A stretch of DNA of 52,916 bases from Myxococcota bacterium (lineage in GTDB: Bacteria; Myxococcota; B64-G9). Each line of letters starts with the position of its first letter. Positions within the stretch are counted from its first letter, which is position 1. The notes beneath the pieces are model-generated. The model was not told where the DNA came from. It did not search any database and saw only the letters and a program-made list of their open reading frames with translations. This document shows, piece by piece, positions 1 to 52,916 of this stretch. A program made the translations under genes and the position numbers. The DNA lies in contig JBFFBT010000003.1 of the NCBI GenBank assembly GCA_041560255.1, forward strand, positions 1-52,916. The letters run 5' to 3'.

Positions 1-93
1 ACTAACTTTGCCGAAAAGTGGAGAGTCTGGGGTTACCGAAATAATTTTCATAACACAAATAAGCCAATAAATAAATTCATCATATATAAAAAA

Positions 94-165
94 AGCGGGT
101 GAAGGGAGTCGAACCCTCGACGTCAAGCTTGGGAAGCTTGCATTCTACCACTGAATTACACCCGC
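94..165 (-). tRNA. tRNA-Gly (anticodon CCC), CCA not encoded
   Basis: Reverse complement GCGGGTGTAATTCAGTGGTAGAATGCAAGCTTCCCAAGCTTGACGTCGAGGGTTCGACTCCCTTCACCCGCT folds as a cloverleaf: acceptor stem GCGGGTG/CACCCGC, anticodon arm CAAGC-TTCCCAA-GCTTG, T-loop GTTCGAC. Confidence 0.97.
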
Positions 166-238
166 AAATCAATCCAAAAGCAAAACACCTCCCTCCTCAA
201 ACCAGGTTCCGTCGAGCAAGCACCCTTACCGGGAACTA

Positions 239-1198
239 CTATACCTTACTATACCTGTCAAGGAAACTGTCAATTTCGGCCATGCTCACGGAAGGTTGTC
301 CCGCCCCGGAAGACGGCTTGGCTTCCGGTGAAACCGAATTCATCGGCAAGTTTTCCGGATTTTCGTTGAATCCTCCCTCCAACAATTGATCGAGACCCAG
401 AATGTTGGCCGTGTGCTCAATGATGTGACGATCTGCCACTACCCGATTCGCCAATGCGGCTTCAAACAAGCTGTTATCACACAACGTATTGATAACTCTT
501 GGAATTCCTTGACTGTATTGGTGAATGGACTCCACCCCCTGGTTGGTAAAAAGCATTCTTTTGGAGCCCGCCATGCGAAGTCGATGTTTAATATAAGATT
601 TTGTGGTTTCCAAATTAAATGGGTCCAACCGGCACTTCAGAGCAACCCTCTGATGAAGCGGCGGATCCAACATCAAATTTCGCTCCAGCGCGGGCAGCCC
701 GAAAAACACAAAAGACAACAACTTTCTCTCCGGCACTTCGAGATTGAGTAGTCCTCTAAACTCTTCCATAATTTCACGGGTTTGAAGCATCTGAGCCTCA
801 TCAATCAAGACAACCGCCTTTTTCCCGGCATCATGCAGTTCCACCAACCGATCATACAACTGCCCGAGTAAAATAAGCTTGTCTTTGGCTGGATCTTCGA
901 CACCCAATTGCAACGCGATGCGTCTCAGCACCCAATTTGCAGTGACCCCGGCGTGTATGATGACCAACAGAGCGGCTTCATATTCGCCCTCAGGGAGGTT
1001 GTCGAGCATTCTCCTGGCCAGGGTCGTCTTCCCCGCGCCGATACCTCCGACGCACAAAGCCAGACCCCGCATGTTGCTGACTGCAAACATGAGGCGTACC
1101 ATGGCTTGTGAATGTTGCTCGCTGTTATAAAAAAAGCGTGTAACCGGAGCCGATGAAAATGGTTCTTGCTTCAATTGAAAAAACTCTAGATAATTCAT
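239..1198 (-). CDS. ExeA/GspA-family AAA ATPase without the C-terminal peptidoglycan-binding domain
   Basis: N-terminal YLEFFQLKQEPFS, Walker A GGIGAGKTT, Walker B VLIDEAQML, GIPRVINTLCD. ATG at 1198 has a GGAG RBS (ORF track starts at GTG 1243). Confidence 0.88.
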   Translation of the reverse strand: MNYLEFFQLKQEPFSSAPVTRFFYNSEQHSQAMVRLMFAVSNMRGLALCVGGIGAGKTTLARRMLDNLPEGEYEAALLVIIHAGVTANWVLRRIALQLGVEDPAKDKLILLGQLYDRLVELHDAGKKAVVLIDEAQMLQTREIMEEFRGLLNLEVPERKLLSFVFFGLPALERNLMLDPPLHQRVALKCRLDPFNLETTKSYIKHRLRMAGSKRMLFTNQGVESIHQYSQGIPRVINTLCDNSLFEAALANRVVADRHIIEHTANILGLDQLLEGGFNENPENLPMNSVSPEAKPSSGAGQPSVSMAEIDSFLDRYSKV

Positions 1199-1239
1199 AT
1201 TTTCTCCACCCTGCGGCCCTGCATGTTCGGCGGACATCG

Positions 1240-4236
1240 TCACATATATGATATCTTATTTTTTCCGTTGGTGGAATGTCCAGGAGTCTGGTTGTCGGAT
1301 GGATTGTCATGACTCCTTGATTGAGAAAGCCTTTGTATTTTTTCTGCGACATCCCGAAATGCGGCATCCCGCTTGTACACCTGCTTGTACTGCGTCAAAG
1401 CATCTTGAGGTCGTTCACCCAACTCCAAAGCCCGACCCAATTCGTAGTACAGGCTGGTTTTTTCTTGCTCGGATATCGCCGGAAACTTCAATGCATTGGT
1501 GAAACTCTCCACCGCTTTTACAGTTTGTCCCATCTCGGTATAGCAAAGCCCTATCATGGTCATCGCAACGACACGCTTTTCCTCGCTTGAAGAAGCAATG
1601 GAAAATTCATTGATGGCTTCATCCAAAAGGCCCATTTCTTTGTAGGCAATTCCCAAATCATAATGGGTCGACGAATCGTCTTTGGCGACAATTTTGGCAA
1701 CTCCCTTTTTAAACTCATTGAACACATCGTTGACGCTGTATTGAAAATCCTCATCGAGCGCCACCGGCTCCAACTCATCATCAATCTCACCCGCGATCTG
1801 TTCTGCAAGATCCATCGTCAGATCGGAATCTTCGAGCTGAGCAGCCATGACCTGCGATTCTCCCTGCTGCATCCGAGAAACTTGCTCCAGCCGCATCAAT
1901 ACCTCTTCGTTTTCCGAATAGGCTTGTTTCAAACGCGAAAGCTCATCGAAGGCTTCTTCAAATAGATTTTGTTGAATAAAAAAATCCACCTCTTCCAATG
2001 CATCCGCCAAATCCGAATCGTCATCTTCAGGTAAAGGCTCTTCCACCGACTCCAACTCCAGATCATCGCCCGAGCTCTCCGCCAAGGGATCATCCGTCCC
2101 TATCTCTTCTTCTTCCCAGTCCTCAAGATCCTGCACGTGAGCCGGTTCGACAGCTTCGGCTTGTTCATCTTCTGGTTGCTCGGTCGGCCAGATCGGATTT
2201 TCAATCATCTGGGTAGGATCATCGGGGACTTGCATGAGATCTTCATGCATATTCGCGTCGATTTGATCAAACGAAGCATCTATCTCCTCGATGTCAATCA
2301 ATCCCGACTCATCCATCGAATCCGCAACCGCTTCGGCGTCATGATCCAGTCCGGAATCTGAATCCAGAAGATCCAAATAGTCGACTCCGGCAGAATTCTC
2401 ATCATATTCTTCGGACTCTTCGGCTCCCAAAATGAGATCGGCATCGTCTATCATTTCGAAAGGTAACTGTTCATTCGGGCTTGACTCTGAGTCTTCCATC
2501 TCGGACTCAATCGGCTCGAGCTTGGCCGGGACTTCGCGCTCATCGAAACTTTCCTGGTCCGATTCGTCCCCGATAATGACATCATCCGTTTCAGGTCCTA
2601 TACCGATGTACACTTCTTGCTCGAGATCCAAAGAATCCGCATCTTCGTTATCCGCCGAGTTTTCATACGCCGCGTTCTCGAGTCCGTCCAATCCCGCATC
2701 CATAGATACTTCGATGTTTTCCGGATCATCCACCACAACTTCTACTCCGGATGCGTCCAATAGCTCGGGAAGGTCATCGTCCAATACTTCGACCTCCAGC
2801 TCATTGGATGTTCCATTCAGCTCACGCATCAACTGCTCAGCTTGCGGGTGGTCGGGATTGAGAAGCAGAAGAGATCTTAGATTCTCACGAGCTTCATCAA
2901 TTTGATCCCGGGCTTTCTGCAGACGGATCAGGGTAATCAACTCCGAAGCGGTTTCGTCACTTTGTCGATTGAAAGCATAAATATCCTTGAGTTTCTGATG
3001 CGCTTCGATGTTTTCATAATCCAGGTCGACAATCCGCTTGAGATGCTCAATGGCCTTGTTCTGTAGACCATATTTGATGTACACACTCGTCTCGTTGAGC
3101 ATCTTGCCGATATCGCCCTGAACGGAATCTTTGCCGCTGCGATCCTTAGAAGAAACAATTTCTTGCACATCCTGCAAACGAGTGGATCTGGGTCTGAGCT
3201 CATCATCAGGTTCCACCACCGGCTGTGGAGGACGCAGGGAAGATATGTGACTTGGTGGGTCTTCTGATTCGGGCTCTTCATCCACCGAAGGAGAGGGTAA
3301 TTCAGGTTCTTCGATCCTCGGACCTACGGACTCTCCCGGGGCCTGCATATTGAGGGCCTGCAAAGCTTCAGGATCATCGGGAGATAAAGCCAGAATACGC
3401 TGATAGGTGCTTCCGATTTCTTTTTGTTGTCCCCTTTCCTGATAAATTTTTATCATTTCTTTGTATACCGAAATAGTTTTGACCGGCTGGTGAAGCTCTT
3501 TAAAAGCCAATGCCAGCATGGAAAGGGTGTCGATATCTGTCGGATCTGCCTTGAAGCAAGCCTGCAACTTGCTCAACGCGCGCTTGGCGTCGCCTTTCTG
3601 TAAATAGATATTCGCCAACTCCCGAACCATCGACAAATCCGAGCTGTCGTGAAAAAGCAGCCTTTCGACCACTTTGATATAGTCTTCAATCCGATTGGTT
3701 ACCTTGAGGTATTGAGCAGCTTGCCTGAACTCCTCGACTGCTTCCTGGGTCATGGCCTCCTGGGAATACAGCTCGGCCAACTTGATGCGACTGGCCACAC
3801 TATCCGGATCCAAATCGACCAAGCGACGCAATATCTCCATCAGCTGCTTCTTCATGCCGCGTTGCTCATAATGCGCGGCAACCTTTTGCATATGCCCCAT
3901 GGCATCGCCGACAATACCCAAATTTTGGTATTCCCCTGCCAGATGGAGGTTTACGTCAACCCGGGTCTCGTCGATTTTCAATATTTGCTTGTATACCGCC
4001 ACCGCCTTGAGGTGAAACCCCTGCTGAGAATATGTCTTGGCTACACTGAAATATGTATTGAGGGCTTGCTCTTTGTCTCCGATCCGAACAAGAAGATCCC
4101 CTTTCTTAAGCAACGTCCTGACATCTTTGGGATCCTCAATCAAGATCTTGTCGTATTCCCGAATGGCCTTTTTGATCTGACCTTTCTGGATATACTTCAA
4201 GGCATTATCGTTTACTTTGTTCTTGTTGATTGCCAC
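1240..4236 (-). CDS. sgmX: Large TPR protein, SgmX-like type IV pilus activator / MglA effector
   Basis: N-terminal TPR array (NKNKV...GFHLKAVAVYKQILK...KRALSKLQACFKAD) resembles M. xanthus SgmX as I recall it. Long acidic linker, C-terminal TPRs (THYDLGIAYKEMGLLDEAI), and position downstream of pilQ-mglC-efp. Probable GTG start at 4236. Confidence 0.82.
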   Translation of the reverse strand: MAINKNKVNDNALKYIQKGQIKKAIREYDKILIEDPKDVRTLLKKGDLLVRIGDKEQALNTYFSVAKTYSQQGFHLKAVAVYKQILKIDETRVDVNLHLAGEYQNLGIVGDAMGHMQKVAAHYEQRGMKKQLMEILRRLVDLDPDSVASRIKLAELYSQEAMTQEAVEEFRQAAQYLKVTNRIEDYIKVVERLLFHDSSDLSMVRELANIYLQKGDAKRALSKLQACFKADPTDIDTLSMLALAFKELHQPVKTISVYKEMIKIYQERGQQKEIGSTYQRILALSPDDPEALQALNMQAPGESVGPRIEEPELPSPSVDEEPESEDPPSHISSLRPPQPVVEPDDELRPRSTRLQDVQEIVSSKDRSGKDSVQGDIGKMLNETSVYIKYGLQNKAIEHLKRIVDLDYENIEAHQKLKDIYAFNRQSDETASELITLIRLQKARDQIDEARENLRSLLLLNPDHPQAEQLMRELNGTSNELEVEVLDDDLPELLDASGVEVVVDDPENIEVSMDAGLDGLENAAYENSADNEDADSLDLEQEVYIGIGPETDDVIIGDESDQESFDEREVPAKLEPIESEMEDSESSPNEQLPFEMIDDADLILGAEESEEYDENSAGVDYLDLLDSDSGLDHDAEAVADSMDESGLIDIEEIDASFDQIDANMHEDLMQVPDDPTQMIENPIWPTEQPEDEQAEAVEPAHVQDLEDWEEEEIGTDDPLAESSGDDLELESVEEPLPEDDDSDLADALEEVDFFIQQNLFEEAFDELSRLKQAYSENEEVLMRLEQVSRMQQGESQVMAAQLEDSDLTMDLAEQIAGEIDDELEPVALDEDFQYSVNDVFNEFKKGVAKIVAKDDSSTHYDLGIAYKEMGLLDEAINEFSIASSSEEKRVVAMTMIGLCYTEMGQTVKAVESFTNALKFPAISEQEKTSLYYELGRALELGERPQDALTQYKQVYKRDAAFRDVAEKIQRLSQSRSHDNPSDNQTPGHSTNGKNKISYM

Positions 4237-4499
4237 CCAGTCCGCCTCGATACTACAGTGCCGCAAACGCTGCCGTCTGGTCTGATCATCCCGAGAAATT
4301 CAATCCTACATGACTTGCTTCGGGTGTGGGCCCTTACCACGTACGCCACCGATCCACCATGATTGACTCTAAGAAAAACCCCCTGTAAATCAACAGGTTT
4401 CTAAGAGCTCACCCAAATTACCATCCTAACTCTTCACAATGTTTCAGTCAATCGAAATTCGAAAAAACCCGGTGGGTTCAACCGCAGATAGTGATGCAC

Positions 4500-5060
4500 C
4501 TACTTTACCCGCTCGATATACATTCCGGTACGAGTATCGATACGAATTTTCTCGCCCTCTTTGATAAACAAAGGCACTTGAATGTTGGCGCCGGTTTCCA
4601 GAAGAGCCGGCTTGGTTCCACCGCTGGCTGTATCCCCCTTGACGCCCGGATCGGTCTGAGTAATGGTCAACTCAACAAAATTCGGCAATTCAACCGTCAA
4701 AGGTTTGCCTTTATAAAACAATACATTCAACAGTATATTCTCCTGCAAAAAAGCATCCGCGCCCTGCAGTTGGTCCTTGGTAATAAAAAGCTGCTCGTAC
4801 GAGGAGTTGTCCATAAAATTGAAATCATCGCCCTCGCGATACAGATACTGCATTTCCTTTTCCACCAGGTCCGGTTTGTCAACTTTGTCGCCGGCTTTGA
4901 AGGTCCGATCCAGGACATTCTGCGTCACCAGGCTTTTGAGCTTGGTACGCACGAACGCCCCACCCTTGCCAGGTTTGACATGCTGGAATTCCACGATGAT
5001 AAATGGCTCTCCGTCCAGCTCGATCTTCAATCCCCTCCTAAAATCGGTGGTCGAATACAT
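4500..5060 (-). CDS. efp: Translation elongation factor P
   Basis: HVKPGKGGAFVRTK loop, PGVKGDTASGGTKPA, VPLFIKEGEKIRIDTRTG; 186 aa. Confidence 0.98.
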   Translation of the reverse strand: MYSTTDFRRGLKIELDGEPFIIVEFQHVKPGKGGAFVRTKLKSLVTQNVLDRTFKAGDKVDKPDLVEKEMQYLYREGDDFNFMDNSSYEQLFITKDQLQGADAFLQENILLNVLFYKGKPLTVELPNFVELTITQTDPGVKGDTASGGTKPALLETGANIQVPLFIKEGEKIRIDTRTGMYIERVK

Positions 5061-5207
5061 TTCTTTAGCTCCGGTACATTATGTAGATAATTTCCAAACC
5101 AACACTTTCAGATCCTACCATCTCCCATACCAGTAAACCACAACACCCTGAAAGTCAAACTGTTACTTTTGGGCTCGCTAATGAGAGGGGTTCGCGTGGG
5201 AATCGCT

Positions 5208-5570
5208 CTAAAACAATTCTTGAATCAACGCCGGGCTGTGCCTGCGCAGCACATACCGTCCCTTTCCGGCGTAGGCCGGAGGCTCCAAGAGAAGCGCGAT
5301 AAAATGGTCGTCTTTCAATAGCCTTATCACCAAGGTGCCTCGATCGAATGAGGTCGTAAACTCTAGAAGCTCACCTCCCTCGACATTTCTAATGGCCTGG
5401 GCAGCCTGCCTTACAATACTGCTCATCTCTACCAGCAATATTTCATCATCCATGTCGCCTTCCTGCTCGACATGCCGAAGCACCAACAATCCATCCAGGT
5501 TCATCAACCACACCGCCCGACACCCATCCACCTCGCGACACATATTTTCAAGTTGCTTTTGCAACTCCAT
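5208..5570 (-). CDS. mglC: Roadblock/LC7 protein, MglC-like polarity factor
   Basis: 120 aa with the roadblock pattern (LMNLDGL), C-terminal GKGRYVLR as in M. xanthus MglC, and location between the pilQ region and efp. Confidence 0.78.
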   Translation of the reverse strand: MELQKQLENMCREVDGCRAVWLMNLDGLLVLRHVEQEGDMDDEILLVEMSSIVRQAAQAIRNVEGGELLEFTTSFDRGTLVIRLLKDDHFIALLLEPPAYAGKGRYVLRRHSPALIQELF

Positions 5571-5775
5571 CTGCCACCTCCCTGGCTCCGTTCAATCGCA
5601 ACCGCCCTTTGCTCTCATAATTCACGTTCTCCCCGAACACCCAGAATGCATCATTCACACCCCCGACCTGCCGTATCAAAACTCCGCTTTTTCACATCTC
5701 GGAGCCTGCAAGCTCTTGTATTTCATAAGCAATATTCTCTATATCCCCGGCACGATGTACGTACTACGACACACA

Positions 5776-6153
5776 CTAGCTGGGACGTGTCAAGCGTGCA
5801 TCCTGCATCAACCGTTTGAGCATATTCTGCAATATGAGCAACCTGCGCTCTCGAGGATCCACAACCGAGGTAGGTTCGTCCGATTCCACACTGCGTACGT
5901 CGACAGGGCCGATGAACCCGGTCAGTTTCGCAAGCATCCACTCCAACATTTTGAGTTTTTTACTGGTATTCGAATCGGTTCTTCCATGCTTTGCCGCCAT
6001 GGCAAAACGACTATCGGATAATCCCTGCGCCAACGAAAGATTTTGCGGATCCTCCGTCAGAAGTTTCTCAAAAATCGATATTGCTCGTTCCGGGAAACCT
6101 TGTTTCAGGTACAGCCGCGCCAAGGTTTCCGATTTCAAGTCGTCTTGATCCAT
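5776..6153 (-). CDS. Small single-TPR protein
   Basis: SETLARLYLKQGFPERAISIFEKLLTEDPQN is a TPR, followed by two similar amphipathic helices (KKLKMLEWMLAKL / RRLLILQNMLKRL). Start uncertain (6153 ATG or 6168 TTG). Confidence 0.65.
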   Translation of the reverse strand: MDQDDLKSETLARLYLKQGFPERAISIFEKLLTEDPQNLSLAQGLSDSRFAMAAKHGRTDSNTSKKLKMLEWMLAKLTGFIGPVDVRSVESDEPTSVVDPRERRLLILQNMLKRLMQDARLTRPS

Positions 6154-6341
6154 GCCAACAGTTTCCAAGCGGGTTTAGGCATTCATTTTTTCCATGTGCT
6201 ACAAACGGTTGTAGATCATTACTCCTTTACTATCCAAGACCCCGACAATTGTCAAGTCGCTACAGACAAACGAACTCCCGTAGCAAATACTCTGTTTTTT
6301 CAAAAAGCCATATCGGTCAAAGAGGAGACGCCGACCGGTTC

Positions 6342-7091
6342 TCACCGATACGTGCTATCGCATTCGCAACCATCGACCAGCAGATCGTTGGTATCCTGGC
6401 CCGGTCTGCAGGCCGGATAGTAATCGTCCGTAAGACTCGGCGTATCCAAACAGCACACGTAGTAAAGGCATCCCCAACATAGGTCTATCGCATAAAAAAA
6501 CTCGCCGGTCTCCACCTTCAATCCGCCTATCGTCTCTCCATACAATCTGGCCCGCACACCCAATGTGACTTTCGAAGCTTCCGCGTCGAGTTGAACCATG
6601 AGCTCGCCGATCTCGGGAGGCACCATAAAGAAACCGAAAACCGTCTTTCCGGCCTCACCACCATCATCGCCGGCCGATACGTAAGCATTGAAGTAATCCG
6701 TATATGCAAGATCTTCGATCGCCAGTACTTGCAACAAGGCGGGATTTGCCGCCAACACTTCTTCCCTCCCTTTCAACCACTCGTACTCGACAACCGCCTT
6801 GGTAAGATGCACATCGAAAGCATTCGACTCACCGTTTGAGACATCCGAAGAATTGGGCATATAATTGTTGACCTGCGCGTAAAATCGGTAACTCGGCCGA
6901 CCGCCGAACGCCAGATGACCGAGATCCAGATAGCCCCTGGAGCGATAATAGTCCCCATCCACTTCATAGACACAATCGCTGTCAGGCGCAACTTGGAAAA
7001 GGACCACCAAAGATTTGCCGTTATCCACACATCCGCATACCGTAAATACGACCAACCATGTGCAGGCGGTCTGGGTTATCCACTTTTTCAT
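6342..7091 (-). CDS. Lipoprotein immediately downstream of pilQ, Cys-rich C-terminus
   Basis: GAGGAGG RBS before ATG 7091. Signal peptide with lipobox VCGC. C-terminal CWGC...CC...CRPGQD...CEC. Confidence 0.8.
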   Translation of the reverse strand: MKKWITQTACTWLVVFTVCGCVDNGKSLVVLFQVAPDSDCVYEVDGDYYRSRGYLDLGHLAFGGRPSYRFYAQVNNYMPNSSDVSNGESNAFDVHLTKAVVEYEWLKGREEVLAANPALLQVLAIEDLAYTDYFNAYVSAGDDGGEAGKTVFGFFMVPPEIGELMVQLDAEASKVTLGVRARLYGETIGGLKVETGEFFYAIDLCWGCLYYVCCLDTPSLTDDYYPACRPGQDTNDLLVDGCECDSTYR

Positions 7092-7139
7092 CAATACCTC
7101 CTCGAAAATTCCGTTTTCAGCCACGCCGGACCTTGCGGT

Positions 7140-9824
7140 TTACTTTTGGGATACCGTGGCCTGAAGGCGGTTGACGATACGTGGGGTGATAAAAATGAGC
7201 AACTCGGTTCGATCGTCGTTCTTTTTCACGTTTCGAAACAGATAACCTAATATGGGTATGCTCGAGAAAAAAGGAATCCCGGTCACCGTATCCGAAGTTT
7301 TCTTCGTATAGATACCCCCGATGACCGTGGTGTCACCATCGCGGACCATCACTTGGGTTTCAGCTTCCTTCTTCAAAATCGTCGGATCACCTCTTGCGCC
7401 GGTACGGGAAAAATCGGGTTCGTTTTTCGTAACCTTGATGGCCATGAGGATGCTTCCCTCCTGGGTAATATGCGGGGTTACCTCGAGCTCCAATTTGGCT
7501 TCAACAAACTGAGTATTCACGCCTGCAGCCGACACCACCGCAATGGGTATGGACACTCCCTGCCCGATTTTGGCTTTATGATTATCCAGGGTCGCAATCT
7601 TTGGAGCACTGATGATTTTCACAGCTCCCTTGTTTTCCAACGCAGACAACCTTAAATTGAGTCTGGCGATTCCTCCCGCCGATCCGAAAATAAATCCCAA
7701 GGCACCGCCTGATCCGGCTCCTACTGCGGCCGGCAGGTTGATGGCAAATTGCCCTGGGTTTCCGGTGCCGCTGAACGGGCGATTGGTGGCTTGATCATCC
7801 GCGCCACCCCTTACCACGATATTGTTGGGGAACGGCAGACCGGTTGGATTGCCGGTGGCCGAAGCAAACGACATATCTCCACCCCATTGCACGCCGATCT
7901 CACGCACAAATTGGGTATTGGCCTCTACAATCCTTGCTTCGATGAGCACTTGAGGGGTTTCTGTGTCCAAGCTTCTGACCAATCCCTCGGCCTTGACGAG
8001 ATGCTCGAGAACGTCTTTGACAATCAACACATTGGTGCGGTCGTCCACCGTTACGCTTCCCCGATCGCTCAATACATCCTTCACTTGAGCTTCGATATCT
8101 TTGGCGGTTGCATAGTTGACCGGAATGAGGCGAACCCGGATCGGCTCGAGCTTTTTGTTGGCCTCCGCCGCCTTGGCAAGCAGCTCTTTTTCCTTGGCGA
8201 GCTCTTCCAGAGTGGCGACTCGGATGATGTTGCCGTGCTGCACTTTTCCGAGTTTCTTGGTCTTGAGGATGATATCCAAGGCTTGATCCCACGGCACATT
8301 GCGCATGGTTACCGTGATCTTGCCTTTCACCTCATCAGACGTGATGATGTTCAATCTGGCCACTTCAGATATCAGGCGCAGTATGTTATGGATATCCGCG
8401 TCCTTAAAGTCCAACGAGATCCTTTTGCCCTGATATCTGCTCCGATTCCGGCCCCCTGATGCCGAAGCCTGGGCTTCGGGATGCCTCACGCTGTATCCAG
8501 CGACTTGATCGGGTGCATAGGTGTAGGTTTTCTTCCCCTCCGAAGAAGCAGCCCGTACGGAAGGTTTCTTATCCTTTGAAACCAGCACCCAATGCAGCTT
8601 GCCGTCTTTGCGTTCGAGCCGGTTTTCGACCTGCCGGCTGGTAAGCACCACCAATTTGACCTTATGCTTGTCCGGCACCCGATATGCGCTCAGCGATTTT
8701 ATCGATCCACCGAACTCGGAGGTATCCAAGGTTCTTTCCAAAAGCAAAGGCAAATTGCAATGAGGAATTTCCAACATGGAAGAGCTCGCATCGACATGCA
8801 CCACTTGCGCCGTGGCCTCACCCTCCAAATCCAAAATAACCCGCGCTTCGCCTTCATGTTGTCGAAACGACACATCCTTCAAGACGGCATATTTGTTGAT
8901 GGGCTTTGAATCCTTCGACTTGGCTGCGGTTCGATCGACCGGAAAAGATTTTTGTATAGGGTTCTTCTTGGTGTGGGCGGGATTGGGTATCGCTGATTTT
9001 TTGCCGTCAGCAAAAAGAACCACCAACTTTTTCTTGGTGCGTTGAATCGAGTAATGCTTGGGTGTTCCTTGAGCGCAATCCAAGACGATTCTCACTTTGT
9101 TTTTATGCCCGGCCATCCGTACATTGCTCACATATCGATCGGAAATTCTTTCTATATTATGTTTTCCTGCGGGCATTGAAGCGCCGTAGACATCCAACAC
9201 AATCCGAAAAGGATCGAACACCTCCAATACTTCATAAGTATTGATGTCACTATCGGCAGTCAGGCTCAAACTACGAGCACCGGTCAGAATTTTTTCAATC
9301 CTCAACAAATTAGGACGTAATTTGTCGCCACGACTCTCCACCACCCGATGATCGGGTTTTGGTTCATCTGGTTCTATCACGGGCAGTGATGGGGGTGAGG
9401 GTTTGGAAGGTCTTTTCGATAAAGCTTCTTTCTTGGCAAATGTGATCACTACCGCGCTTCCAACCGTTTTAGCCCTAAATTGCACGTCGGTCTGCATGCC
9501 GATGACAACCCTACCCACCACATTTCCGGATTGTTTGAATTGTGTGGTGGCGATTTTTGAAATATGGCTGCCGCTGAAATTGTCCGGCAGCCGTTCCACT
9601 TGCACCTCGGTCCGAATCAGATCTACAATGAGTCGATCGGGATCTTTCAGCTTGAAAACGGTAAATGTAGGTGTCATCTTTCCATGCAGAACCACTTCCG
9701 TCGCTTCGGCATGCCGCTGTACTTCGATCTTACCGATAACATTGTTATGCACCTCTTTCGAGCTTTCGGCATACACCAAAGCAGGAAGAATCAACAGGCT
9801 CAGCAGTACTGTGCGAGATCCCAT
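7140..9824 (-). CDS. pilQ: Type IV pilus secretin PilQ with multiple N-terminal AMIN domains
   Basis: AMIN-like repeats (FKLKDPDRLIVDL, VFDPFRIVLDV), ISLDFKDADIHNILRLI, VPWDQALDII, QVLIEARIVE, IPILGYLFR, ELLIFITPRI. Confidence 0.96.
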   Translation of the reverse strand: MGSRTVLLSLLILPALVYAESSKEVHNNVIGKIEVQRHAEATEVVLHGKMTPTFTVFKLKDPDRLIVDLIRTEVQVERLPDNFSGSHISKIATTQFKQSGNVVGRVVIGMQTDVQFRAKTVGSAVVITFAKKEALSKRPSKPSPPSLPVIEPDEPKPDHRVVESRGDKLRPNLLRIEKILTGARSLSLTADSDINTYEVLEVFDPFRIVLDVYGASMPAGKHNIERISDRYVSNVRMAGHKNKVRIVLDCAQGTPKHYSIQRTKKKLVVLFADGKKSAIPNPAHTKKNPIQKSFPVDRTAAKSKDSKPINKYAVLKDVSFRQHEGEARVILDLEGEATAQVVHVDASSSMLEIPHCNLPLLLERTLDTSEFGGSIKSLSAYRVPDKHKVKLVVLTSRQVENRLERKDGKLHWVLVSKDKKPSVRAASSEGKKTYTYAPDQVAGYSVRHPEAQASASGGRNRSRYQGKRISLDFKDADIHNILRLISEVARLNIITSDEVKGKITVTMRNVPWDQALDIILKTKKLGKVQHGNIIRVATLEELAKEKELLAKAAEANKKLEPIRVRLIPVNYATAKDIEAQVKDVLSDRGSVTVDDRTNVLIVKDVLEHLVKAEGLVRSLDTETPQVLIEARIVEANTQFVREIGVQWGGDMSFASATGNPTGLPFPNNIVVRGGADDQATNRPFSGTGNPGQFAINLPAAVGAGSGGALGFIFGSAGGIARLNLRLSALENKGAVKIISAPKIATLDNHKAKIGQGVSIPIAVVSAAGVNTQFVEAKLELEVTPHITQEGSILMAIKVTKNEPDFSRTGARGDPTILKKEAETQVMVRDGDTTVIGGIYTKKTSDTVTGIPFFSSIPILGYLFRNVKKNDDRTELLIFITPRIVNRLQATVSQK

Positions 9825-9999
9825 AACTCTTCTCCTTCACCCAATTCGGGCAGACAGCCCGAAATGATAGTTCCTGTGCGAAACCGATATCCATTCATTG
9901 CAAGCCACCCGATGGATCCTCCGGCCGAACTGCTTTCCAGAGCGCCGGTTCCTTTTGCAGGTATACTACAGCTACTCGACTCAAGCATCATAGGGTTGC

Positions 10000-10542
10000 T
10001 CATGGTTTCGTTTCTTCTCTTCTGAGTTTCATATGGATGTAGTTGGTCACTTTTCTTCCACCCCAATCACGATAGTCTTCCGCTATGATGACTTCTCCGG
10101 TTTTAATCCGCACTACCCGCCCGAAATTTTTTCCTATCCGGGTTCCCACTTGCACGCTCACGCCTCTCCCATCCGGAAGCTCTACCTGAGCCCGCGGCTT
10201 TGCAATCCCGGAGATAATCGCGGTCAGTTTCAACTGATCGATTTCAAACTTGGTAAGAATGCCCCCGGGGCTTTCTTCATTGGGTTTTCGTTCAATCTTA
10301 TAAAAAGACTTGAACGGATCCCGCTTGCCGACCGGCGTATAGATGTAACTCATTGCCTGGGTTTCATCCAACGAATCCAGCGCGGAAACCGAGCTCGGAG
10401 CCTGTGCATTTTGACCGGCGCCGGTTTTGGCGGCATTCGGCCGTGGAGGCGAGGGGCGATCCTGTCCACCGCAGGCAGCCCAAACCAACATGCCTACAAT
10501 CACAACCCACTTTCCAAGCGTACCAATCTTATCAATCCGCAT
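10000..10542 (-). CDS. pilP: Type IV pilus lipoprotein PilP
   Basis: Lipobox WAAC, GKRDPF, FEIDQLKLTAI, GTRIGKNFG; lies between pilO and pilQ. Confidence 0.92.
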   Translation of the reverse strand: MRIDKIGTLGKWVVIVGMLVWAACGGQDRPSPPRPNAAKTGAGQNAQAPSSVSALDSLDETQAMSYIYTPVGKRDPFKSFYKIERKPNEESPGGILTKFEIDQLKLTAIISGIAKPRAQVELPDGRGVSVQVGTRIGKNFGRVVRIKTGEVIIAEDYRDWGGRKVTNYIHMKLRREETKP

Positions 10543-10602
10543 GCCGCCGCATCCATCCCGGACATTGACCACCATGACAAATCCTTTCGTCGGCTGCATG
10601 AT

Positions 10603-11232
10603 CTACTTACCTTTCGCGCCGGGCTTCTTTTTAACTTTACCGCCCGGAGCCGCAACATTTGGAGATTTGACCGCCCGAAAGGTCTTGGCCATGCACTGGG
10701 CCTGCAATACAACTTTGCCACTGCGGACCGCCGGCTCGCTCATACCGATATCGGACACGTTGATGATACGTTCCTCCTTGGCAATTTTATCGAAAAACGT
10801 CGTAATCTCATGATAATTGCCTTCGATTTCCATCTTGACGGGAATCTCCGCGTAGAAGTTTTTCCTTACTTCGGATGCAGGAGAAAATTTAATGATTCGA
10901 ATGTCCGATTTTTCTGAAAGCTCATTCAACGTCTTCAACAGATGATCGATGTTGGCGTCATCCGGAAGGTTTTTCTTTTTCTCTTCAAGCTTTTGTTGCA
11001 AGTACTCCACCCGCTGCTTGAACTTCGTCAGGTTGCCGGCGATTTCTTCTTTTTCGTGCAATTCTTCTTCCAAGGTTTGAAGCTGTCTCGAAAGCTTCTG
11101 CAACTCCTCCGCCTGACTCGTATAAATAAACCAATAATGACCGCCGCCCAAAACGAGCAAGATCATCACTCCCAGCGCCAATTTCTGGGGTGTCGGCGTC
11201 TTTTGGACCAGGCTGTAGAGCTTTTCCATCAC
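10603..11232 (-). CDS. pilO: Type IV pilus alignment protein PilO
   Basis: One TM helix, coiled coil, LP..ANI..LL, FYAEIPV, GNYHEITTFF, RIINV. Confidence 0.94.
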   Translation of the reverse strand: MMEKLYSLVQKTPTPQKLALGVMILLVLGGGHYWFIYTSQAEELQKLSRQLQTLEEELHEKEEIAGNLTKFKQRVEYLQQKLEEKKKNLPDDANIDHLLKTLNELSEKSDIRIIKFSPASEVRKNFYAEIPVKMEIEGNYHEITTFFDKIAKEERIINVSDIGMSEPAVRSGKVVLQAQCMAKTFRAVKSPNVAAPGGKVKKKPGAKGK

Positions 11233-11266
11233 ACCCTCGCTGAATACGCAGTCATTTCAAGAGCTT

Positions 11267-11875
11267 TCATATGGCGTAACTTACCTGCATGCTGATTTTA
11301 AATTTCACGAACGACTGCGCGTATTTTTTATCCTGCACCAACTCGGTTTCCACCAATCGGATGTTTTTGAAAAATGTCATTCCGGTTTGGGATGTTTTAT
11401 CACCGGCCGGGGCTGCTTGGGGGTTGGTCTCGACCGTCTCGCCCAGTTGGGTCATAAACTGCGCTACATGTTTGTTGGTCAATGCTTCGCCTTCGATGGT
11501 TACGGTACCCTTCTTTTCCGTCCAAGAAAGCAACCAAACCTGACGGGGGATGACTTGACTGAGTCGATCCAACACCCTCACCGGACCCACCTTGCTTTTG
11601 ACGAGATCTTCTATAATTTTCAATTTACTGTTGAGCTCGGCTTCCAGACCCTTGTATTTCTCAACTTCGCCGATGGCCTTTTTGTATTGTTCGATTTTCT
11701 GCTTGGTGCGGGTAATCTCCTTTTTGCTGTCATTGATTTTGCTTTGCATGGTCGAGTACCACGTGATCAATCCCAAAATCAGACCTGCAACCACCACCAA
11801 AAAAAGTACCAGCTGTTGTTTGACGTACTCCCGTTTCCGCGCAGCCCGAATCGGCAATAAATTTATCTTGATCAT
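11267..11875 (-). CDS. pilN: Type IV pilus alignment protein PilN
   Basis: MIKINLLP PilM-binding motif, TM helix, coiled coil, IPRQVWL, IEGEA. Confidence 0.94.
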   Translation of the reverse strand: MIKINLLPIRAARKREYVKQQLVLFLVVVAGLILGLITWYSTMQSKINDSKKEITRTKQKIEQYKKAIGEVEKYKGLEAELNSKLKIIEDLVKSKVGPVRVLDRLSQVIPRQVWLLSWTEKKGTVTIEGEALTNKHVAQFMTQLGETVETNPQAAPAGDKTSQTGMTFFKNIRLVETELVQDKKYAQSFVKFKISMQVSYAI

Positions 11876-11885
11876 GATCGCACGC

Positions 11886-12950
11886 TCACTTGTCGTCCGG
11901 TGTCCTGAGTCCCAAACCAACTGCTACGGCCGCAGCAGGGCCCATCTCTCTCAAATACTCCGGATCGAACCTTTTCGGATCAAACTCAATATTACGAAAA
12001 GGATTCATGATCTCGACCGGCACTCCCACCCGATTCTCGATTACCTTATACAGCGACGGCAGTTTACACGTGCCTCCGCTGAGGTATATCCGGCTTATTT
12101 GGCTGTCGGCCGCGGTTGCGGCGTAGAAATCGAGTGAGCGCTGAATCTCCGAAGCCAAGTTTTCCGACACCGCGGCAATGACCCTTTCTACCTCATGCGG
12201 AACCACTGAATCGGCGTCCATGCCGGATCCACCCCCGACTTTCAGAGCTTCGGCTTCATCATATCCCACGTTGAGCTGCTTTTGGATCTCCTCGGTAAAC
12301 TGATTTCCACCCATCGAGATATCCCGCGTAAACGCCGTCACACCCGCTGAAAGCACGTTGATATTGATGACCGAAGCCCCCAGATTCACCAATACAACCG
12401 TATCGGATTCGGGCAGATCGTAGTTCACCTCGAATGCATTTTCGACACAAAAAGCCGCCACATCCACCACCATCGGCGTCAGTCCGGATTCCTGTATCAC
12501 CGCCAAATAGTCGTTGATCATGTCTTTCTTGGCGGCCACCAACAATACATCCATCTGACCCTGGTCGGTGGGCTCCGGGGTCAAAACCTGCACGTCGATA
12601 TTCACATCGTTGATATCGAATGGGATGTATTGCTCAGCTTCCCACTGAATGGACTCGTCGAGTTCCTCTTCGGTCATAGCCGGTAAAGTGATTTTTTTGA
12701 TAATCACCGAATGACCGCTGATGGCCACCCCGACTTCCTTGTGATGAATTCGGCGGGTTTGCGTCAACTCCCTGATGGCGTTGACGATTACCGTCGAATT
12801 CATCAAAGCGCCGTCTACAATGGCCTCGGGCGGCAGCTGTACCGAGCCAAAGTTGCGAAGCTGGTATCCTCGTTTGGATTCTTTCAGCTGCACCAGCTTT
12901 ACGGCGCTCGAGCCTATATCGAGTCCTAACACATTCTTGGCTCTGGCCAT
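11886..12950 (-). CDS. pilM: Type IV pilus actin-like protein PilM
   Basis: GLDIGSSAVK, EAEQYIPF, IYLSGG, AVAVGLGLR. Confidence 0.97.
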   Translation of the reverse strand: MARAKNVLGLDIGSSAVKLVQLKESKRGYQLRNFGSVQLPPEAIVDGALMNSTVIVNAIRELTQTRRIHHKEVGVAISGHSVIIKKITLPAMTEEELDESIQWEAEQYIPFDINDVNIDVQVLTPEPTDQGQMDVLLVAAKKDMINDYLAVIQESGLTPMVVDVAAFCVENAFEVNYDLPESDTVVLVNLGASVININVLSAGVTAFTRDISMGGNQFTEEIQKQLNVGYDEAEALKVGGGSGMDADSVVPHEVERVIAAVSENLASEIQRSLDFYAATAADSQISRIYLSGGTCKLPSLYKVIENRVGVPVEIMNPFRNIEFDPKRFDPEYLREMGPAAAVAVGLGLRTPDDK

Positions 12951-12995
12951 GAGACGACTCCCCTTTCAGCCCAATCTCAACAAGTCCAATCGACT

Positions 12996-13301
12996 TCAAT
13001 CATCTCCAACTTGTTCGTCTTCGATAAACACTTTGTCCTTTTCGGACAAACCCATACCCAGCGCCAGGATGATCTTGCGCTTTGTGTCCATCCGGCAGAC
13101 ATGACCGGATTCGATCCGATCGATGGTCAATGCCGACAAGCCCGATTTACGCGCCAACTCGGCTTTGCTCATCAACAAAGACTCACGGATCTTTCGAACA
13201 TTGTTGGACGCCTTGGAAGAATCCTCGGCACGCTTTTCCCTGCTTTCGTAATCCTTGACAACCACCGCTTTGGTTCGATTGCGGGTCATATCAGGCTCCA
13301 T
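12996..13301 (-). CDS. XRE-family helix-turn-helix regulator upstream of pilM
   Basis: NNVRKIRESLLMSKAELARKSGLSALTIDRIESG..CRMDTKRKIILALG. This small HTH type is known upstream of pilM in deltaproteobacteria. Confidence 0.88.
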   Translation of the reverse strand: MEPDMTRNRTKAVVVKDYESREKRAEDSSKASNNVRKIRESLLMSKAELARKSGLSALTIDRIESGHVCRMDTKRKIILALGMGLSEKDKVFIEDEQVGDD

Positions 13302-13417
13302 CTCCTTTTGTTCTGGCTCGAACCAACGCCCATTCCAACCGAAAAAGGACGTTAAATCATTTTGATTTCAGTTTCCGAAAGACCCGGATCAAAGTCAAGA
13401 ATTTGGCACAACTATTA

Positions 13418-13445
13418 TTAATTATATTTAATTATATATAATTAA
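13418..13445. promoter_or_regulatory. Pure A/T 18-bp palindrome with a tandem half-site; candidate operator for the HTH-pilMNOPQ promoter
   Basis: TTAATTATATATAATTAA (13428-13445) is a perfect palindrome, preceded by a copy of TTAATTATAT (13418-13427). It lies about 20 bp upstream of a minus-strand TTGACT (13393-13398). Confidence 0.5.
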
Positions 13446-13532
13446 GACCCAAAACACATGCGTCTTTTCAAAAAACCACGCTGAAGACATCTTCGCATCG
13501 CCGATCCCCCCGGCCCCCCGGCATACGCCTGC

Positions 13533-13940
13533 CTACCTGGGACGATTGTCATCTTTGTTCTTACGCCCGTCAGGCTGGGTATTTGGATTTATCGATTGGT
13601 TCCCGACGGCTTTGGCCGGACGCCTGGAAAGCTCCTTCAACGCCTGAATATCCCGGGGCCTTTTGGCCATCTCAACCACCTCTCCAGGCACCATTTCGAC
13701 ATTGGGATATTTTTTATCCCGGGCATGTGCATCCGGCCGCATTTGGTCGGGATCTTTTTTGGATGCCCGCTCTCCTTCTTCGGACGGTTGCGATTCTGCC
13801 TCCGGATTTTTGTTTTCAGCCGGCTCCGAATCATTCGACTCAGGAATAGATTCAAAATTGCCCCGACAGTCCGAACAACCGCTCGACCCGACGGCGGCAA
13901 TCAACCCACAAACCGTAATAAGTATGTATCGGCCACGCAT
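13533..13940 (-). CDS. Hypothetical low-complexity lipoprotein
   Basis: Basic N-terminus, hydrophobic stretch, lipobox SSGC; charged Pro/Glu-rich mature part; GAGG RBS. Confidence 0.65.
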   Translation of the reverse strand: MRGRYILITVCGLIAAVGSSGCSDCRGNFESIPESNDSEPAENKNPEAESQPSEEGERASKKDPDQMRPDAHARDKKYPNVEMVPGEVVEMAKRPRDIQALKELSRRPAKAVGNQSINPNTQPDGRKNKDDNRPR

Positions 13941-14079
13941 GTATAACCTCTGGATATGGGATCTATTTTAGCTTCCAAAGCGAAAGAAAGCAAGAATGTC
14001 ATCGAAAAGACCTTAGAAAATCACTCCGGCAGGCAACACAATCGCAGGCTCGATAAATAAGCATCGATCCGTAATCCAG

Positions 14080-17000
14080 CTACAACACCTTGGCCCAGCT
14101 GAACACATACGACACGTTCAAATCCTGCTCTCCCAAAGGCAATATCTCCTGCTTGGTGCCTTGCTGAATGACCACCTTGGGTCCCCGGTTGGTCCATACG
14201 ATGGCCGGAGCGCTGGGTGTGCCGGTTTGTTTCATGGTCTTTTGAAAGATCAATTCACCCGGATCGAAGTTGTCGAACGGATACACATACACATTGGCGA
14301 CACCCGTGTTGCACACGTCCGGGTTGGCCCGATACGTGCTGAAGATGATTTTACCGGCCACCACCAAAGGCTTCGCGAACACTCGTTCGTCTTTTTCCGG
14401 CAGTACGAGCGGTTGGGTGAAAAGCTTTCCCACAGGCTGGGGAACATAATAACCTTCCGCATCGTAATCCCGCCACTCTTCCACCGCAAACACATAGTCC
14501 TGGGCATCCTTGAACTCCAAGCTGTCGGTCTCGCCCGTACCGAAGAACATAACCAAATTACCGGCGTAGTTCAAAGCCAAAGTCGATTTCGCGGTAATCG
14601 GTCTTCTGGGCCGCACCGCGGTGGAGCTGTTCATGTCGTTTTTGGTCATGTCGTACCAAAGCGACACGCTCCAATCATACTCGATGCTTCCCGAGGTATA
14701 TGAGCCGACCATCTCTCCTTCGGGCGCATCGGGATTGAACTCGGCGTTGCGCACATCTATCCGATATACATTTCCCCGGGTGGTGGGGACGAACACCCGG
14801 CTGATGGATTGCCCCAGCGAGGTATTGAAGGCCACCGGAGTGGAGGCGACCGTCTCGACCCAAAAATCGTCCGCTACATCCAGGTGGAAACGGCTCTCTT
14901 CGTCGTTGGGCACCAAAGCGCAGCCTTCGGTTTTGAGCTCGATATCCAAACCTCCGGGGACACCCTTTTTCTTTGAAAATTTGTAATAACACGGGCTGTA
15001 ACCCGAGGCCGGGCATTTTCCGTCTCCGGTCGAAGGCGTGTAGCAGCATTCTTTTTCGTAAATGATATCATCCTCATATTCCACGCAGTGCTTCAGAAGC
15101 TCCTCGGGCAAATACGGTTTTTTAGAAACGGTGTTGCGCTTTTCATCACACGACCAGCCTTCTCCGCTGAAGCATTTGCCCCAGCAGTTGAAGTTCGCGC
15201 TGGGGTTGGTGCTCAAGATCTTGTAATACTTTTCGAGCATATCGGCCGAGTCTTCGGACACCGCGTTGGAGAAAAGAAACTTTCGAAGCAGCTTTCCGGT
15301 CTCCACATCGATGATATACAATGAGGACGAGCCCACCATGTTTTCTACGAAGTCGATGCAGCTGTTTACTCCCAAAAGCGATTGGGGCGGCATGTAACCC
15401 CCCGGTACGATGGCCACCGACCGGCCTTCGTACTCCTCCTGCACTCCGGCTTTCTTGAGCCAGACCTGTCCGAGAATCGGCTCGGCCCAGCCCTGCAGCT
15501 GGGAGGTCTCACATTGGTTGGCGACGTAATCGGCGGTCACCGGCAAGTGCGTGCGGTACTCCCACAAATACTTGGGATCTTCGGGATCGGTGACATCCAG
15601 AGCGAAGTAGGCGCTTCCGCCCTTGCGCTCTCCCGATACCAAAACGGTACGGTATGCCCCCATGAAGCAGTCCGATCCATTCTTCAGACAATCTCCTTTG
15701 TTCATCGGGTCCGGCGTGGGAAGATCCTTGAAATACATATCCCGGATGATGGGTGTGCCGTCCACAAAAAAGTTGTGCCCCCAGCGGGTCTGCTGGATTT
15801 TGGCCAACAGGTTGTTGGGAATAAACGCCCACAGCTCTTTTCCCGTGTCGTCCCTGCCGTCATCTTTGTTGTCCTCGGCCACGAACGCATGCAACATACC
15901 GTCGTTGGCCCCTACGTACAACATGGTGTGGCGGTCGCCGTACATGCGGAAATACGATTCGTAATTGTAATCCGGACTGATGGAGGAAGGCGGGCCCACC
16001 ACGATGGGACTGGAGTGAAAGATATCCCCGAGCGGCGGTCCGTCGGTCGGCACGGTATAGGAGCCCCCGCGGGCCGGGGTGCCGCCTACGCCGCGTACGA
16101 AATCCTTGACCAATTCGGCCAGCTTGGCCTCGCTGATTTCTTTCCAATTCGTACACTCTTTGATGATTTCCTCGTTGGTGCATACCTCCTGTGAACCACT
16201 GCCCCAACGCCGGCAATATCGCTCCCCATGCGACTCTCCCCAACGCCGACACTCCCGGCAGTAGTCGTACCTACAGCCAAACCCTTCGCCGCAATCGTCG
16301 TGCTCTTCGCATTTTTTTCTTTCGTAGGCGGTGCAGACTTTGATCTCGTTCCAATTGGTGCACTCGCGCTCTCCCTGGGTATCCAAGCACATCAACGGAT
16401 CGGTCTCTTTATATCCACTCTCGAAAGGATACAACCCCAGACGGTGATCGGATTTACTAAATCCACGGGGCCATTCGGCCGGATTGCTTCGATCGATTCC
16501 GGGGTCCTGGCTGCGGGGGTCGTGCACCACGGTCAAAACCCTTCGCCCCTCGAGCGGATCCATGCTGTCGGGACGCTGGTTTTTCAAAACGTCTTCGAAA
16601 TACACCCTATCGCCGGTAAACTCGGGATTGCCGTCTCCATCGAGATCGGCGATGCGCTCGCGAACCAAATGGCCGGTCCACATACCATCGAGCGATATTT
16701 CAAAGTATGCCACAAATTGAAACGACTCGTTCACCGAAACAATGGACTGAATGGAAGACGGCGCGGTGCGGCTTGATCCCCCGGTCAAGATGGTATCGAT
16801 GATGGATGAAAACACCTGCCTGAGCTCTTCGGGGTTGTTGGCCATAAAGGCCCCGTAATCACCCCCCGATCCGGCTCTGGCGATCGGATCGAGGTAGTCT
16901 TTCTGGGTGCCGAAGCCCACCACGAACACCGGAATGCCCGCGGTCTTACCGGGGAAAAGCTCCTGCACCGGGTTGGAAATCGTACCGGCGCTCCATAGAG

Positions 17001-17745
17001 CTTCCGCGTTGATGAAGGTGCGATCGTAGCGGTTGGGATAGCCCCAATCGCTCCATCTATCTCCATAACAACCCTGGTTTTCTTCTCCGTCCGAAAGCAG
17101 CAAAACGAACTTCGCCCGGCAAGTGCCCATCATATCCTTGTATCCAATGTCTTTTTCCCAGTTTTTATAATGGTAGAGTGCGTCGTACAAAGCCGCGCAC
17201 AGAGGCGTCCAACCCTCTGCATTCATGCTGCATACCGAGCTTTGCACCCTGAAATTGTTGCCCACCAGATCTTCCGGATCGCTTGGATTGACAAAATCAA
17301 TCAAGCAGCCTTCGTTGGCGTCGCAACGACTACCTACCCGATCCTTGACACCCAGGCTCCAGTCGGAACCGATGTCGTCTGCGTAGTTCCAGGTGGCGCT
17401 TCGATCATTGTCGAAGCTTCCAAATCCAAACTGGATCAACTCGCGGTAGTCATCCAAGATACCGTCGTCTTTCTGCACACTGCAACCGACCTGGGTATCG
17501 ATGTAGGTCCCGGTGAGCACTTCTTTGAGCGCTTGTAAACGGTTGCATTTCATGGTGCCTGCGATGCCGCACTCGAAGCTGCCCTCATCCATGGAGCCCG
17601 AGCTATCCAGGATGACGAATATCTGCGGCAGCACCGCCAGAGGATCGTCGCCCGAGACGAACTGGGCCTTCGCAATCCAGGGGTTCAACCCGAGGCTCAA
17701 CCCGATAATCACACTACCGATTTTTGCAATCAATCTTGACTTCAT
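14080..17745 (-). CDS. pilY1: PilY1 pilus-tip adhesin (vWA domain + PilC/PilY1 beta-propeller) with Cys-rich insertions
   Basis: Signal peptide. vWA motifs ILDSSGSM / TPL / LLLSDGEE / VFVVGFG. PilY1 motifs LGDIFHSSP, LYVGANDGMLHAF, GKELWAFIP, FFVDG, YFALDVTDP, FFGTG. ATG 17745 with GAGGAGG RBS. Confidence 0.93.
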   Translation of the reverse strand: MKSRLIAKIGSVIIGLSLGLNPWIAKAQFVSGDDPLAVLPQIFVILDSSGSMDEGSFECGIAGTMKCNRLQALKEVLTGTYIDTQVGCSVQKDDGILDDYRELIQFGFGSFDNDRSATWNYADDIGSDWSLGVKDRVGSRCDANEGCLIDFVNPSDPEDLVGNNFRVQSSVCSMNAEGWTPLCAALYDALYHYKNWEKDIGYKDMMGTCRAKFVLLLSDGEENQGCYGDRWSDWGYPNRYDRTFINAEALWSAGTISNPVQELFPGKTAGIPVFVVGFGTQKDYLDPIARAGSGGDYGAFMANNPEELRQVFSSIIDTILTGGSSRTAPSSIQSIVSVNESFQFVAYFEISLDGMWTGHLVRERIADLDGDGNPEFTGDRVYFEDVLKNQRPDSMDPLEGRRVLTVVHDPRSQDPGIDRSNPAEWPRGFSKSDHRLGLYPFESGYKETDPLMCLDTQGERECTNWNEIKVCTAYERKKCEEHDDCGEGFGCRYDYCRECRRWGESHGERYCRRWGSGSQEVCTNEEIIKECTNWKEISEAKLAELVKDFVRGVGGTPARGGSYTVPTDGPPLGDIFHSSPIVVGPPSSISPDYNYESYFRMYGDRHTMLYVGANDGMLHAFVAEDNKDDGRDDTGKELWAFIPNNLLAKIQQTRWGHNFFVDGTPIIRDMYFKDLPTPDPMNKGDCLKNGSDCFMGAYRTVLVSGERKGGSAYFALDVTDPEDPKYLWEYRTHLPVTADYVANQCETSQLQGWAEPILGQVWLKKAGVQEEYEGRSVAIVPGGYMPPQSLLGVNSCIDFVENMVGSSSLYIIDVETGKLLRKFLFSNAVSEDSADMLEKYYKILSTNPSANFNCWGKCFSGEGWSCDEKRNTVSKKPYLPEELLKHCVEYEDDIIYEKECCYTPSTGDGKCPASGYSPCYYKFSKKKGVPGGLDIELKTEGCALVPNDEESRFHLDVADDFWVETVASTPVAFNTSLGQSISRVFVPTTRGNVYRIDVRNAEFNPDAPEGEMVGSYTSGSIEYDWSVSLWYDMTKNDMNSSTAVRPRRPITAKSTLALNYAGNLVMFFGTGETDSLEFKDAQDYVFAVEEWRDYDAEGYYVPQPVGKLFTQPLVLPEKDERVFAKPLVVAGKIIFSTYRANPDVCNTGVANVYVYPFDNFDPGELIFQKTMKQTGTPSAPAIVWTNRGPKVVIQQGTKQEILPLGEQDLNVSYVFSWAKVL

Positions 17746-17800
17746 GGCCTTTTCCTCCTCGGCCGAGTTGCTTTGATTCGACCTGGTCATCCAGCCAATC

Positions 17801-18451
17801 CTAAGGGCAACGGGTCGGTCCGGCCACCACCCGGGCACGCGCCGAAATAAACGTAACATTACCGTTGAGCGACAACTCCGCCGATTGGAACTTGGTCGGA
17901 GTGGTCCCTCGAGAATCGGCGTCCAAAATCAAATAACAGATCTCCTGCACCTCATTGCCGGGGATGGATGTCCCTCGGGTCGCCAATGGAAGCAGATCGA
18001 CCTGATAGGCAATGCCCTGATCCACCAAAACCGGGGTTTTATCCTCTTCGCCGTCCGGCGCCACCACCGGCAGATACAAGGTCCCGTCATTGATGTTGGT
18101 GGGATCCGGATCGGCGGTGGAATAGCTGAACTGGCCCGCCAGCATAGCCGAGTTGATGGTCGGATCGCTCAGATTGCCTTCTCTGACCGGACCGCGTCTT
18201 TGTTGATCGAATGGAGTCATAAAGACTTCACCCGCGCTGACCGAGAGGTTGGCGCTGGCCATGGCGGTGGCCGCTTCGGCGATGACTTCGTTACGGGCCA
18301 CCCGCATCAAGTTGCCCGCGATGACCAAATCCGTATTGGTGTGCTGGATGGAGATTACCCCGACCGAGCTGAGGGTCAGCAGCATCAACACACTGAGCAC
18401 CATGGCGTTGCCGCGGCAGGCATAAACCTTATGGTAAAGACGCTTCGGCAT
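17801..18451 (-). CDS. pilX: Minor pilin PilX
   Basis: RG|NAMVLSVLMLLTLSSVG pilin-like N-terminus lacking Glu5, AGN...AEA motif; last minor pilin before pilY1. Confidence 0.8.
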   Translation of the reverse strand: MPKRLYHKVYACRGNAMVLSVLMLLTLSSVGVISIQHTNTDLVIAGNLMRVARNEVIAEAATAMASANLSVSAGEVFMTPFDQQRRGPVREGNLSDPTINSAMLAGQFSYSTADPDPTNINDGTLYLPVVAPDGEEDKTPVLVDQGIAYQVDLLPLATRGTSIPGNEVQEICYLILDADSRGTTPTKFQSAELSLNGNVTFISARARVVAGPTRCP

Positions 18452-18464
18452 GCTCTTATCCTCC

Positions 18465-19691
18465 TCATTGCACCGGTCGCATACGCTGCACCGGGTGAGA
18501 CATCAAACTAATGTTGCGCAACTGAATCAACATGTGAGCCACCCGCACATGCGCCAAACCGTTTTCCGGCACCCCGTCCAAATCGTAGCCATAGTTCTTA
18601 GCCTGGGTCGGATTGCTGGTGTAATCACTGATGACGAAGTTGGGATCCTCACTGTCGGTCCTGACCCGCATGGTGACATTGATGGCCCGCACCTGCATCC
18701 AGTCTATCGCTTCGGTGCCCGGGGGGATCAAGTCGATCGGATTGGAAAGCCTGATGTCGGGAGCGACCCTGGGAGCCGAGCTCGCGTCGTTTACCGGATC
18801 GTTCATTTGAGGCGAGTTGCTGTCGACATACACCTGGATCTGCAACCCCGGGGCATGGGGATCGTCTCTCGGCAAGAGATTTTCAATCACCGACACGGCC
18901 GGGTTGCCGGCCCGCGTCGAGGGACAGTCGTCGGAATTACGCATAAGCGCCCAGTTCGAAGCACCCTGAGATCCCTTCGGTCCCTTGTTTTCGAGCCAGT
19001 AGTTGATGGAGGTAATCGGGTTGATGAACACCGCCTTGGTGTCGTGGCTTTGGATTCTCTCTCCGATGAGATTTTCCTTCAATTGCACAGTGGCGAAAGG
19101 CACGGTCATGGTATTGACCACCGTGTAGTAGCAAATGTTTTCTCCCTCGACCAAGCGAATGATGGTATCTTCACAAAAAACATCCTCGAAACGAGGTCCA
19201 TCAAAAAACGGCTTGTACACGCTACCCTGCGGGGTCGATGATACCCCTACGGCGCACTCGTCCTTGGGCTCCGGCAAGTAAGGGCTCCTGTCGCGGCACA
19301 CGATGGTGACCTGATCCCGGGCGTAATCCAAAGTGACCCGATAATCCCTGCTGCTTATGAAGTTGCCCCGAATGGTGAGGACATTGTCGGTATAGGAGAC
19401 GGGGCCCCGTTGCTCGACCGGAAGCCCTTCCCACTGGGTGGGAAGCTGACTGCAATACGTGTTGATCCTGGGATGCAACGTAAACATGTAAGCTGCGCGC
19501 TTGAGATCTTCGACCGTCTTGATCATACCCATGCGAAGCCGGGCCTGCGCGTCGACGATTTCCTTGGAATTGCCGAAAGAACGCTGCACCGAGCCCGACA
19601 GGGCCACCAGACCGGCCATTAAAATGCCCGCCACCACCAGCGTCACCATCAGCTCGATGAGCGTAAATCCTCTTCTATTTCTCCATTTCAA
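18465..19691 (-). CDS. pilW: Minor pilin PilW
   Basis: RRG|FTLIELMV prepilin site, EDLKRAAY, ENL...LQI, VRAINVTMRVRT. Confidence 0.85.
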   Translation of the reverse strand: MKWRNRRGFTLIELMVTLVVAGILMAGLVALSGSVQRSFGNSKEIVDAQARLRMGMIKTVEDLKRAAYMFTLHPRINTYCSQLPTQWEGLPVEQRGPVSYTDNVLTIRGNFISSRDYRVTLDYARDQVTIVCRDRSPYLPEPKDECAVGVSSTPQGSVYKPFFDGPRFEDVFCEDTIIRLVEGENICYYTVVNTMTVPFATVQLKENLIGERIQSHDTKAVFINPITSINYWLENKGPKGSQGASNWALMRNSDDCPSTRAGNPAVSVIENLLPRDDPHAPGLQIQVYVDSNSPQMNDPVNDASSAPRVAPDIRLSNPIDLIPPGTEAIDWMQVRAINVTMRVRTDSEDPNFVISDYTSNPTQAKNYGYDLDGVPENGLAHVRVAHMLIQLRNISLMSHPVQRMRPVQ

Positions 19692-19703
19692 GGCAATTCC
19701 CTC

Positions 19704-20366
19704 CTAAAAATACCGGGTTTGCTGCATGAAAACGGGTAATCTGTATAGGTGCCGCTTGAAATAGTTTTGGGGTTGAGACCATTGAGACCAATCGTAGCCT
19801 TCTCCGTGATCTTTGGCGTCCCAGGTAATGTCCAGGTAGAGCTGCACCGTTTGGTTGTTGGGAAACGGATCGGTGGGCTGCAAAAAGGGAGAAAAGGCGA
19901 CATAGTGCGCCCGGTAGATCCCTCCGGGTTGGTTCGGCTCCCCCCATACGTTGATCGGCAAGGAATCATCCAATAAAGGACCAGACGATATCTCCGAGGA
20001 CTTGTAGGCCGCCACCGCCAACAGGTCGGTGACCAGATAGTTTTCGCCCGAGGCGGGTTTGGGAGAGGTAGCGAGATATACCATGTTTTTGCCCAATGCA
20101 TCTCCCAGCGAGTTTGGGCCGATTCTGTTGAGGTTGACCCATTGAGACGAGCGAACCCGTAAATCCTCTACGATTCCCAGACCCACCCATGACGCCTCCG
20201 ACAGCTCCCACGAATACCGGTGCCCGCGGATCGAAGCAACCTGGAGATGAACCACTGCAAACAAACCCACCGACATGATCACCATGGCCATCATCAGCTC
20301 GATGAGAGTAAAACCCCGCTGAGCGTCTCTAGATATCCGCATAGCATTGGCCGGTTCACTTTTCAT
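19704..20366 (-). CDS. pilV: Minor pilin PilV
   Basis: QRG|FTLIELMMAMVIMSVGLFAVVHLQ; AAGGAG RBS before ATG 20366. Confidence 0.82.
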   Translation of the reverse strand: MKSEPANAMRISRDAQRGFTLIELMMAMVIMSVGLFAVVHLQVASIRGHRYSWELSEASWVGLGIVEDLRVRSSQWVNLNRIGPNSLGDALGKNMVYLATSPKPASGENYLVTDLLAVAAYKSSEISSGPLLDDSLPINVWGEPNQPGGIYRAHYVAFSPFLQPTDPFPNNQTVQLYLDITWDAKDHGEGYDWSQWSQPQNYFKRHLYRLPVFMQQTRYF

Positions 20367-20397
20367 TCCAACCACTCCTTTGAGCTGGCTACCCTCG

Positions 20398-21042
20398 TCA
20401 CTCACAAATCTGATAACCAGCCGATCCATCGGACCCGAACCGGGTATACATGATGCTTTGTTCTTTGGGCTTGCCGGCTGCGTCCATAATCACAACCTCG
20501 AAATAGCGTTCATAAGGCTGATAGGGAATTCCGGTGGGCTCGAAGTAGAGTATTCCCGGATCCGGAAGACCGAATTGGGTGTTGCAAACCGGGTTGAGTC
20601 CTTCGGGCGGGGCCAACACACGCCTGAAGACCACGTCTTTTCCCACCAGTCCGGCTTGGCCGGCGCCTCCCGGATCTTTTGATGTATCCAAAGCCTTGAA
20701 GCTGATCTGATCCCAAAGGCCGGTGCGAATGGCATGCGAGCAATTGAACTGCAAACCTTGGATCCACCTGGCTTCGTATATCCCTACCGCGCCGCCGTTG
20801 ACCGATACTTCTCCGTCTTGAAACACCCTCACCATATGGCACCGGTTGGTTCTTACCGCCCGGCTTCTGGCCGTCCACACCCCTTGGACAATCATCATAC
20901 CCGCTTCTCTCTGGCGGTTTTTCTGCAGAGTGCTTGAAAAACTCGGAACAATGGCGGCCGAAATCACCGATACGATAACCAACACCACCATGAGCTCGAC
21001 AAGAGTAAAACCCTTTGATCGGACGATTGAATTACGCAGCAT
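20398..21042 (-). CDS. fimU: Minor pilin FimU/FimT-like
   Basis: KG|FTLVELMVVLVIVSVISAAIVPSF, ARSRAV, LYFEPTG. Confidence 0.8.
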   Translation of the reverse strand: MLRNSIVRSKGFTLVELMVVLVIVSVISAAIVPSFSSTLQKNRQREAGMMIVQGVWTARSRAVRTNRCHMVRVFQDGEVSVNGGAVGIYEARWIQGLQFNCSHAIRTGLWDQISFKALDTSKDPGGAGQAGLVGKDVVFRRVLAPPEGLNPVCNTQFGLPDPGILYFEPTGIPYQPYERYFEVVIMDAAGKPKEQSIMYTRFGSDGSAGYQICE

Positions 21043-21088
21043 GGTCCCGATTCCTCCAAGCCTTTGCCTTCAGCATCCATCATGATGA

Positions 21089-21105
21089 TGCAATTTGCAT
21101 ACCAA
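21089..21105 (-). promoter_or_regulatory. sigma54 (-24/-12) promoter of the fimU-pilVWX-pilY1 operon
   Basis: Minus strand TTGGTATGCAAATTGCA (GG-N10-GC), about 47 bp upstream of the fimU ATG and directly downstream of a sigma54 activator gene. Confidence 0.75.
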
Positions 21106-21180
21106 CACACAAATGAAGCTAAGGCTTTATTATAAAAAGAAAATTACTTACAGGCTCAATTCCAGCCGTAACAACCTACC

Positions 21181-21216
21181 TGTGAAAACCTTGCGTAGAT
21201 CGGCAACTTTTACACA
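21181..21216. promoter_or_regulatory. Imperfect inverted repeat; candidate enhancer (UAS) for a sigma54 activator
   Basis: TGTGAAAACCTTGC...GCAACTTTTACACA, 75-110 bp upstream of the -24 element with an A/T tract in between. Confidence 0.45.
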
Positions 21217-21259
21217 GCCGGGCCCAGAAAAATCAGGTTGGTTCACGATATCGATCGCA

Positions 21260-22672
21260 TCATGAATCCTTGCGCCTGCTCCTGAAATCATTCGCATCGA
21301 TTCGATAATCTTTCAGTTTGTACAACAATGTGCGGTGGCTGATTTCCAAAAGTCGGGCGGCGCGGGTTCGATTTCCGGCCGTTTCGGTCAGAGCGCGTTT
21401 TATGAGCTCCTCTTCCACGGCTTCGACGGTTTTTTTTATGGAAAACTGTCCCTCGGGCAACTGAGCAAAATGAGGGGCCGGCATCTCGGCTACCTTGTCG
21501 GTCAGCTGTTCGGGAGTGATGAGATCGCCATCGCACAAAATGACCGCCCTTTCGACCATGTTTTCCAGCTCACGCACATTGCCGGGCCAGGCATAATCCA
21601 CCAACAACCGCATCGCCTCGGGATCCACACCCTTGACGGAGGTTCCGAGCCGGGTGTTGCATTTTTGAAGAAAGTGCTCCACCAAAAGAGGCACATCCCC
21701 GGGTCGCTCTCTCAACGGGGGTATTTTGACCGTCAGCACATTCAAGCGGTAGAAAAGATCTTCCCGGAAGGCGCCATGCTTGACTTCTTCGGACAGATCC
21801 CGAATCGTAGCCGCCAAGATGCGCACATCTACTTTCCTCGGTCGATTCTCACCAACCCTGCGAATTTCATCCTCTTGCAGCACGCGAAGCAGCTTGACCT
21901 GAAGCCCGATGGGCAACTCACCGATTTCATCCAAAAACAAAGTGCCCGTATCGGCCTCCTCGAACAGCCCCTCTTTGTTGCGCACCGCATCGGTAAAAGC
22001 CCCCCTGACGTAGCCGAACAACTCGCTTTCCAAAAGATTTTCCGGGATGGCTCCGCAGTTGACCGCCACGAAAGGGCGATCTTTCCTGGGGCTGCGGTTA
22101 TGCAATGCTCTGGCCAAAAGCTCCTTGCCGGTGCCGCTCTCTCCCCCGATGAGCACGGTGGATTTGAATTCGGCGATCTTGTCGATGGTCTTGAACATGG
22201 ATTGCATGGCCGCGGATTTGCCGATGATGTTTTCGTAGGTGACTTCCTTGCTGATCTCCTGCTTCAGTCTCAGGTTTTCCTGCCGGAGCCGTCGGCGTTG
22301 CTCGGCAATGCTGATTCGAAGCAAGACCTCCTCGTTTTTATAGGGTTTGGAAAGATAATCCGCCGCACCCTTCCGTACCGCCTCCTGCGCAAGCTCGATA
22401 TCTCCGTAGGCAGACATCATGATGACTTCCGAATCCGCCTTATGGCCGCCGATCTGCTCCAAAAACTGCATTCCGCTCATGCCCGGCATGCGTATGTCGC
22501 ACAACACAATATCGACAGGTTTTTCCCGGTAGATCGTCAAAGCTTTTTCGGCATCTGCGGCCGTCTCGGCGGCAAAACCCTTGAGATTGAACAAGGAGGA
22601 AAGCTGGTAGCGCACGTTTTCCTCATCATCCACCACCAAAATGCGTGTTCGCGCCTGCATACTCATCCCCAT
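21260..22672 (-). CDS. sigma54-dependent NtrC-family response regulator (PilR2-like)
   Basis: REC (VVDDE, CDIRMPG, KP), [38 protein letters not shown]-terminal Fis-type HTH. Confidence 0.95.
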
Positions 22673-22781
22673 CAGGGAAGTTCGTACAATATGCCCACAA
22701 TCCCAGCTATCGACTCTATCGACCGTTCATTCTACCCTGACAGGTGGTAAAGTCAAAAGAACGTTTGATCCCGGGAGCGAA

Positions 22782-24446
22782 TCATGACGGATTTTCGGTG
22801 TGGATCGACGCATCCGACAAGGTTTCTTTTGGTGTAGGCTCACCGGCGGCGGCCACCGGAAGGTAGAATGAAAACTGGGTTCCTTCGCCGGGTTTGCTCC
22901 AAACCCAGATCTCTCCACCCATGGCCGTCACCCCTGCATGACAAATCGCCAGCCCCAAACCGGTGCCTTTTCCCGGATCCTTGGTGGTGAAAAACGGATC
23001 GAACAACCGTGAAAGATTACCGGGCTGGATGCCTTGTCCATCGTCCGAAATGGAAAACACCACGACTTCTCGATTGGCTTTCAGGCCTCTTCCTCCGTGC
23101 GGCGGGCGAATGATGTGCAACTTCCCCTGCTGAAAAAAGTTGGGTTCGCCCTGACAACCCGGCCATATGATGTTGCGGTCTGCATCCATGGCCATCGCGG
23201 TGGCCCGCACCCAGATATGTCCTCCTTCTTGTAACGCATCCAGGGCGTTGAGCATGAGGTTGACCAACACCTGCCGAATAATTTCCGGATCGGCTCGGAC
23301 TTTCGGCAAATCCAAAGAGACCATCAATTGAAAACCCACTTGCTTGTATTTCTTTTGCGGCCGAATCAACACCATGGCGTCCTCCAGCAACTCGTCCGGG
23401 GCCACGGATTTCACCAATCCTCTACCCGGCCGCGAGTAAGCCAACAAGTCTTTGATGATCTTGTCGATGCGTTCCACCTCTTTTTCGACCCGCATCAGCA
23501 TGTCTCTGCGCTGTTTGGCGGGTATCTTTTCGGTGCGCATCATGCCCACATAACCCAAGATGGCGGATATGGGATTGCCCACCTCGTGAGCCAACCCGGC
23601 CGCCAACCTGCCTACCGAGGCAAGCTTTTCGGTCCGGATGAGTCCCTGTTGCGCCTGGTTGAGCTCTCGGTTCAGGCGGGTGAGCTCTTTGATCTGTTTT
23701 TTCAATTTGCTCTGATCTTCTTCGATCCTTTGCGCCATGCGGGAGAAAGACCAACCCAATCTTCCGAACTCGCTGCCTCCATCGGCGGCAGTGAGAAAAT
23801 CCAGATCTCCTTCCGATATTCTGTACGCGGTTTGAAGCAGCTTCTCTACGGGTTTTGCAACCATCCTGACCAACAACAACCAGCCCAAGAGGCCTATGAC
23901 TCCCATGACCAAAAACATATACAACACCAGGGATCGATTGTTGCGTTCGATCAAGCCATCAACCCTCTTCAGGGGAAACAAACCACCCATACGCCATGAC
24001 GGTTCTTCCAGATCCACATGTGCGACCAACAAGCGCCGTCCGTGTCTTTCGACCACTTGCCAATCGCGTTCGCCCGAAGTAATCGGATCACCGGTTCCAA
24101 ATGCATCCCATAAATCGGCTGAAATCTGTTTGGGATCCGTGCTGGCAACCAAGATGCCCCGGGCATCCAGGATCCAGATGGCTATCCATCCTTCAACTTG
24201 TCCGGGGTTTTCCTTACGCAGATCCGACAAATTCGAGCACCTGTGTCTCGACACCATCCAAGGACACACCCTGCGAAGATGTCGAGAGCTGTACTCGAGC
24301 AAGGACTTGGCCAAAACCGCCTGTTGCTCCAACAACCCATGCCGCAACAACCTGGCGGCCGCATACCCCAGCAGCACTCCGGTCATTCCGAGTAAAACTA
24401 CAAGATGCAAGGCGATGAGCAACTTCAAACCGATTCCACGACCCAT
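22782..24446 (-). CDS. Membrane sensor histidine kinase (PilS2-like; 2 TM, HAMP)
   Basis: EKLASVGRLAAGLAHEVGNP, QVLVNLMLNA, DDGQG, FDPFFTTK, GTGLGL; about 45 aa insertion in the ATPase domain. Confidence 0.93.
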   Translation of the reverse strand: MGRGIGLKLLIALHLVVLLGMTGVLLGYAAARLLRHGLLEQQAVLAKSLLEYSSRHLRRVCPWMVSRHRCSNLSDLRKENPGQVEGWIAIWILDARGILVASTDPKQISADLWDAFGTGDPITSGERDWQVVERHGRRLLVAHVDLEEPSWRMGGLFPLKRVDGLIERNNRSLVLYMFLVMGVIGLLGWLLLVRMVAKPVEKLLQTAYRISEGDLDFLTAADGGSEFGRLGWSFSRMAQRIEEDQSKLKKQIKELTRLNRELNQAQQGLIRTEKLASVGRLAAGLAHEVGNPISAILGYVGMMRTEKIPAKQRRDMLMRVEKEVERIDKIIKDLLAYSRPGRGLVKSVAPDELLEDAMVLIRPQKKYKQVGFQLMVSLDLPKVRADPEIIRQVLVNLMLNALDALQEGGHIWVRATAMAMDADRNIIWPGCQGEPNFFQQGKLHIIRPPHGGRGLKANREVVVFSISDDGQGIQPGNLSRLFDPFFTTKDPGKGTGLGLAICHAGVTAMGGEIWVWSKPGEGTQFSFYLPVAAAGEPTPKETLSDASIHTENPS

Positions 24447-24473
24447 GTGACCTTCTTTCGCGCCTCACCACAT

Positions 24474-25325
24474 TCAAAAACCCGGAACCGGCGGCCCAAT
24501 AAGATCCAAAAACCATCCGCCCAAAAAGAGATATTCCACCGCGGACGCCGCCAAAAAAGGTCCGAAAGGAATGGCGGCCGTCATGAAAGAAGACGGCCCA
24601 GGCCGCAACGCTTCCTCGGTGGGGTCTTCCTCCGGAGGCGCTTTCAACCCTACACCCAAAAGCCAAAGCAACACCGCCGCCAACACACCTTGCACCGAAG
24701 CAAACAAAAACACAAACGGCAGGCTCTGCCACCCCAACCAAGCACCCAGCATGGCCAAGAGTTTCACATCCCCCATGCCCATGCCTTCCCGGCCTCGGAT
24801 CAACATGTATGCGATAGAGACCGCCAACAAACCTCCTCCACCCAGCAACAACCCGATCAAAGAATCCACCCACATGCCCGGCCAGAGAAAAGAACAACCA
24901 AATCCGATCACGATTCCGGGCAGGCTGATTTGATTCGGGATGATGCGATGATCGATATCGATGAAGGCAATGGCGATAAGCGCCGCACTAAAGCAAAAAT
25001 GCACCCCAAACTCCAAAACCAGCCCAACGCTTCCAAACCTCCACCACAACCCGGCGGCCAAACCGGCCGTCAGAAGCTCGATCAAAGGATACCGAATCGA
25101 AATCGAGCCGCCACAATGCCGGCAACGCCCCTTGAGCCACAAGAAACTCATCATCGGGATGTTGTCGAACCAAGCGATGCGTCGCTGGCAACCCGGACAG
25201 GCGGATCTCGGCCGCACGATCGATCGACCCTGGGGTAGACGGATGATGACGACATTGAGAAAACTGCCCACCACCGCGCCGGTCAGAAACCAAAATATAT
25301 ACAATACCATCGACATTGTATCCAT
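24474..25325 (-). CDS. pilD: Prepilin peptidase/N-methyltransferase
   Basis: GSFLNVVI.RLP, CPGC/CRHC, FIDIDH, GMGMGDVKL, IPFGPFLA. Confidence 0.97.
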   Translation of the reverse strand: MDTMSMVLYIFWFLTGAVVGSFLNVVIIRLPQGRSIVRPRSACPGCQRRIAWFDNIPMMSFLWLKGRCRHCGGSISIRYPLIELLTAGLAAGLWWRFGSVGLVLEFGVHFCFSAALIAIAFIDIDHRIIPNQISLPGIVIGFGCSFLWPGMWVDSLIGLLLGGGGLLAVSIAYMLIRGREGMGMGDVKLLAMLGAWLGWQSLPFVFLFASVQGVLAAVLLWLLGVGLKAPPEEDPTEEALRPGPSSFMTAAIPFGPFLAASAVEYLFLGGWFLDLIGPPVPGF

Positions 25326-25350
25326 ATATCAACCTCGCTTGCCCCTATCA

Positions 25351-27678
25351 TCATAACACAAACCGTCGCACTGAAAGCGTTGCATCCCCACCCCAAAAGC
25401 TCTTCATCCAATCCGGACGCACCACCGGTGGTTTGAGCCCGACCTCCGGCAATCCATAGGTCAGATCCGCAAACCAAAGAGTTACCGGGAGCATACCCTC
25501 GACAATAAGCTCCAACCGCAACCCGGCTTGAAGCCCGGCATAACACCCGATGCCGCGCCAACCTCTGAATATCTCTTCAAGCGAAAGCGATCGGTCTTCG
25601 AGCATCGCACCCGCGATCTTTTCATCTTTGGACCAAGCAACCAATCCGGCATCGGCCTGCCGGCCGGAGGTGAGCAACAACCGTAGGACCCTTTGATTTT
25701 CCTGAGGTTTCTTGATCTCCTCGATCACCTCGATCTCGGGGACCGGCAAATCGATGATCTGGGCCGAAGTCCGGTATCCGTCCAATATGGGATGAAAGGT
25801 CGGAAAGATGGGTTTTCTTTCTCGATCAAATTCCGCCCGCTCGGAAAAAACACCCGGCAATGCCTCTCCAAAAGTCTGTACCCACCATCCGGCCTCAATA
25901 TTCCCGTCTTCGCCGCCCTGCTGCCGGTAGACGATATTGACGTGTTGCGGACTCTCAGGGCTATACACCGGAGTAAACCACCCCCAAACAAACGCCGCCG
26001 ACCCCACGACCAACGCCGTGCCCGGGACTATCCATCTACGGAACCGAGAAGCCTCACCCAAAAACGGCAAGAATAATGTCATAAAAATGGAAGCCGACAA
26101 CAACATGGGGGAAAAGATCCCCAATCCCATGGCGGTGTACAAAGTCCAAATCATGGGCACAAAGAGAGCTCCCGCCACAAGCAAGGGCAGGCATGCCAAC
26201 CCCGTCCACCATCGATGCCCTCCCGTGGATACAAAACTCCGACCAAAAAGCCCCACCAGAGTAAAAACGCCCGGGACCACAAAGATATAACTCGCTTTCT
26301 CCATCACCAATGATACGACCGACCCAAATATCAACCACCAACCGAAAGTCCCGGTCCAAAATTCCCAAAAATTCGCTCTCGAGCAGTACAACCCCGCCAC
26401 CAAACCGATCGCCAGCATTCCCGTAGCAAGGCCGCAGAGTATGCCTGCAACCGGTTGATCGGGAAAAGGCAGGGTCGAGGGAACCATACCGACCAGGCCC
26501 GCCGTCCACATGACCCCGATCACCAGCAATCCGGATCCCAAAAGAGCTGTGATCCAAGCCAAGCCGCCCCAAAGCAGACCCGCCCACCCGATAACCGACC
26601 GCCGGTAGAGCAACCAGACGCCCATGATCCAAAACAGGTTCACAAGTCCCGCAATCCAAGGAGTCCATCCTTCAGGCCAAACAACCACAAACAGGCTCAT
26701 GACATCAAAAAACACCGCTTCTTCGGCCGGCTTCTCGAATTGGTCATCGACCAAGACACCGCGTAAGACCGCCAGGCAATTGTCGCCCTGGTGTTGTATC
26801 GAGCCCAAGCTCAAGCGGGCTCTATCATCGTTGGGCGTGTGGTAATCCATCACTCCGTCAAGAAAGGCGAAATTGACTCCGGGGATCGCTCTGCGTTTGA
26901 AAACGCTCAAATCCGTATCGTTCGGCATCAGCTCGTAAATCGCCTGGGCCACCGAGTTGGTAAACGGCCGGCCGGCATGCCTGCTGAAACCATCGATGAC
27001 AGGCTTCGTAGGTCCGCTGATTTCGAACAAAAAGCTAGGTCCCCGGGTTCCGCGGGCTTCGAGGTTGATGATAAAATCCACATCCCGCATCCAGGCGTGC
27101 TCGCTTGCAAAAGCCTCGGCGCCCAACAACCCGAGCTCTTCGGCGTCACTGAAAAGCAAAATCAAATCCTTGACATAGGGTCCGGTATCCCGATACCAGC
27201 GAGTCGCTTCGAGGGCTACGGCGACATTGATCGCATCGTCCGACGCGCCGGGTCCGGCCGGGACCGAGTCATGGTGAGCCACCAACATAACAGCCCGGCG
27301 GCCTTCGGGACCGAAGCGGGCCGCGACATTGCGCAACCGGGCGCAGGTAAAATGTCGACCACATTGAAAAGCATCCTGCATTTGGGTTGTCATGCCGAGC
27401 CGTGCGAGCTCGCCCGCCAATGCGTTTCGGATAACGACGATTTTTCGGCTGGCCGCCGGATGAGGTGCATCGGGCCCGAAAACCCGGTCATACAAATCCA
27501 TCGCCCGGACAGCCGAAAAACGATCCCGAGCCGACGTCGCAGGCTCGGGCGAGATCCCGGCAAACATCCAGACCGTCATGACAACCAGGAGCACGACCAA
27601 AGGCCCAGGCACAAGCCAAAGCAAGCCTTCCCGGCAGCGATTCATGGATCTATCCATACAAAGCTTATATGCCCGCAC
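25351..27678 (-). CDS. Multi-pass membrane M28-family metallopeptidase (ERMP1/Pff1-like architecture)
   Basis: AHHDSV, GASDD, DAEELGLLGA, NLEARG, PNDTD, YHT, followed by about 8 TM helices. Exact start uncertain. Confidence 0.9.
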   Translation of the reverse strand: MRAYKLCMDRSMNRCREGLLWLVPGPLVVLLVVMTVWMFAGISPEPATSARDRFSAVRAMDLYDRVFGPDAPHPAASRKIVVIRNALAGELARLGMTTQMQDAFQCGRHFTCARLRNVAARFGPEGRRAVMLVAHHDSVPAGPGASDDAINVAVALEATRWYRDTGPYVKDLILLFSDAEELGLLGAEAFASEHAWMRDVDFIINLEARGTRGPSFLFEISGPTKPVIDGFSRHAGRPFTNSVAQAIYELMPNDTDLSVFKRRAIPGVNFAFLDGVMDYHTPNDDRARLSLGSIQHQGDNCLAVLRGVLVDDQFEKPAEEAVFFDVMSLFVVVWPEGWTPWIAGLVNLFWIMGVWLLYRRSVIGWAGLLWGGLAWITALLGSGLLVIGVMWTAGLVGMVPSTLPFPDQPVAGILCGLATGMLAIGLVAGLYCSRANFWEFWTGTFGWWLIFGSVVSLVMEKASYIFVVPGVFTLVGLFGRSFVSTGGHRWWTGLACLPLLVAGALFVPMIWTLYTAMGLGIFSPMLLSASIFMTLFLPFLGEASRFRRWIVPGTALVVGSAAFVWGWFTPVYSPESPQHVNIVYRQQGGEDGNIEAGWWVQTFGEALPGVFSERAEFDRERKPIFPTFHPILDGYRTSAQIIDLPVPEIEVIEEIKKPQENQRVLRLLLTSGRQADAGLVAWSKDEKIAGAMLEDRSLSLEEIFRGWRGIGCYAGLQAGLRLELIVEGMLPVTLWFADLTYGLPEVGLKPPVVRPDWMKSFWGGDATLSVRRFVL

Positions 27679-27777
27679 ACCGACCCTAGGTCAAGTTCGT
27701 ATCGCCGCCCCAAACTCAGCTCCACGTCAAACCGGCCCAGGTTGATGCAAAGCATCAAAAAGACGGGCTGATACGGA

Positions 27778-27806
27778 TTGAAAAACGACTAAATCTTTAG
27801 TACTAT
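27778..27806 (+). promoter_or_regulatory. sigma70-type promoter
   Basis: TTGAAA-N17-TACTAT upstream of the GAGGAG RBS and ATG 27847. Confidence 0.55.
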
Positions 27807-27846
27807 CATATATAGACACGCGACTTGATGTTTCGAGGAGAAATTC

Positions 27847-28098
27847 ATGAAATCATTCGTCCGGCTGCTTTTGTATACAGTCATGCTTGCCTGCGCAGGC
27901 TCCTGCGCAGGACCCCACACCCAAACCAAAGGCGAAGAAGTCTCTGCCGATGAGATCGTATGTTACAAAATCAAGCATACCGGCTCGCATATCCCCAAAA
28001 CCGAATGCATCAAAACCAAAGACATCCCCAAGAGACATTACCTGGACGCGCAAATCCAAATGGAAAGAACCCAAAGACGGGCCGCCGGCAGGCAATGA
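27847..28098 (+). CDS. Small lipoprotein with a C-x5-TGSHI-x4-C motif
   Basis: Promoter and RBS present; signal peptide with lipobox (LAC / AGSC); VCYKIKHTGSHIPKTEC. Confidence 0.75.
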   Translation: MKSFVRLLLYTVMLACAGSCAGPHTQTKGEEVSADEIVCYKIKHTGSHIPKTECIKTKDIPKRHYLDAQIQMERTQRRAAGRQ

Positions 28099-28209
28099 TC
28101 CCCGGGCTATCTGAACCCCCCGAGCTTCGAGCCGCGCGATTACGCTGAAGGCTTTGATTTTGAAAAAGGCGGTCAGTTGCCCGATGGTGAATCTAGAATG
28201 TGAAATCCA

Positions 28210-28581
28210 TCAACACTTCACCTTACCCTGTATGCATTCACAACGATATGGGTTGTAACAGGTTTTCCCACCGCATAAACGGTCACCATTGCTACACACA
28301 ATGCTTTTTTTAGAATTTGCGCAATAGGCATAGATGGGATTGTAGCATGCTTTTGTACCACAGGGCCGCATGTCGTTCGCACATATCAAGCAACTACTTG
28401 GATTTGCGCAATAGGCATAGATGGGATTGTACAAGGCATTTGGGCAATTGCCACATTGCCTCAACTCTCTAGCGCCGAATTCAGATGATGTTCTATGGCT
28501 CTTTGCATATGCGTTTACCAAAATGATAGTAATTGCCATTACGGATACCGACAATAAACACACTTTAACTCTCTTCAACAT
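28210..28581 (-). CDS. Secreted Cys-rich repeat protein, CBM52 (fungal Eng1-type glucan-binding)-like
   Basis: Signal peptide followed by three CG..(C)YNP...C repeats; AT-richer DNA; AAGGGG RBS. Confidence 0.7.
   Translation of the reverse strand: MLKRVKVCLLSVSVMAITIILVNAYAKSHRTSSEFGARELRQCGNCPNALYNPIYAYCANPSSCLICANDMRPCGTKACYNPIYAYCANSKKSIVCSNGDRLCGGKTCYNPYRCECIQGKVKC
28315..28431. repeat. Perfect 30-bp direct repeat inside the Cys-rich gene (87-bp period)
   Basis: ATTTGCGCAATAGGCATAGATGGGATTGTA at 28315-28344 and 28402-28431 (encodes YNPIYAYCAN twice). Confidence 0.95.
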
Positions 28582-28827
28582 TGAAACCCCCTTTTATGAT
28601 TTGTTATGAGACCAACGAAACCTACATTCTTTGGTTTATCCTGTCAACTGGAAAACAATCTGCGATATCTTCTTTTGACCTGTGTTGGTACTGCAGTGCG
28701 ATAGTGAGAGCTTGGCAGAAAATGTGTCTTGTGTGGTTCTCTTTTTACATTAAAAAGTAAAAGCTCACCAGGATCGATTGCCGAGGATCATGAGTTTGCG
28801 GCGCAGCTATGCAGGCTATCCACTTTA

Positions 28828-28843
28828 TGGCATGAATATTGCC
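28828..28843 (+). promoter_or_regulatory. sigma54 (-24/-12) promoter candidate
   Basis: TGGCATGAATATTGCC (GG-N10-GC); near-palindrome CTTTTTA-cat-TAAAAAG at 28741-28757 upstream. Confidence 0.55.
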
Positions 28844-28885
28844 TGAATCAAGCTGTTGTATGGATGTAGGTTTTATCTCGTTTGC

Positions 28886-29305
28886 ATGAACGAATTGGAG
28901 CAACCGGCTCATTATACCGACTGGACTCCCATCAATCCTCGAGGATTATCGAGCACGTCCGACTTGGAGCCGCTCACTCCCTTCGATCAAGTTCGGGTCC
29001 TGGTGGTCATGGATCAAAACAAGGCAAAAGAAGGTTTGTGCCCCGCAAGCTTGAAGCTTTTTCGGACCGACGACAGCCAACTACTTATAAGTTGTAGAAA
29101 CGATGCAAGACGGCACTGTCTCGTCATTGTGCCTCATTCCAAATCCAAATCGGATCCAGAAACGTCACGCCATGTTTCGTGGGACCCTCCATTCGACACA
29201 ATATTCCGAAGATCGGTTGCTGAAAATAGGATGCGAAAAGATCGATATTCAGCCATTCCGTCGAGGCGATGGATGCGTAAACAGCGTTTTCTTTTGCAAA
29301 CGTAA
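28886..29305 (+). CDS. Hypothetical protein
   Basis: 139-codon ORF downstream of the sigma54 motif; no recognisable domain, weak RBS. Confidence 0.35.
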   Translation: MNELEQPAHYTDWTPINPRGLSSTSDLEPLTPFDQVRVLVVMDQNKAKEGLCPASLKLFRTDDSQLLISCRNDARRHCLVIVPHSKSKSDPETSRHVSWDPPFDTIFRRSVAENRMRKDRYSAIPSRRWMRKQRFLLQT

Positions 29306-29412
29306 ACACCACATCAAAAGTTATTCTTTTCCTGAAGAATATAAGATTGCATATCGATGTTTTGCACAAAACAGCTTCATCATGTCAATGGGTCGATTCT
29401 TAGCACTTGCAG

Positions 29413-29820
29413 TTAACCATCCACATGGCTGTGAATCGCAGATCGTATATCGGTTTTCGAGAAGTCATCACCTTTGAACAAAAGCGGCAGGCCACTCGAT
29501 TTGGATAAAGCATATGCGAAACAATCTCCAAAGTTGAGACCCGCCGGGTGGTTCGCCTTTCCGAAATCCAAATATGCCTGACGAGCCAACTCAGCCTGCT
29601 CCGGCGTGACCGACTCAATACAGATTTGAGCACGGGATATAAGTGCGTCCAGTTGCCGACCGGCCGTAGGGCTGATCTGTTGGTCGATTACAATGCCTGC
29701 TTCCAAGTAATTGACCGCGGACAAAAGCCGGATCTCTGCGCCCGCAATGGCGTCTGCAAAAACCTTGGCATCGTTTTCAGAAAATAGAATGGCGAGGAGA
29801 GCAGATGTGTCGATGATCAT
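29413..29820 (-). CDS. vapC: VapC PIN-domain toxin (VapC30-like)
   Basis: MIIDTSALLAIL..E, NYLE, FGKANHPAGLNFGDCFAYALSK, PLLFKGDDF. Confidence 0.95.
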   Translation of the reverse strand: MIIDTSALLAILFSENDAKVFADAIAGAEIRLLSAVNYLEAGIVIDQQISPTAGRQLDALISRAQICIESVTPEQAELARQAYLDFGKANHPAGLNFGDCFAYALSKSSGLPLLFKGDDFSKTDIRSAIHSHVDG

Positions 29821-29906
29821 TTCGGCAACCCGCGATCGTCGTAGAGAAAGTCACCATGGGGTGCTGGATCCTTCCTAGCAGGAGATATGGGGAAAAAGAT
29901 TGTCAT
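29817..29906 (-). pseudogene. vapB: 5'-truncated VapB antitoxin (Rv0623/VapB30-like C-terminus only)
   Basis: Frame ends ...PHGDFLYDDRGLPK-TGA, overlapping the vapC ATG (ATGA). Only 29 codons from ATG 29906, with an in-frame TAA shortly upstream. Confidence 0.75.
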
Positions 29907-29974
29907 GCAACCAATCAATCCATATCTTTAGTCTATCAATGCGACTTTTCGGAAGACAGTGATCCCCATAGTGC

Positions 29975-31198
29975 TCAGGCCGGCGCTAGCTCTGAAATCC
30001 GATCCCACTCTGCAAACGATCGCTGCACGCAATCCTCGATGGCCAAGCCCGCAAAGTAATTGCCGCACAGTGCAAGTCTTTCGGACCGCAGGCCTGCGTC
30101 GATGCTTTGGATCAGCTTGTCGTGACCCAGGCGGGGCGAGGGCAGTCTTACACGGTTTTCATACAGTGTGCCCAGGTCAGTATCGGGGACCCCCAATACC
30201 TCGGCCATGCGCCTGCGCATCTCGGCTGGTTGCAGGCCGGCTTTGAAATGAAACGTAAACGCCCGGCGGGTGGGATCGGGAAAGGGATCCCGGGTGACCA
30301 CCGAATAGAACAAATCGTCTTGAGCAACCACGAAAGCACACGGCGGCCAACTGCAGGATTCTTTATGCAACACAACTCCCAGGCTTTGGACCTCGACGGT
30401 CTGAATCTCGGCGACGATTGACGCCAGCTCGCCGAACGAATGTCGAAGTATTCCGGCCGCATCCAAAGAAGGCAGCGCCAGGGCTACCACCGATGCCTGC
30501 CATTGCCGCCCGTCGGTGGATTTCAGGGTGTATCCGCCGGCGGATTTTTCAAACCCATCGACACATATGTTGGTTAACACGGTGATGTTTTCCATATCCG
30601 CGATGCCGTCGCATACGGTCTGCAATCCCCCGTCGAATCCGTAACTTCTGGGGTATTGTTTGCGGCGATCGCGTTTTTTGAACAACGATCCCGGGCCGGT
30701 GACCGGGAAATCGTCGGCCGGCTGGGACGGCACGGCCGTAAAAAAAGGTTTCAACACCTGTCGATAGTTCCGCGGGCCCAACAACCGGGAGTAATACGTA
30801 GAAACGCTCAGACCCGATTTTCCTTTCAAAAATTGGACCGGAAAACGGACGGCCGCTTCGAGCCATTTGAGCCGCAACAATACTTTCGGAGGGGTAAGCC
30901 AATCCACCCGGCCGTCGAAAAGTAAACCGAAATGCGCCCGGGCAACTCCGCGCTGCACCATTTTGGCGTGCACTCCGGCCCCCTCGGCCAGATCCAAAAA
31001 TCCTCCGTAGCTGTTGTAGGTCGTATGGGCTCCCATCTCGAACCAAAATCCTTCAATCCGTTTGGAGAACAAACACCCACCCACACGATCTTGTGATTCG
31101 AGCACCATAACCCGGTGCCCGGCTTGGGCGGCTTTCCAGGCAAAGGAAAGCCCGCCGATGCCGGCTCCTACGACGATAATGTTGGACTTGTTTTTCAT
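29975..31198 (-). CDS. FAD-dependent oxidoreductase, HemY (proto/coproporphyrinogen oxidase)-like
   Basis: VVGAGIGGL, LESQDRVGG, FEMGAH, FDGGLQT, LCGNYFAGLAIEDCV. Confidence 0.75.
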   Translation of the reverse strand: MKNKSNIIVVGAGIGGLSFAWKAAQAGHRVMVLESQDRVGGCLFSKRIEGFWFEMGAHTTYNSYGGFLDLAEGAGVHAKMVQRGVARAHFGLLFDGRVDWLTPPKVLLRLKWLEAAVRFPVQFLKGKSGLSVSTYYSRLLGPRNYRQVLKPFFTAVPSQPADDFPVTGPGSLFKKRDRRKQYPRSYGFDGGLQTVCDGIADMENITVLTNICVDGFEKSAGGYTLKSTDGRQWQASVVALALPSLDAAGILRHSFGELASIVAEIQTVEVQSLGVVLHKESCSWPPCAFVVAQDDLFYSVVTRDPFPDPTRRAFTFHFKAGLQPAEMRRRMAEVLGVPDTDLGTLYENRVRLPSPRLGHDKLIQSIDAGLRSERLALCGNYFAGLAIEDCVQRSFAEWDRISELAPA

Positions 31199-31304
31199 GC
31201 ACCTAGAATATCTTGGTTTTTACGCGAGTCAACCCGTAAGCACGACGATGGTAAAAATCACTCCGAAAGCCTGCGCCGAATACGGTCAATATGTTGAAAC
31301 CATT

Positions 31305-32126
31305 TTATAATTTTGATTCTTTCAGAATTTTTATCGCAACGAAGCGTTGCGCCATACCGGCCGAGAAGGCAAACCCGGAAGCCAGGCATTGGGTTACTCC
31401 ATAAAAAACATCCACCGTTCTCGGGTCAAATCCCATTGGGGTTGCCAGAGTTACGGCGAAATCAAATGCCAGCCAACAAACCGTCGAGCTGGTTACAAAT
31501 ATCCAAGGCCAACTGAGAATCCCTCCCCTGAGCATGACGGCCGTCAACACAAGCGGCGCCAGTAGGGCAAGACTGACGATGTCCCCGAATGATGATCCTA
31601 TCCCCATCAAAGACATACCCAATTTTTCACCCATAAAGACATTTTGGATGCTGGTTACGATACCCGGTCCCACGATCATGAGTGCCAGAACGGTGGCCAT
31701 TAAACACGTAAACCATCTCAGCCAATCACTGCCGGGCAGGCTCAGCTCGGCCACTTTCCACGCACTGGCAAACATATATACCCCGGCAATGGAAGAAAAA
31801 TTCGCCACGATGGCAAGCACACCCTGGGAGACTTCAATCTCGAAACTCCAGGTAGACATCCACTGTCTCAGAAACTGTCCCAAATCGAAAAACAAAAATA
31901 AAAAGGGAGTTACCGCAAAAAGCAACCAGGCCCGTCTGAGATAATCTCCGGGTTCAAACTTGAGTATGGCCAAAAAGCAGCCCGTAAGCATCATGATGTT
32001 CGACAGCGGGCTTTCAACCAAACGCAAGGTTTCATTTCCACCCGGATGGCCGTACAAACCGAGGGCAACCAGCAAATACAAACCCGTCCATCCAAATGGA
32101 ATGACAATGAGGGTACCCAGCTTCAT
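31305..32126 (-). CDS. Hypothetical integral membrane protein (about 7-8 TM)
   Basis: Successive hydrophobic helices, PGDYLRRAW loop, AAGGA RBS. Confidence 0.75.
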   Translation of the reverse strand: MKLGTLIVIPFGWTGLYLLVALGLYGHPGGNETLRLVESPLSNIMMLTGCFLAILKFEPGDYLRRAWLLFAVTPFLFLFFDLGQFLRQWMSTWSFEIEVSQGVLAIVANFSSIAGVYMFASAWKVAELSLPGSDWLRWFTCLMATVLALMIVGPGIVTSIQNVFMGEKLGMSLMGIGSSFGDIVSLALLAPLVLTAVMLRGGILSWPWIFVTSSTVCWLAFDFAVTLATPMGFDPRTVDVFYGVTQCLASGFAFSAGMAQRFVAIKILKESKL

Positions 32127-32340
32127 GTTCCTTACTCCCCGTTATCCGACCGACACCCATACAAAAAGCATACACCCTGTCTGCACGTTGGATTCTATGA
32201 TGAAACCCCGAAAAATGAAAGAATTTTCAATAAATTGTTTTAAAAATCTTACTTTACAGCCTCTTTCTGGATTTTGCTCACACCCTGATTTGCATGCACC
32301 CCAAAATCACTTTATCGCAATAAATTCTTGACGGTCCGGG

Positions 32341-32369
32341 TTGACAAGCCTACTGCCACACAACATAGT
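32341..32369 (+). promoter_or_regulatory. sigma70-type promoter of cydAB
   Basis: TTGACA-N17-CATAGT; AAAGGAG RBS before GTG 32420. Confidence 0.6.
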
Positions 32370-32419
32370 ATCGAGGTGAAAAACTACCATTCTATTTTTT
32401 CCTGAAAGGAGCGAGCAGC

Positions 32420-33769
32420 GTGGATGCAGTATTGCTTTCAAGAATACAGTTTGCACTCACGGTTGGATTTCATTTCATCTTTCCGCCCATCACCATCGGA
32501 TTGGCATGGCTTTTGGTGGTGATAGAAGGCTGGGGTTGGAGAACCGGTCAAGTATCCTGGCAGCGTTTGGGCGTGTTTTTCGGCCGATTGTTTGGCCTGA
32601 CCTTCGCAGTCGGAGTCGCTACCGGAATCGTCATGGAATTTCAGTTCGGAACCAATTGGGCCGGATACTCGAGGTTCGTGGGTGATGTATTCGGCTCCCC
32701 ACTGGCGGCGGAGGGAGTGTTTGCTTTCTTCCTCGAATCCAGCTTCATGGGGCTTTACTTGTTTGGACGAAAAAAACTATCAAAAGGCATGCATTGGTTT
32801 TCCATCCTCATGGTCGCGGTGGGCGCAACCATCTCGGCGTTTTGGATCTTGGTGGCCAATTCCTGGCAGCAAACCCCGGCAGGCTTTACCATAATCGGGG
32901 GCCGGGCAGAGCTTGCCAGCTTCACTGAAGCCGTTTTCAACCCTTCCATGTGGCCTAGATTTTTCCACACTATCGTGGCTGCATTGGTCAGTGGAGCCTT
33001 TTTTATGACCGGCATCTCAGCATATCAGATCCTCAAAAACCGCCAAAGCGAATACTTCTTAAAAACTCTCAAGCTGGGAGTGGTGGCTGCAGCGTTGTTT
33101 TCACTGCTCTCCATCTTCCCCACCGGCCACATCCATGCATCCCAAGTCGCTCACACCCAACCGGAGAAGTTCGCTGCAATCGAAGGCCTTTATACCGGCC
33201 ACGAAAACGGCGCTCCGTTGGTATTGTTCGCCTATCCCACCGATCCACCTCCCAAGCTGCATGGCAAAATCGAGGTACCCAACCTGTTGAGTTGGTTGGC
33301 CTTCGGCAATCCCAACGCACCCATTTTGGGATTGTCTGATTTTCCACCCGACCGGGTGCCGCAAGGAGCCGAGCTTTGGTTGTCTTTTGTCTCGTTCCAC
33401 AACATGGTACTTTTGGGAATGTGGTTTTTGGCTCTGAGCGCCGGTACCGCTTTACTCATGGGGTTCGGAAAGATCCCCCGCATGCGTTGGGTTTTATGGT
33501 TGTGGGTTTTGTCGATACCCTTGCCGGTGGCCGCCTGCCAACTCGGTTGGATCGCCGCTGAAGTCGGCCGCCAACCCTGGGTGGTATACGGTGTATTGAA
33601 AACCGAGCAGGCTGTCTCGGTATCCGTATCAGCCGGCGAAGTGTTGTTTTCCATCATCTTATTCGGTCTGATCTATCTGCTCTTGGGATCCTTATGGATC
33701 TATTTGTTGATCAGAAAAACCAAGCAGGGCATCGTCGAGACGAATCCCGTGGTTGAAGGAGCCAAATGA
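32420..33769 (+). CDS. cydA: Cytochrome bd oxidase subunit I (short Q-loop)
   Basis: FHFIFPP, MEFQFGTNW, ANSWQQTP, FFHT, QPEKFAAIEG, FHNMV, GWIAAEVGRQPW. Confidence 0.97.
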   Translation: MDAVLLSRIQFALTVGFHFIFPPITIGLAWLLVVIEGWGWRTGQVSWQRLGVFFGRLFGLTFAVGVATGIVMEFQFGTNWAGYSRFVGDVFGSPLAAEGVFAFFLESSFMGLYLFGRKKLSKGMHWFSILMVAVGATISAFWILVANSWQQTPAGFTIIGGRAELASFTEAVFNPSMWPRFFHTIVAALVSGAFFMTGISAYQILKNRQSEYFLKTLKLGVVAAALFSLLSIFPTGHIHASQVAHTQPEKFAAIEGLYTGHENGAPLVLFAYPTDPPPKLHGKIEVPNLLSWLAFGNPNAPILGLSDFPPDRVPQGAELWLSFVSFHNMVLLGMWFLALSAGTALLMGFGKIPRMRWVLWLWVLSIPLPVAACQLGWIAAEVGRQPWVVYGVLKTEQAVSVSVSAGEVLFSIILFGLIYLLLGSLWIYLLIRKTKQGIVETNPVVEGAK

Positions 33770-34797
33770 TGGAAGCTACATTTCTTCAGGTCAGCTGGTT
33801 TGTGCTTTTCGGCGTGTTGTTGATCGGCTACACCATCCTGGACGGGTTCGATCTGGGAGCCGGCGTGCTTTCGTTGTTTGAAAAATCTCCCGAATCAAAG
33901 CGTAAGATAGCCCTGGCCATCGGACCGGTTTGGGACGGCAACGAGGTATGGTTGCTCACGGCGGGCGGGGCCTTATTCGCAGCATTTCCGGCCGTCTATG
34001 CGAGTGTTTTCAGCGGCTTCTATCTGGCGTTCATGCTGCTTTTAGTATTTTTAATCTTGCGGGCGGTAGCGTTGGAATTCGCCGCTTCGATCGAGAAGCC
34101 CGCATGGCGGCGTTTCTGGGATGTTGGGTTCGGGTTGGGGAGCCTCGGCCCCTCACTCTTGTTCGGGGTTGCATTGGCGAATATCATCCGCGGCTTACCC
34201 TTGGATGCCCAGGGCAATTATCTAGGATCTTTTTTCGACCTCCTCAACCCATACGCCCTTTTGGCCGGTCTGCAATCCCTGGCCATGTTCATCTGTCACG
34301 CAGCGATTTACCTGATGATAAAAACCGAAGGAGATCTTGAAAATCGCATGCACAAAACAGCTTCCAAAGCTTGGATCTTCTGGCTGGTTCTGTTTTTGGC
34401 CTGCACGGGAGCGAGTATCTTTATTGCCGACGAAAGAATGCATGCCGCATTCGAGCATGCATTGATCTGGCCGGTTCTGGCCATGCTGGCCGTATCGCTG
34501 GCGATGATCCCCTTGTCTCTGCGTCGAGGCAAGGCCAAATCAGCGTTCTTTTGGTCCTCGGCAGCCATGACCTCCCAGATCGCCGTGATCGGATTGAGCC
34601 TGTATCCCGTTCTGGTGCCCGCCAGCAATGATCCGAACTTGAGCTTGACCATCGTCAACGCGTCTTCTTCGCAAAACACTCTATCTGTGATGCTGATTAT
34701 CGCCGCCATCGGAATGCCCCTGGTCATCGGCTACACCATATACATGTATCGAACCTTCAAGGGGAAAATACACCCGGAATCCCTCCATCATCCCTAA
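33766..34797 (+). CDS. cydB: Cytochrome bd oxidase subunit II
   Basis: LDGFDLGAG, IGPVWDGNEVWL, FAAFP, LTIVNASSS; ATGA overlap with cydA. Confidence 0.97.
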   Translation: MMEATFLQVSWFVLFGVLLIGYTILDGFDLGAGVLSLFEKSPESKRKIALAIGPVWDGNEVWLLTAGGALFAAFPAVYASVFSGFYLAFMLLLVFLILRAVALEFAASIEKPAWRRFWDVGFGLGSLGPSLLFGVALANIIRGLPLDAQGNYLGSFFDLLNPYALLAGLQSLAMFICHAAIYLMIKTEGDLENRMHKTASKAWIFWLVLFLACTGASIFIADERMHAAFEHALIWPVLAMLAVSLAMIPLSLRRGKAKSAFFWSSAAMTSQIAVIGLSLYPVLVPASNDPNLSLTIVNASSSQNTLSVMLIIAAIGMPLVIGYTIYMYRTFKGKIHPESLHHP

Positions 34798-34898
34798 GGC
34801 TGAGCTGCGGGTAAATTTCATTATCTCAGAACCTACAAACCCGTTTTCCAACCAAGATCGTTCGAACCGGATGTAACCTTTTGTTTTTCGATTAAATG

Positions 34899-34942
34899 TT
34901 GAAACGGCCTCACCTCTTTTCGAGGTTTCGAGGCCGTTTCAA
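34899..34942. terminator. Strong hairpin downstream of cydB in a convergent gap
   Basis: TTGAAACGGCCTC ... GAGGCCGTTTCAA 13-bp arms with inner ACCTC/GAGGT stem. Confidence 0.6.
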
Positions 34943-34951
34943 TAGAGCGAG

Positions 34952-35142
34952 AAAAAAAGGAGGGTCACATATATATAAGCAGAGACAAACGCCTCTGGAA
35001 GCATCTTAACCAGATCATTTCGGATGAACAGCCCTCCCACTGTGGGCTCACAGCAGCCTCGTCCCAACGATCGGTCTCAGCTCGATTTTGCTACAACGCG
35101 TCTATATCTTGTCGGCTCGCTTTGGTTTACCACCCAAAGATG
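34952..35142 (-). ncRNA. Candidate orphan small RNA (unassigned family)
   Basis: Minus-strand TTGACA (35171-35176) with upstream T-tracts, a series of short hairpins, 3' CCCTCC-T7, and no credible ORF. Confidence 0.25.
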
Positions 35143-35385
35143 GCGTTGCGATAACACCCCTAATATATGCTGTCAAGAAAAAAACTTCAAAAATTAAAAA
35201 AAAAGCTCAACGATTCAAAAATACTGTAACCACCCAATCTAAATACAAAACCTCAAGAAGCGGCCTTCTATTATATGGTGACTCCACTCGCCGAAACGTT
35301 TCATTTTTTTGTCGAGAACGCTTCGAAAAAACTGACCCGGCAACCGAGTATTTTATGATAAGGCATGCGCAATCGAGTCCAGCTC

Positions 35386-36867
35386 TCATGGCGGCAAATC
35401 GGCAAGCGGCAGGTTGACCATAAAAGTGGTTCCTCCGGCCAGTTGGGAGGTAACCTCCACGGATCCGTTGTGGGCCTCAATGACCTTTTTAACCAAAGAA
35501 AGCCCCAGGCCCGAGCCGGTGATACCCCGAGTTTGTTTTCCTTTGACCCTAAAGAATCGATCGAAAATATGCGGGAGATCCTCGGGACTGATACCGATAC
35601 CGGTATCTTCGACTTTGATTCTGGCCAATGATTGAGCGACCGAGGCAGAAAGCCTGACCGTACCGCCGGGTTGGGTATATTTTATGGCATTGTCCAAAAT
35701 ATTGGTCAAGACTACCCGGAGCTGATCGATATCCACCGCGATCCACCAAGCCTGGCTATGGGGATCGTACTGAAGATCGATGTTTTTGCCTTCCGCCTTG
35801 GGTCGCACCAGATCGACTACCTGCCCGAGCAACCCATCACCCGATACCGGTTCCAGGTTGAGTACGATTGCCCCGGTATCCAGGCGGGACAGGCTGAGCA
35901 GATTTTCTATCATTTGCAGCTGATCATGCAGTCGTTCACTGATGCGTTCGAGCAAATGGCGTCTGCGGTCCAGATCCTGCTCCCCGCACTTTTGAATTGT
36001 GTAGACCATCTGAATGATCGACGCCAACGGCGCGCGTAAATCATGAGCCACCATCGCGACAAACTCGTTTTTATGCTGGTCGATTTGTTTGTGCGGGGTC
36101 AAATCCTCAAACACGGTCACCGATCCAAGAGCTTGACCATCGCCGACCCGCACCGGAGCGCAATGCGCCCTGAGATAATAACGGGATATGCTACCGGGCG
36201 GAAAGTCTCGCGTCACTTTTCTACCGGCCTGCATCACTTCCCGAACCATGTCCGAAGCGTTATGATCCAAGATAGAATCGGAAAGCGGTTTCCCGATGAC
36301 CGGATCGGTCTGCAGATCCAACATGCGGATGGCGGCCGGGTTATGCAGGACCACAATACCCTGTTTGTTGGTCACCAACACAGCCCCTTCCATGCACCCG
36401 AAGATGGTTCGAAGACGACTTTGCTCTTTGGCGATGGTTTCCAAGTTGAGATTTTTCTCTTCCCGCAGCTTGGCGGCTTCAGAGTGCAGCACGCGGGTTT
36501 TCACCGCCCGATCGACCACCAAGCGGATATAATCGGGGGTAAACGGCTTGCCGACAAAGTCGAATGCCCCTTGTTTCATGGCTTCCACGGCCTTGGCGAC
36601 CGTGGCAAATCCGGTCACCACGATCACGGTCACCGTGGGTCGGTTCTCCTTGATCCAGCTTAATACGGAAAAGCCGTCCATACCGGGCATCATCAAATCC
36701 AACAGAACAATATCAACCGGGATCTCCTGCATTCGGCCGATCCCGACCTTCCCGTTCTCCGCCTGGTGAATCTCATATTGTTCACCGCCCAGCGCCCGTT
36801 TGCATCCCTCCCGAATGACTTTTTCGTCATCGATCAACAAAATCCGGATCGGTTCATTGGAAACCAT
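35386..36867 (-). CDS. Soluble hybrid histidine kinase (REC-PAS-HisKA-HATPase)
   Basis: LLIDDE / LLDLMMPG / GKP receiver, PAS (NPAAIRML), VAHDLRAPL, NILDNAIKY, DTGIG, GSGLGL; no TM. Confidence 0.93.
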   Translation of the reverse strand: MVSNEPIRILLIDDEKVIREGCKRALGGEQYEIHQAENGKVGIGRMQEIPVDIVLLDLMMPGMDGFSVLSWIKENRPTVTVIVVTGFATVAKAVEAMKQGAFDFVGKPFTPDYIRLVVDRAVKTRVLHSEAAKLREEKNLNLETIAKEQSRLRTIFGCMEGAVLVTNKQGIVVLHNPAAIRMLDLQTDPVIGKPLSDSILDHNASDMVREVMQAGRKVTRDFPPGSISRYYLRAHCAPVRVGDGQALGSVTVFEDLTPHKQIDQHKNEFVAMVAHDLRAPLASIIQMVYTIQKCGEQDLDRRRHLLERISERLHDQLQMIENLLSLSRLDTGAIVLNLEPVSGDGLLGQVVDLVRPKAEGKNIDLQYDPHSQAWWIAVDIDQLRVVLTNILDNAIKYTQPGGTVRLSASVAQSLARIKVEDTGIGISPEDLPHIFDRFFRVKGKQTRGITGSGLGLSLVKKVIEAHNGSVEVTSQLAGGTTFMVNLPLADLPP

Positions 36868-36930
36868 GGCTCTTGTCCTCTTCGCGTGAGATCCCCGCCG
36901 CTCATCCGGCGGTATCCAGACATGCGCGAC

Positions 36931-37311
36931 CTAGATCCAGTCCTGAATGCGTTCGAGCAACACATCCGGCTGAACCGGTTTGGCGATATAGTCTTCAGCC
37001 TCGCTTTCCAGCATGTCACGATGGGTGTAGGTGCTCGAGGTAACCCTGGAAGCCACTGCGGTCAGAAGAATGATGGGAATGGCGGCGGTTTGGGGGTTTT
37101 CCTTCAAAGCTTTACAGGCTTCGTGGCCGTTGATCTCCGGCATCATGACATCCAAAATAATCAGATCCGGTTTAATCTCCCCGACCCTCTCGAGGCATTC
37201 CTTTCCGTCGTACGCCACCTCCACCTGGTAACCCGCTCCCTCGACCACGGTTTTGACAGAATCAACGAAATCCGGATCGTCATCCACCAAAAAGACTTTC
37301 TTTTTGCTCAT
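36931..37311 (-). CDS. Single-domain response regulator
   Basis: LVDDD, ILDVMMPE, LLTA, YIAKP; no output domain. Confidence 0.93.
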   Translation of the reverse strand: MSKKKVFLVDDDPDFVDSVKTVVEGAGYQVEVAYDGKECLERVGEIKPDLIILDVMMPEINGHEACKALKENPQTAAIPIILLTAVASRVTSSTYTHRDMLESEAEDYIAKPVQPDVLLERIQDWI

Positions 37312-37377
37312 GCCTGGTCCTCCTTATGGGGTTGCTTAAGTCGTTATACACCACAATTTGCTTGGGCACATGCGCTT

Positions 37378-38301
37378 TTATAGCTCCGGCCGGGGCACCA
37401 ATCCGGCGCTCTTGACAATCTCGGGCACTTTTTGCTCCCATTCGATGGCCATCAGATGCACTCCGCGAACTCCCTCGATCCCGCGCAGGCGCTCGATCGT
37501 CTCGATGCACATTTGGATGCCCACTTGAGGTTGATCCTTTTTGTCCGCGGCGGAAATTCGTTTGATCACCTCGTCGGGAATGTCCATACCGGCTACGTTT
37601 TTTTTCATGAATTTGGCCATGCCGGCTGATTTGAGCGGCGTCACACCCGCAAGCACTGCAACCTTTTCGTGCAAACCCCGATTGCGCACATCCTGCATGT
37701 ATTGCTCAAATTTCTTCAGATTGAATATACACTGGGTCTGTACGAAATCCGCTCCGGCCTGGACCTTGAGCGCCAATCTGGGCACCCGGATCTCGTAGGG
37801 ATCTGCAAACGGGTTTACCGCACATCCGATCAACACCGCAGGCTTGCCGGCCAGCTCCTTTCCGGAAGGAAACCTGCCCTCGTCACGCATCCTGCGAACC
37901 AAATCGACGAGTTGAATCGAATCGATATCGTACACGTTCTTGGCTTCGGGATCGTCGCCGAAAATCTGGTGATCACCACTTAGACACAATAGATTTCGAA
38001 TTCCCAGAGCGCTGGCCCCCAGCAAGTCGGACTGCAACGCAATCCGGTTTCGATCCCGCACCACCATCTGCATCAGAGGTTCTACTCCGGCTTGCTTGAG
38101 CAACAAGCAACCTGCCAGCGAGCTCATGCGCACCACCGACGTCTGGTTGTCGGTTACATTGCAGGCATCCACGTTGCCCTTGACATGCACCACCTTCTTT
38201 TGAAACTCCTCCGGATCGGCCCCGCGAGGAGGACCGCATTCGGCCGTGACCGCAAAATGACCCGCCGTTAAAATCTTTTCCAAGTTGCTGCCGGCTTTCA
38301 T
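37378..38301 (-). CDS. metF: Methylenetetrahydrofolate reductase MetF
   Basis: AECGPP, NVTDN, RDRNRIALQSD, LSGDH, KVQAGADFVQTQ, GVHLM. Confidence 0.95.
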   Translation of the reverse strand: MKAGSNLEKILTAGHFAVTAECGPPRGADPEEFQKKVVHVKGNVDACNVTDNQTSVVRMSSLAGCLLLKQAGVEPLMQMVVRDRNRIALQSDLLGASALGIRNLLCLSGDHQIFGDDPEAKNVYDIDSIQLVDLVRRMRDEGRFPSGKELAGKPAVLIGCAVNPFADPYEIRVPRLALKVQAGADFVQTQCIFNLKKFEQYMQDVRNRGLHEKVAVLAGVTPLKSAGMAKFMKKNVAGMDIPDEVIKRISAADKKDQPQVGIQMCIETIERLRGIEGVRGVHLMAIEWEQKVPEIVKSAGLVPRPEL

Positions 38302-38966
38302 TGGGTAAGATCCTCCCTTACGATGCGCCGCGGTCCGCCGTCACGACTTTGACGCCAGCGTTTCATCGGCCTGAGCTTTTCGTACATATCCAATCGATCG
38401 AGCGCATTGAGCCGATCGATAATGAGCTGCCAACCGCACGGCACGGATCGGTCGATCTCGCAATGGCCGCTGACCGAACCTCCGCAAGGTCCATGAAAGA
38501 TGCTTTTCGAGCAACGGGTGACGGGGCAGATGCCGCCGGTCAAATGCAGTACACACTCTCCGCAAGCTTGACAACGCTCACTCCACTCGCCCTGTCGTTC
38601 GGTGACTCCGATGAAATTGGTGTTGATACCGGGCAACATGGGTGTTTTCTTGAAAGTCTCGGCCAAAAACTGCACCCCGGCTCCACAGGCGATGGACAAT
38701 ACCGCCTGGTAGCCGTCGATATAGGGTCGCATCTGCTCCAGATACTCGGGATCGCATTGACGCTCCAAGGTTTCCGGTCGTATCTCGATGGGTTTCGACG
38801 CGGCTTCGCGGGCCAGTTTGAGCGTGGAGGCCAGGATTTCCACCTCTTTTTGACCTCCGGCCCGGCAAACAGTGACACACCCGTTGCATCCGGCCAAAAT
38901 GATCCGATCAAACGGATCCAACATCTCGATGATCTGCTCCAAGGGTTTTGCATTTCCGATGATCAT
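38298..38966 (-). CDS. metV: MTHFR-associated Zn/Fe-S subunit MetV
   Basis: GCNGCVTVC, ERQC, ACGAG, CQACGEC...GGICPVTRCSK...GPCGG...CE...CGW. ATGA overlaps with mvhD (38963-38966) and metF (38298-38301). Confidence 0.92.
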   Translation of the reverse strand: MIIGNAKPLEQIIEMLDPFDRIILAGCNGCVTVCRAGGQKEVEILASTLKLAREAASKPIEIRPETLERQCDPEYLEQMRPYIDGYQAVLSIACGAGVQFLAETFKKTPMLPGINTNFIGVTERQGEWSERCQACGECVLHLTGGICPVTRCSKSIFHGPCGGSVSGHCEIDRSVPCGWQLIIDRLNALDRLDMYEKLRPMKRWRQSRDGGPRRIVREDLTQ

Positions 38967-39439
38967 GCTTGTTCTCCCACTCTTTGCTCCGGATCGATCC
39001 GATCGATTTTTTCTTCCCAACCCTGCCGTACCTGATTGATGGGACTTGGTCCCATCTTCTCGATGTGCTCGACCATCTGGGTGGCATGAACGACAAACTT
39101 GGCTCCCTCACCCGCGCTGAGATTGACCATCCGCACCCTTCCGATCCCGATCCCGGCCGCACCCAGCAGCTTGTCGACCCGTTCGACCCGTTTGCGGGCT
39201 CTTAGATTTCCTACCTGAAAATGACAATCTCCCTCCAAACATCCCACCACCATCACTCCGTCCGCTCCGTTCTCGAACGCCCGCAGCACCATGATTTCTT
39301 CTACCCGGCCGGTGCAAGGCACCAGCACGATGCTGACACAATCGGGATACGAACGTCTTTCCGAACCTGCCAGGTCCGCGGCCGTATACGCTCAGTAACG
39401 ACAGCAAAACAAGACCACATTTGGTTGCCATCCGCCCAT
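38963..39439 (-). CDS. mvhD: MvhD/FlpD [2Fe-2S] subunit, selenoprotein (Sec at codon 16)
   Basis: AGGAGG RBS, ATG 39439, MGGWQPNVVLFCCRY-UGA-AYTAADLAG...VPCTGRV...GADGVMVVGCLEGDCH. The UGA (39392-39394) sits at the second Cys of the C-x-x-C-x-Y motif. Confidence 0.92.
39362..39391 (-). promoter_or_regulatory. Bacterial SECIS-like hairpin in mvhD
   Basis: CGGACCT-GGC-AGGTTCG stem-loop; its G-initiated loop begins 21 nt 3' of the UGA. Confidence 0.7.
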
Positions 39440-39451
39440 GTTTCCTCCTGA

Positions 39452-42400
39452 TTAACCACTACGGCAGCCAGGTTGCTCACCCAAAGCATCCACTTTGGCC
39501 AACAACTGCCTATCATTGTAATTGCCCAGGCTGATGGCCTTGCCGGGGCATTCCGCGGCGCAAATCCCACAACCCTGGCACATAGCGGGATTGATCTCGG
39601 CGATATGATCCGGGTTGACAACCGGAACATGAAAGGGACACGCCCGCACACAAGTCAAGCATACCGCGCAGCGTTCCGGATGGGACACGACCGATACAAC
39701 CCCAGACATCTTGAGCTTCTGCTTGGATAAAACCACACTCGCACGCGCAACCGCGGCCGAGGCTTGCGAGATGGTCTCCGATAGATTCTTGGGTCCATGC
39801 GCCAAACCCGCCACAAACACTCCTTCGGACGCAAAATCAACCGGCCGGAGCTTGGCATGCGCCTCGATGAAAAAACCACTTTCTGCCCGCGGCACCCGAA
39901 ACATCGCGCCGAGCTCTGCGTTATCCGTAGCCGTAATGCCCACCGACAACACCAGCAAGTCCGGTTCCATCACGACCCGCCTGCCGATGGACGGATCGGC
40001 CAGCGCGATCCGGGGGCGGGCACCCTGGGTGTCGACCTCGATGGGATTGTTTTCGGGATCATAGCGGATAAAATTGATCCCCAAACGCCTGGCTTGGAGA
40101 TATTCGAGCTCGCTCAAACCATACGATCTGACGTCCCGATAGACGACATCCACCCGGGTATCCGGATAACGAAGCTTGAATGCCAGCGCGTTTTTGATCG
40201 CCTGGTTGCAACATACCCGGGAACAATACGGCCTTTCCGGGTTACGCGATCCCACACACTGAATCATGACCACATGGGAATGCATAAATCCCAATCCGGT
40301 TTGATCATACAACATACGCTCGAACTCGGTCTGGGTACAGACCTTTTCATGCACACCAAGTCCATACAGGTCGGGTCGGTTTTCCAGTCCGCCGGTGGCA
40401 AGCAAGGTAGCGCCGTGCCGAATTTTCCGAGTAGCACCGGTCGGGGTGACGATTTCGGACTCGAAGTTACCTACAAAACCGGAGTGGGAGACAACCTCCG
40501 AGCCTAAAAACATCCTTACCGAGGATTGGGCTCGAAGCTCGGCCTCGAGTTTGTTGAGATGATCGACCACCGACAATCCGTCGATGGTCCTGCGCAGCAG
40601 CCGCGCCCGGCCACCCAATGTATTTTCACGTTCTACCAGATAGACCCGGAAACCTTGCTCGGCCGCCAGACGCGCCGCGCTCATACCCGCCAGACCTCCT
40701 CCAATAATGAGCAAGCTGCTATCGACCTCGAACTCACGTTCTTCCAGCGGTTCGGCCGAGCTCACATTGGCCACCGCCATACGCAACAAGCGTTTGGCTT
40801 TATCGGTAGCCCGCCGGTTGTCCGACCTGTGCACCCATGAGCATTGATCGCGTATATTGGCCATATCGAACAAATATTTATTCAACCCGGCCTGTGCCAA
40901 GGTTTGTTGAAACAAGGGTTCATGGGTTCTCGGAGAGCAAGAAGCCACTACGATACGATTGAGCTTGTGCTCCTCGATAATCCCCCGCATACTCTCCTGA
41001 GTGTCCTGGGAACAGGTGTAGAGCAAATGGTTTGCATAGACCACCCCGGGTAAAGACCGGGCGTATTCGGCCACTTCGGCCACATCCACGATGGCCGAAA
41101 TATTGATGCCGCAATGGCATACAAACACCCCGACCCGCAACTCCTCGTCCTGCAAACCGGCCCGCACGGGTGGATAGGATTCTTCGGTCACCAGACTGTG
41201 GCGGGAGGCCGACAATACACCGGCGGCCGCGCCCGCAGCCCCGCTGGCTTCGGACACCGTCTCCGGAATGTCTTTGGGAGCGTTGAACACACCGCAGACA
41301 AAAACTCCCGGCCGATTCGTGGCCAGCGGGGAAAACGACCGGGTCCGGGCAAAGCCGAATCGATCCAACTCAATCCCTAATTTTTCTGCGGTATCCCGGG
41401 TCGTCGGACTGCACTGCAGTCCCACCGACAAAACCACCATCTCAAACTCTTCCTCTCTCCTTTGACCGGATTCATCCACGTAACGCAGCAACAGGTTGTC
41501 GGTGACCGGATCCTCCATGATGCGGCTCACCATGGCGCGCAAGTAGCGCACCTTATGAACCGTCTTGGCTCGTTCGACGTAATCATCAAACCCCTTTCCA
41601 AACGCCCGAATATCGATATAGAAGATGGTGGGCTCGATCCGGCCGTCATGTTCTTTTGCAATGACGGCCTCCTTGGTGGCGTACATGCAACACACCGAAG
41701 AGCAATACTCGCGCCCCAAGGACGCATCTCTCGAACCAACGCACTGTATGAACGCAACTTTCCGCGGCGCCCGTTTATCGCTGGGACGCACCACATGTCC
41801 GTCGGTCGGACCCGAGGCAGAAAGCAATCGCTCGAACTCCAGACTGGACAGCACATTTTTATGCTGCCCGTAGCCCAATTCGGGCCTTTTTTCTGCTGGA
41901 AACACTTCGAATCCAGGCGCCAAGATCACCGATCCAACCTCCACCTCCAAAACCTGTTCAGTCTGAAGATGATCGATGGCATCGGCCTTACAAGCGGGCA
42001 CACACCGGTAACATTCGCTACATACTCCGCAGGCTAGACATCTGGCGGCCTCCTCCATCGCTTGATCCCGGGTAAAAACCGCTTCGACCTCCTCGAAGTT
42101 GGTTGTGCGGGTCATCGGATCCAACATGGCGGCCCGTTGCCTTGGCTTGGGCTCGGGGTGGTCGATTTTTACATCAGCCTGCTTGGGTTGCTGCGATCTT
42201 TCGCTGTGTAAATCCCGCCCATGCAAATAACGCTCGATGGAGATCGCCGCTTCTTTTCCGGCCGCGATGGCTTCGATGGCGGTGGCCGGCCCGCTGGCCA
42301 CATCTCCGCCCGCAAACACGCCGGGCAACAAGGTTGCAAAGGTGACAGGATCCGATACCCGACCCGAGTCTGCGTTCGGGAGCCAATCCAAATCGGCCCA

Positions 42401-43891
42401 TTGGCCCACGGCGGCTATCAGGGTATCCACTTCGATAACCTCTTCCAAACCCTCGACCGGCACCGGTCTTCGGCGGCCGGACTCGTCCGGCTCCCCGAGC
42501 TGCATCGTCATGATCTCCAATTTGCGGATTTTTCCATTTTCGCCGATACACCGAAGCGGCGCCCGCAGCAAGCTTAACTGTACGCCTTCTTCTTCGGCGG
42601 CTTCGATCTCGTGTCGGTCTGCGGGCATTTCCTCCCGCGAGCGCCGGTATAGAAGCATAACCCGGCTTGCTCCCAAGCGAAGCGCTGTGCGGGCCGCATC
42701 AATCGCAGTGTTGCCTCCGCCTACCACGACGACTTTGTCACCCACCTCCACGTTTTCGCCCCGAGCGACTGCCGAGAGAAAATCGATCCCCTGGACAACC
42801 CCGTCACTGTCCTCGCCATCGATACGCATACGAGAAGCCCGCCAGGCCCCGCTGGCCATATAGATGGCCGAAAAACCCTCTTTTTTCAGCGAATCAATCG
42901 TAAAATCAACCCCCAACCTCTTGCCCATCTCGACCCTGACCCCGAGATCCAAAATCGCTTTGACTTCGATATCCAATATATTTTTTGGCAGCCGGTAAGC
43001 GGGTATCCCATAGCGCAACATACCCCCAAGCTCGGGAAGAGCTTCGAACACGGTAACCCCGAAACCCTTTCGGCGAAGATAATAGGCCGCCGTCAAGCCA
43101 CTCGGACCCGCGCCCACTACGGCCACCTGCTCGGATCGATCGACCGGCGGTCCGGGCAGATGGGGCAATCCATGTTGCAGCTCGTAATCAGTCACATATC
43201 GTTTGAGCTGGCGTATGGCTAAGGGCTCGTCGACTTGAGATCGCGAGCAGGCTGTCTCGCAAGGAGCCGGACAGACCCGTCCGCAAACCGACGGGAACGG
43301 ATTCTCCTCCCGGATGAGGGCCAAGGCTTCTTCAAAACGACCCTCGGCAATGAGAGCCACGTAGCCCTGCACACTGATATGACTCGGGCAAGCCTGCTTG
43401 CAAGGAGCGCGCCCGGATTTATCGATGGCGAATCCACCCGGAATGGCTTGGGGATAGCGGCGATAAATCGCTTTCCGCATCCCCATACCCAGGTTGTGCT
43501 CCGACGGCACCTCGATGGGACAAGCATTCACGCATTCACCGCATCCGGTGCAACGATCCAATCTGATATAACGCGGGCTTTGGATCAAACGGGCCCTGAA
43601 GCTTCCCAGAGTACCTCCGAGATCTTCCAAGCGGGTATCGGTCAAAATCTGGATGTTTTTGTGCCGGCCCACTTCCACCAGCTTCGGCGATACGATACAC
43701 ATGGAGCAATCGTTGGTGGGAAAAGTTTTATCCAACTGAGCCATTTTTCCACCGATGGCGGACAAGGTTTCGACCAAGTAAACTTTGAAACCTGAATTGG
43801 CCAGATCCAGAGCCGCCTGCATTCCGGCGATCCCGCCGCCTGCCACCAATACAGCTCCGGTGGGAGCTTTTGCGCATTCAGCGTTTTCCAT
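39452..43891 (-). CDS. hdrA: Large HdrA (HdrL-type): two HdrA modules plus an inserted GltD-like NAD(P)H/FAD module and ferredoxin domains
   Basis: GGKMAQLDKTFPTNDCSMC; APCKQACP...CGRVCPAPCE, GAGPSGL, GGGNTA, YRRS; FIQCVGSR...YCSSVCC; VFVCHCG, SCSPRTHE; second IQCVGSR...YCSRVCC; EAHAKLRPV; C-terminal 2x[4Fe-4S]. Confidence 0.93.
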   Translation of the reverse strand: MENAECAKAPTGAVLVAGGGIAGMQAALDLANSGFKVYLVETLSAIGGKMAQLDKTFPTNDCSMCIVSPKLVEVGRHKNIQILTDTRLEDLGGTLGSFRARLIQSPRYIRLDRCTGCGECVNACPIEVPSEHNLGMGMRKAIYRRYPQAIPGGFAIDKSGRAPCKQACPSHISVQGYVALIAEGRFEEALALIREENPFPSVCGRVCPAPCETACSRSQVDEPLAIRQLKRYVTDYELQHGLPHLPGPPVDRSEQVAVVGAGPSGLTAAYYLRRKGFGVTVFEALPELGGMLRYGIPAYRLPKNILDIEVKAILDLGVRVEMGKRLGVDFTIDSLKKEGFSAIYMASGAWRASRMRIDGEDSDGVVQGIDFLSAVARGENVEVGDKVVVVGGGNTAIDAARTALRLGASRVMLLYRRSREEMPADRHEIEAAEEEGVQLSLLRAPLRCIGENGKIRKLEIMTMQLGEPDESGRRRPVPVEGLEEVIEVDTLIAAVGQWADLDWLPNADSGRVSDPVTFATLLPGVFAGGDVASGPATAIEAIAAGKEAAISIERYLHGRDLHSERSQQPKQADVKIDHPEPKPRQRAAMLDPMTRTTNFEEVEAVFTRDQAMEEAARCLACGVCSECYRCVPACKADAIDHLQTEQVLEVEVGSVILAPGFEVFPAEKRPELGYGQHKNVLSSLEFERLLSASGPTDGHVVRPSDKRAPRKVAFIQCVGSRDASLGREYCSSVCCMYATKEAVIAKEHDGRIEPTIFYIDIRAFGKGFDDYVERAKTVHKVRYLRAMVSRIMEDPVTDNLLLRYVDESGQRREEEFEMVVLSVGLQCSPTTRDTAEKLGIELDRFGFARTRSFSPLATNRPGVFVCGVFNAPKDIPETVSEASGAAGAAAGVLSASRHSLVTEESYPPVRAGLQDEELRVGVFVCHCGINISAIVDVAEVAEYARSLPGVVYANHLLYTCSQDTQESMRGIIEEHKLNRIVVASCSPRTHEPLFQQTLAQAGLNKYLFDMANIRDQCSWVHRSDNRRATDKAKRLLRMAVANVSSAEPLEEREFEVDSSLLIIGGGLAGMSAARLAAEQGFRVYLVERENTLGGRARLLRRTIDGLSVVDHLNKLEAELRAQSSVRMFLGSEVVSHSGFVGNFESEIVTPTGATRKIRHGATLLATGGLENRPDLYGLGVHEKVCTQTEFERMLYDQTGLGFMHSHVVMIQCVGSRNPERPYCSRVCCNQAIKNALAFKLRYPDTRVDVVYRDVRSYGLSELEYLQARRLGINFIRYDPENNPIEVDTQGARPRIALADPSIGRRVVMEPDLLVLSVGITATDNAELGAMFRVPRAESGFFIEAHAKLRPVDFASEGVFVAGLAHGPKNLSETISQASAAVARASVVLSKQKLKMSGVVSVVSHPERCAVCLTCVRACPFHVPVVNPDHIAEINPAMCQGCGICAAECPGKAISLGNYNDRQLLAKVDALGEQPGCRSG

Positions 43892-43897
43892 GCTCTT

Positions 43898-44743
43898 TTA
43901 TCCTTCAGGGCGGGATTGTATCCCGCCAAGCAACGGTTTTGGGTCAATGAGGTGTTGCCGCCAGCGGCCCGGCTCGTGATCCTCGCTCATCGCATACGCC
44001 ACAAGCTCGGTGATGAAAAACACCGGCAGCCCGTCTGATCGATCGGACTGGCGCGCCTCCAGGTTGGCTTGACACATGGGACAATCCGTCACCAACGCCC
44101 GAGCGCCCGCCCTGCGGGCCGCCCCGACAATGTCTCCAACCAGCCTTGCGGCGATATCCGGGCGTGACATGCTCAGGCTGGACGAGCAACACTCGGTTTT
44201 ATGGCTCCAGCGAACCGCTCGAGCACCCAAAGCCGTCACAATCCTATCCAGACCATCTGGATTTTCACAATCCGGCGCACCGGTCACCGCCGGGGGCCTG
44301 AGGGAAAGACATCCGTAATAACAAGCCAGATCGAGTGCATGGAGAGGTCTTCGCACCAAGGCCTTCACCCGGGCCAACATATCCGGGCGAGCCACAAATC
44401 GCGTCAGATGAATGATGGCGAAATCACCTGCTTCAGCCTCTTCTGCTCGTATGTCGCTCGTATCCTTAGATTGCAGCTTGTCAGCAACCCGCAATCTTTG
44501 AAAACACGCCGAGCAGGGCACCAACAAATCCAACCCCAATTTCACGGCTTTGGAAAGATTTCTCGAAGACAATGCAATCGAAAGTCGGTGATCGGTCATA
44601 TGGCCCGAGGAAGCGCCGCAACAGTTCCAATCCGTAAGCTCCACCAGCTCAAAACCCAACAAGCCGGCGACTTCCCGTATGGATCGATCATATTCGGCCG
44701 ATGTACCGGCAAGCGAGCATCCGGGATAATATGACATTTTCAT
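43898..44743 (-). CDS. hdrB: Heterodisulfide reductase subunit B (CCG domains)
   Basis: YYPGC, DWNCCGA, PCSAC, YYGC, TECCS, DCPMCQANL. Confidence 0.93.
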   Translation of the reverse strand: MKMSYYPGCSLAGTSAEYDRSIREVAGLLGFELVELTDWNCCGASSGHMTDHRLSIALSSRNLSKAVKLGLDLLVPCSACFQRLRVADKLQSKDTSDIRAEEAEAGDFAIIHLTRFVARPDMLARVKALVRRPLHALDLACYYGCLSLRPPAVTGAPDCENPDGLDRIVTALGARAVRWSHKTECCSSSLSMSRPDIAARLVGDIVGAARRAGARALVTDCPMCQANLEARQSDRSDGLPVFFITELVAYAMSEDHEPGRWRQHLIDPKPLLGGIQSRPEG

Positions 44744-45303
44744 GTCGAAGGTCCTTTTTCGTTTTGATCGAAGATGCGCCGAAAGCGTCTCAGGCCTTTC
44801 ATCCGGCGGGGCAACAAGTGCAGTTTACCTCGCTTGAACATCCGCCAACCCAAACGCAAATCAGAGAAAAAATCCCGGGTTCGGGCTTTGTAGGCCGCCA
44901 ACATGCCGACCTCGTACGTCCGACCCCATCGGCGAACCGAACGCAAAAAAGAACGATGAAAAGCAACCACGCGTTTTTCGGCCGGTTGGACGCCGCCCTC
45001 CAAAGCCATCTGCCGCAACACGTCCATCAAGCCGGCAATGTCGATTCCGTTTGGGCAACGGGTCGTACAAGTCTCACAGGACGCGCACAACCATATGGTG
45101 CGGCAGGCCAACAAATCCTTTTCGACTCCGTACGCGCTCAGGCGCACCACCTGCATCGGCAGAAGATCGAAAAAATCCCCTACCGGACAACCGGCCGAGC
45201 AACGCCCACACTGGTAACAGGCCGTCGGCTCGATGTGCATCTCTTTCAGCCGGTGCTGCAAGAAAGTCTCGCCCGATCGGGCCTGCAGACTGATCGAATT
45301 CAT
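44740..45303 (-). CDS. hdrC: Heterodisulfide reductase subunit C
   Basis: CYQCGRCSAGCP and WLCASCETCTTRCP; ATGA overlaps on both sides. Confidence 0.93.
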   Translation of the reverse strand: MNSISLQARSGETFLQHRLKEMHIEPTACYQCGRCSAGCPVGDFFDLLPMQVVRLSAYGVEKDLLACRTIWLCASCETCTTRCPNGIDIAGLMDVLRQMALEGGVQPAEKRVVAFHRSFLRSVRRWGRTYEVGMLAAYKARTRDFFSDLRLGWRMFKRGKLHLLPRRMKGLRRFRRIFDQNEKGPST

Positions 45304-46907
45304 GTCTCAGACTCCGGCATTTCCCGGCTTAGCACCGGAAAGCGCAAGGTAAAAGTCGTACCCTGACCCGGCTCGGATTTGACCCTGACCGAGCCTCGGT
45401 GCTCGCGAACAATTGCGTAGGATACCGACAAGCCCAGTCCGGTTCCGCCCTGGTCGGTTTTGGTGGTAAAAAAAGGATCGAATATCTGTCCTTGGATCTC
45501 TTTGGGTATACCCGGTCCTGTATCTTCAAAAGAGATTTCGACAATCCCTCCGCTGGAACGATGCCGGGCCCGAATGGTCAAACCGCCTCGACCTTCCATG
45601 GCCTGGGCGGCATTGACGATGAGGTTCATGAAAACCTGGTTCAACCGGATGGGGTTGCCTCGGATTCTCGAGAGGTGTTTGTCGATCTCGAGATCGAATT
45701 GAATGTTTTGAAACGAAGGTTGTTTTTCCAACAAGCTCAACGTTTTTCGAATTTGATCCCCCACATCCACACCGGTTTGTTCGTAACTGGTCTGATGGGA
45801 AAACTCGAGCAAATCGGTAACAATCTGCTTGCAACGCTCGGCCTCCTGCACGATGACGTTGAGATCCCCCGCCACGGGATGTTCGGAGTCCAATTGCTCC
45901 AGGGCAAGATTGGCATACAACATGATCCCCGACATGGGGTTGTTGATTTCATGGGCCACGCCCGCGGCCAATCTACCCAAACCGGCCATTTTTTCGGATT
46001 GCAACAACATCTGGTGTATCTGCTGCAGGTCTTCTTCGGCTTTACGGATGGCCCTAAGATCGGTAAAAATACCGTAAGATGCGATCTCTTTTTGACCATC
46101 GTATATGATTCCGCCCGAAAGGCTCATGGGAATTTGCTTACCGTCTTTGGTAATGGCGATGAGCTCGTGACGCAGCAGCTTTCCCTGGCCTCCGTAGTTT
46201 TTGCTTCGCATCCGCTTGATGATCTTGAAGGCCTCGCCCTCCGGATACAATTTGGTCACATGCAAGGATCGAAACGCCTCTTCACGCGTATATCCTAAAA
46301 TGTTTTGGGCGCCGGTGTTGAACAAAATGATGTTGCCCTTCATATCGGAAGCGATGATGCCGTCGACCGAAGAATCGATGAGATTGTGAAAAAAAGTATC
46401 CCGGTATTTGAGCTCGATCTCGAGTTGGCGCCGGGCGGTGATATCCCGCATGAACCACACGGAGTAACCACCCACCTCCCCGCCGCTGGTCATTTCCAAT
46501 ATCCGTGCCATGCCGGTAATCGACTTCACCTCGAGCTCGTGGGCAGTGGGCTGAAACAAATCGGCGATCCGATCCAACACCCGGTGTCCGTACAGCTGCT
46601 CGCCGGCGTCTTTTCTTTCGGCCGGCATGGTGATACAACGATGCAATTGGGTACAATCACCGGCCGGAGACAGAGTTTCGCCAAACAACCCGACCAGGGT
46701 TTTGCCCAAAAGTCCCGGGGACTCGGTTTCCAAAATCTTGCACGCGCAAAGGTTGGCATATTCGATGACCTGATCGGAGTTGACCAACAACACCCCGAGT
46801 GGAGATTGCTCCATGATGCGAAGCACCAACTCGGCATTGCCGCAATCTATCCCGGGGGATCCCCCGGCATCCGGCGGAAAGCTCATGTCAGACATCGCTT
46901 TGACCAC
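45300..46907 (-). CDS. Soluble PAS-PAS histidine kinase
   Basis: Two PAS domains, EKMAGLGRLAAGVAHEINNP, QVFMNLIVNA, FDPFFTTK, GTGLGL; no TM; stop overlaps the hdrC start. Confidence 0.93.
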   Translation of the reverse strand: MVKAMSDMSFPPDAGGSPGIDCGNAELVLRIMEQSPLGVLLVNSDQVIEYANLCACKILETESPGLLGKTLVGLFGETLSPAGDCTQLHRCITMPAERKDAGEQLYGHRVLDRIADLFQPTAHELEVKSITGMARILEMTSGGEVGGYSVWFMRDITARRQLEIELKYRDTFFHNLIDSSVDGIIASDMKGNIILFNTGAQNILGYTREEAFRSLHVTKLYPEGEAFKIIKRMRSKNYGGQGKLLRHELIAITKDGKQIPMSLSGGIIYDGQKEIASYGIFTDLRAIRKAEEDLQQIHQMLLQSEKMAGLGRLAAGVAHEINNPMSGIMLYANLALEQLDSEHPVAGDLNVIVQEAERCKQIVTDLLEFSHQTSYEQTGVDVGDQIRKTLSLLEKQPSFQNIQFDLEIDKHLSRIRGNPIRLNQVFMNLIVNAAQAMEGRGGLTIRARHRSSGGIVEISFEDTGPGIPKEIQGQIFDPFFTTKTDQGGTGLGLSVSYAIVREHRGSVRVKSEPGQGTTFTLRFPVLSREMPESET

Positions 46908-46980
46908 CTCGTATCACCTCAATCCTACAACCACGGCAGTGTGCGCCGGCCCATCCTAGACCAACGACCCAAACCGGCGA

Positions 46981-47853
46981 CTAACGTCCCAACTTGGACA
47001 AAAACGCCGTCAGGTTGTCGCCCCAACCCAGGGCAACCAAACTGGCTCCTTTGCATCGATCCTCGAGATCGCGGACGAACTCGGCGGCTATCTCCAAGCC
47101 GGCCTGTTTTTTTAAAGGTGACTGCACCATTTTTTTTAAAAACTCGTTCGGGATGCTGGGTAGACCGGGTAGATCATTGAAATATCGAATCATAGCCACC
47201 GATTTAAGCAAGATGACCGAGGCAAACAGATGGATGCCGGCATCCAAGGCCTGTTTGGCGAACAAATCCACAATGTTGACATCATAGGTTGGGCCAAGGA
47301 CCAGAAAATGCACCAGATCCCGAGGATATCTTTTGATTTCCTCGGCGATTCGGCGATTTTTGTTCACGTCGTCCGATACTCCCAAGCTGACACCCACCGT
47401 ATACGCGGTCTTTCCCGCCAGTGCCTCCCCAGCCAAATCACGACCATCGTTGAGAGCCTGGACACACTGGAGCATGATATCCATGCTCAAATCCCTGCCG
47501 CTTTGTGCCATGGGTTGATCGCCCGAGGCAGCGTCCTCGCCCATCTCAAAAAGCACAGTTTTCACCCCAAGTTGCCATCCGGCCAGCAAATCGCCCTGAA
47601 AAGATATGCGGTTGCGATCGCGCCCGTTGAGAACCATGATGGGCTCGATGTTGCGCTCGACCAAGGCCCGGCAGGGAGCAAGCGGGGTCATTCGCATGAT
47701 CGCGCTACTGGAGTCGGTGACTGCGACCGCTTCCACCCTGCCCCGCACCCGATCGGCCGTATCGAAAAAATCATTCAAGTCAACCCCCTTGGGGGGATCA
47801 ATCTCGGCGATTAGGGTAAACTCGTCCTTCTGCAAAAAAGAAGACACGCCCAT
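46981..47853 (-). CDS. Divergent MetF (MTHFR-fold) paralog with degenerate active-site motifs
   Basis: AEIDPPKG, AVTD, RDRNRISFQGD and GRDLAG are retained. LSGDH becomes EMGED and KVQAGADFVQTQ becomes RYPRDLVHFLVLG. Confidence 0.85.
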   Translation of the reverse strand: MGVSSFLQKDEFTLIAEIDPPKGVDLNDFFDTADRVRGRVEAVAVTDSSSAIMRMTPLAPCRALVERNIEPIMVLNGRDRNRISFQGDLLAGWQLGVKTVLFEMGEDAASGDQPMAQSGRDLSMDIMLQCVQALNDGRDLAGEALAGKTAYTVGVSLGVSDDVNKNRRIAEEIKRYPRDLVHFLVLGPTYDVNIVDLFAKQALDAGIHLFASVILLKSVAMIRYFNDLPGLPSIPNEFLKKMVQSPLKKQAGLEIAAEFVRDLEDRCKGASLVALGWGDNLTAFLSKLGR

Positions 47854-47979
47854 GGTCTAACCCACCTTCCTGGCTTAGAGAATCCCCTCTGGTGTCGGGG
47901 AAACCGGAGACGGTTTTCTTGAGACTTCCTCGCTCCATGAACACGCTGACATTTGAAGTATATACAGTGCCGTAGTGGC

Positions 47980-48008
47980 ATCATAGCAACCCGTATAGGG
48001 ATCGTCAA
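47980..48008 (-). promoter_or_regulatory. sigma70 promoter of the metF-like/HK/hdr/met operon
   Basis: TTGACG-N17-TATGAT with extended -10 TG. Confidence 0.7.
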
Positions 48009-48010
48009 GA

Positions 48011-48026
48011 GTTACATAAGGTTACT
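48011..48026. promoter_or_regulatory. 10-bp-period direct repeat abutting the -35 box
   Basis: GTTACA-taag-GTTACT. Confidence 0.4.
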
Positions 48027-48107
48027 GTTGCTCCTCACTAGGTCGGGCTCAACTACCCACCGGATACATAAAGGCTTTGCGACATTTTCGGGTTTGCGGA
48101 TGCAGGG

Positions 48108-48135
48108 ACTTTTTCATTTGGCAAAATGAAAAAGT
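48108..48135. promoter_or_regulatory. Perfect inverted repeat in the divergent promoter region
   Basis: ACTTTTTCATTT-ggca-AAATGAAAAAGT (12-bp arms). Confidence 0.55.
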
Positions 48136-48253
48136 TAAGCTTATATGTATTTCCGGGGATGGACTATGCAGTCAAATATAGATAGAATGACTCCCTGCGC
48201 CGTACGATCGGCGGAATTTTGAATGCCTTTTTAGGAGAGTGAGGGAAAGTACA

Positions 48254-50848
48254 ATGATGAAAAAGATTGCTATTCATGTAGTTACAACCGGATGGATCAT
48301 GTGGTTTATTATGCTGGGTTGGGCCTGCTCGCAGGACGGCGTATCGAAGATATGCTTGGGTGACAATGACTGTGAAGCAAATGAAAAATGTATCGACAGC
48401 AAATGTGTACCCGAAACCGAAGCCTGCGTCGATCAGGATAAAGATGGTTACGGAGAGCACTGCGATAAAGGCTCCGACTGTAACGACAACGACGCGACCA
48501 TCTTTTTCGGGGCTCCCGAGCTGTGCGATGGAAAAGACAATGACTGTAACGGCATCCAAGACAGCGGGGTAATGTGTGAATCCGTCTGCTGCGGTTTCTC
48601 GGAAATATGTTTTTTGCAGGAATGCATGGTGGACTTGGGAGGGTGTGAAAAGGACGAAGATTGTCAAGAGGACAGCTATTGTCATGAAGGACAATGTATA
48701 CCCTACGGCAAGGGACCCAGGGATGATACCAATCCGGATTGCACCCGTCTTTCGATCGCCGGCTTGTTTCAGCCGGCCCTCCAATGCGAGTGGACCTTTC
48801 CACCCAGCGGAGACTCTTATCCGGCTCACATCCAGGTGCTGGGCACTCCCATGGTGGCGGATTTCGACTTTGACGACGATTCCCAGTCCAACCAACCCTC
48901 CATTGTGTTTCTCACCTATGATTCGATTGAAGGGGACTTGGGAGTGGGTACCGCTCTGGATGGGGTGATCCGCATCATCGACGGGAAAACTTGTCAAACT
49001 CAGTTTTCGCTTGGTCCTTACCTCAATGCATCCAATCCGGTGGCCATCGGCGACCTGGACCAGGACGGCCGTCCCGAGATCGTGGCCCATCGAAACACCG
49101 CCGGGGCGATCGCTTATCGCTACAACCCCGAAAAAATTGCGTGGGAAGTCCTCTGGGAGGGCCACCGGGCCACGGGCGAACCGGTGGTGTTTGAAGAAGG
49201 CGCAACGTCCTGGGGTGGACCGTCGCTCATCGATCTCAACGATGACGGGCGGCCCGAAGTACTGTCCGGCGGACTGGTGTATGACGCTGCCGGTTTGCTG
49301 CTCGACGAGCATCTGGGTTTGGACGCGTTGTTCAACGTAGGTTTTCCAGTCGCCGCCGACCTTGACGGCGACGGCAAGATAGAGCTCGCTGGCGGTCTTT
49401 ACACCTGGGAGTTCGACCCAGAAACGTTGCGGTGGGAAGTACAAACCGCCTACAGCGGCTATTCGGGCTACACCGCGGCGGCGGACTTCGGAACATACCT
49501 TCCCGATCCCACGCTGGACAACCGGGCAATCACCGACGGCACCGCCGAGATCGCCGTGGTAAGCTATGGACAAATCAGGATCGATGAGCTGTCCGGCCGC
49601 ACCATCTTCGGACCCATCGATCTTCCCAGCAGTGAAGGAGGCGGACCGCCGACCATCGGGGATTTCGACGGGGACGGACGAGCCGAAGTCGCGGCCTCCG
49701 GCTCGGACTCTATGACCATCTTCGATCCGGATTGCATCCCCGGAGCCGACCCATCGGTATGTCCAACCGCTAGAGTCGATGGAATTTTATGGACCCAGCC
49801 TTCCCAGGATCACTCGTCCAACATCACCGGCTCGTCATTGTTCGACTTCGAGGGCGACAAAGTGGTCGAAGCCATCTATGCCGATGAGTGCTTCGTGCGG
49901 GTCTACCGGGGCACGGACGGCAAGGTCTTGTACTCGCAATGGAGAAGCTCGTGTACCTGGATCGAAAACCCGATCGTTGCGGACGTGGATGGGGATTTCA
50001 GCTCGGAGCTGGTAGTGCCCTCCAACCAAAGCTGCGCCATCAAACCGGAAAACATGGGATCGCTCGCCTACGAAACCAGCCCGAACGGCAAACCCATGGA
50101 CCCCTTGTTTGTGGGACTGCCTTGCAAAGAAAACTCCGACTGCGTAAGTCTTACTTGTGTCGAAGACCTATGCCGGTGCGAAACCCATGCCCAGTGCGGT
50201 GGCGGAGGTTTTGTATGCGCCGAGCCCCCCGCGGGCACTGCGGGCAGCGGAAAGACCTGCCGAGCCGAATGGCAGGGACGTATCAACGGTGTTCGGGTCT
50301 ACCGCGATACGTTGGATCGCTGGGTGGGATCCCGCTCCATCTGGAACCAACACGCGTATTCCATCACCAATGTCACCGAAGCCGGGATTGTACCCAAGAC
50401 CAGCGAAGCGGATCAAAACTGGCTGGTAGCCGGATTGAACAATTTCAGGCAAAACATACAAGGGGATCTAAGCCCTCACCACTCGCCCGACATGACCGCG
50501 GGTGGCGGCTCGTTCAACGGAGCAAGCTGTGACGAAAACGGCACTCTGACACTACAGGTTAGGGCCTGCAACCGGGGCACCAACCCGGTGGCCGCCGGCA
50601 TCCAGTTGGGATTTTATGCCGGCGATCCGGATCTCGCAGAGACAAAAAAAATCTGCCAAGCCGAAACCACCCAAACGCTGGCTGCAGGAGCCTGTGAAAT
50701 CATCGAGTGCACCTGGCCGGATGCTCCCGAGGACGACCCCACGGACATCACCGTCGTGGCGGACGACGGCAACCAGCGCACAGAGTGCATCGAGACCAAC
50801 AACCGGGCCGTCATCCATGACGTAACCTGCAGTGGAGTCGTTCGATGA
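48254..50848 (+). CDS. Surface lipoprotein: Cys-rich + MopE-like repeat + FG-GAP/VCBS beta-propeller + CARDB-like C-terminus
   Basis: Lipobox GWAC; DQDKDGYG..DCNDND..IFFGAPELCDGKDNDCNG; repeated GDLDQDGRPEIV / DLNDDGRPEV / DLDGDGKIEL / DFDGDGRAEV; C-terminal CNRG...ECIETNN. Confidence 0.88.
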   Translation: MMKKIAIHVVTTGWIMWFIMLGWACSQDGVSKICLGDNDCEANEKCIDSKCVPETEACVDQDKDGYGEHCDKGSDCNDNDATIFFGAPELCDGKDNDCNGIQDSGVMCESVCCGFSEICFLQECMVDLGGCEKDEDCQEDSYCHEGQCIPYGKGPRDDTNPDCTRLSIAGLFQPALQCEWTFPPSGDSYPAHIQVLGTPMVADFDFDDDSQSNQPSIVFLTYDSIEGDLGVGTALDGVIRIIDGKTCQTQFSLGPYLNASNPVAIGDLDQDGRPEIVAHRNTAGAIAYRYNPEKIAWEVLWEGHRATGEPVVFEEGATSWGGPSLIDLNDDGRPEVLSGGLVYDAAGLLLDEHLGLDALFNVGFPVAADLDGDGKIELAGGLYTWEFDPETLRWEVQTAYSGYSGYTAAADFGTYLPDPTLDNRAITDGTAEIAVVSYGQIRIDELSGRTIFGPIDLPSSEGGGPPTIGDFDGDGRAEVAASGSDSMTIFDPDCIPGADPSVCPTARVDGILWTQPSQDHSSNITGSSLFDFEGDKVVEAIYADECFVRVYRGTDGKVLYSQWRSSCTWIENPIVADVDGDFSSELVVPSNQSCAIKPENMGSLAYETSPNGKPMDPLFVGLPCKENSDCVSLTCVEDLCRCETHAQCGGGGFVCAEPPAGTAGSGKTCRAEWQGRINGVRVYRDTLDRWVGSRSIWNQHAYSITNVTEAGIVPKTSEADQNWLVAGLNNFRQNIQGDLSPHHSPDMTAGGGSFNGASCDENGTLTLQVRACNRGTNPVAAGIQLGFYAGDPDLAETKKICQAETTQTLAAGACEIIECTWPDAPEDDPTDITVVADDGNQRTECIETNNRAVIHDVTCSGVVR

Positions 50849-51369
50849 GAAGGGCCCCCAAGGCCTTTCATAATAAAGCCTCGGCGGCGGTAGCGATGTT
50901 TTCCCTGTTCTTTGGCGCCGCCGCCTTGGCCGACGGCCTCCAAAACAAACCCCTGGGCCTGGGACTATGCTTGGGCGAGCCCGCGGGAGTTACCGCCAAA
51001 TACTGGCTTGACGAAAGAAACGCGCTGGACGCCGCGGTCGGATACGGCTTTTTCCCGCATAAAGGCGTAGCGGTCTACGCCGACTACCTCTTCAACCTTC
51101 ACAAACCCGTGCGCTCCGGCCGGGTGCCGTTTGACTTGATTTTTTACGCCGGCGTGGGAGGAAAACTGGGCTATTGGAACCACAAGCACGACGGCGAAGA
51201 CGACAGCGGACTGGGAGTGGGCGTACGGGCGCCTTTCGGGTTGAGCATGCTGTTGAGCCGCTCGCCCTTCGAAATATTTCTCGAGATCACCCCCTCGATT
51301 ATCTTTGGAGCCCCCGACCCGGTCTGGTTCGATTTCGATGCCTGCCTGGGAGCAAGATTTTATTTCTAG
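50845..51369 (+). CDS. Small outer-membrane beta-barrel protein (DUF3996-like)
   Basis: Signal peptide, GLGLCLGEPAGVTAKYW, alternating beta-strand pattern, C-terminal GARFYF; ATGA overlap with the upstream gene. Confidence 0.82.
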   Translation: MRRAPKAFHNKASAAVAMFSLFFGAAALADGLQNKPLGLGLCLGEPAGVTAKYWLDERNALDAAVGYGFFPHKGVAVYADYLFNLHKPVRSGRVPFDLIFYAGVGGKLGYWNHKHDGEDDSGLGVGVRAPFGLSMLLSRSPFEIFLEITPSIIFGAPDPVWFDFDACLGARFYF

Positions 51370-51888
51370 ACTGGTTCTCGTCTCAAAACTTGATTTTTGA
51401 GATTTTGAAATTGGCTTCGACAGGCGAGCACTGTGTGAGCTGAACTTACAAGTCACCTGTAAGTCGCGAGTTTCTTGAGCCCGAGAAGCTATTTCAAATC
51501 CCAAAAATGAATTCAAGAGTTTTGATATGGAAACCAGATTGATTCTTGATTGGAACTTCGCTTCTCCTGAAATATCAAGACCCGACCCGCGTCCGTCGCA
51601 AACTTACATTTTGACATGGACACCAGAAATAATTTGTATAAAAACCAGTTCATTATAATTGTCGTAGCAAGAAAATTGAGTGAAGAAATACTGTATATTT
51701 TTGCCAACTACCATACAGTTGTGACCTTATAAAAATGTCCAATATTCAACACAAAAACATACAGTTAGACAAATAGACCTCAATTTCTTCTTGACGAACT
51801 TTACTGTAACACGTTATTTTATAATTACATATTTTAAACAAACGGGATGGAAATACAACCAAATTATTCTCTTGATCGGATGGAATAG

Positions 51889-52916
51889 ATGGAAGAAAAA
51901 AACCCTGGTATCATCGCATTGGCAGCCAGATTTCCGAGCAGGATCATGACAAATGAGTATTGGAAAATCCATCACTCCGATTTGATCGACAAGAGACGAG
52001 AAAACATATTGGCCAAAACCTTCACCCCAAAAGAGAGCAACCGTAATACAGCTATATTCGATCGAGCCATGTCACCCTATTTAATTGATCCTTTTCAAGG
52101 CTGCATTGAAAGACGTTGGTATGCCCAGGGTGAAAGCACGCTTGAGCTTGAATCGCTGGTCGCCAGGGATGCTCTGACCGCAGCCCGAATAGAACCTCAT
52201 GAGGTTGACTTGTGTATTGTATGCTCTTTCCCCCCCGATCAAGATCTTGGTGTCGGCAATGCAGCCTATCTGGCCAGGAATTTGGGTCTACAAGGCGCTT
52301 GCTGGAACCTTGAATCCGCCTGTTCTAGCAGTGTTGTAGCCCTTGATACTGCAAGCAGTCTGATTAGAAGTAAAACTGTACGCAATGCCCTGGTCGTCAC
52401 ATCATGCTCCTATTCTCTGGTTGCTCCTTCTTCTGAACCCATGTCATATGCCAACGGAGACGGCGCTACTGCAATGGTTATGGATCAAGTCGAGGGTAGA
52501 GGAGTTATTGCATCACATACAATCAATACGGGCGATACCTGCGGGATAGTTACAACCACGTTGGACTTGGATCTCGAGGGAAAACCATGCAAAAGAATGC
52601 GCATCAACAGAGGTTCAGGTGCGCGTATTCGAGAAGCAACTGAAAAAATGACACTTGCATGTGTCCATGGAGTTTTGAAGAAAGCCAACCTCACACTCAA
52701 GGATATCGATTATTTTGCCTTCAATGCTTCACTCGCATGGGTAATTCAGTTCTATCAAGATCTTTTGGATATTCCTTCAAATAAAATCATCGATACGCAC
52801 CATAAATTTGCCAACACAGGCCCGGTGCTCACACCCACAAGTCTTTTTTACGGAGCTCATAAAGGATTGATCCCCGAAGGAGGCCTGGTGCTGTTTTTTG
52901 GTCTGGGTAATGCCTC
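51889..52916 (+). CDS. 3-oxoacyl-ACP synthase III (FabH)-family condensing enzyme, 3' end beyond the window
   Basis: Absent from the ORF track (no stop in window). Manual translation: MEEKNPGIIALAARFPSR...GCIERR...WNLESACSS...NGDGATA...IDYFAFNASLAW...FANTGP...LVLFFGLG. Confidence 0.9.
   Translation, partial: MEEKNPGIIALAARFPSRIMTNEYWKIHHSDLIDKRRENILAKTFTPKESNRNTAIFDRAMSPYLIDPFQGCIERRWYAQGESTLELESLVARDALTAARIEPHEVDLCIVCSFPPDQDLGVGNAAYLARNLGLQGACWNLESACSSSVVALDTASSLIRSKTVRNALVVTSCSYSLVAPSSEPMSYANGDGATAMVMDQVEGRGVIASHTINTGDTCGIVTTTLDLDLEGKPCKRMRINRGSGARIREATEKMTLACVHGVLKKANLTLKDIDYFAFNASLAWVIQFYQDLLDIPSNKIIDTHHKFANTGPVLTPTSLFYGAHKGLIPEGGLVLFFGLGNA

What the first reader, a model, noticed from the sequence alone, without database searches (positions are those of the whole stretch)
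35386..47853. MTHFR-Hdr operon with a built-in soluble phosphorelay and a pseudo-MetF: candidate C1/folate-redox sensing system
Seen: one minus-strand run behind a clear sigma70 promoter, in the order metF-like, PAS-PAS kinase, hdrC, hdrB, hdrA, mvhD, metV, metF, lone receiver, REC-PAS hybrid kinase. The first kinase overlaps hdrC by ATGA, as do hdrC/hdrB, mvhD/metV and metV/metF. All three signalling proteins lack TM segments and none has a DNA-binding domain. Known: HdrCBA-MvhD-MetVF is the MTHFR complex described in Moorella thermoacetica and Sporomusa ovata. Inference: here the enzyme is bracketed by a dedicated cytoplasmic signalling circuit that reads folate/flavin/redox state, possibly through the degenerate MetF. 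Output would be post-translational or via a regulator encoded elsewhere. I know of no characterisation of such a module.
Basis: partly seen in the sequence, partly recalled or inferred. Interest (0 to 1): 0.85.

Follow-up and report, generated by a model that had tools for sequence, protein, structure and literature searches.

The report
Folate reductase operon with built-in phosphorelay
A ten-gene operon joins the methylene-tetrahydrofolate reductase of the Wood-Ljungdahl carbon pathway to its own soluble kinases and receiver proteins, is kept in the same order in dozens of species, and suggests that this central enzyme is switched directly by phosphorylation signalling.

Summary
Window 35386-47853 (minus strand) carries, behind one sigma-70-like promoter: MTHFR paralogue (pMetF), PAS-PAS kinase (HK1), HdrC, HdrB, HdrA, MvhD, MetV, MetF, lone receiver (RR), receiver-PAS kinase (HK2), with four ATGA overlaps.

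Corrections:
- "HdrA" is a 1479-aa HdrL-type fusion with a GltD/NfnB-like NAD(P)H module.
- MvhD is a selenoprotein (in-frame TGA).
- pMetF is not degenerate. It keeps 32 of 44 columns conserved across true MetFs.

Of 80 species-level loci seeded on pMetF:
- 54 show all ten genes in order.
- 25 run off the DNA held, in the expected order up to there.
- 1 has pMetF-HK1-RR-HK2 alone.

RR and pMetF orthologues occur in the same 8 of 61 related genomes.

New: a second, unrelated lineage embeds a kinase and receiver-only proteins in metVF operons. It includes MetF-receiver fusions (three protein clusters) and one MetV-kinase fusion. These receivers share a motif and loop insertion with RR.

Best reading, inferred: a phosphorelay whose receiver acts on the enzyme itself. 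pMetF's role (sensor or enzyme) is open. Seven literature searches found no description.

The parts
47980..48008 (-). sigma-70-like promoter, TTGACG-17-TATGAT with a TG extension
   Evidence: 10 of 12 matches, the best site in the region. The -35 CTTGACG recurs in 6 of 7 aligned upstream regions. This is a consensus match only; no transcript data.
46981..47853 (-). pMetF: 290-aa MTHFR-fold paralogue, first gene of the operon
   Evidence: Pfam MTHFR 39.5 bits. AF2 model pLDDT 81.4. Foldseek best match is Thermus MTHFR 8eac, TM 0.73. Only 27% identical to the operon's MetF. Keeps 32 of 44 MetF-conserved columns.
45300..46907 (-). HK1: soluble PAS-PAS-HisKA-HATPase histidine kinase (GTG start; an ATG lies at 46895)
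   Evidence: Pfam. H-box AHEINNP is invariant in 17 orthologues and the second PAS is highly conserved. ATGA overlap with hdrC.
44740..45303 (-). HdrC-like 4Fe-4S dicluster subunit
   Evidence: Pfam Fer4_17/Fer4_8. NCBIfam HdrC models score below their cut-offs.
43898..44743 (-). HdrB-like subunit with two CCG domains
   Evidence: Pfam CCG 69.5 bits, 2 stretches.
39452..43891 (-). HdrL-type protein: HdrA with an inserted GltD/NfnB-like NAD(P)H-binding module, 1479 aa
   Evidence: Pfam Fer4_20 and Pyr_redox_2 within residues 161-545, plus FAD and Fer4 domains. NCBIfam HdrA2 935 bits and PRK12771 580 bits. Residues about 127-626 are missing from the orthologue in the Desulfobulbales-labelled loci and in some Myxococcota-labelled ones.
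38963..39439 (-). MvhD, a selenoprotein: in-frame TGA at 39392-39394 (codon 16)
   Evidence: The same codon is TGA in 58 of 59 MvhD copies in related loci and TGC in 1. SelB is present in the genome, 316.7 bits against a cut-off of 242.
38298..38966 (-). MetV (DUF5981), small subunit of MetVF-type MTHFR
   Evidence: Pfam DUF5981 118.5 bits. ATGA overlaps on both sides.
37378..38301 (-). MetF, catalytic MTHFR subunit of the MetVF type
   Evidence: Pfam MTHFR 151.5 bits. PDB sequence match to Thermus MTHFR 1v93, E 2.5e-10.
36931..37311 (-). RR: stand-alone receiver, 126 aa, no output domain
   Evidence: Pfam Response_reg 94.7 bits. D10, D11, D54, T84 and K111 are conserved. The DDDPDF motif and a beta4-alpha4 insertion are shared with MetF-linked receivers of another lineage.
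35386..36867 (-). HK2: receiver-PAS-HisKA-HATPase kinase, soluble
   Evidence: Pfam. H-box VAHDLRAPL. Receiver keeps the acidic residues and the Lys.
35335..35349 (-). terminator-like hairpin followed by a T run, after HK2
   Evidence: Pattern match only.

Best explanation
The locus is one operon. It encodes a HdrCB-HdrL-MvhD(Sec)-MetVF methylene-tetrahydrofolate reductase of a Wood-Ljungdahl organism, together with its own cytoplasmic phosphorelay.

Proposed flow:
1. HK1 (PAS-PAS kinase) is the input kinase. The MTHFR paralogue pMetF may feed it, reporting the C1-folate pool much as a regulatory enzyme paralogue would.
2. HK1 phosphorylates the N-terminal receiver of HK2, or competes with HK2 for RR.
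3. HK2 phosphorylates the lone receiver RR.
4. RR has no DNA-binding domain. It acts by protein contact on MetF or on the MetVF-Hdr complex, tuning activity or assembly rather than transcription.

Shown here: gene content and order, conservation of the order, co-occurrence of the parts, intact phospho-acceptor residues, and the existence of MetF-receiver and MetV-kinase fusions elsewhere.

Inferred: every phosphotransfer step, the target of RR, and the ligand and role of pMetF.
For: 1. Order and strand of all ten genes are kept in 54 of 80 loci (one genome per species). A further 25 of 80 are cut by the end of the DNA held and show the expected order up to there. One (L111) has pMetF-HK1-RR-HK2 adjacent, with nothing between. 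Protein identities are only 50-75%, so the order has survived long divergence.
2. The L111 genome (G039) holds its hdr-mvhD-metVF genes on another contig. The four signalling genes, pMetF included, therefore behave as a unit.
3. In 61 related genomes, pMetF orthologues (E <= 1e-90) and RR orthologues (E <= 1e-30) occur in the same 8.
4. Downstream neighbours of HK2 differ in 5 of 5 genomes examined, and no adjacent DNA-binding regulator recurs among them.
5. An independent architecture exists. Among 43 metagenome loci seeded on a MetF-receiver fusion, 7 have MetF flanked by a kinase and/or receiver-only genes.
   - L137 encodes MetV-HisKA-HATPase (523 aa) and MetF-Response_reg (455 aa) fusions, followed by a lone receiver.
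   - L138 has MetV, then a cNMP-binding kinase, MetF and two receivers.
   - MetF-receiver fusions form 3 protein clusters from several sources, one of them named as Planctomycetota MAGs.
6. RR is 37-46% identical to those MetF-linked receivers. It shares their DDDPDF motif and a beta4-alpha4 insertion. Two control receivers from the window are 21-26% identical to RR and lack both features.
7. The receivers of RR and HK2 and the H-boxes of both kinases are intact.
8. The genome has acetyl-CoA synthase (CdhC family) and formyl-THF synthetase genes, so the enzyme sits in a Wood-Ljungdahl pathway.
Against: - No experiment and no transcript data. No RNA run holds this DNA.
- The loci were found by searching with pMetF, so their conservation is conditional on pMetF. 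Many hdr-mvhD-metVF clusters have no signalling genes: L091 first copy, G039 C44, L143, L145, L147, L170.
- Kin are not independent. The cluster is seen in two broad lineages only. It is patchy: 5 of 151 sampled genomes of the Desulfopila order and 8 of 61 relatives of the window. One horizontal transfer could explain part of the spread.
- pMetF keeps most MetF core residues. It belongs with the short MetFs that sit next to hdrL in 10 of 10 Desulfobacterota loci examined. It could simply be a second catalytic subunit.
- The MetV-kinase fusion was seen on one contig only.
- HK1 resembles NtrB/AtoS-type kinases, which usually serve DNA-binding regulators. An unlinked regulator is therefore possible.
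Confidence: 0.5

Rival explanations
1. The phosphorelay controls transcription. HK1, HK2 and RR form a branched relay or phosphate sink that ends on a DNA-binding response regulator encoded elsewhere (for example an NtrC-type one). That regulator switches the operon or other C1 genes. RR only buffers phosphate flux.
For: HK1's best NCBIfam matches are AtoS, ZraS and NtrB-type kinases, all below their cut-offs. The cluster has no output domain. Single-domain receivers acting as phosphate sinks are established biology (recalled).
Against: No DNA-binding regulator is conserved beside the cluster in 5 of 5 genomes examined. The receiver fused to MetF and the kinase fused to MetV in another lineage point to action on the enzyme. 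RR is more conserved (61-83% identity) than either kinase, which fits a conserved protein target.
Confidence: 0.25
2. pMetF is not a sensor. It is a working second MTHFR subunit of the HdrL-linked short MetF type and docks on the Hdr module as an alternative to MetVF. The kinases sense redox or energy state through their own PAS domains.
For: pMetF has the MTHFR fold. It keeps 32 of 44 columns conserved in both MetF types, including E17, PP-G, RDRNR, Q86, G-D112 and L-K-S. Its nearer relatives (P0127 type, 29-34% identity) occur in 132 of 301 sampled Desulfobacterota genomes. They lie directly next to an hdrL-like gene in 10 of 10 loci examined.
Against: In L111 pMetF stays with HK1-RR-HK2, with no hdr or metV gene on the contig. 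HK1 always lies between pMetF and hdrC. pMetF replaces the Thr that is 99-100% conserved in both MetF types with Leu, and differs at 11 further conserved columns. The pMetF profile finds no solved MTHFR by sequence at E <= 0.01, whereas MetF does.
Confidence: 0.35
3. The shared order is inherited baggage. One block was transferred between two lineages, and the signalling genes have no functional tie to the enzyme.
For: Patchy distribution: 5 of 151 and 8 of 61 genomes. Only two broad lineages carry the cluster.
Against: Identities of 50-75% with unchanged order in 54 loci. Translational coupling by ATGA overlap between HK1 and hdrC. An independent second architecture links kinases and receivers to metVF.
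Confidence: 0.05

Closest known systems
MetFV-HdrABC-MvhD methylene-THF reductase of Moorella thermoacetica (Mock et al. 2014, seen here only as cited in passages of PMC6295475)
   Same: MetF, MetV, HdrA, HdrB, HdrC and MvhD homologues are encoded together. The host has Wood-Ljungdahl genes.
   Different: Different gene order. HdrA carries a GltD-like NAD(P)H module. MvhD has selenocysteine. A second MTHFR paralogue, two kinases and a receiver lie inside the operon. No passage read describes such genes for Moorella.
HdrL (HdrA/glutamate-synthase fusion) with MvhD of Desulfobacterium autotrophicum HRM2 (PMC2702500, passages read)
   Same: A large soluble HdrA-type protein with an NADH-binding, glutamate-synthase-like part, followed by mvhD. 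MvhD selenoproteins are reported there too.
   Different: In that paper the hdrL loci lie next to dsr or other genes. The passages read describe no kinases and no MetVF link.
HoxBC regulatory hydrogenase with kinase HoxJ and regulator HoxA in Ralstonia eutropha (review PMC6978683, passages read)
   Same: A paralogue of the regulated enzyme works as a cytoplasmic sensor together with a soluble histidine kinase. This is the best analogy for pMetF with HK1.
   Different: That system ends on a DNA-binding regulator, HoxA. Here no such regulator is linked. No contact between pMetF and HK1 is shown.
Receiver domains that control an enzyme directly (CheB, PleD) and multi-kinase networks with lone receivers (RedCDEF of Myxococcus, DivJ/PleC-DivK): recalled, not checked here
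   Same: Receiver-only or receiver-enzyme outputs with no DNA binding. Two kinases and a lone receiver in one circuit.
   Different: The controlled enzyme would be a central-metabolism flavoenzyme complex. MetF-receiver and MetV-kinase fusions turned up in none of the seven searches made.
Eukaryotic MTHFR, regulated by phosphorylation and S-adenosylmethionine (recalled; the PDB titles 8qa6 and 8uy2 name SAM-inhibited states)
   Same: The same enzymatic step is under post-translational control.
   Different: A different mechanism (Ser/Thr phosphorylation and a C-terminal SAM domain) and a different MTHFR class.

Membership tests
MetVF-HdrABC-MvhD type MTHFR gene cluster | MetF with an MTHFR domain and MetV with DUF5981, encoded side by side | tested here: met
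   Pfam 151.5 and 118.5 bits. ATGA overlap.
MetVF-HdrABC-MvhD type MTHFR gene cluster | HdrA, HdrB, HdrC and MvhD homologues in the same transcription unit | tested here: met
   Domains found; gaps of 12 nt or less, or overlaps. Co-transcription itself was not measured.
MetVF-HdrABC-MvhD type MTHFR gene cluster | The proteins form one complex that reduces methylene-THF | not testable with these tools
   Needs purification and assay.
HdrL (HdrA with a GltD-like module) | An HdrA core and an NAD(P)H-binding glutamate-synthase-small-subunit-like part in one polypeptide, followed by mvhD | tested here: met
   Fer4_20 and Pyr_redox_2 within residues 161-545. PRK12771 580 bits (cut-off 516). HdrA2 model 935 bits, below its cut-off of 1100. 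mvhD starts 12 nt downstream.
Selenoprotein MvhD | In-frame TGA at a position that is Cys in non-selenoprotein homologues, in a genome with selenocysteine machinery | tested here: met
   TGA at codon 16. 58 of 59 related copies have TGA and 1 has TGC. SelB is above its cut-off.
Selenoprotein MvhD | SECIS hairpin just downstream of the TGA | tested here: inconclusive
   The fold of the 65 nt after the TGA is no better than shuffles (z 0.54). No covariation test was made.
Two-component phosphorelay | Kinases with HisKA H-box and HATPase domains; receivers with the acidic pocket, phospho-acceptor Asp, Thr and Lys | tested here: met
Two-component phosphorelay | A response regulator with a DNA-binding or enzymatic output domain | tested here: not met
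   RR is the receiver alone. No regulator is conserved next to the cluster in 5 of 5 genomes examined.
Canonical MTHFR (for pMetF) | MTHFR TIM-barrel fold and a Pfam score above the gathering cut-off | tested here: met
   39.5 bits against 24. Foldseek TM 0.73 to Thermus MTHFR.
Canonical MTHFR (for pMetF) | Residues conserved in working MetFs: the Glu of E-x-x-PP, the Asp of G-D, and the Thr/Gln of the T-Q segment. The E. coli equivalents E28, D120 and Q183 are recalled. | tested here: inconclusive
   Glu is kept (100%). An invariant Asp lies one position later, as in the HdrL-linked MetFs. The Thr is replaced by Leu in 99%. Overall 32 of 44 shared columns are kept.
Canonical MTHFR (for pMetF) | Bound flavin and reductase activity | not testable with these tools
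   Needs the purified protein.
Enzyme-paralogue sensor with a soluble kinase (HoxBC-HoxJ type) | A paralogue of the regulated enzyme encoded next to a soluble PAS kinase and co-inherited with it | tested here: met
   pMetF is followed by HK1 in 78 of 80 loci; the other 2 end within about 430 nt after pMetF. This includes L111, where the enzyme genes are elsewhere.
Enzyme-paralogue sensor with a soluble kinase (HoxBC-HoxJ type) | Physical complex of the paralogue with the kinase | not tested
   No usable result was obtained; see Tried and rejected.
FixL-type haem PAS (for the second PAS of HK1) | Proximal His on the F-alpha helix (position recalled) | tested here: not met
   The best PDB sequence matches are FixL PAS domains (E 2.7e-5). 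The column of the FixL His (the H-D pair) aligns with Ile in HK1.

The most novel reading that the evidence does not exclude
The MetVF-type methylene-THF reductase, the energetically puzzling step of the Wood-Ljungdahl pathway, is a direct post-translational target of two-component signalling. A dedicated family of receiver domains (DDDPDF motif, extended beta4-alpha4 loop), free or fused to MetF, docks on the enzyme when phosphorylated. The kinases are fed either by an MTHFR paralogue acting as a folate-pool sensor (this window) or by being fused to MetV itself (another lineage). The enzyme complex would then be both the sensor and the output of its own phosphorelay.
Probability: 0.35. Interest if true: 0.88.

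Novelty: new variant of a known kind. Interest (0 to 1): 0.72.

Why it matters
Methylene-THF reduction is the most exergonic step of the Wood-Ljungdahl pathway. How MetVF-type enzymes are coupled to electron carriers, and how they are controlled, is still debated; the passages read in PMC6295475 state the open question for Moorella.

No bacterial MTHFR is known to me to be controlled by phosphorylation signalling, and seven full-text searches found no report.

The conserved operon gives a concrete, testable hypothesis. So do the MetF-receiver and MetV-kinase fusions. Several cultured, non-pathogenic carriers are available for the tests: Desulfopila, Desulforhopalus and Desulfobulbus sp. Tol-SR.

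The operon would also be a rare case of a two-component output that acts on a central metabolic enzyme complex rather than on DNA.

Tried and rejected
- Complex prediction of full-length HK1 with pMetF, using alignments A3 and A2: no verdict (score 0.00, controls not run). It counts neither for nor against binding.
- Sequencing runs: no RNA holder listed. The only holder is a DNA run of a marine metagenome that may be the source.
- Rfam: nothing in the leader or the operon. The leader fold is not better than shuffles (z -0.08). No riboswitch is claimed.
- SECIS fold: not better than shuffles.
- Fused long forms of pMetF by word search: none found, which the tool itself calls weak evidence.
- pMetF profile against PDB sequences: no hit at E <= 0.01. 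PAS of HK2 against PDB: no hit.
- My first conservation count compared pMetF with MetVF-type MetFs only: 32 of 53 columns kept, with the 'G-D' Asp and the 'T-Q' Gln apparently lost. I first read this as loss of catalytic residues. I dropped that reading. The widespread HdrL-linked MetFs share the G-x-D arrangement and also lack the Gln.
- Supplements of the papers were not opened. Table S3 and Fig. S3 of PMC2702500 may list hdrL/mvhD neighbours that bear on the comparison.


Full report
**What is there.** The minus strand of window 35386-47853 carries ten closely packed genes. Pfam assigns them as follows:
- pMetF 46981-47853: MTHFR, 39.5 bits
- HK1 45300-46907: PAS, PAS, HisKA, HATPase_c
- HdrC 44740-45303
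- HdrB 43898-44743: two CCG stretches
- a 1479-aa HdrA-type protein 39452-43891
- MvhD (FlpD)
- MetV 38298-38966: DUF5981
- MetF 37378-38301: MTHFR, 151.5 bits
- a lone receiver RR 36931-37311
- HK2 35386-36867: receiver, PAS, HisKA, HATPase_c

The strongest promoter-like site of the region, TTGACG-17-TATGAT with a TG extension, lies at 48008..47980. A terminator-like hairpin follows HK2 at 35349..35335. A CTTGACG -35 box recurs in 6 of 7 aligned upstream regions of relatives. None of the three signalling proteins has a DNA-binding domain or a convincing hydrophobic helix. The neighbours on both sides are on the other strand: cydAB at 32420-34797 and an FG-GAP protein from 48239. The unit is therefore well bounded.

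**Corrections to the observation.**
- The 'hdrA' gene is an HdrL-type fusion. A Fer4_20/Pyr_redox_2 module like the NADPH-dependent glutamate synthase small subunit is inserted at about residues 160-650. [quoted passage not shown]
- MvhD is complete only if the TGA at 39392-39394 is read. The same codon is TGA in 58 of 59 MvhD copies of related loci and TGC in one. The genome has SelB above its cut-off. MvhD is therefore a selenoprotein, as reported for D. autotrophicum. A SECIS hairpin was not demonstrated.

**The host.** The window is contig C3 of a 5.7-Mb, 502-contig assembly from a marine metagenome. Related records are labelled Myxococcales, Myxococcota or Deltaproteobacteria MAGs. The genome has acetyl-CoA synthase (CdhC family) and formyl-THF synthetase genes. 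It also has a second MetF (61% identical) with a MetV on contig C186, with no hdr hit on that contig.

- A scan of one genome per species with a pMetF alignment gave 113 relatives, of which 80 loci were kept.
- All ten genes lie in the same order and strand in 54 of 80 loci. In 25 of 80 the held DNA ends inside the cluster, with the expected order up to there. One, L111, has pMetF-HK1-RR-HK2 adjacent, without the enzyme genes.
- The L111 genome (G039) keeps an hdr-mvhD-metVF cluster on another contig.
- The carriers include cultured Desulfopila, Desulforhopalus singaporensis and Desulfobulbus sp. Tol-SR.
- Identities to the window proteins are 50-62% for pMetF, the kinases and HdrB/C, and 61-84% for MetV, MetF and RR. 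The order has therefore outlived much sequence change.
- In 61 genomes related to the window, pMetF orthologues and RR orthologues occur in the same 8, and in none of the other 53 with these queries.
- The cluster is patchy: 5 of 151 sampled genomes of the Desulfopila order have pMetF.
- Genes downstream of HK2 differ in all 5 genomes examined, and no adjacent DNA-binding regulator recurs among them.
- These counts are conditional on pMetF. Many hdr-mvhD-metVF clusters have no signalling genes.
- The GltD-like insert of HdrL is present only in the window's closest relatives. Most other carriers have the shorter HdrA.

**What is pMetF?**
- It has the MTHFR barrel: AF2 pLDDT 81.4, and Foldseek TM 0.73 to Thermus MTHFR.
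- It is only 27% identical to the operon's MetF. Its family profile finds no solved MTHFR by sequence.
- The family is well conserved within itself (mean column identity 73%).
- Against MetVF-type MetFs alone it differs at 21 of 53 conserved columns. That comparison misleads. Its nearer relatives (29-34% identity) are short MetFs found in 132 of 301 sampled Desulfobacterota genomes. They lie directly beside an hdrL-like gene in 10 of 10 loci examined.
- Against columns conserved in both MetF types, pMetF keeps 32 of 44, including the Glu of E-x-x-PP-x-G, RDRNR, Q86, G-D112 and L-K-S. It differs at 12. The clearest change is Leu for a Thr that is 99-100% conserved.
- 'Pseudo-MetF' is therefore not justified. 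Ligand binding is likely kept, and catalysis is open.
- Its constant pairing with HK1, even where the enzyme genes are elsewhere, is the argument for a signalling role. The regulatory hydrogenase HoxBC with kinase HoxJ is the nearest precedent (PMC6978683, passages).

**The signalling proteins.**
- HK1 has an invariant AHEINNP H-box, a strongly conserved second PAS domain and a variable first one. That PAS is most like FixL haem PAS domains by sequence, but it has Ile where FixL has its proximal His (the identity of that His is recalled).
- HK2 has a complete receiver and a VAHDLRAPL H-box.
- RR has the full set of receiver residues. It also has an unusual DDDPDF segment and a conserved insertion between beta4 and alpha4.

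**A second, independent link between two-component proteins and MetVF.**
- A profile search of 1.84 billion representatives gave long hits. Pfam resolves two of them as MTHFR plus Response_reg (P0234, 455 aa) and HTH plus MTHFR (P0237).
- The P0234 MTHFR part is 52% identical to the window MetF. Its receiver is 40% identical to RR.
- Two more MetF-receiver clusters exist, at 84% and 44% identity. Their members come from several sources, and one is labelled Planctomycetota.
- On metagenome contig L137 the genes read: NuoG-like, Nuo51-like, MetV-HisKA-HATPase fusion (523 aa), MetF-receiver fusion (455 aa), lone receiver.
- L138 has MetV, a cNMP-binding kinase, MetF and two receivers, unfused. 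L142 has a PilS-like membrane kinase between MetV and MetF.
- In all, 7 of the 43 loci from that biased search have such genes next to MetF. The rest have plain metVF or hdr-mvhD-metVF.
- The receivers of this second lineage are 37-46% identical to RR. They share its DDDPDF motif and loop insertion. Two control receivers of the window (21-26% identical) lack both.
- MetV and MetF are partner subunits. A kinase on one and a receiver on the other would therefore place phosphotransfer inside the enzyme complex.

**Mechanism proposed, all inferred.** HK1 senses through PAS2 and possibly through pMetF. It signals to the receiver of HK2. HK2 sets the phosphorylation of RR. RR binds MetF or the complex and changes activity or assembly. 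I put about 0.85 on a dedicated functional link between these signalling genes and the MTHFR, about 0.45 on a post-translational output, and about 0.5 on pMetF as an input component. The rivals are an unlinked DNA-binding regulator, pMetF as a plain second catalytic subunit, and inherited synteny without function.

**Novelty.** Seven full-text searches found no description of kinases or receivers tied to MetF, MetV or Hdr. The five papers opened mention histidine kinases or response regulators only in unrelated contexts. All parts are known kinds. The combination, its conservation and the fusions are new as far as these searches reach.

Noticed in passing
window 39452-43891, compared with L045-L119: The roughly 500-aa GltD/NfnB-like NAD(P)H module of HdrL (residues about 127-626) is present only in the window's closest relatives (L041, L042, L044, L051). 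It is missing from the orthologous HdrA of the other carriers. The electron partner of the complex may therefore differ between lineages.
   Followed up: partly
L091 849-7396 and 19571-20365: One Desulforhopalus MAG has a second hdr-mvhD-metVF copy directly upstream of pMetF, 40-60% identical, with Cys (TGC) instead of selenocysteine in MvhD. It also has two tandem copies of RR.
   Followed up: partly
P0237 (384 aa; 3 cluster members): An XRE-type HTH domain fused to a complete MTHFR domain that keeps the G-D and T-Q motifs. It looks like a one-component regulator that uses an MTHFR fold as its sensor domain.
   Followed up: no
P0157, P0190, P0231, P0212: Other MTHFR fusions: with FolD (607 aa), with the CdhD subunit of acetyl-CoA synthase (845 and 1038 aa, one with TPR repeats), and MetV-MetF in one chain (548 aa).
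   Followed up: no
L180-L189: In Desulfobacterota, a short MetF (P0127 type, in 132 of 301 sampled genomes) lies directly next to an hdrL-like gene in 10 of 10 loci examined. In 3 of the 10 a kinase-like hit is nearby, but only in L180 on the same strand.
   Followed up: partly
window 14080-25325: Type IV pilus block: PilY1-like protein (14080-17859), three prepilin-type proteins, a HAMP kinase (22782-24446) with a sigma-54 response regulator (21260-22672), and a prepilin peptidase (24474-25325). This regulator pair is probably for the pilus, not the output of the MTHFR relay.
   Followed up: no
window 32420-34797: Cytochrome bd oxidase genes cydAB, convergent with the operon, in a genome that has Wood-Ljungdahl genes and selenoproteins.
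   Followed up: no
window 94-165: A tRNA gene on the minus strand (Rfam, 67.6 bits).
   Followed up: no
window 48164-49573 (-): A 469-aa ORF with no Pfam match that overlaps the FG-GAP gene on the other strand. Probably not a gene.
   Followed up: no

Follow-up and report, generated by a model that had tools for sequence, protein, structure and literature searches.

A divergent MetF paralogue kept with Hdr–MvhD–MetVF gene clusters and a two-component phosphorelay: probable loss of methylene-tetrahydrofolate reduction and a possible regulatory role

Divergent copies of MetF are common in Desulfobacterota-type genomes, where they lie in Hdr–MvhD–MetV–canonical MetF clusters (one four-gene cassette apart) and are nearly always accompanied by a PAS kinase, a hybrid kinase and a CheY-like regulator. 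The copy that we analysed, here called MetF-like, is encoded on contig JBFFBT010000003.1 of a Myxococcota bacterium (GenBank assembly GCA_041560255.1), within a stretch of 52,916 nucleotides hereafter called the window. Its product belongs to the MTHFR family and fold. Judged by its active-site columns, the protein is probably no longer able to reduce methylene-tetrahydrofolate by the known mechanism, and sequence comparison indicates that it is kept by selection in many anaerobic bacteria. We give an even chance to the reading that MetF-like is a pseudo-MetF with a regulatory rather than a catalytic role, which docks on MetV/MetF and is linked to a phosphorelay of the Hdr–MvhD–MetFV reductase.

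MetF-like is the first of ten same-strand genes (35386–47853, minus strand; Table 1) that are separated by short gaps or overlap, in the order MetF-like, HK1, HdrC, HdrB, HdrA (with a GltD-like insert), MvhD, MetV, MetF, CheY-like RR and HK2. Its uninterrupted reading frame and leading position agree with the first-pass annotation of this DNA, which had described an intact, full-length gene standing first in an operon. A Shine–Dalgarno sequence rated as good, GGAAGGTGG, precedes it, and a putative sigma-70-like promoter lies about 125 nt upstream of its start. No sigma-54 promoter (consensus, ≤2 mismatches) was found in 47854–48238, the window as a whole holding 30 such matches against 27 expected, and a search of 35000–48400 for known RNAs or riboswitches returned 0 Rfam matches at E ≤1. 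The genome is a marine MAG, 95.9% complete in 502 contigs, with genes for acetyl-CoA synthase and for three more members of the MTHFR family. A search of read data sets for the stretch returned one match, its probable source metagenome, and none from RNA.

Table 1. Coordinates of MetF-like, its putative promoter and the nine genes that follow it
Feature	Position	Strand	Description and support
Sigma-70-like promoter	47980..48008	-	TTGACG-17-TATGAT, TG extension, 10/12 consensus matches (consensus match only)
MetF-like	46981..47853	-	Divergent MTHFR-fold paralogue, 290 aa; ATG start, zero internal stops
HK1	45300..46907	-	Soluble PAS-PAS-HisKA-HATPase histidine kinase, 535 aa; Pfam, NCBIfam AtoS-like, PDB kinase cores
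HdrC-like	44740..45303	-	2x[4Fe-4S] protein; Pfam Fer4 families; start overlaps HK1 stop by 4 nt
HdrB-like	43898..44743	-	Two CCG domains; PF02754, 69.5 bits, 2 stretches
HdrA	39452..43891	-	With inserted GltD/NfnB-like NAD(P)H-flavin module ('HdrL' type), 1479 aa; Pfam, NCBIfam
MvhD	38963..39328	-	PF02662, 105 bits
MetV	38298..39020	-	Small Fe-S/zinc subunit of MetFV-type MTHFR; PF12225, 118.5 bits
Canonical MetF	37378..38301	-	MetFV type; PF02219; overlaps metV by 4 nt; Thermus MTHFR at E 2.5e-10
RR	36931..37311	-	CheY-like, receiver-only, 126 aa; PF00072, 94.7 bits
HK2	35386..36867	-	REC-PAS-HisKA-HATPase hybrid kinase, 493 aa; Pfam

HK1 starts 73 nt downstream of MetF-like; across nine HK1 orthologues the second PAS domain and the kinase core are nearly invariant, and the N-terminal 170 aa are variable, this domain being absent in one genome (G031). 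The name HdrL for the HdrA/GltD fusion comes from PMC2702500. The true start of metV probably lies later than the listed TTG, which overlaps mvhD, and the translated RR, inspected by eye, has the acidic pocket, the phospho-acceptor Asp, the Thr and the Lys. MetF-like does not adjoin metV, which lies about 8 kb downstream and pairs with the canonical copy; it lacks two marks of a MetFV-type MetF, namely metV adjacency and the full set of canonical invariant columns.

Assignment to the MTHFR family is supported at the level of sequence, profile and model. MetF-like matches Pfam PF02219 at 39.5 bits (cut-off 24), with residues 6–273 covering profile positions 5–271 of 287, compared with 151.5 bits for the canonical MetF of the same cluster. 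The two proteins are 28% identical over 298 columns (BLASTP, E 5e-35), and an hhalign comparison of 44 MetF-like family members with 21 canonical MetFs gave a probability of 100% over 287 columns. The AF2 model built from the 44-sequence alignment is a complete β8α8 barrel (pLDDT 90.2, pTM 0.89; pLDDT 93.0 for canonical MetF), and all of its listed top PDB matches in Foldseek are MTHFRs (TM 0.70–0.74, 12–18% identity), from Thermus, Chaetomium, Haemophilus, human, yeast, E. coli and Neisseria. The Atlas model of a 59%-identical orthologue reaches TM 0.94 to MTHFR models. A low-confidence loop after strand 5 (105–120) is not specific to the paralogue, since the canonical model dips at the same place. 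Direct sequence searches against solved PDB structures gave a chance match only with phmmer (E 0.48) and none at E ≤1 with the 44-sequence profile, and no fused MetF-like form of 509–2000 aa appeared at E ≤1e-20, which is weak evidence against such forms. The representatives include MTHFR fusions to REC, HTH, MetV, FolD and CdhD; those that were checked proved to be of the canonical type.

Alignment with the canonical copy confirmed the motif comparison of the first-pass annotation: the N-terminal Glu motif (AEIDPP opposite AECGPP), VTD and RDRNR are kept, canonical LSGDH stands opposite EMGED, and canonical K..AGADFVQTQ stands opposite RYPRDLVHFLVLG. The profile–profile alignment (44 versus 21 sequences) runs without indels from RDRNR through the conserved Gly to GDxP, so that the column equivalent to E. 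coli Asp120 is truly E106 in MetF-like. This column holds H, Q or E across the family, with a conserved Asp107 one column on; the same position, D, is not strictly conserved in the mycobacterial enzyme Mfr either (PMC11094777). The carboxamide column (position C, Gln183) is occupied by Gly187 in MetF-like, and by Gly in 100% of its subfamily and of the sister subclade. The catalytic Glu (position A, E. coli Glu28) is kept as Glu17, as are T46-D47 and R78-R82 (RDRNR); together with GDQP and LKS these residues are invariant across the 44 orthologues of the window's own subfamily.

We extended the comparison to the 54 columns with 90% conservation or more among 35 canonical MetFV-type MetFs. Of these, 28 are retained in the window's subfamily (among them the Glu, PP.G, RDRNR, the T and D of VTD, the GD-motif Gly, the GD of GDxP and the Ser of LKS) and 26 are changed, 11 of the latter being 100% conserved in the canonical proteins. 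Changed in all three divergent groups, in canonical numbering, are N48, D110, K179, Q188, Q190, G219, H282 and M284, where D110 corresponds to E. coli Asp120, Q190 to Gln183 and K179 to the Lys172 region named in the first-pass annotation. When the canonical copy is aligned to Thermus MTHFR with HMMER, H282 falls in the His270 column (E. coli His273), changed in MetF-like, and Q78, changed in the window's subfamily, in the His77 column. In the Thermus enzyme His270 hydrogen-bonds the catalytic Glu18, His77 adjoins flavin N5, and the Asp of the GD motif also hydrogen-bonds the ribityl chain (PMC3156243). E. coli mutants at the aligned positions are severely impaired: Glu28Gln has <0.01% activity, Asp120Asn retains 0.3% of kcat, and Gln183Ala or Gln183Glu raises the Km for methylene-tetrahydrofolate more than 250-fold (PMC11094777). 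The altered columns therefore appear to leave MetF-like one of the four named positions, the Glu, whose proton-relay His partner is lost. In the sister subclade the Glu column itself holds Gln or Arg (7/7 genomes), and the same cluster is retained. The earlier claim that folate/FAD-site motifs had been lost thus holds for the loss; the label 'FAD-site', borrowed from E. coli, does not carry over, as the MetF of MetFV-type enzymes carries FMN, not FAD (PMC8515935).

These changes have accumulated in a gene that shows no sign of decay. A word-indexed search returned 451 relatives, of which the best 119 (own protein excluded) are 52–69% identical and 274–297 aa long, and 49 columns are invariant among 44 orthologues. 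Annotated carriers of the family include Desulforhopalus sp. and Desulfocastanea catecholica. Nei–Gojobori dN/dS was 0.27 for the closest pair (dS 0.20), 0.16–0.20 for deeper pairs with computable dS and 0.01–0.04 among three Desulfocapsaceae MAGs (dS saturated), all within the range of neighbouring genes. Such values on orthologues indicate purifying selection, not neutral drift, and distant genomes share the synteny; with the intact frame, the conserved family and the full, confident barrel model, they uphold the earlier view of a retained, non-decaying gene. That MetF-like is a neutral, decaying metF duplicate has in its favour the weak Pfam score and the lost motifs, and nothing else. Family, selection, synteny and model data exclude this explanation, to which we assign next to no probability. 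Lost catalytic residues combined with purifying selection are the marks of a pseudoenzyme, and on its sequence MetF-like would be classed as one.

In a tree of 88 MTHFR-type sequences, the window protein falls in a clade, A (FastTree 0.997, SH-aLRT 96.1), that also includes the Glu-less sister subclade from seven other genomes. A sample of 401 genomes of the phylum contained strong MetF-like orthologues in eight genomes (392–497 bits; next match 224 bits), and a second sample of 401 genomes, drawn around a Desulfocapsaceae MAG, gave one match of 526 bits and seven of the sister type at 337–368 bits. The ten-gene order of the window recurs in three Desulfocapsaceae MAGs and in four genomes of the window's own family, and two further contigs end inside HK1. 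In the sister subclade the order is MetF-like–HdrC–HdrB–HdrA–MvhD–MetV–MetF–HK1–HK2 with RR nearby (4/4 loci on long contigs, three more loci being cut by contig ends), and overall the same gene set occurs in at least four gene orders. One genome (G025) carries MetF-like–HK1–RR–HK2 alone among unrelated genes, MetF-like and HK1 overlapping by 4 nt, and has canonical MetF and MetV on another contig. The earlier observation that the gene stands directly before the PAS kinase therefore proved correct for the window's lineage (11 of 11 loci of the subfamily) and not for the sister subclade or the larger group described below, where the paralogue mostly precedes HdrC or HdrA directly and the kinases are encoded at other places in the cluster. 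Its position next to the kinase is specific to the window's lineage.

In a larger collection of divergent MetFs, group B, the canonical motifs are replaced by V-P-E-M, G-E-D and T.P.FD; this group forms a grade, not a clade, in the IQ-TREE run. All of its 30 best places, in 30 genomes, have an Hdr gene, an HK1/HK2 homologue or an RR within 1.5 kb, and HK1 stands directly beside the paralogue in seven. We read 20 of these places to about 9 kb on either side. HdrA is present in 20/20 and the full HdrA–MvhD–MetV–MetF series in 17/20, the other three being cut by contig ends; RR directly follows MetF in 16/20. HK1/HK2 homologues (≥34% identity) occur in 17/20, and of the other three loci one ends just past RR and two have kinase matches of 25–28% only. 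Each cluster encodes two MTHFR barrels: L[ST]GDH and QTQ are present in 20/20 canonical copies, and the divergent copies lack L[ST]GDH in 20/20 and the Gln in 19/20.

Clusters devoid of the paralogue served as controls. MetV is present in 321 of the 401 genomes of the sample, and we took 20 MetV loci from 19 genomes that have no match to the group-B profile at E ≤1e-85. These loci read MvhD–MetV–MetF or MetV–MetF, with HdrA matches in 18/20, and their canonical MetFs are 43–66% identical to that of the window (56–66% in 19/20), the same range as in paralogue-bearing clusters. A second MTHFR gene was found in 0/20. A kinase adjoins the cluster in one (L110); a receiver-sized ORF follows MetF in three, and weak kinase matches lie 4–8 kb off in two. 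Most paralogue-bearing clusters group together in a single clade (0.958) of a MetV+MetF tree, and five control loci nest within it as sisters of group-B loci. In four of these five genomes the best genome-wide HK1 match reaches 172–227 bits, compared with 295–394 bits in five sister genomes, and no HK1 orthologue was found anywhere in the four. This joint absence in four of five sister pairs indicates that paralogue and kinases tend to be gained or lost together, the control and carrier genomes being related, so that their counts do not amount to independent trials. HK1 (388 bits), HK2 and RR are all retained in the fifth (G418), in which no paralogue was found; its HK1 lies on a 2.6-kb contig that runs on into HdrA at one end and stops 184 nt upstream of HK1 at the other. 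We regard this genome as either a counter-example or an assembly gap. With this one ambiguous exception, the presence or absence of the paralogue tracks the cluster kinases, in line with a regulatory role.

To identify the likely partners of MetF-like, we compared pairwise distances across the 17 loci at which the eight proteins are all present (136 pairs), by a Mantel-type approach taken from work on Met subunits (PMC6085437); partial r corrects for the average of the remaining genes. MetF-like co-varied most with MetV (raw r 0.88, partial r 0.72) and MetF (0.83 and 0.48), then with MvhD (0.73 and 0.31), HdrA (0.70 and 0.26) and RR (0.33 and 0.20). The corresponding values were 0.62 and -0.13 for HK1, and 0.65 and 0.00 for HK2. 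As reference pairs, MetV with MetF gave 0.84 and 0.39, and HK1 with HK2 gave 0.92 and 0.82, so that the method is able to see kinase partners. MetV was the top partner of MetF-like in 189 of 200 locus resamples, and in group B alone (nine loci) the MetF-like/MetV correlation was 0.85 raw and 0.63 partial. Mirror-tree correlations are weak predictors of contact and may be caused by shared rate or shared history; read in this way, they are soft evidence that the physical neighbour of MetF-like may be MetV/MetF rather than the kinases.

The phosphorelay appears to be directed at the enzyme. No DNA-binding domain is encoded in the cluster (Pfam), and the receiver-only RR directly follows MetF in nearly all clusters. 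Two representatives are canonical MetFs with a C-terminal receiver, which shares 40% and 30% identity with the window's RR; the sequence clusters that they stand for have 5 and 7 members, each on its own contig, and one carries the label Clostridia. By the Rosetta-stone argument these fusions suggest that RR probably acts on MetF itself, and the lack of an encoded DNA-binding output points the same way. The paralogue is linked to the relay by co-occurrence only, as its co-variation does not point to the kinases, and this co-occurrence comes from kin clusters, most paralogue-bearing ones belonging to the one clade.

In the mechanism that we favour, the pseudo-MetF would dock on MetV and/or MetF, its remodelled barrel would bind a folate- or flavin-type ligand, and it would link HK1, HK2 and RR to the condition of the enzyme or the C1 pool, RR then acting directly on canonical MetF. 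MetF-like may stand at the input of the relay, sensing a ligand or redox state for HK1 to read, or may belong to its output. A rival reading, which starts from the ligand sensor that the first-pass annotation named first, places the protein outside the enzyme complex, as a free-standing cytoplasmic ligand sensor that would bind HK1 directly as its co-sensor. The invariable position upstream of HK1 in the window's subfamily speaks for it, as do the cassette of G025, which lacks hdr and metVF and has overlapping stop and start codons, the absence of HK1 together with the paralogue, stricter than for any other component, and the seven group-B loci in which the two adjoin. Set against these points are the sister subclade and most of group B, with the paralogue beside HdrC/HdrA and the kinases at the far end of the cluster, the partial correlations at or below zero with kinases that co-vary strongly with each other, and the variable N-terminal domain of HK1, absent from G031. 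On balance we consider a co-sensor of this kind decidedly unlikely.

Another possibility is that MetF-like is still a redox enzyme, a flavin-carrying second site wired through MetV into the Hdr complex and acting on a substrate other than methylene-tetrahydrofolate, for example the second acceptor of Hdr-type MTHFR, which for the Moorella-type complex is not yet known according to PMC8515935 and PMC6085437. The invariant Glu17 of the window's own subfamily leaves room for catalysis on another substrate, and T46-D47, RDRNR, GDQP and LKS are equally invariant; the Fe-S subunit MetV is the partner with which MetF-like co-varies most, and in the sister subclade and group B the gene is nearly always followed directly by HdrA or HdrC. 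However, the His partner of the Glu, the residue near flavin N5 and the ribityl-bonding Asp, as assigned in PMC3156243, are all changed, and the sister subclade dispenses with the Glu altogether. Many close Hdr–MvhD–MetVF clusters also do without the paralogue, as does the purified Moorella enzyme described in PMC8515935, and the coming and going of the paralogue with the kinases would be left unexplained. We hold a retained redox function to be somewhat unlikely. The regulatory pseudo-MetF can also be taken further, to a control device built into the reductase of many sulfate-reducer-type anaerobes: a dead MetF on MetV would read folate or redox state and, through the PAS-kinase/hybrid-kinase/CheY relay, throw a post-translational switch in which RR binds MetF; this scheme, or the alternative that the paralogue is the missing second-substrate site, is speculative and in our view unlikely.

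Eukaryotic MTHFR is regulated by a SAM-binding regulatory domain and by phosphorylation, and PDB entries titled for this regulation (8UY1/8UY2, 8QA4-6) are among the structural matches of the MetF-like model. The coupling of a barrel to a regulatory module and to phosphorylation resembles the proposed arrangement by analogy only: the eukaryotic module is a fused, unrelated domain served by eukaryotic kinases, whereas here a separate paralogous barrel accompanies a bacterial two-component relay. Accessory proteins that feed or modulate histidine kinases, such as PII with NtrB and NreA with NreB, offer a second candidate likeness, each being a small, soluble protein that binds a ligand and is encoded next to a cytoplasmic kinase; to our knowledge neither PII nor NreA is an enzyme paralogue of the pathway that it controls, unlike MetF-like.

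The closest enzymatic counterpart is the six-subunit MetFV–HdrABC–MvhD complex of Moorella thermoacetica (PMC8515935, PMC6085437), with which MetF-like shares the Pfam family, the fold and the hdrCBA–mvhD–metVF cluster. MetF-like has in common with MetFV-type MetF the N-terminal half of the barrel (Glu, VTD, RDRNR, GDxP, LKS); unlike it, MetF-like is a second copy that does not lie beside metV and lacks L[ST]GD, QTQ, the invariant Lys and the GVH His. As described in these two sources, the Moorella cluster has neither a second copy nor kinases, whereas MetF-like co-occurs with two kinases and a CheY-like protein. With the FAD-dependent MTHFRs of E. coli and Thermus (1ZP4, 3APY and others), its best structural matches, MetF-like has the Glu column in common but is only 12–18% identical, and the Asp120, Gln183 and His273/His270 columns are changed. 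The flavin-independent Mfr of mycobacteria is an MTHFR-type barrel that likewise departs from the flavin enzyme, but it keeps the Glu and the carboxamide Gln177 and is active with NADH (PMC11094777), whereas MetF-like has Gly in the Gln column; the PDB searches returned no Mfr entry as a sequence match.

Elements of the arrangement have been noted before: a two-component pair flanks metF in a Chloroflexi hdr–mvhD–metVF cluster (PMC5736913), kinase and regulator genes are listed beside hdr loci (PMC2702500), and HdrABC adjoins metF in syntrophic sulfate reducers (PMC10553843). We found no published description of this divergent MetF copy in the full-text literature, a search that does not cover subscription journals, and the classification of bacterial MTHFRs as set out in PMC8515935 does not include it. 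What is new here is that such copies are common and that they come with Hdr–MetVF clusters and signalling genes of their own.

The Hdr-linked methylene-tetrahydrofolate reductase is the least understood step of the Wood–Ljungdahl pathway; according to PMC8515935 and PMC6085437, its coupling partner is not yet known. A disabled second barrel, a private phosphorelay without DNA-binding output and MetF–REC fusions together suggest direct, signal-dependent control of this central enzyme of energy metabolism. The automatic label 'methylenetetrahydrofolate reductase' is probably wrong for the divergent paralogues, and such mislabelling matters for metabolic reconstructions of marine sediment bacteria.

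Comparison of gene order across loci revealed that the same ten genes, from the divergent MetF paralogue to the hybrid kinase HK2, occur in an identical order in Desulfocapsaceae metagenome-assembled genomes (MAGs; L001-L003) and in the window's own family (L030-L033). At the phylum level the two groups behave like distinct samples: MetFV-type MetF matches were recovered in 16 of 401 versus 128 of 401 genomes (E-value thresholds of 1e-40 and 1e-60, respectively). The Desulfocapsaceae copies of the divergent MetF nest among the remaining copies in the tree of MTHFR-type sequences. This pattern looks like lateral transfer of the entire ten-gene cluster.

Features of the ten-gene cluster and its flanks in the window
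Feature	Coordinates	Strand	Details
Cytochrome bd oxidase subunits I and II	32420-34797	+	525 and 329 bits
Receiver-only response regulator (RR)	36931-37311	-	downstream of metF
HdrA	39452-43891	-	1479 aa
FG-GAP, MopE-like metal-binding and CARDB domain protein	48239-50848	+	869 aa

Individual components vary in domain content. The window HdrA contains a GltD/NfnB-like NAD(P)H-flavin insert of ~450 aa, and its Desulfocapsaceae relatives (~1215 aa) have most of this insert absent; HdrA with a GltD-like module is designated the 'HdrL' type in PMC2702500. The variable part of the PAS histidine kinase HK1 is generally its N-terminal 170 aa, and in one member of the window's family (L031) the HK1 orthologue is just 389 aa long, with the first PAS-like domain missing and the upstream MetF-like gene intact. 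At the edges of the cluster, which is of a strictly anaerobic type, the cytochrome bd oxidase genes lie immediately downstream, and the gene for the FG-GAP/MopE-like/CARDB protein runs divergently from the promoter region.

Two further loci (L092 and L096) each contain two tandem HdrA-MvhD-MetV-MetF sets, with only one divergent MetF per locus within the fetched stretches. At L096, the paralogue, HK1 and HK2 separate one set from the other. In the MetV and MetF tree, the second MetVF set falls with clusters that carry no paralogue.

The window's own genome encodes two additional MTHFR genes on other contigs (C159 and C186): one is of the E. coli type (278.7 bits to PF02219), and the other is a second MetFV-type MetF with 61% identity to the window MetF and a MetV-like match downstream, not upstream. 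The MAGs of L001-L003 hold an unusually large MTHFR-fold repertoire, with 7-12 separate PF02219 matches each.

Domain fusions occur among the representative MTHFR-family proteins. P0229 (384 aa; three cluster members) combines a canonical-looking MTHFR domain with an XRE-type helix-turn-helix domain, and may be a folate-sensing transcription factor. In P0230 (455 aa) and P0132 (423 aa), canonical MetF carries a C-terminal CheY-like receiver domain with 40% and 30% identity, respectively, to the window RR; their clusters comprise five and seven members on separate contigs, and one such fusion is labelled 'MTHFR/CheY-like' in its source. These fusions suggest that the target of the RR is the MetF enzyme itself.
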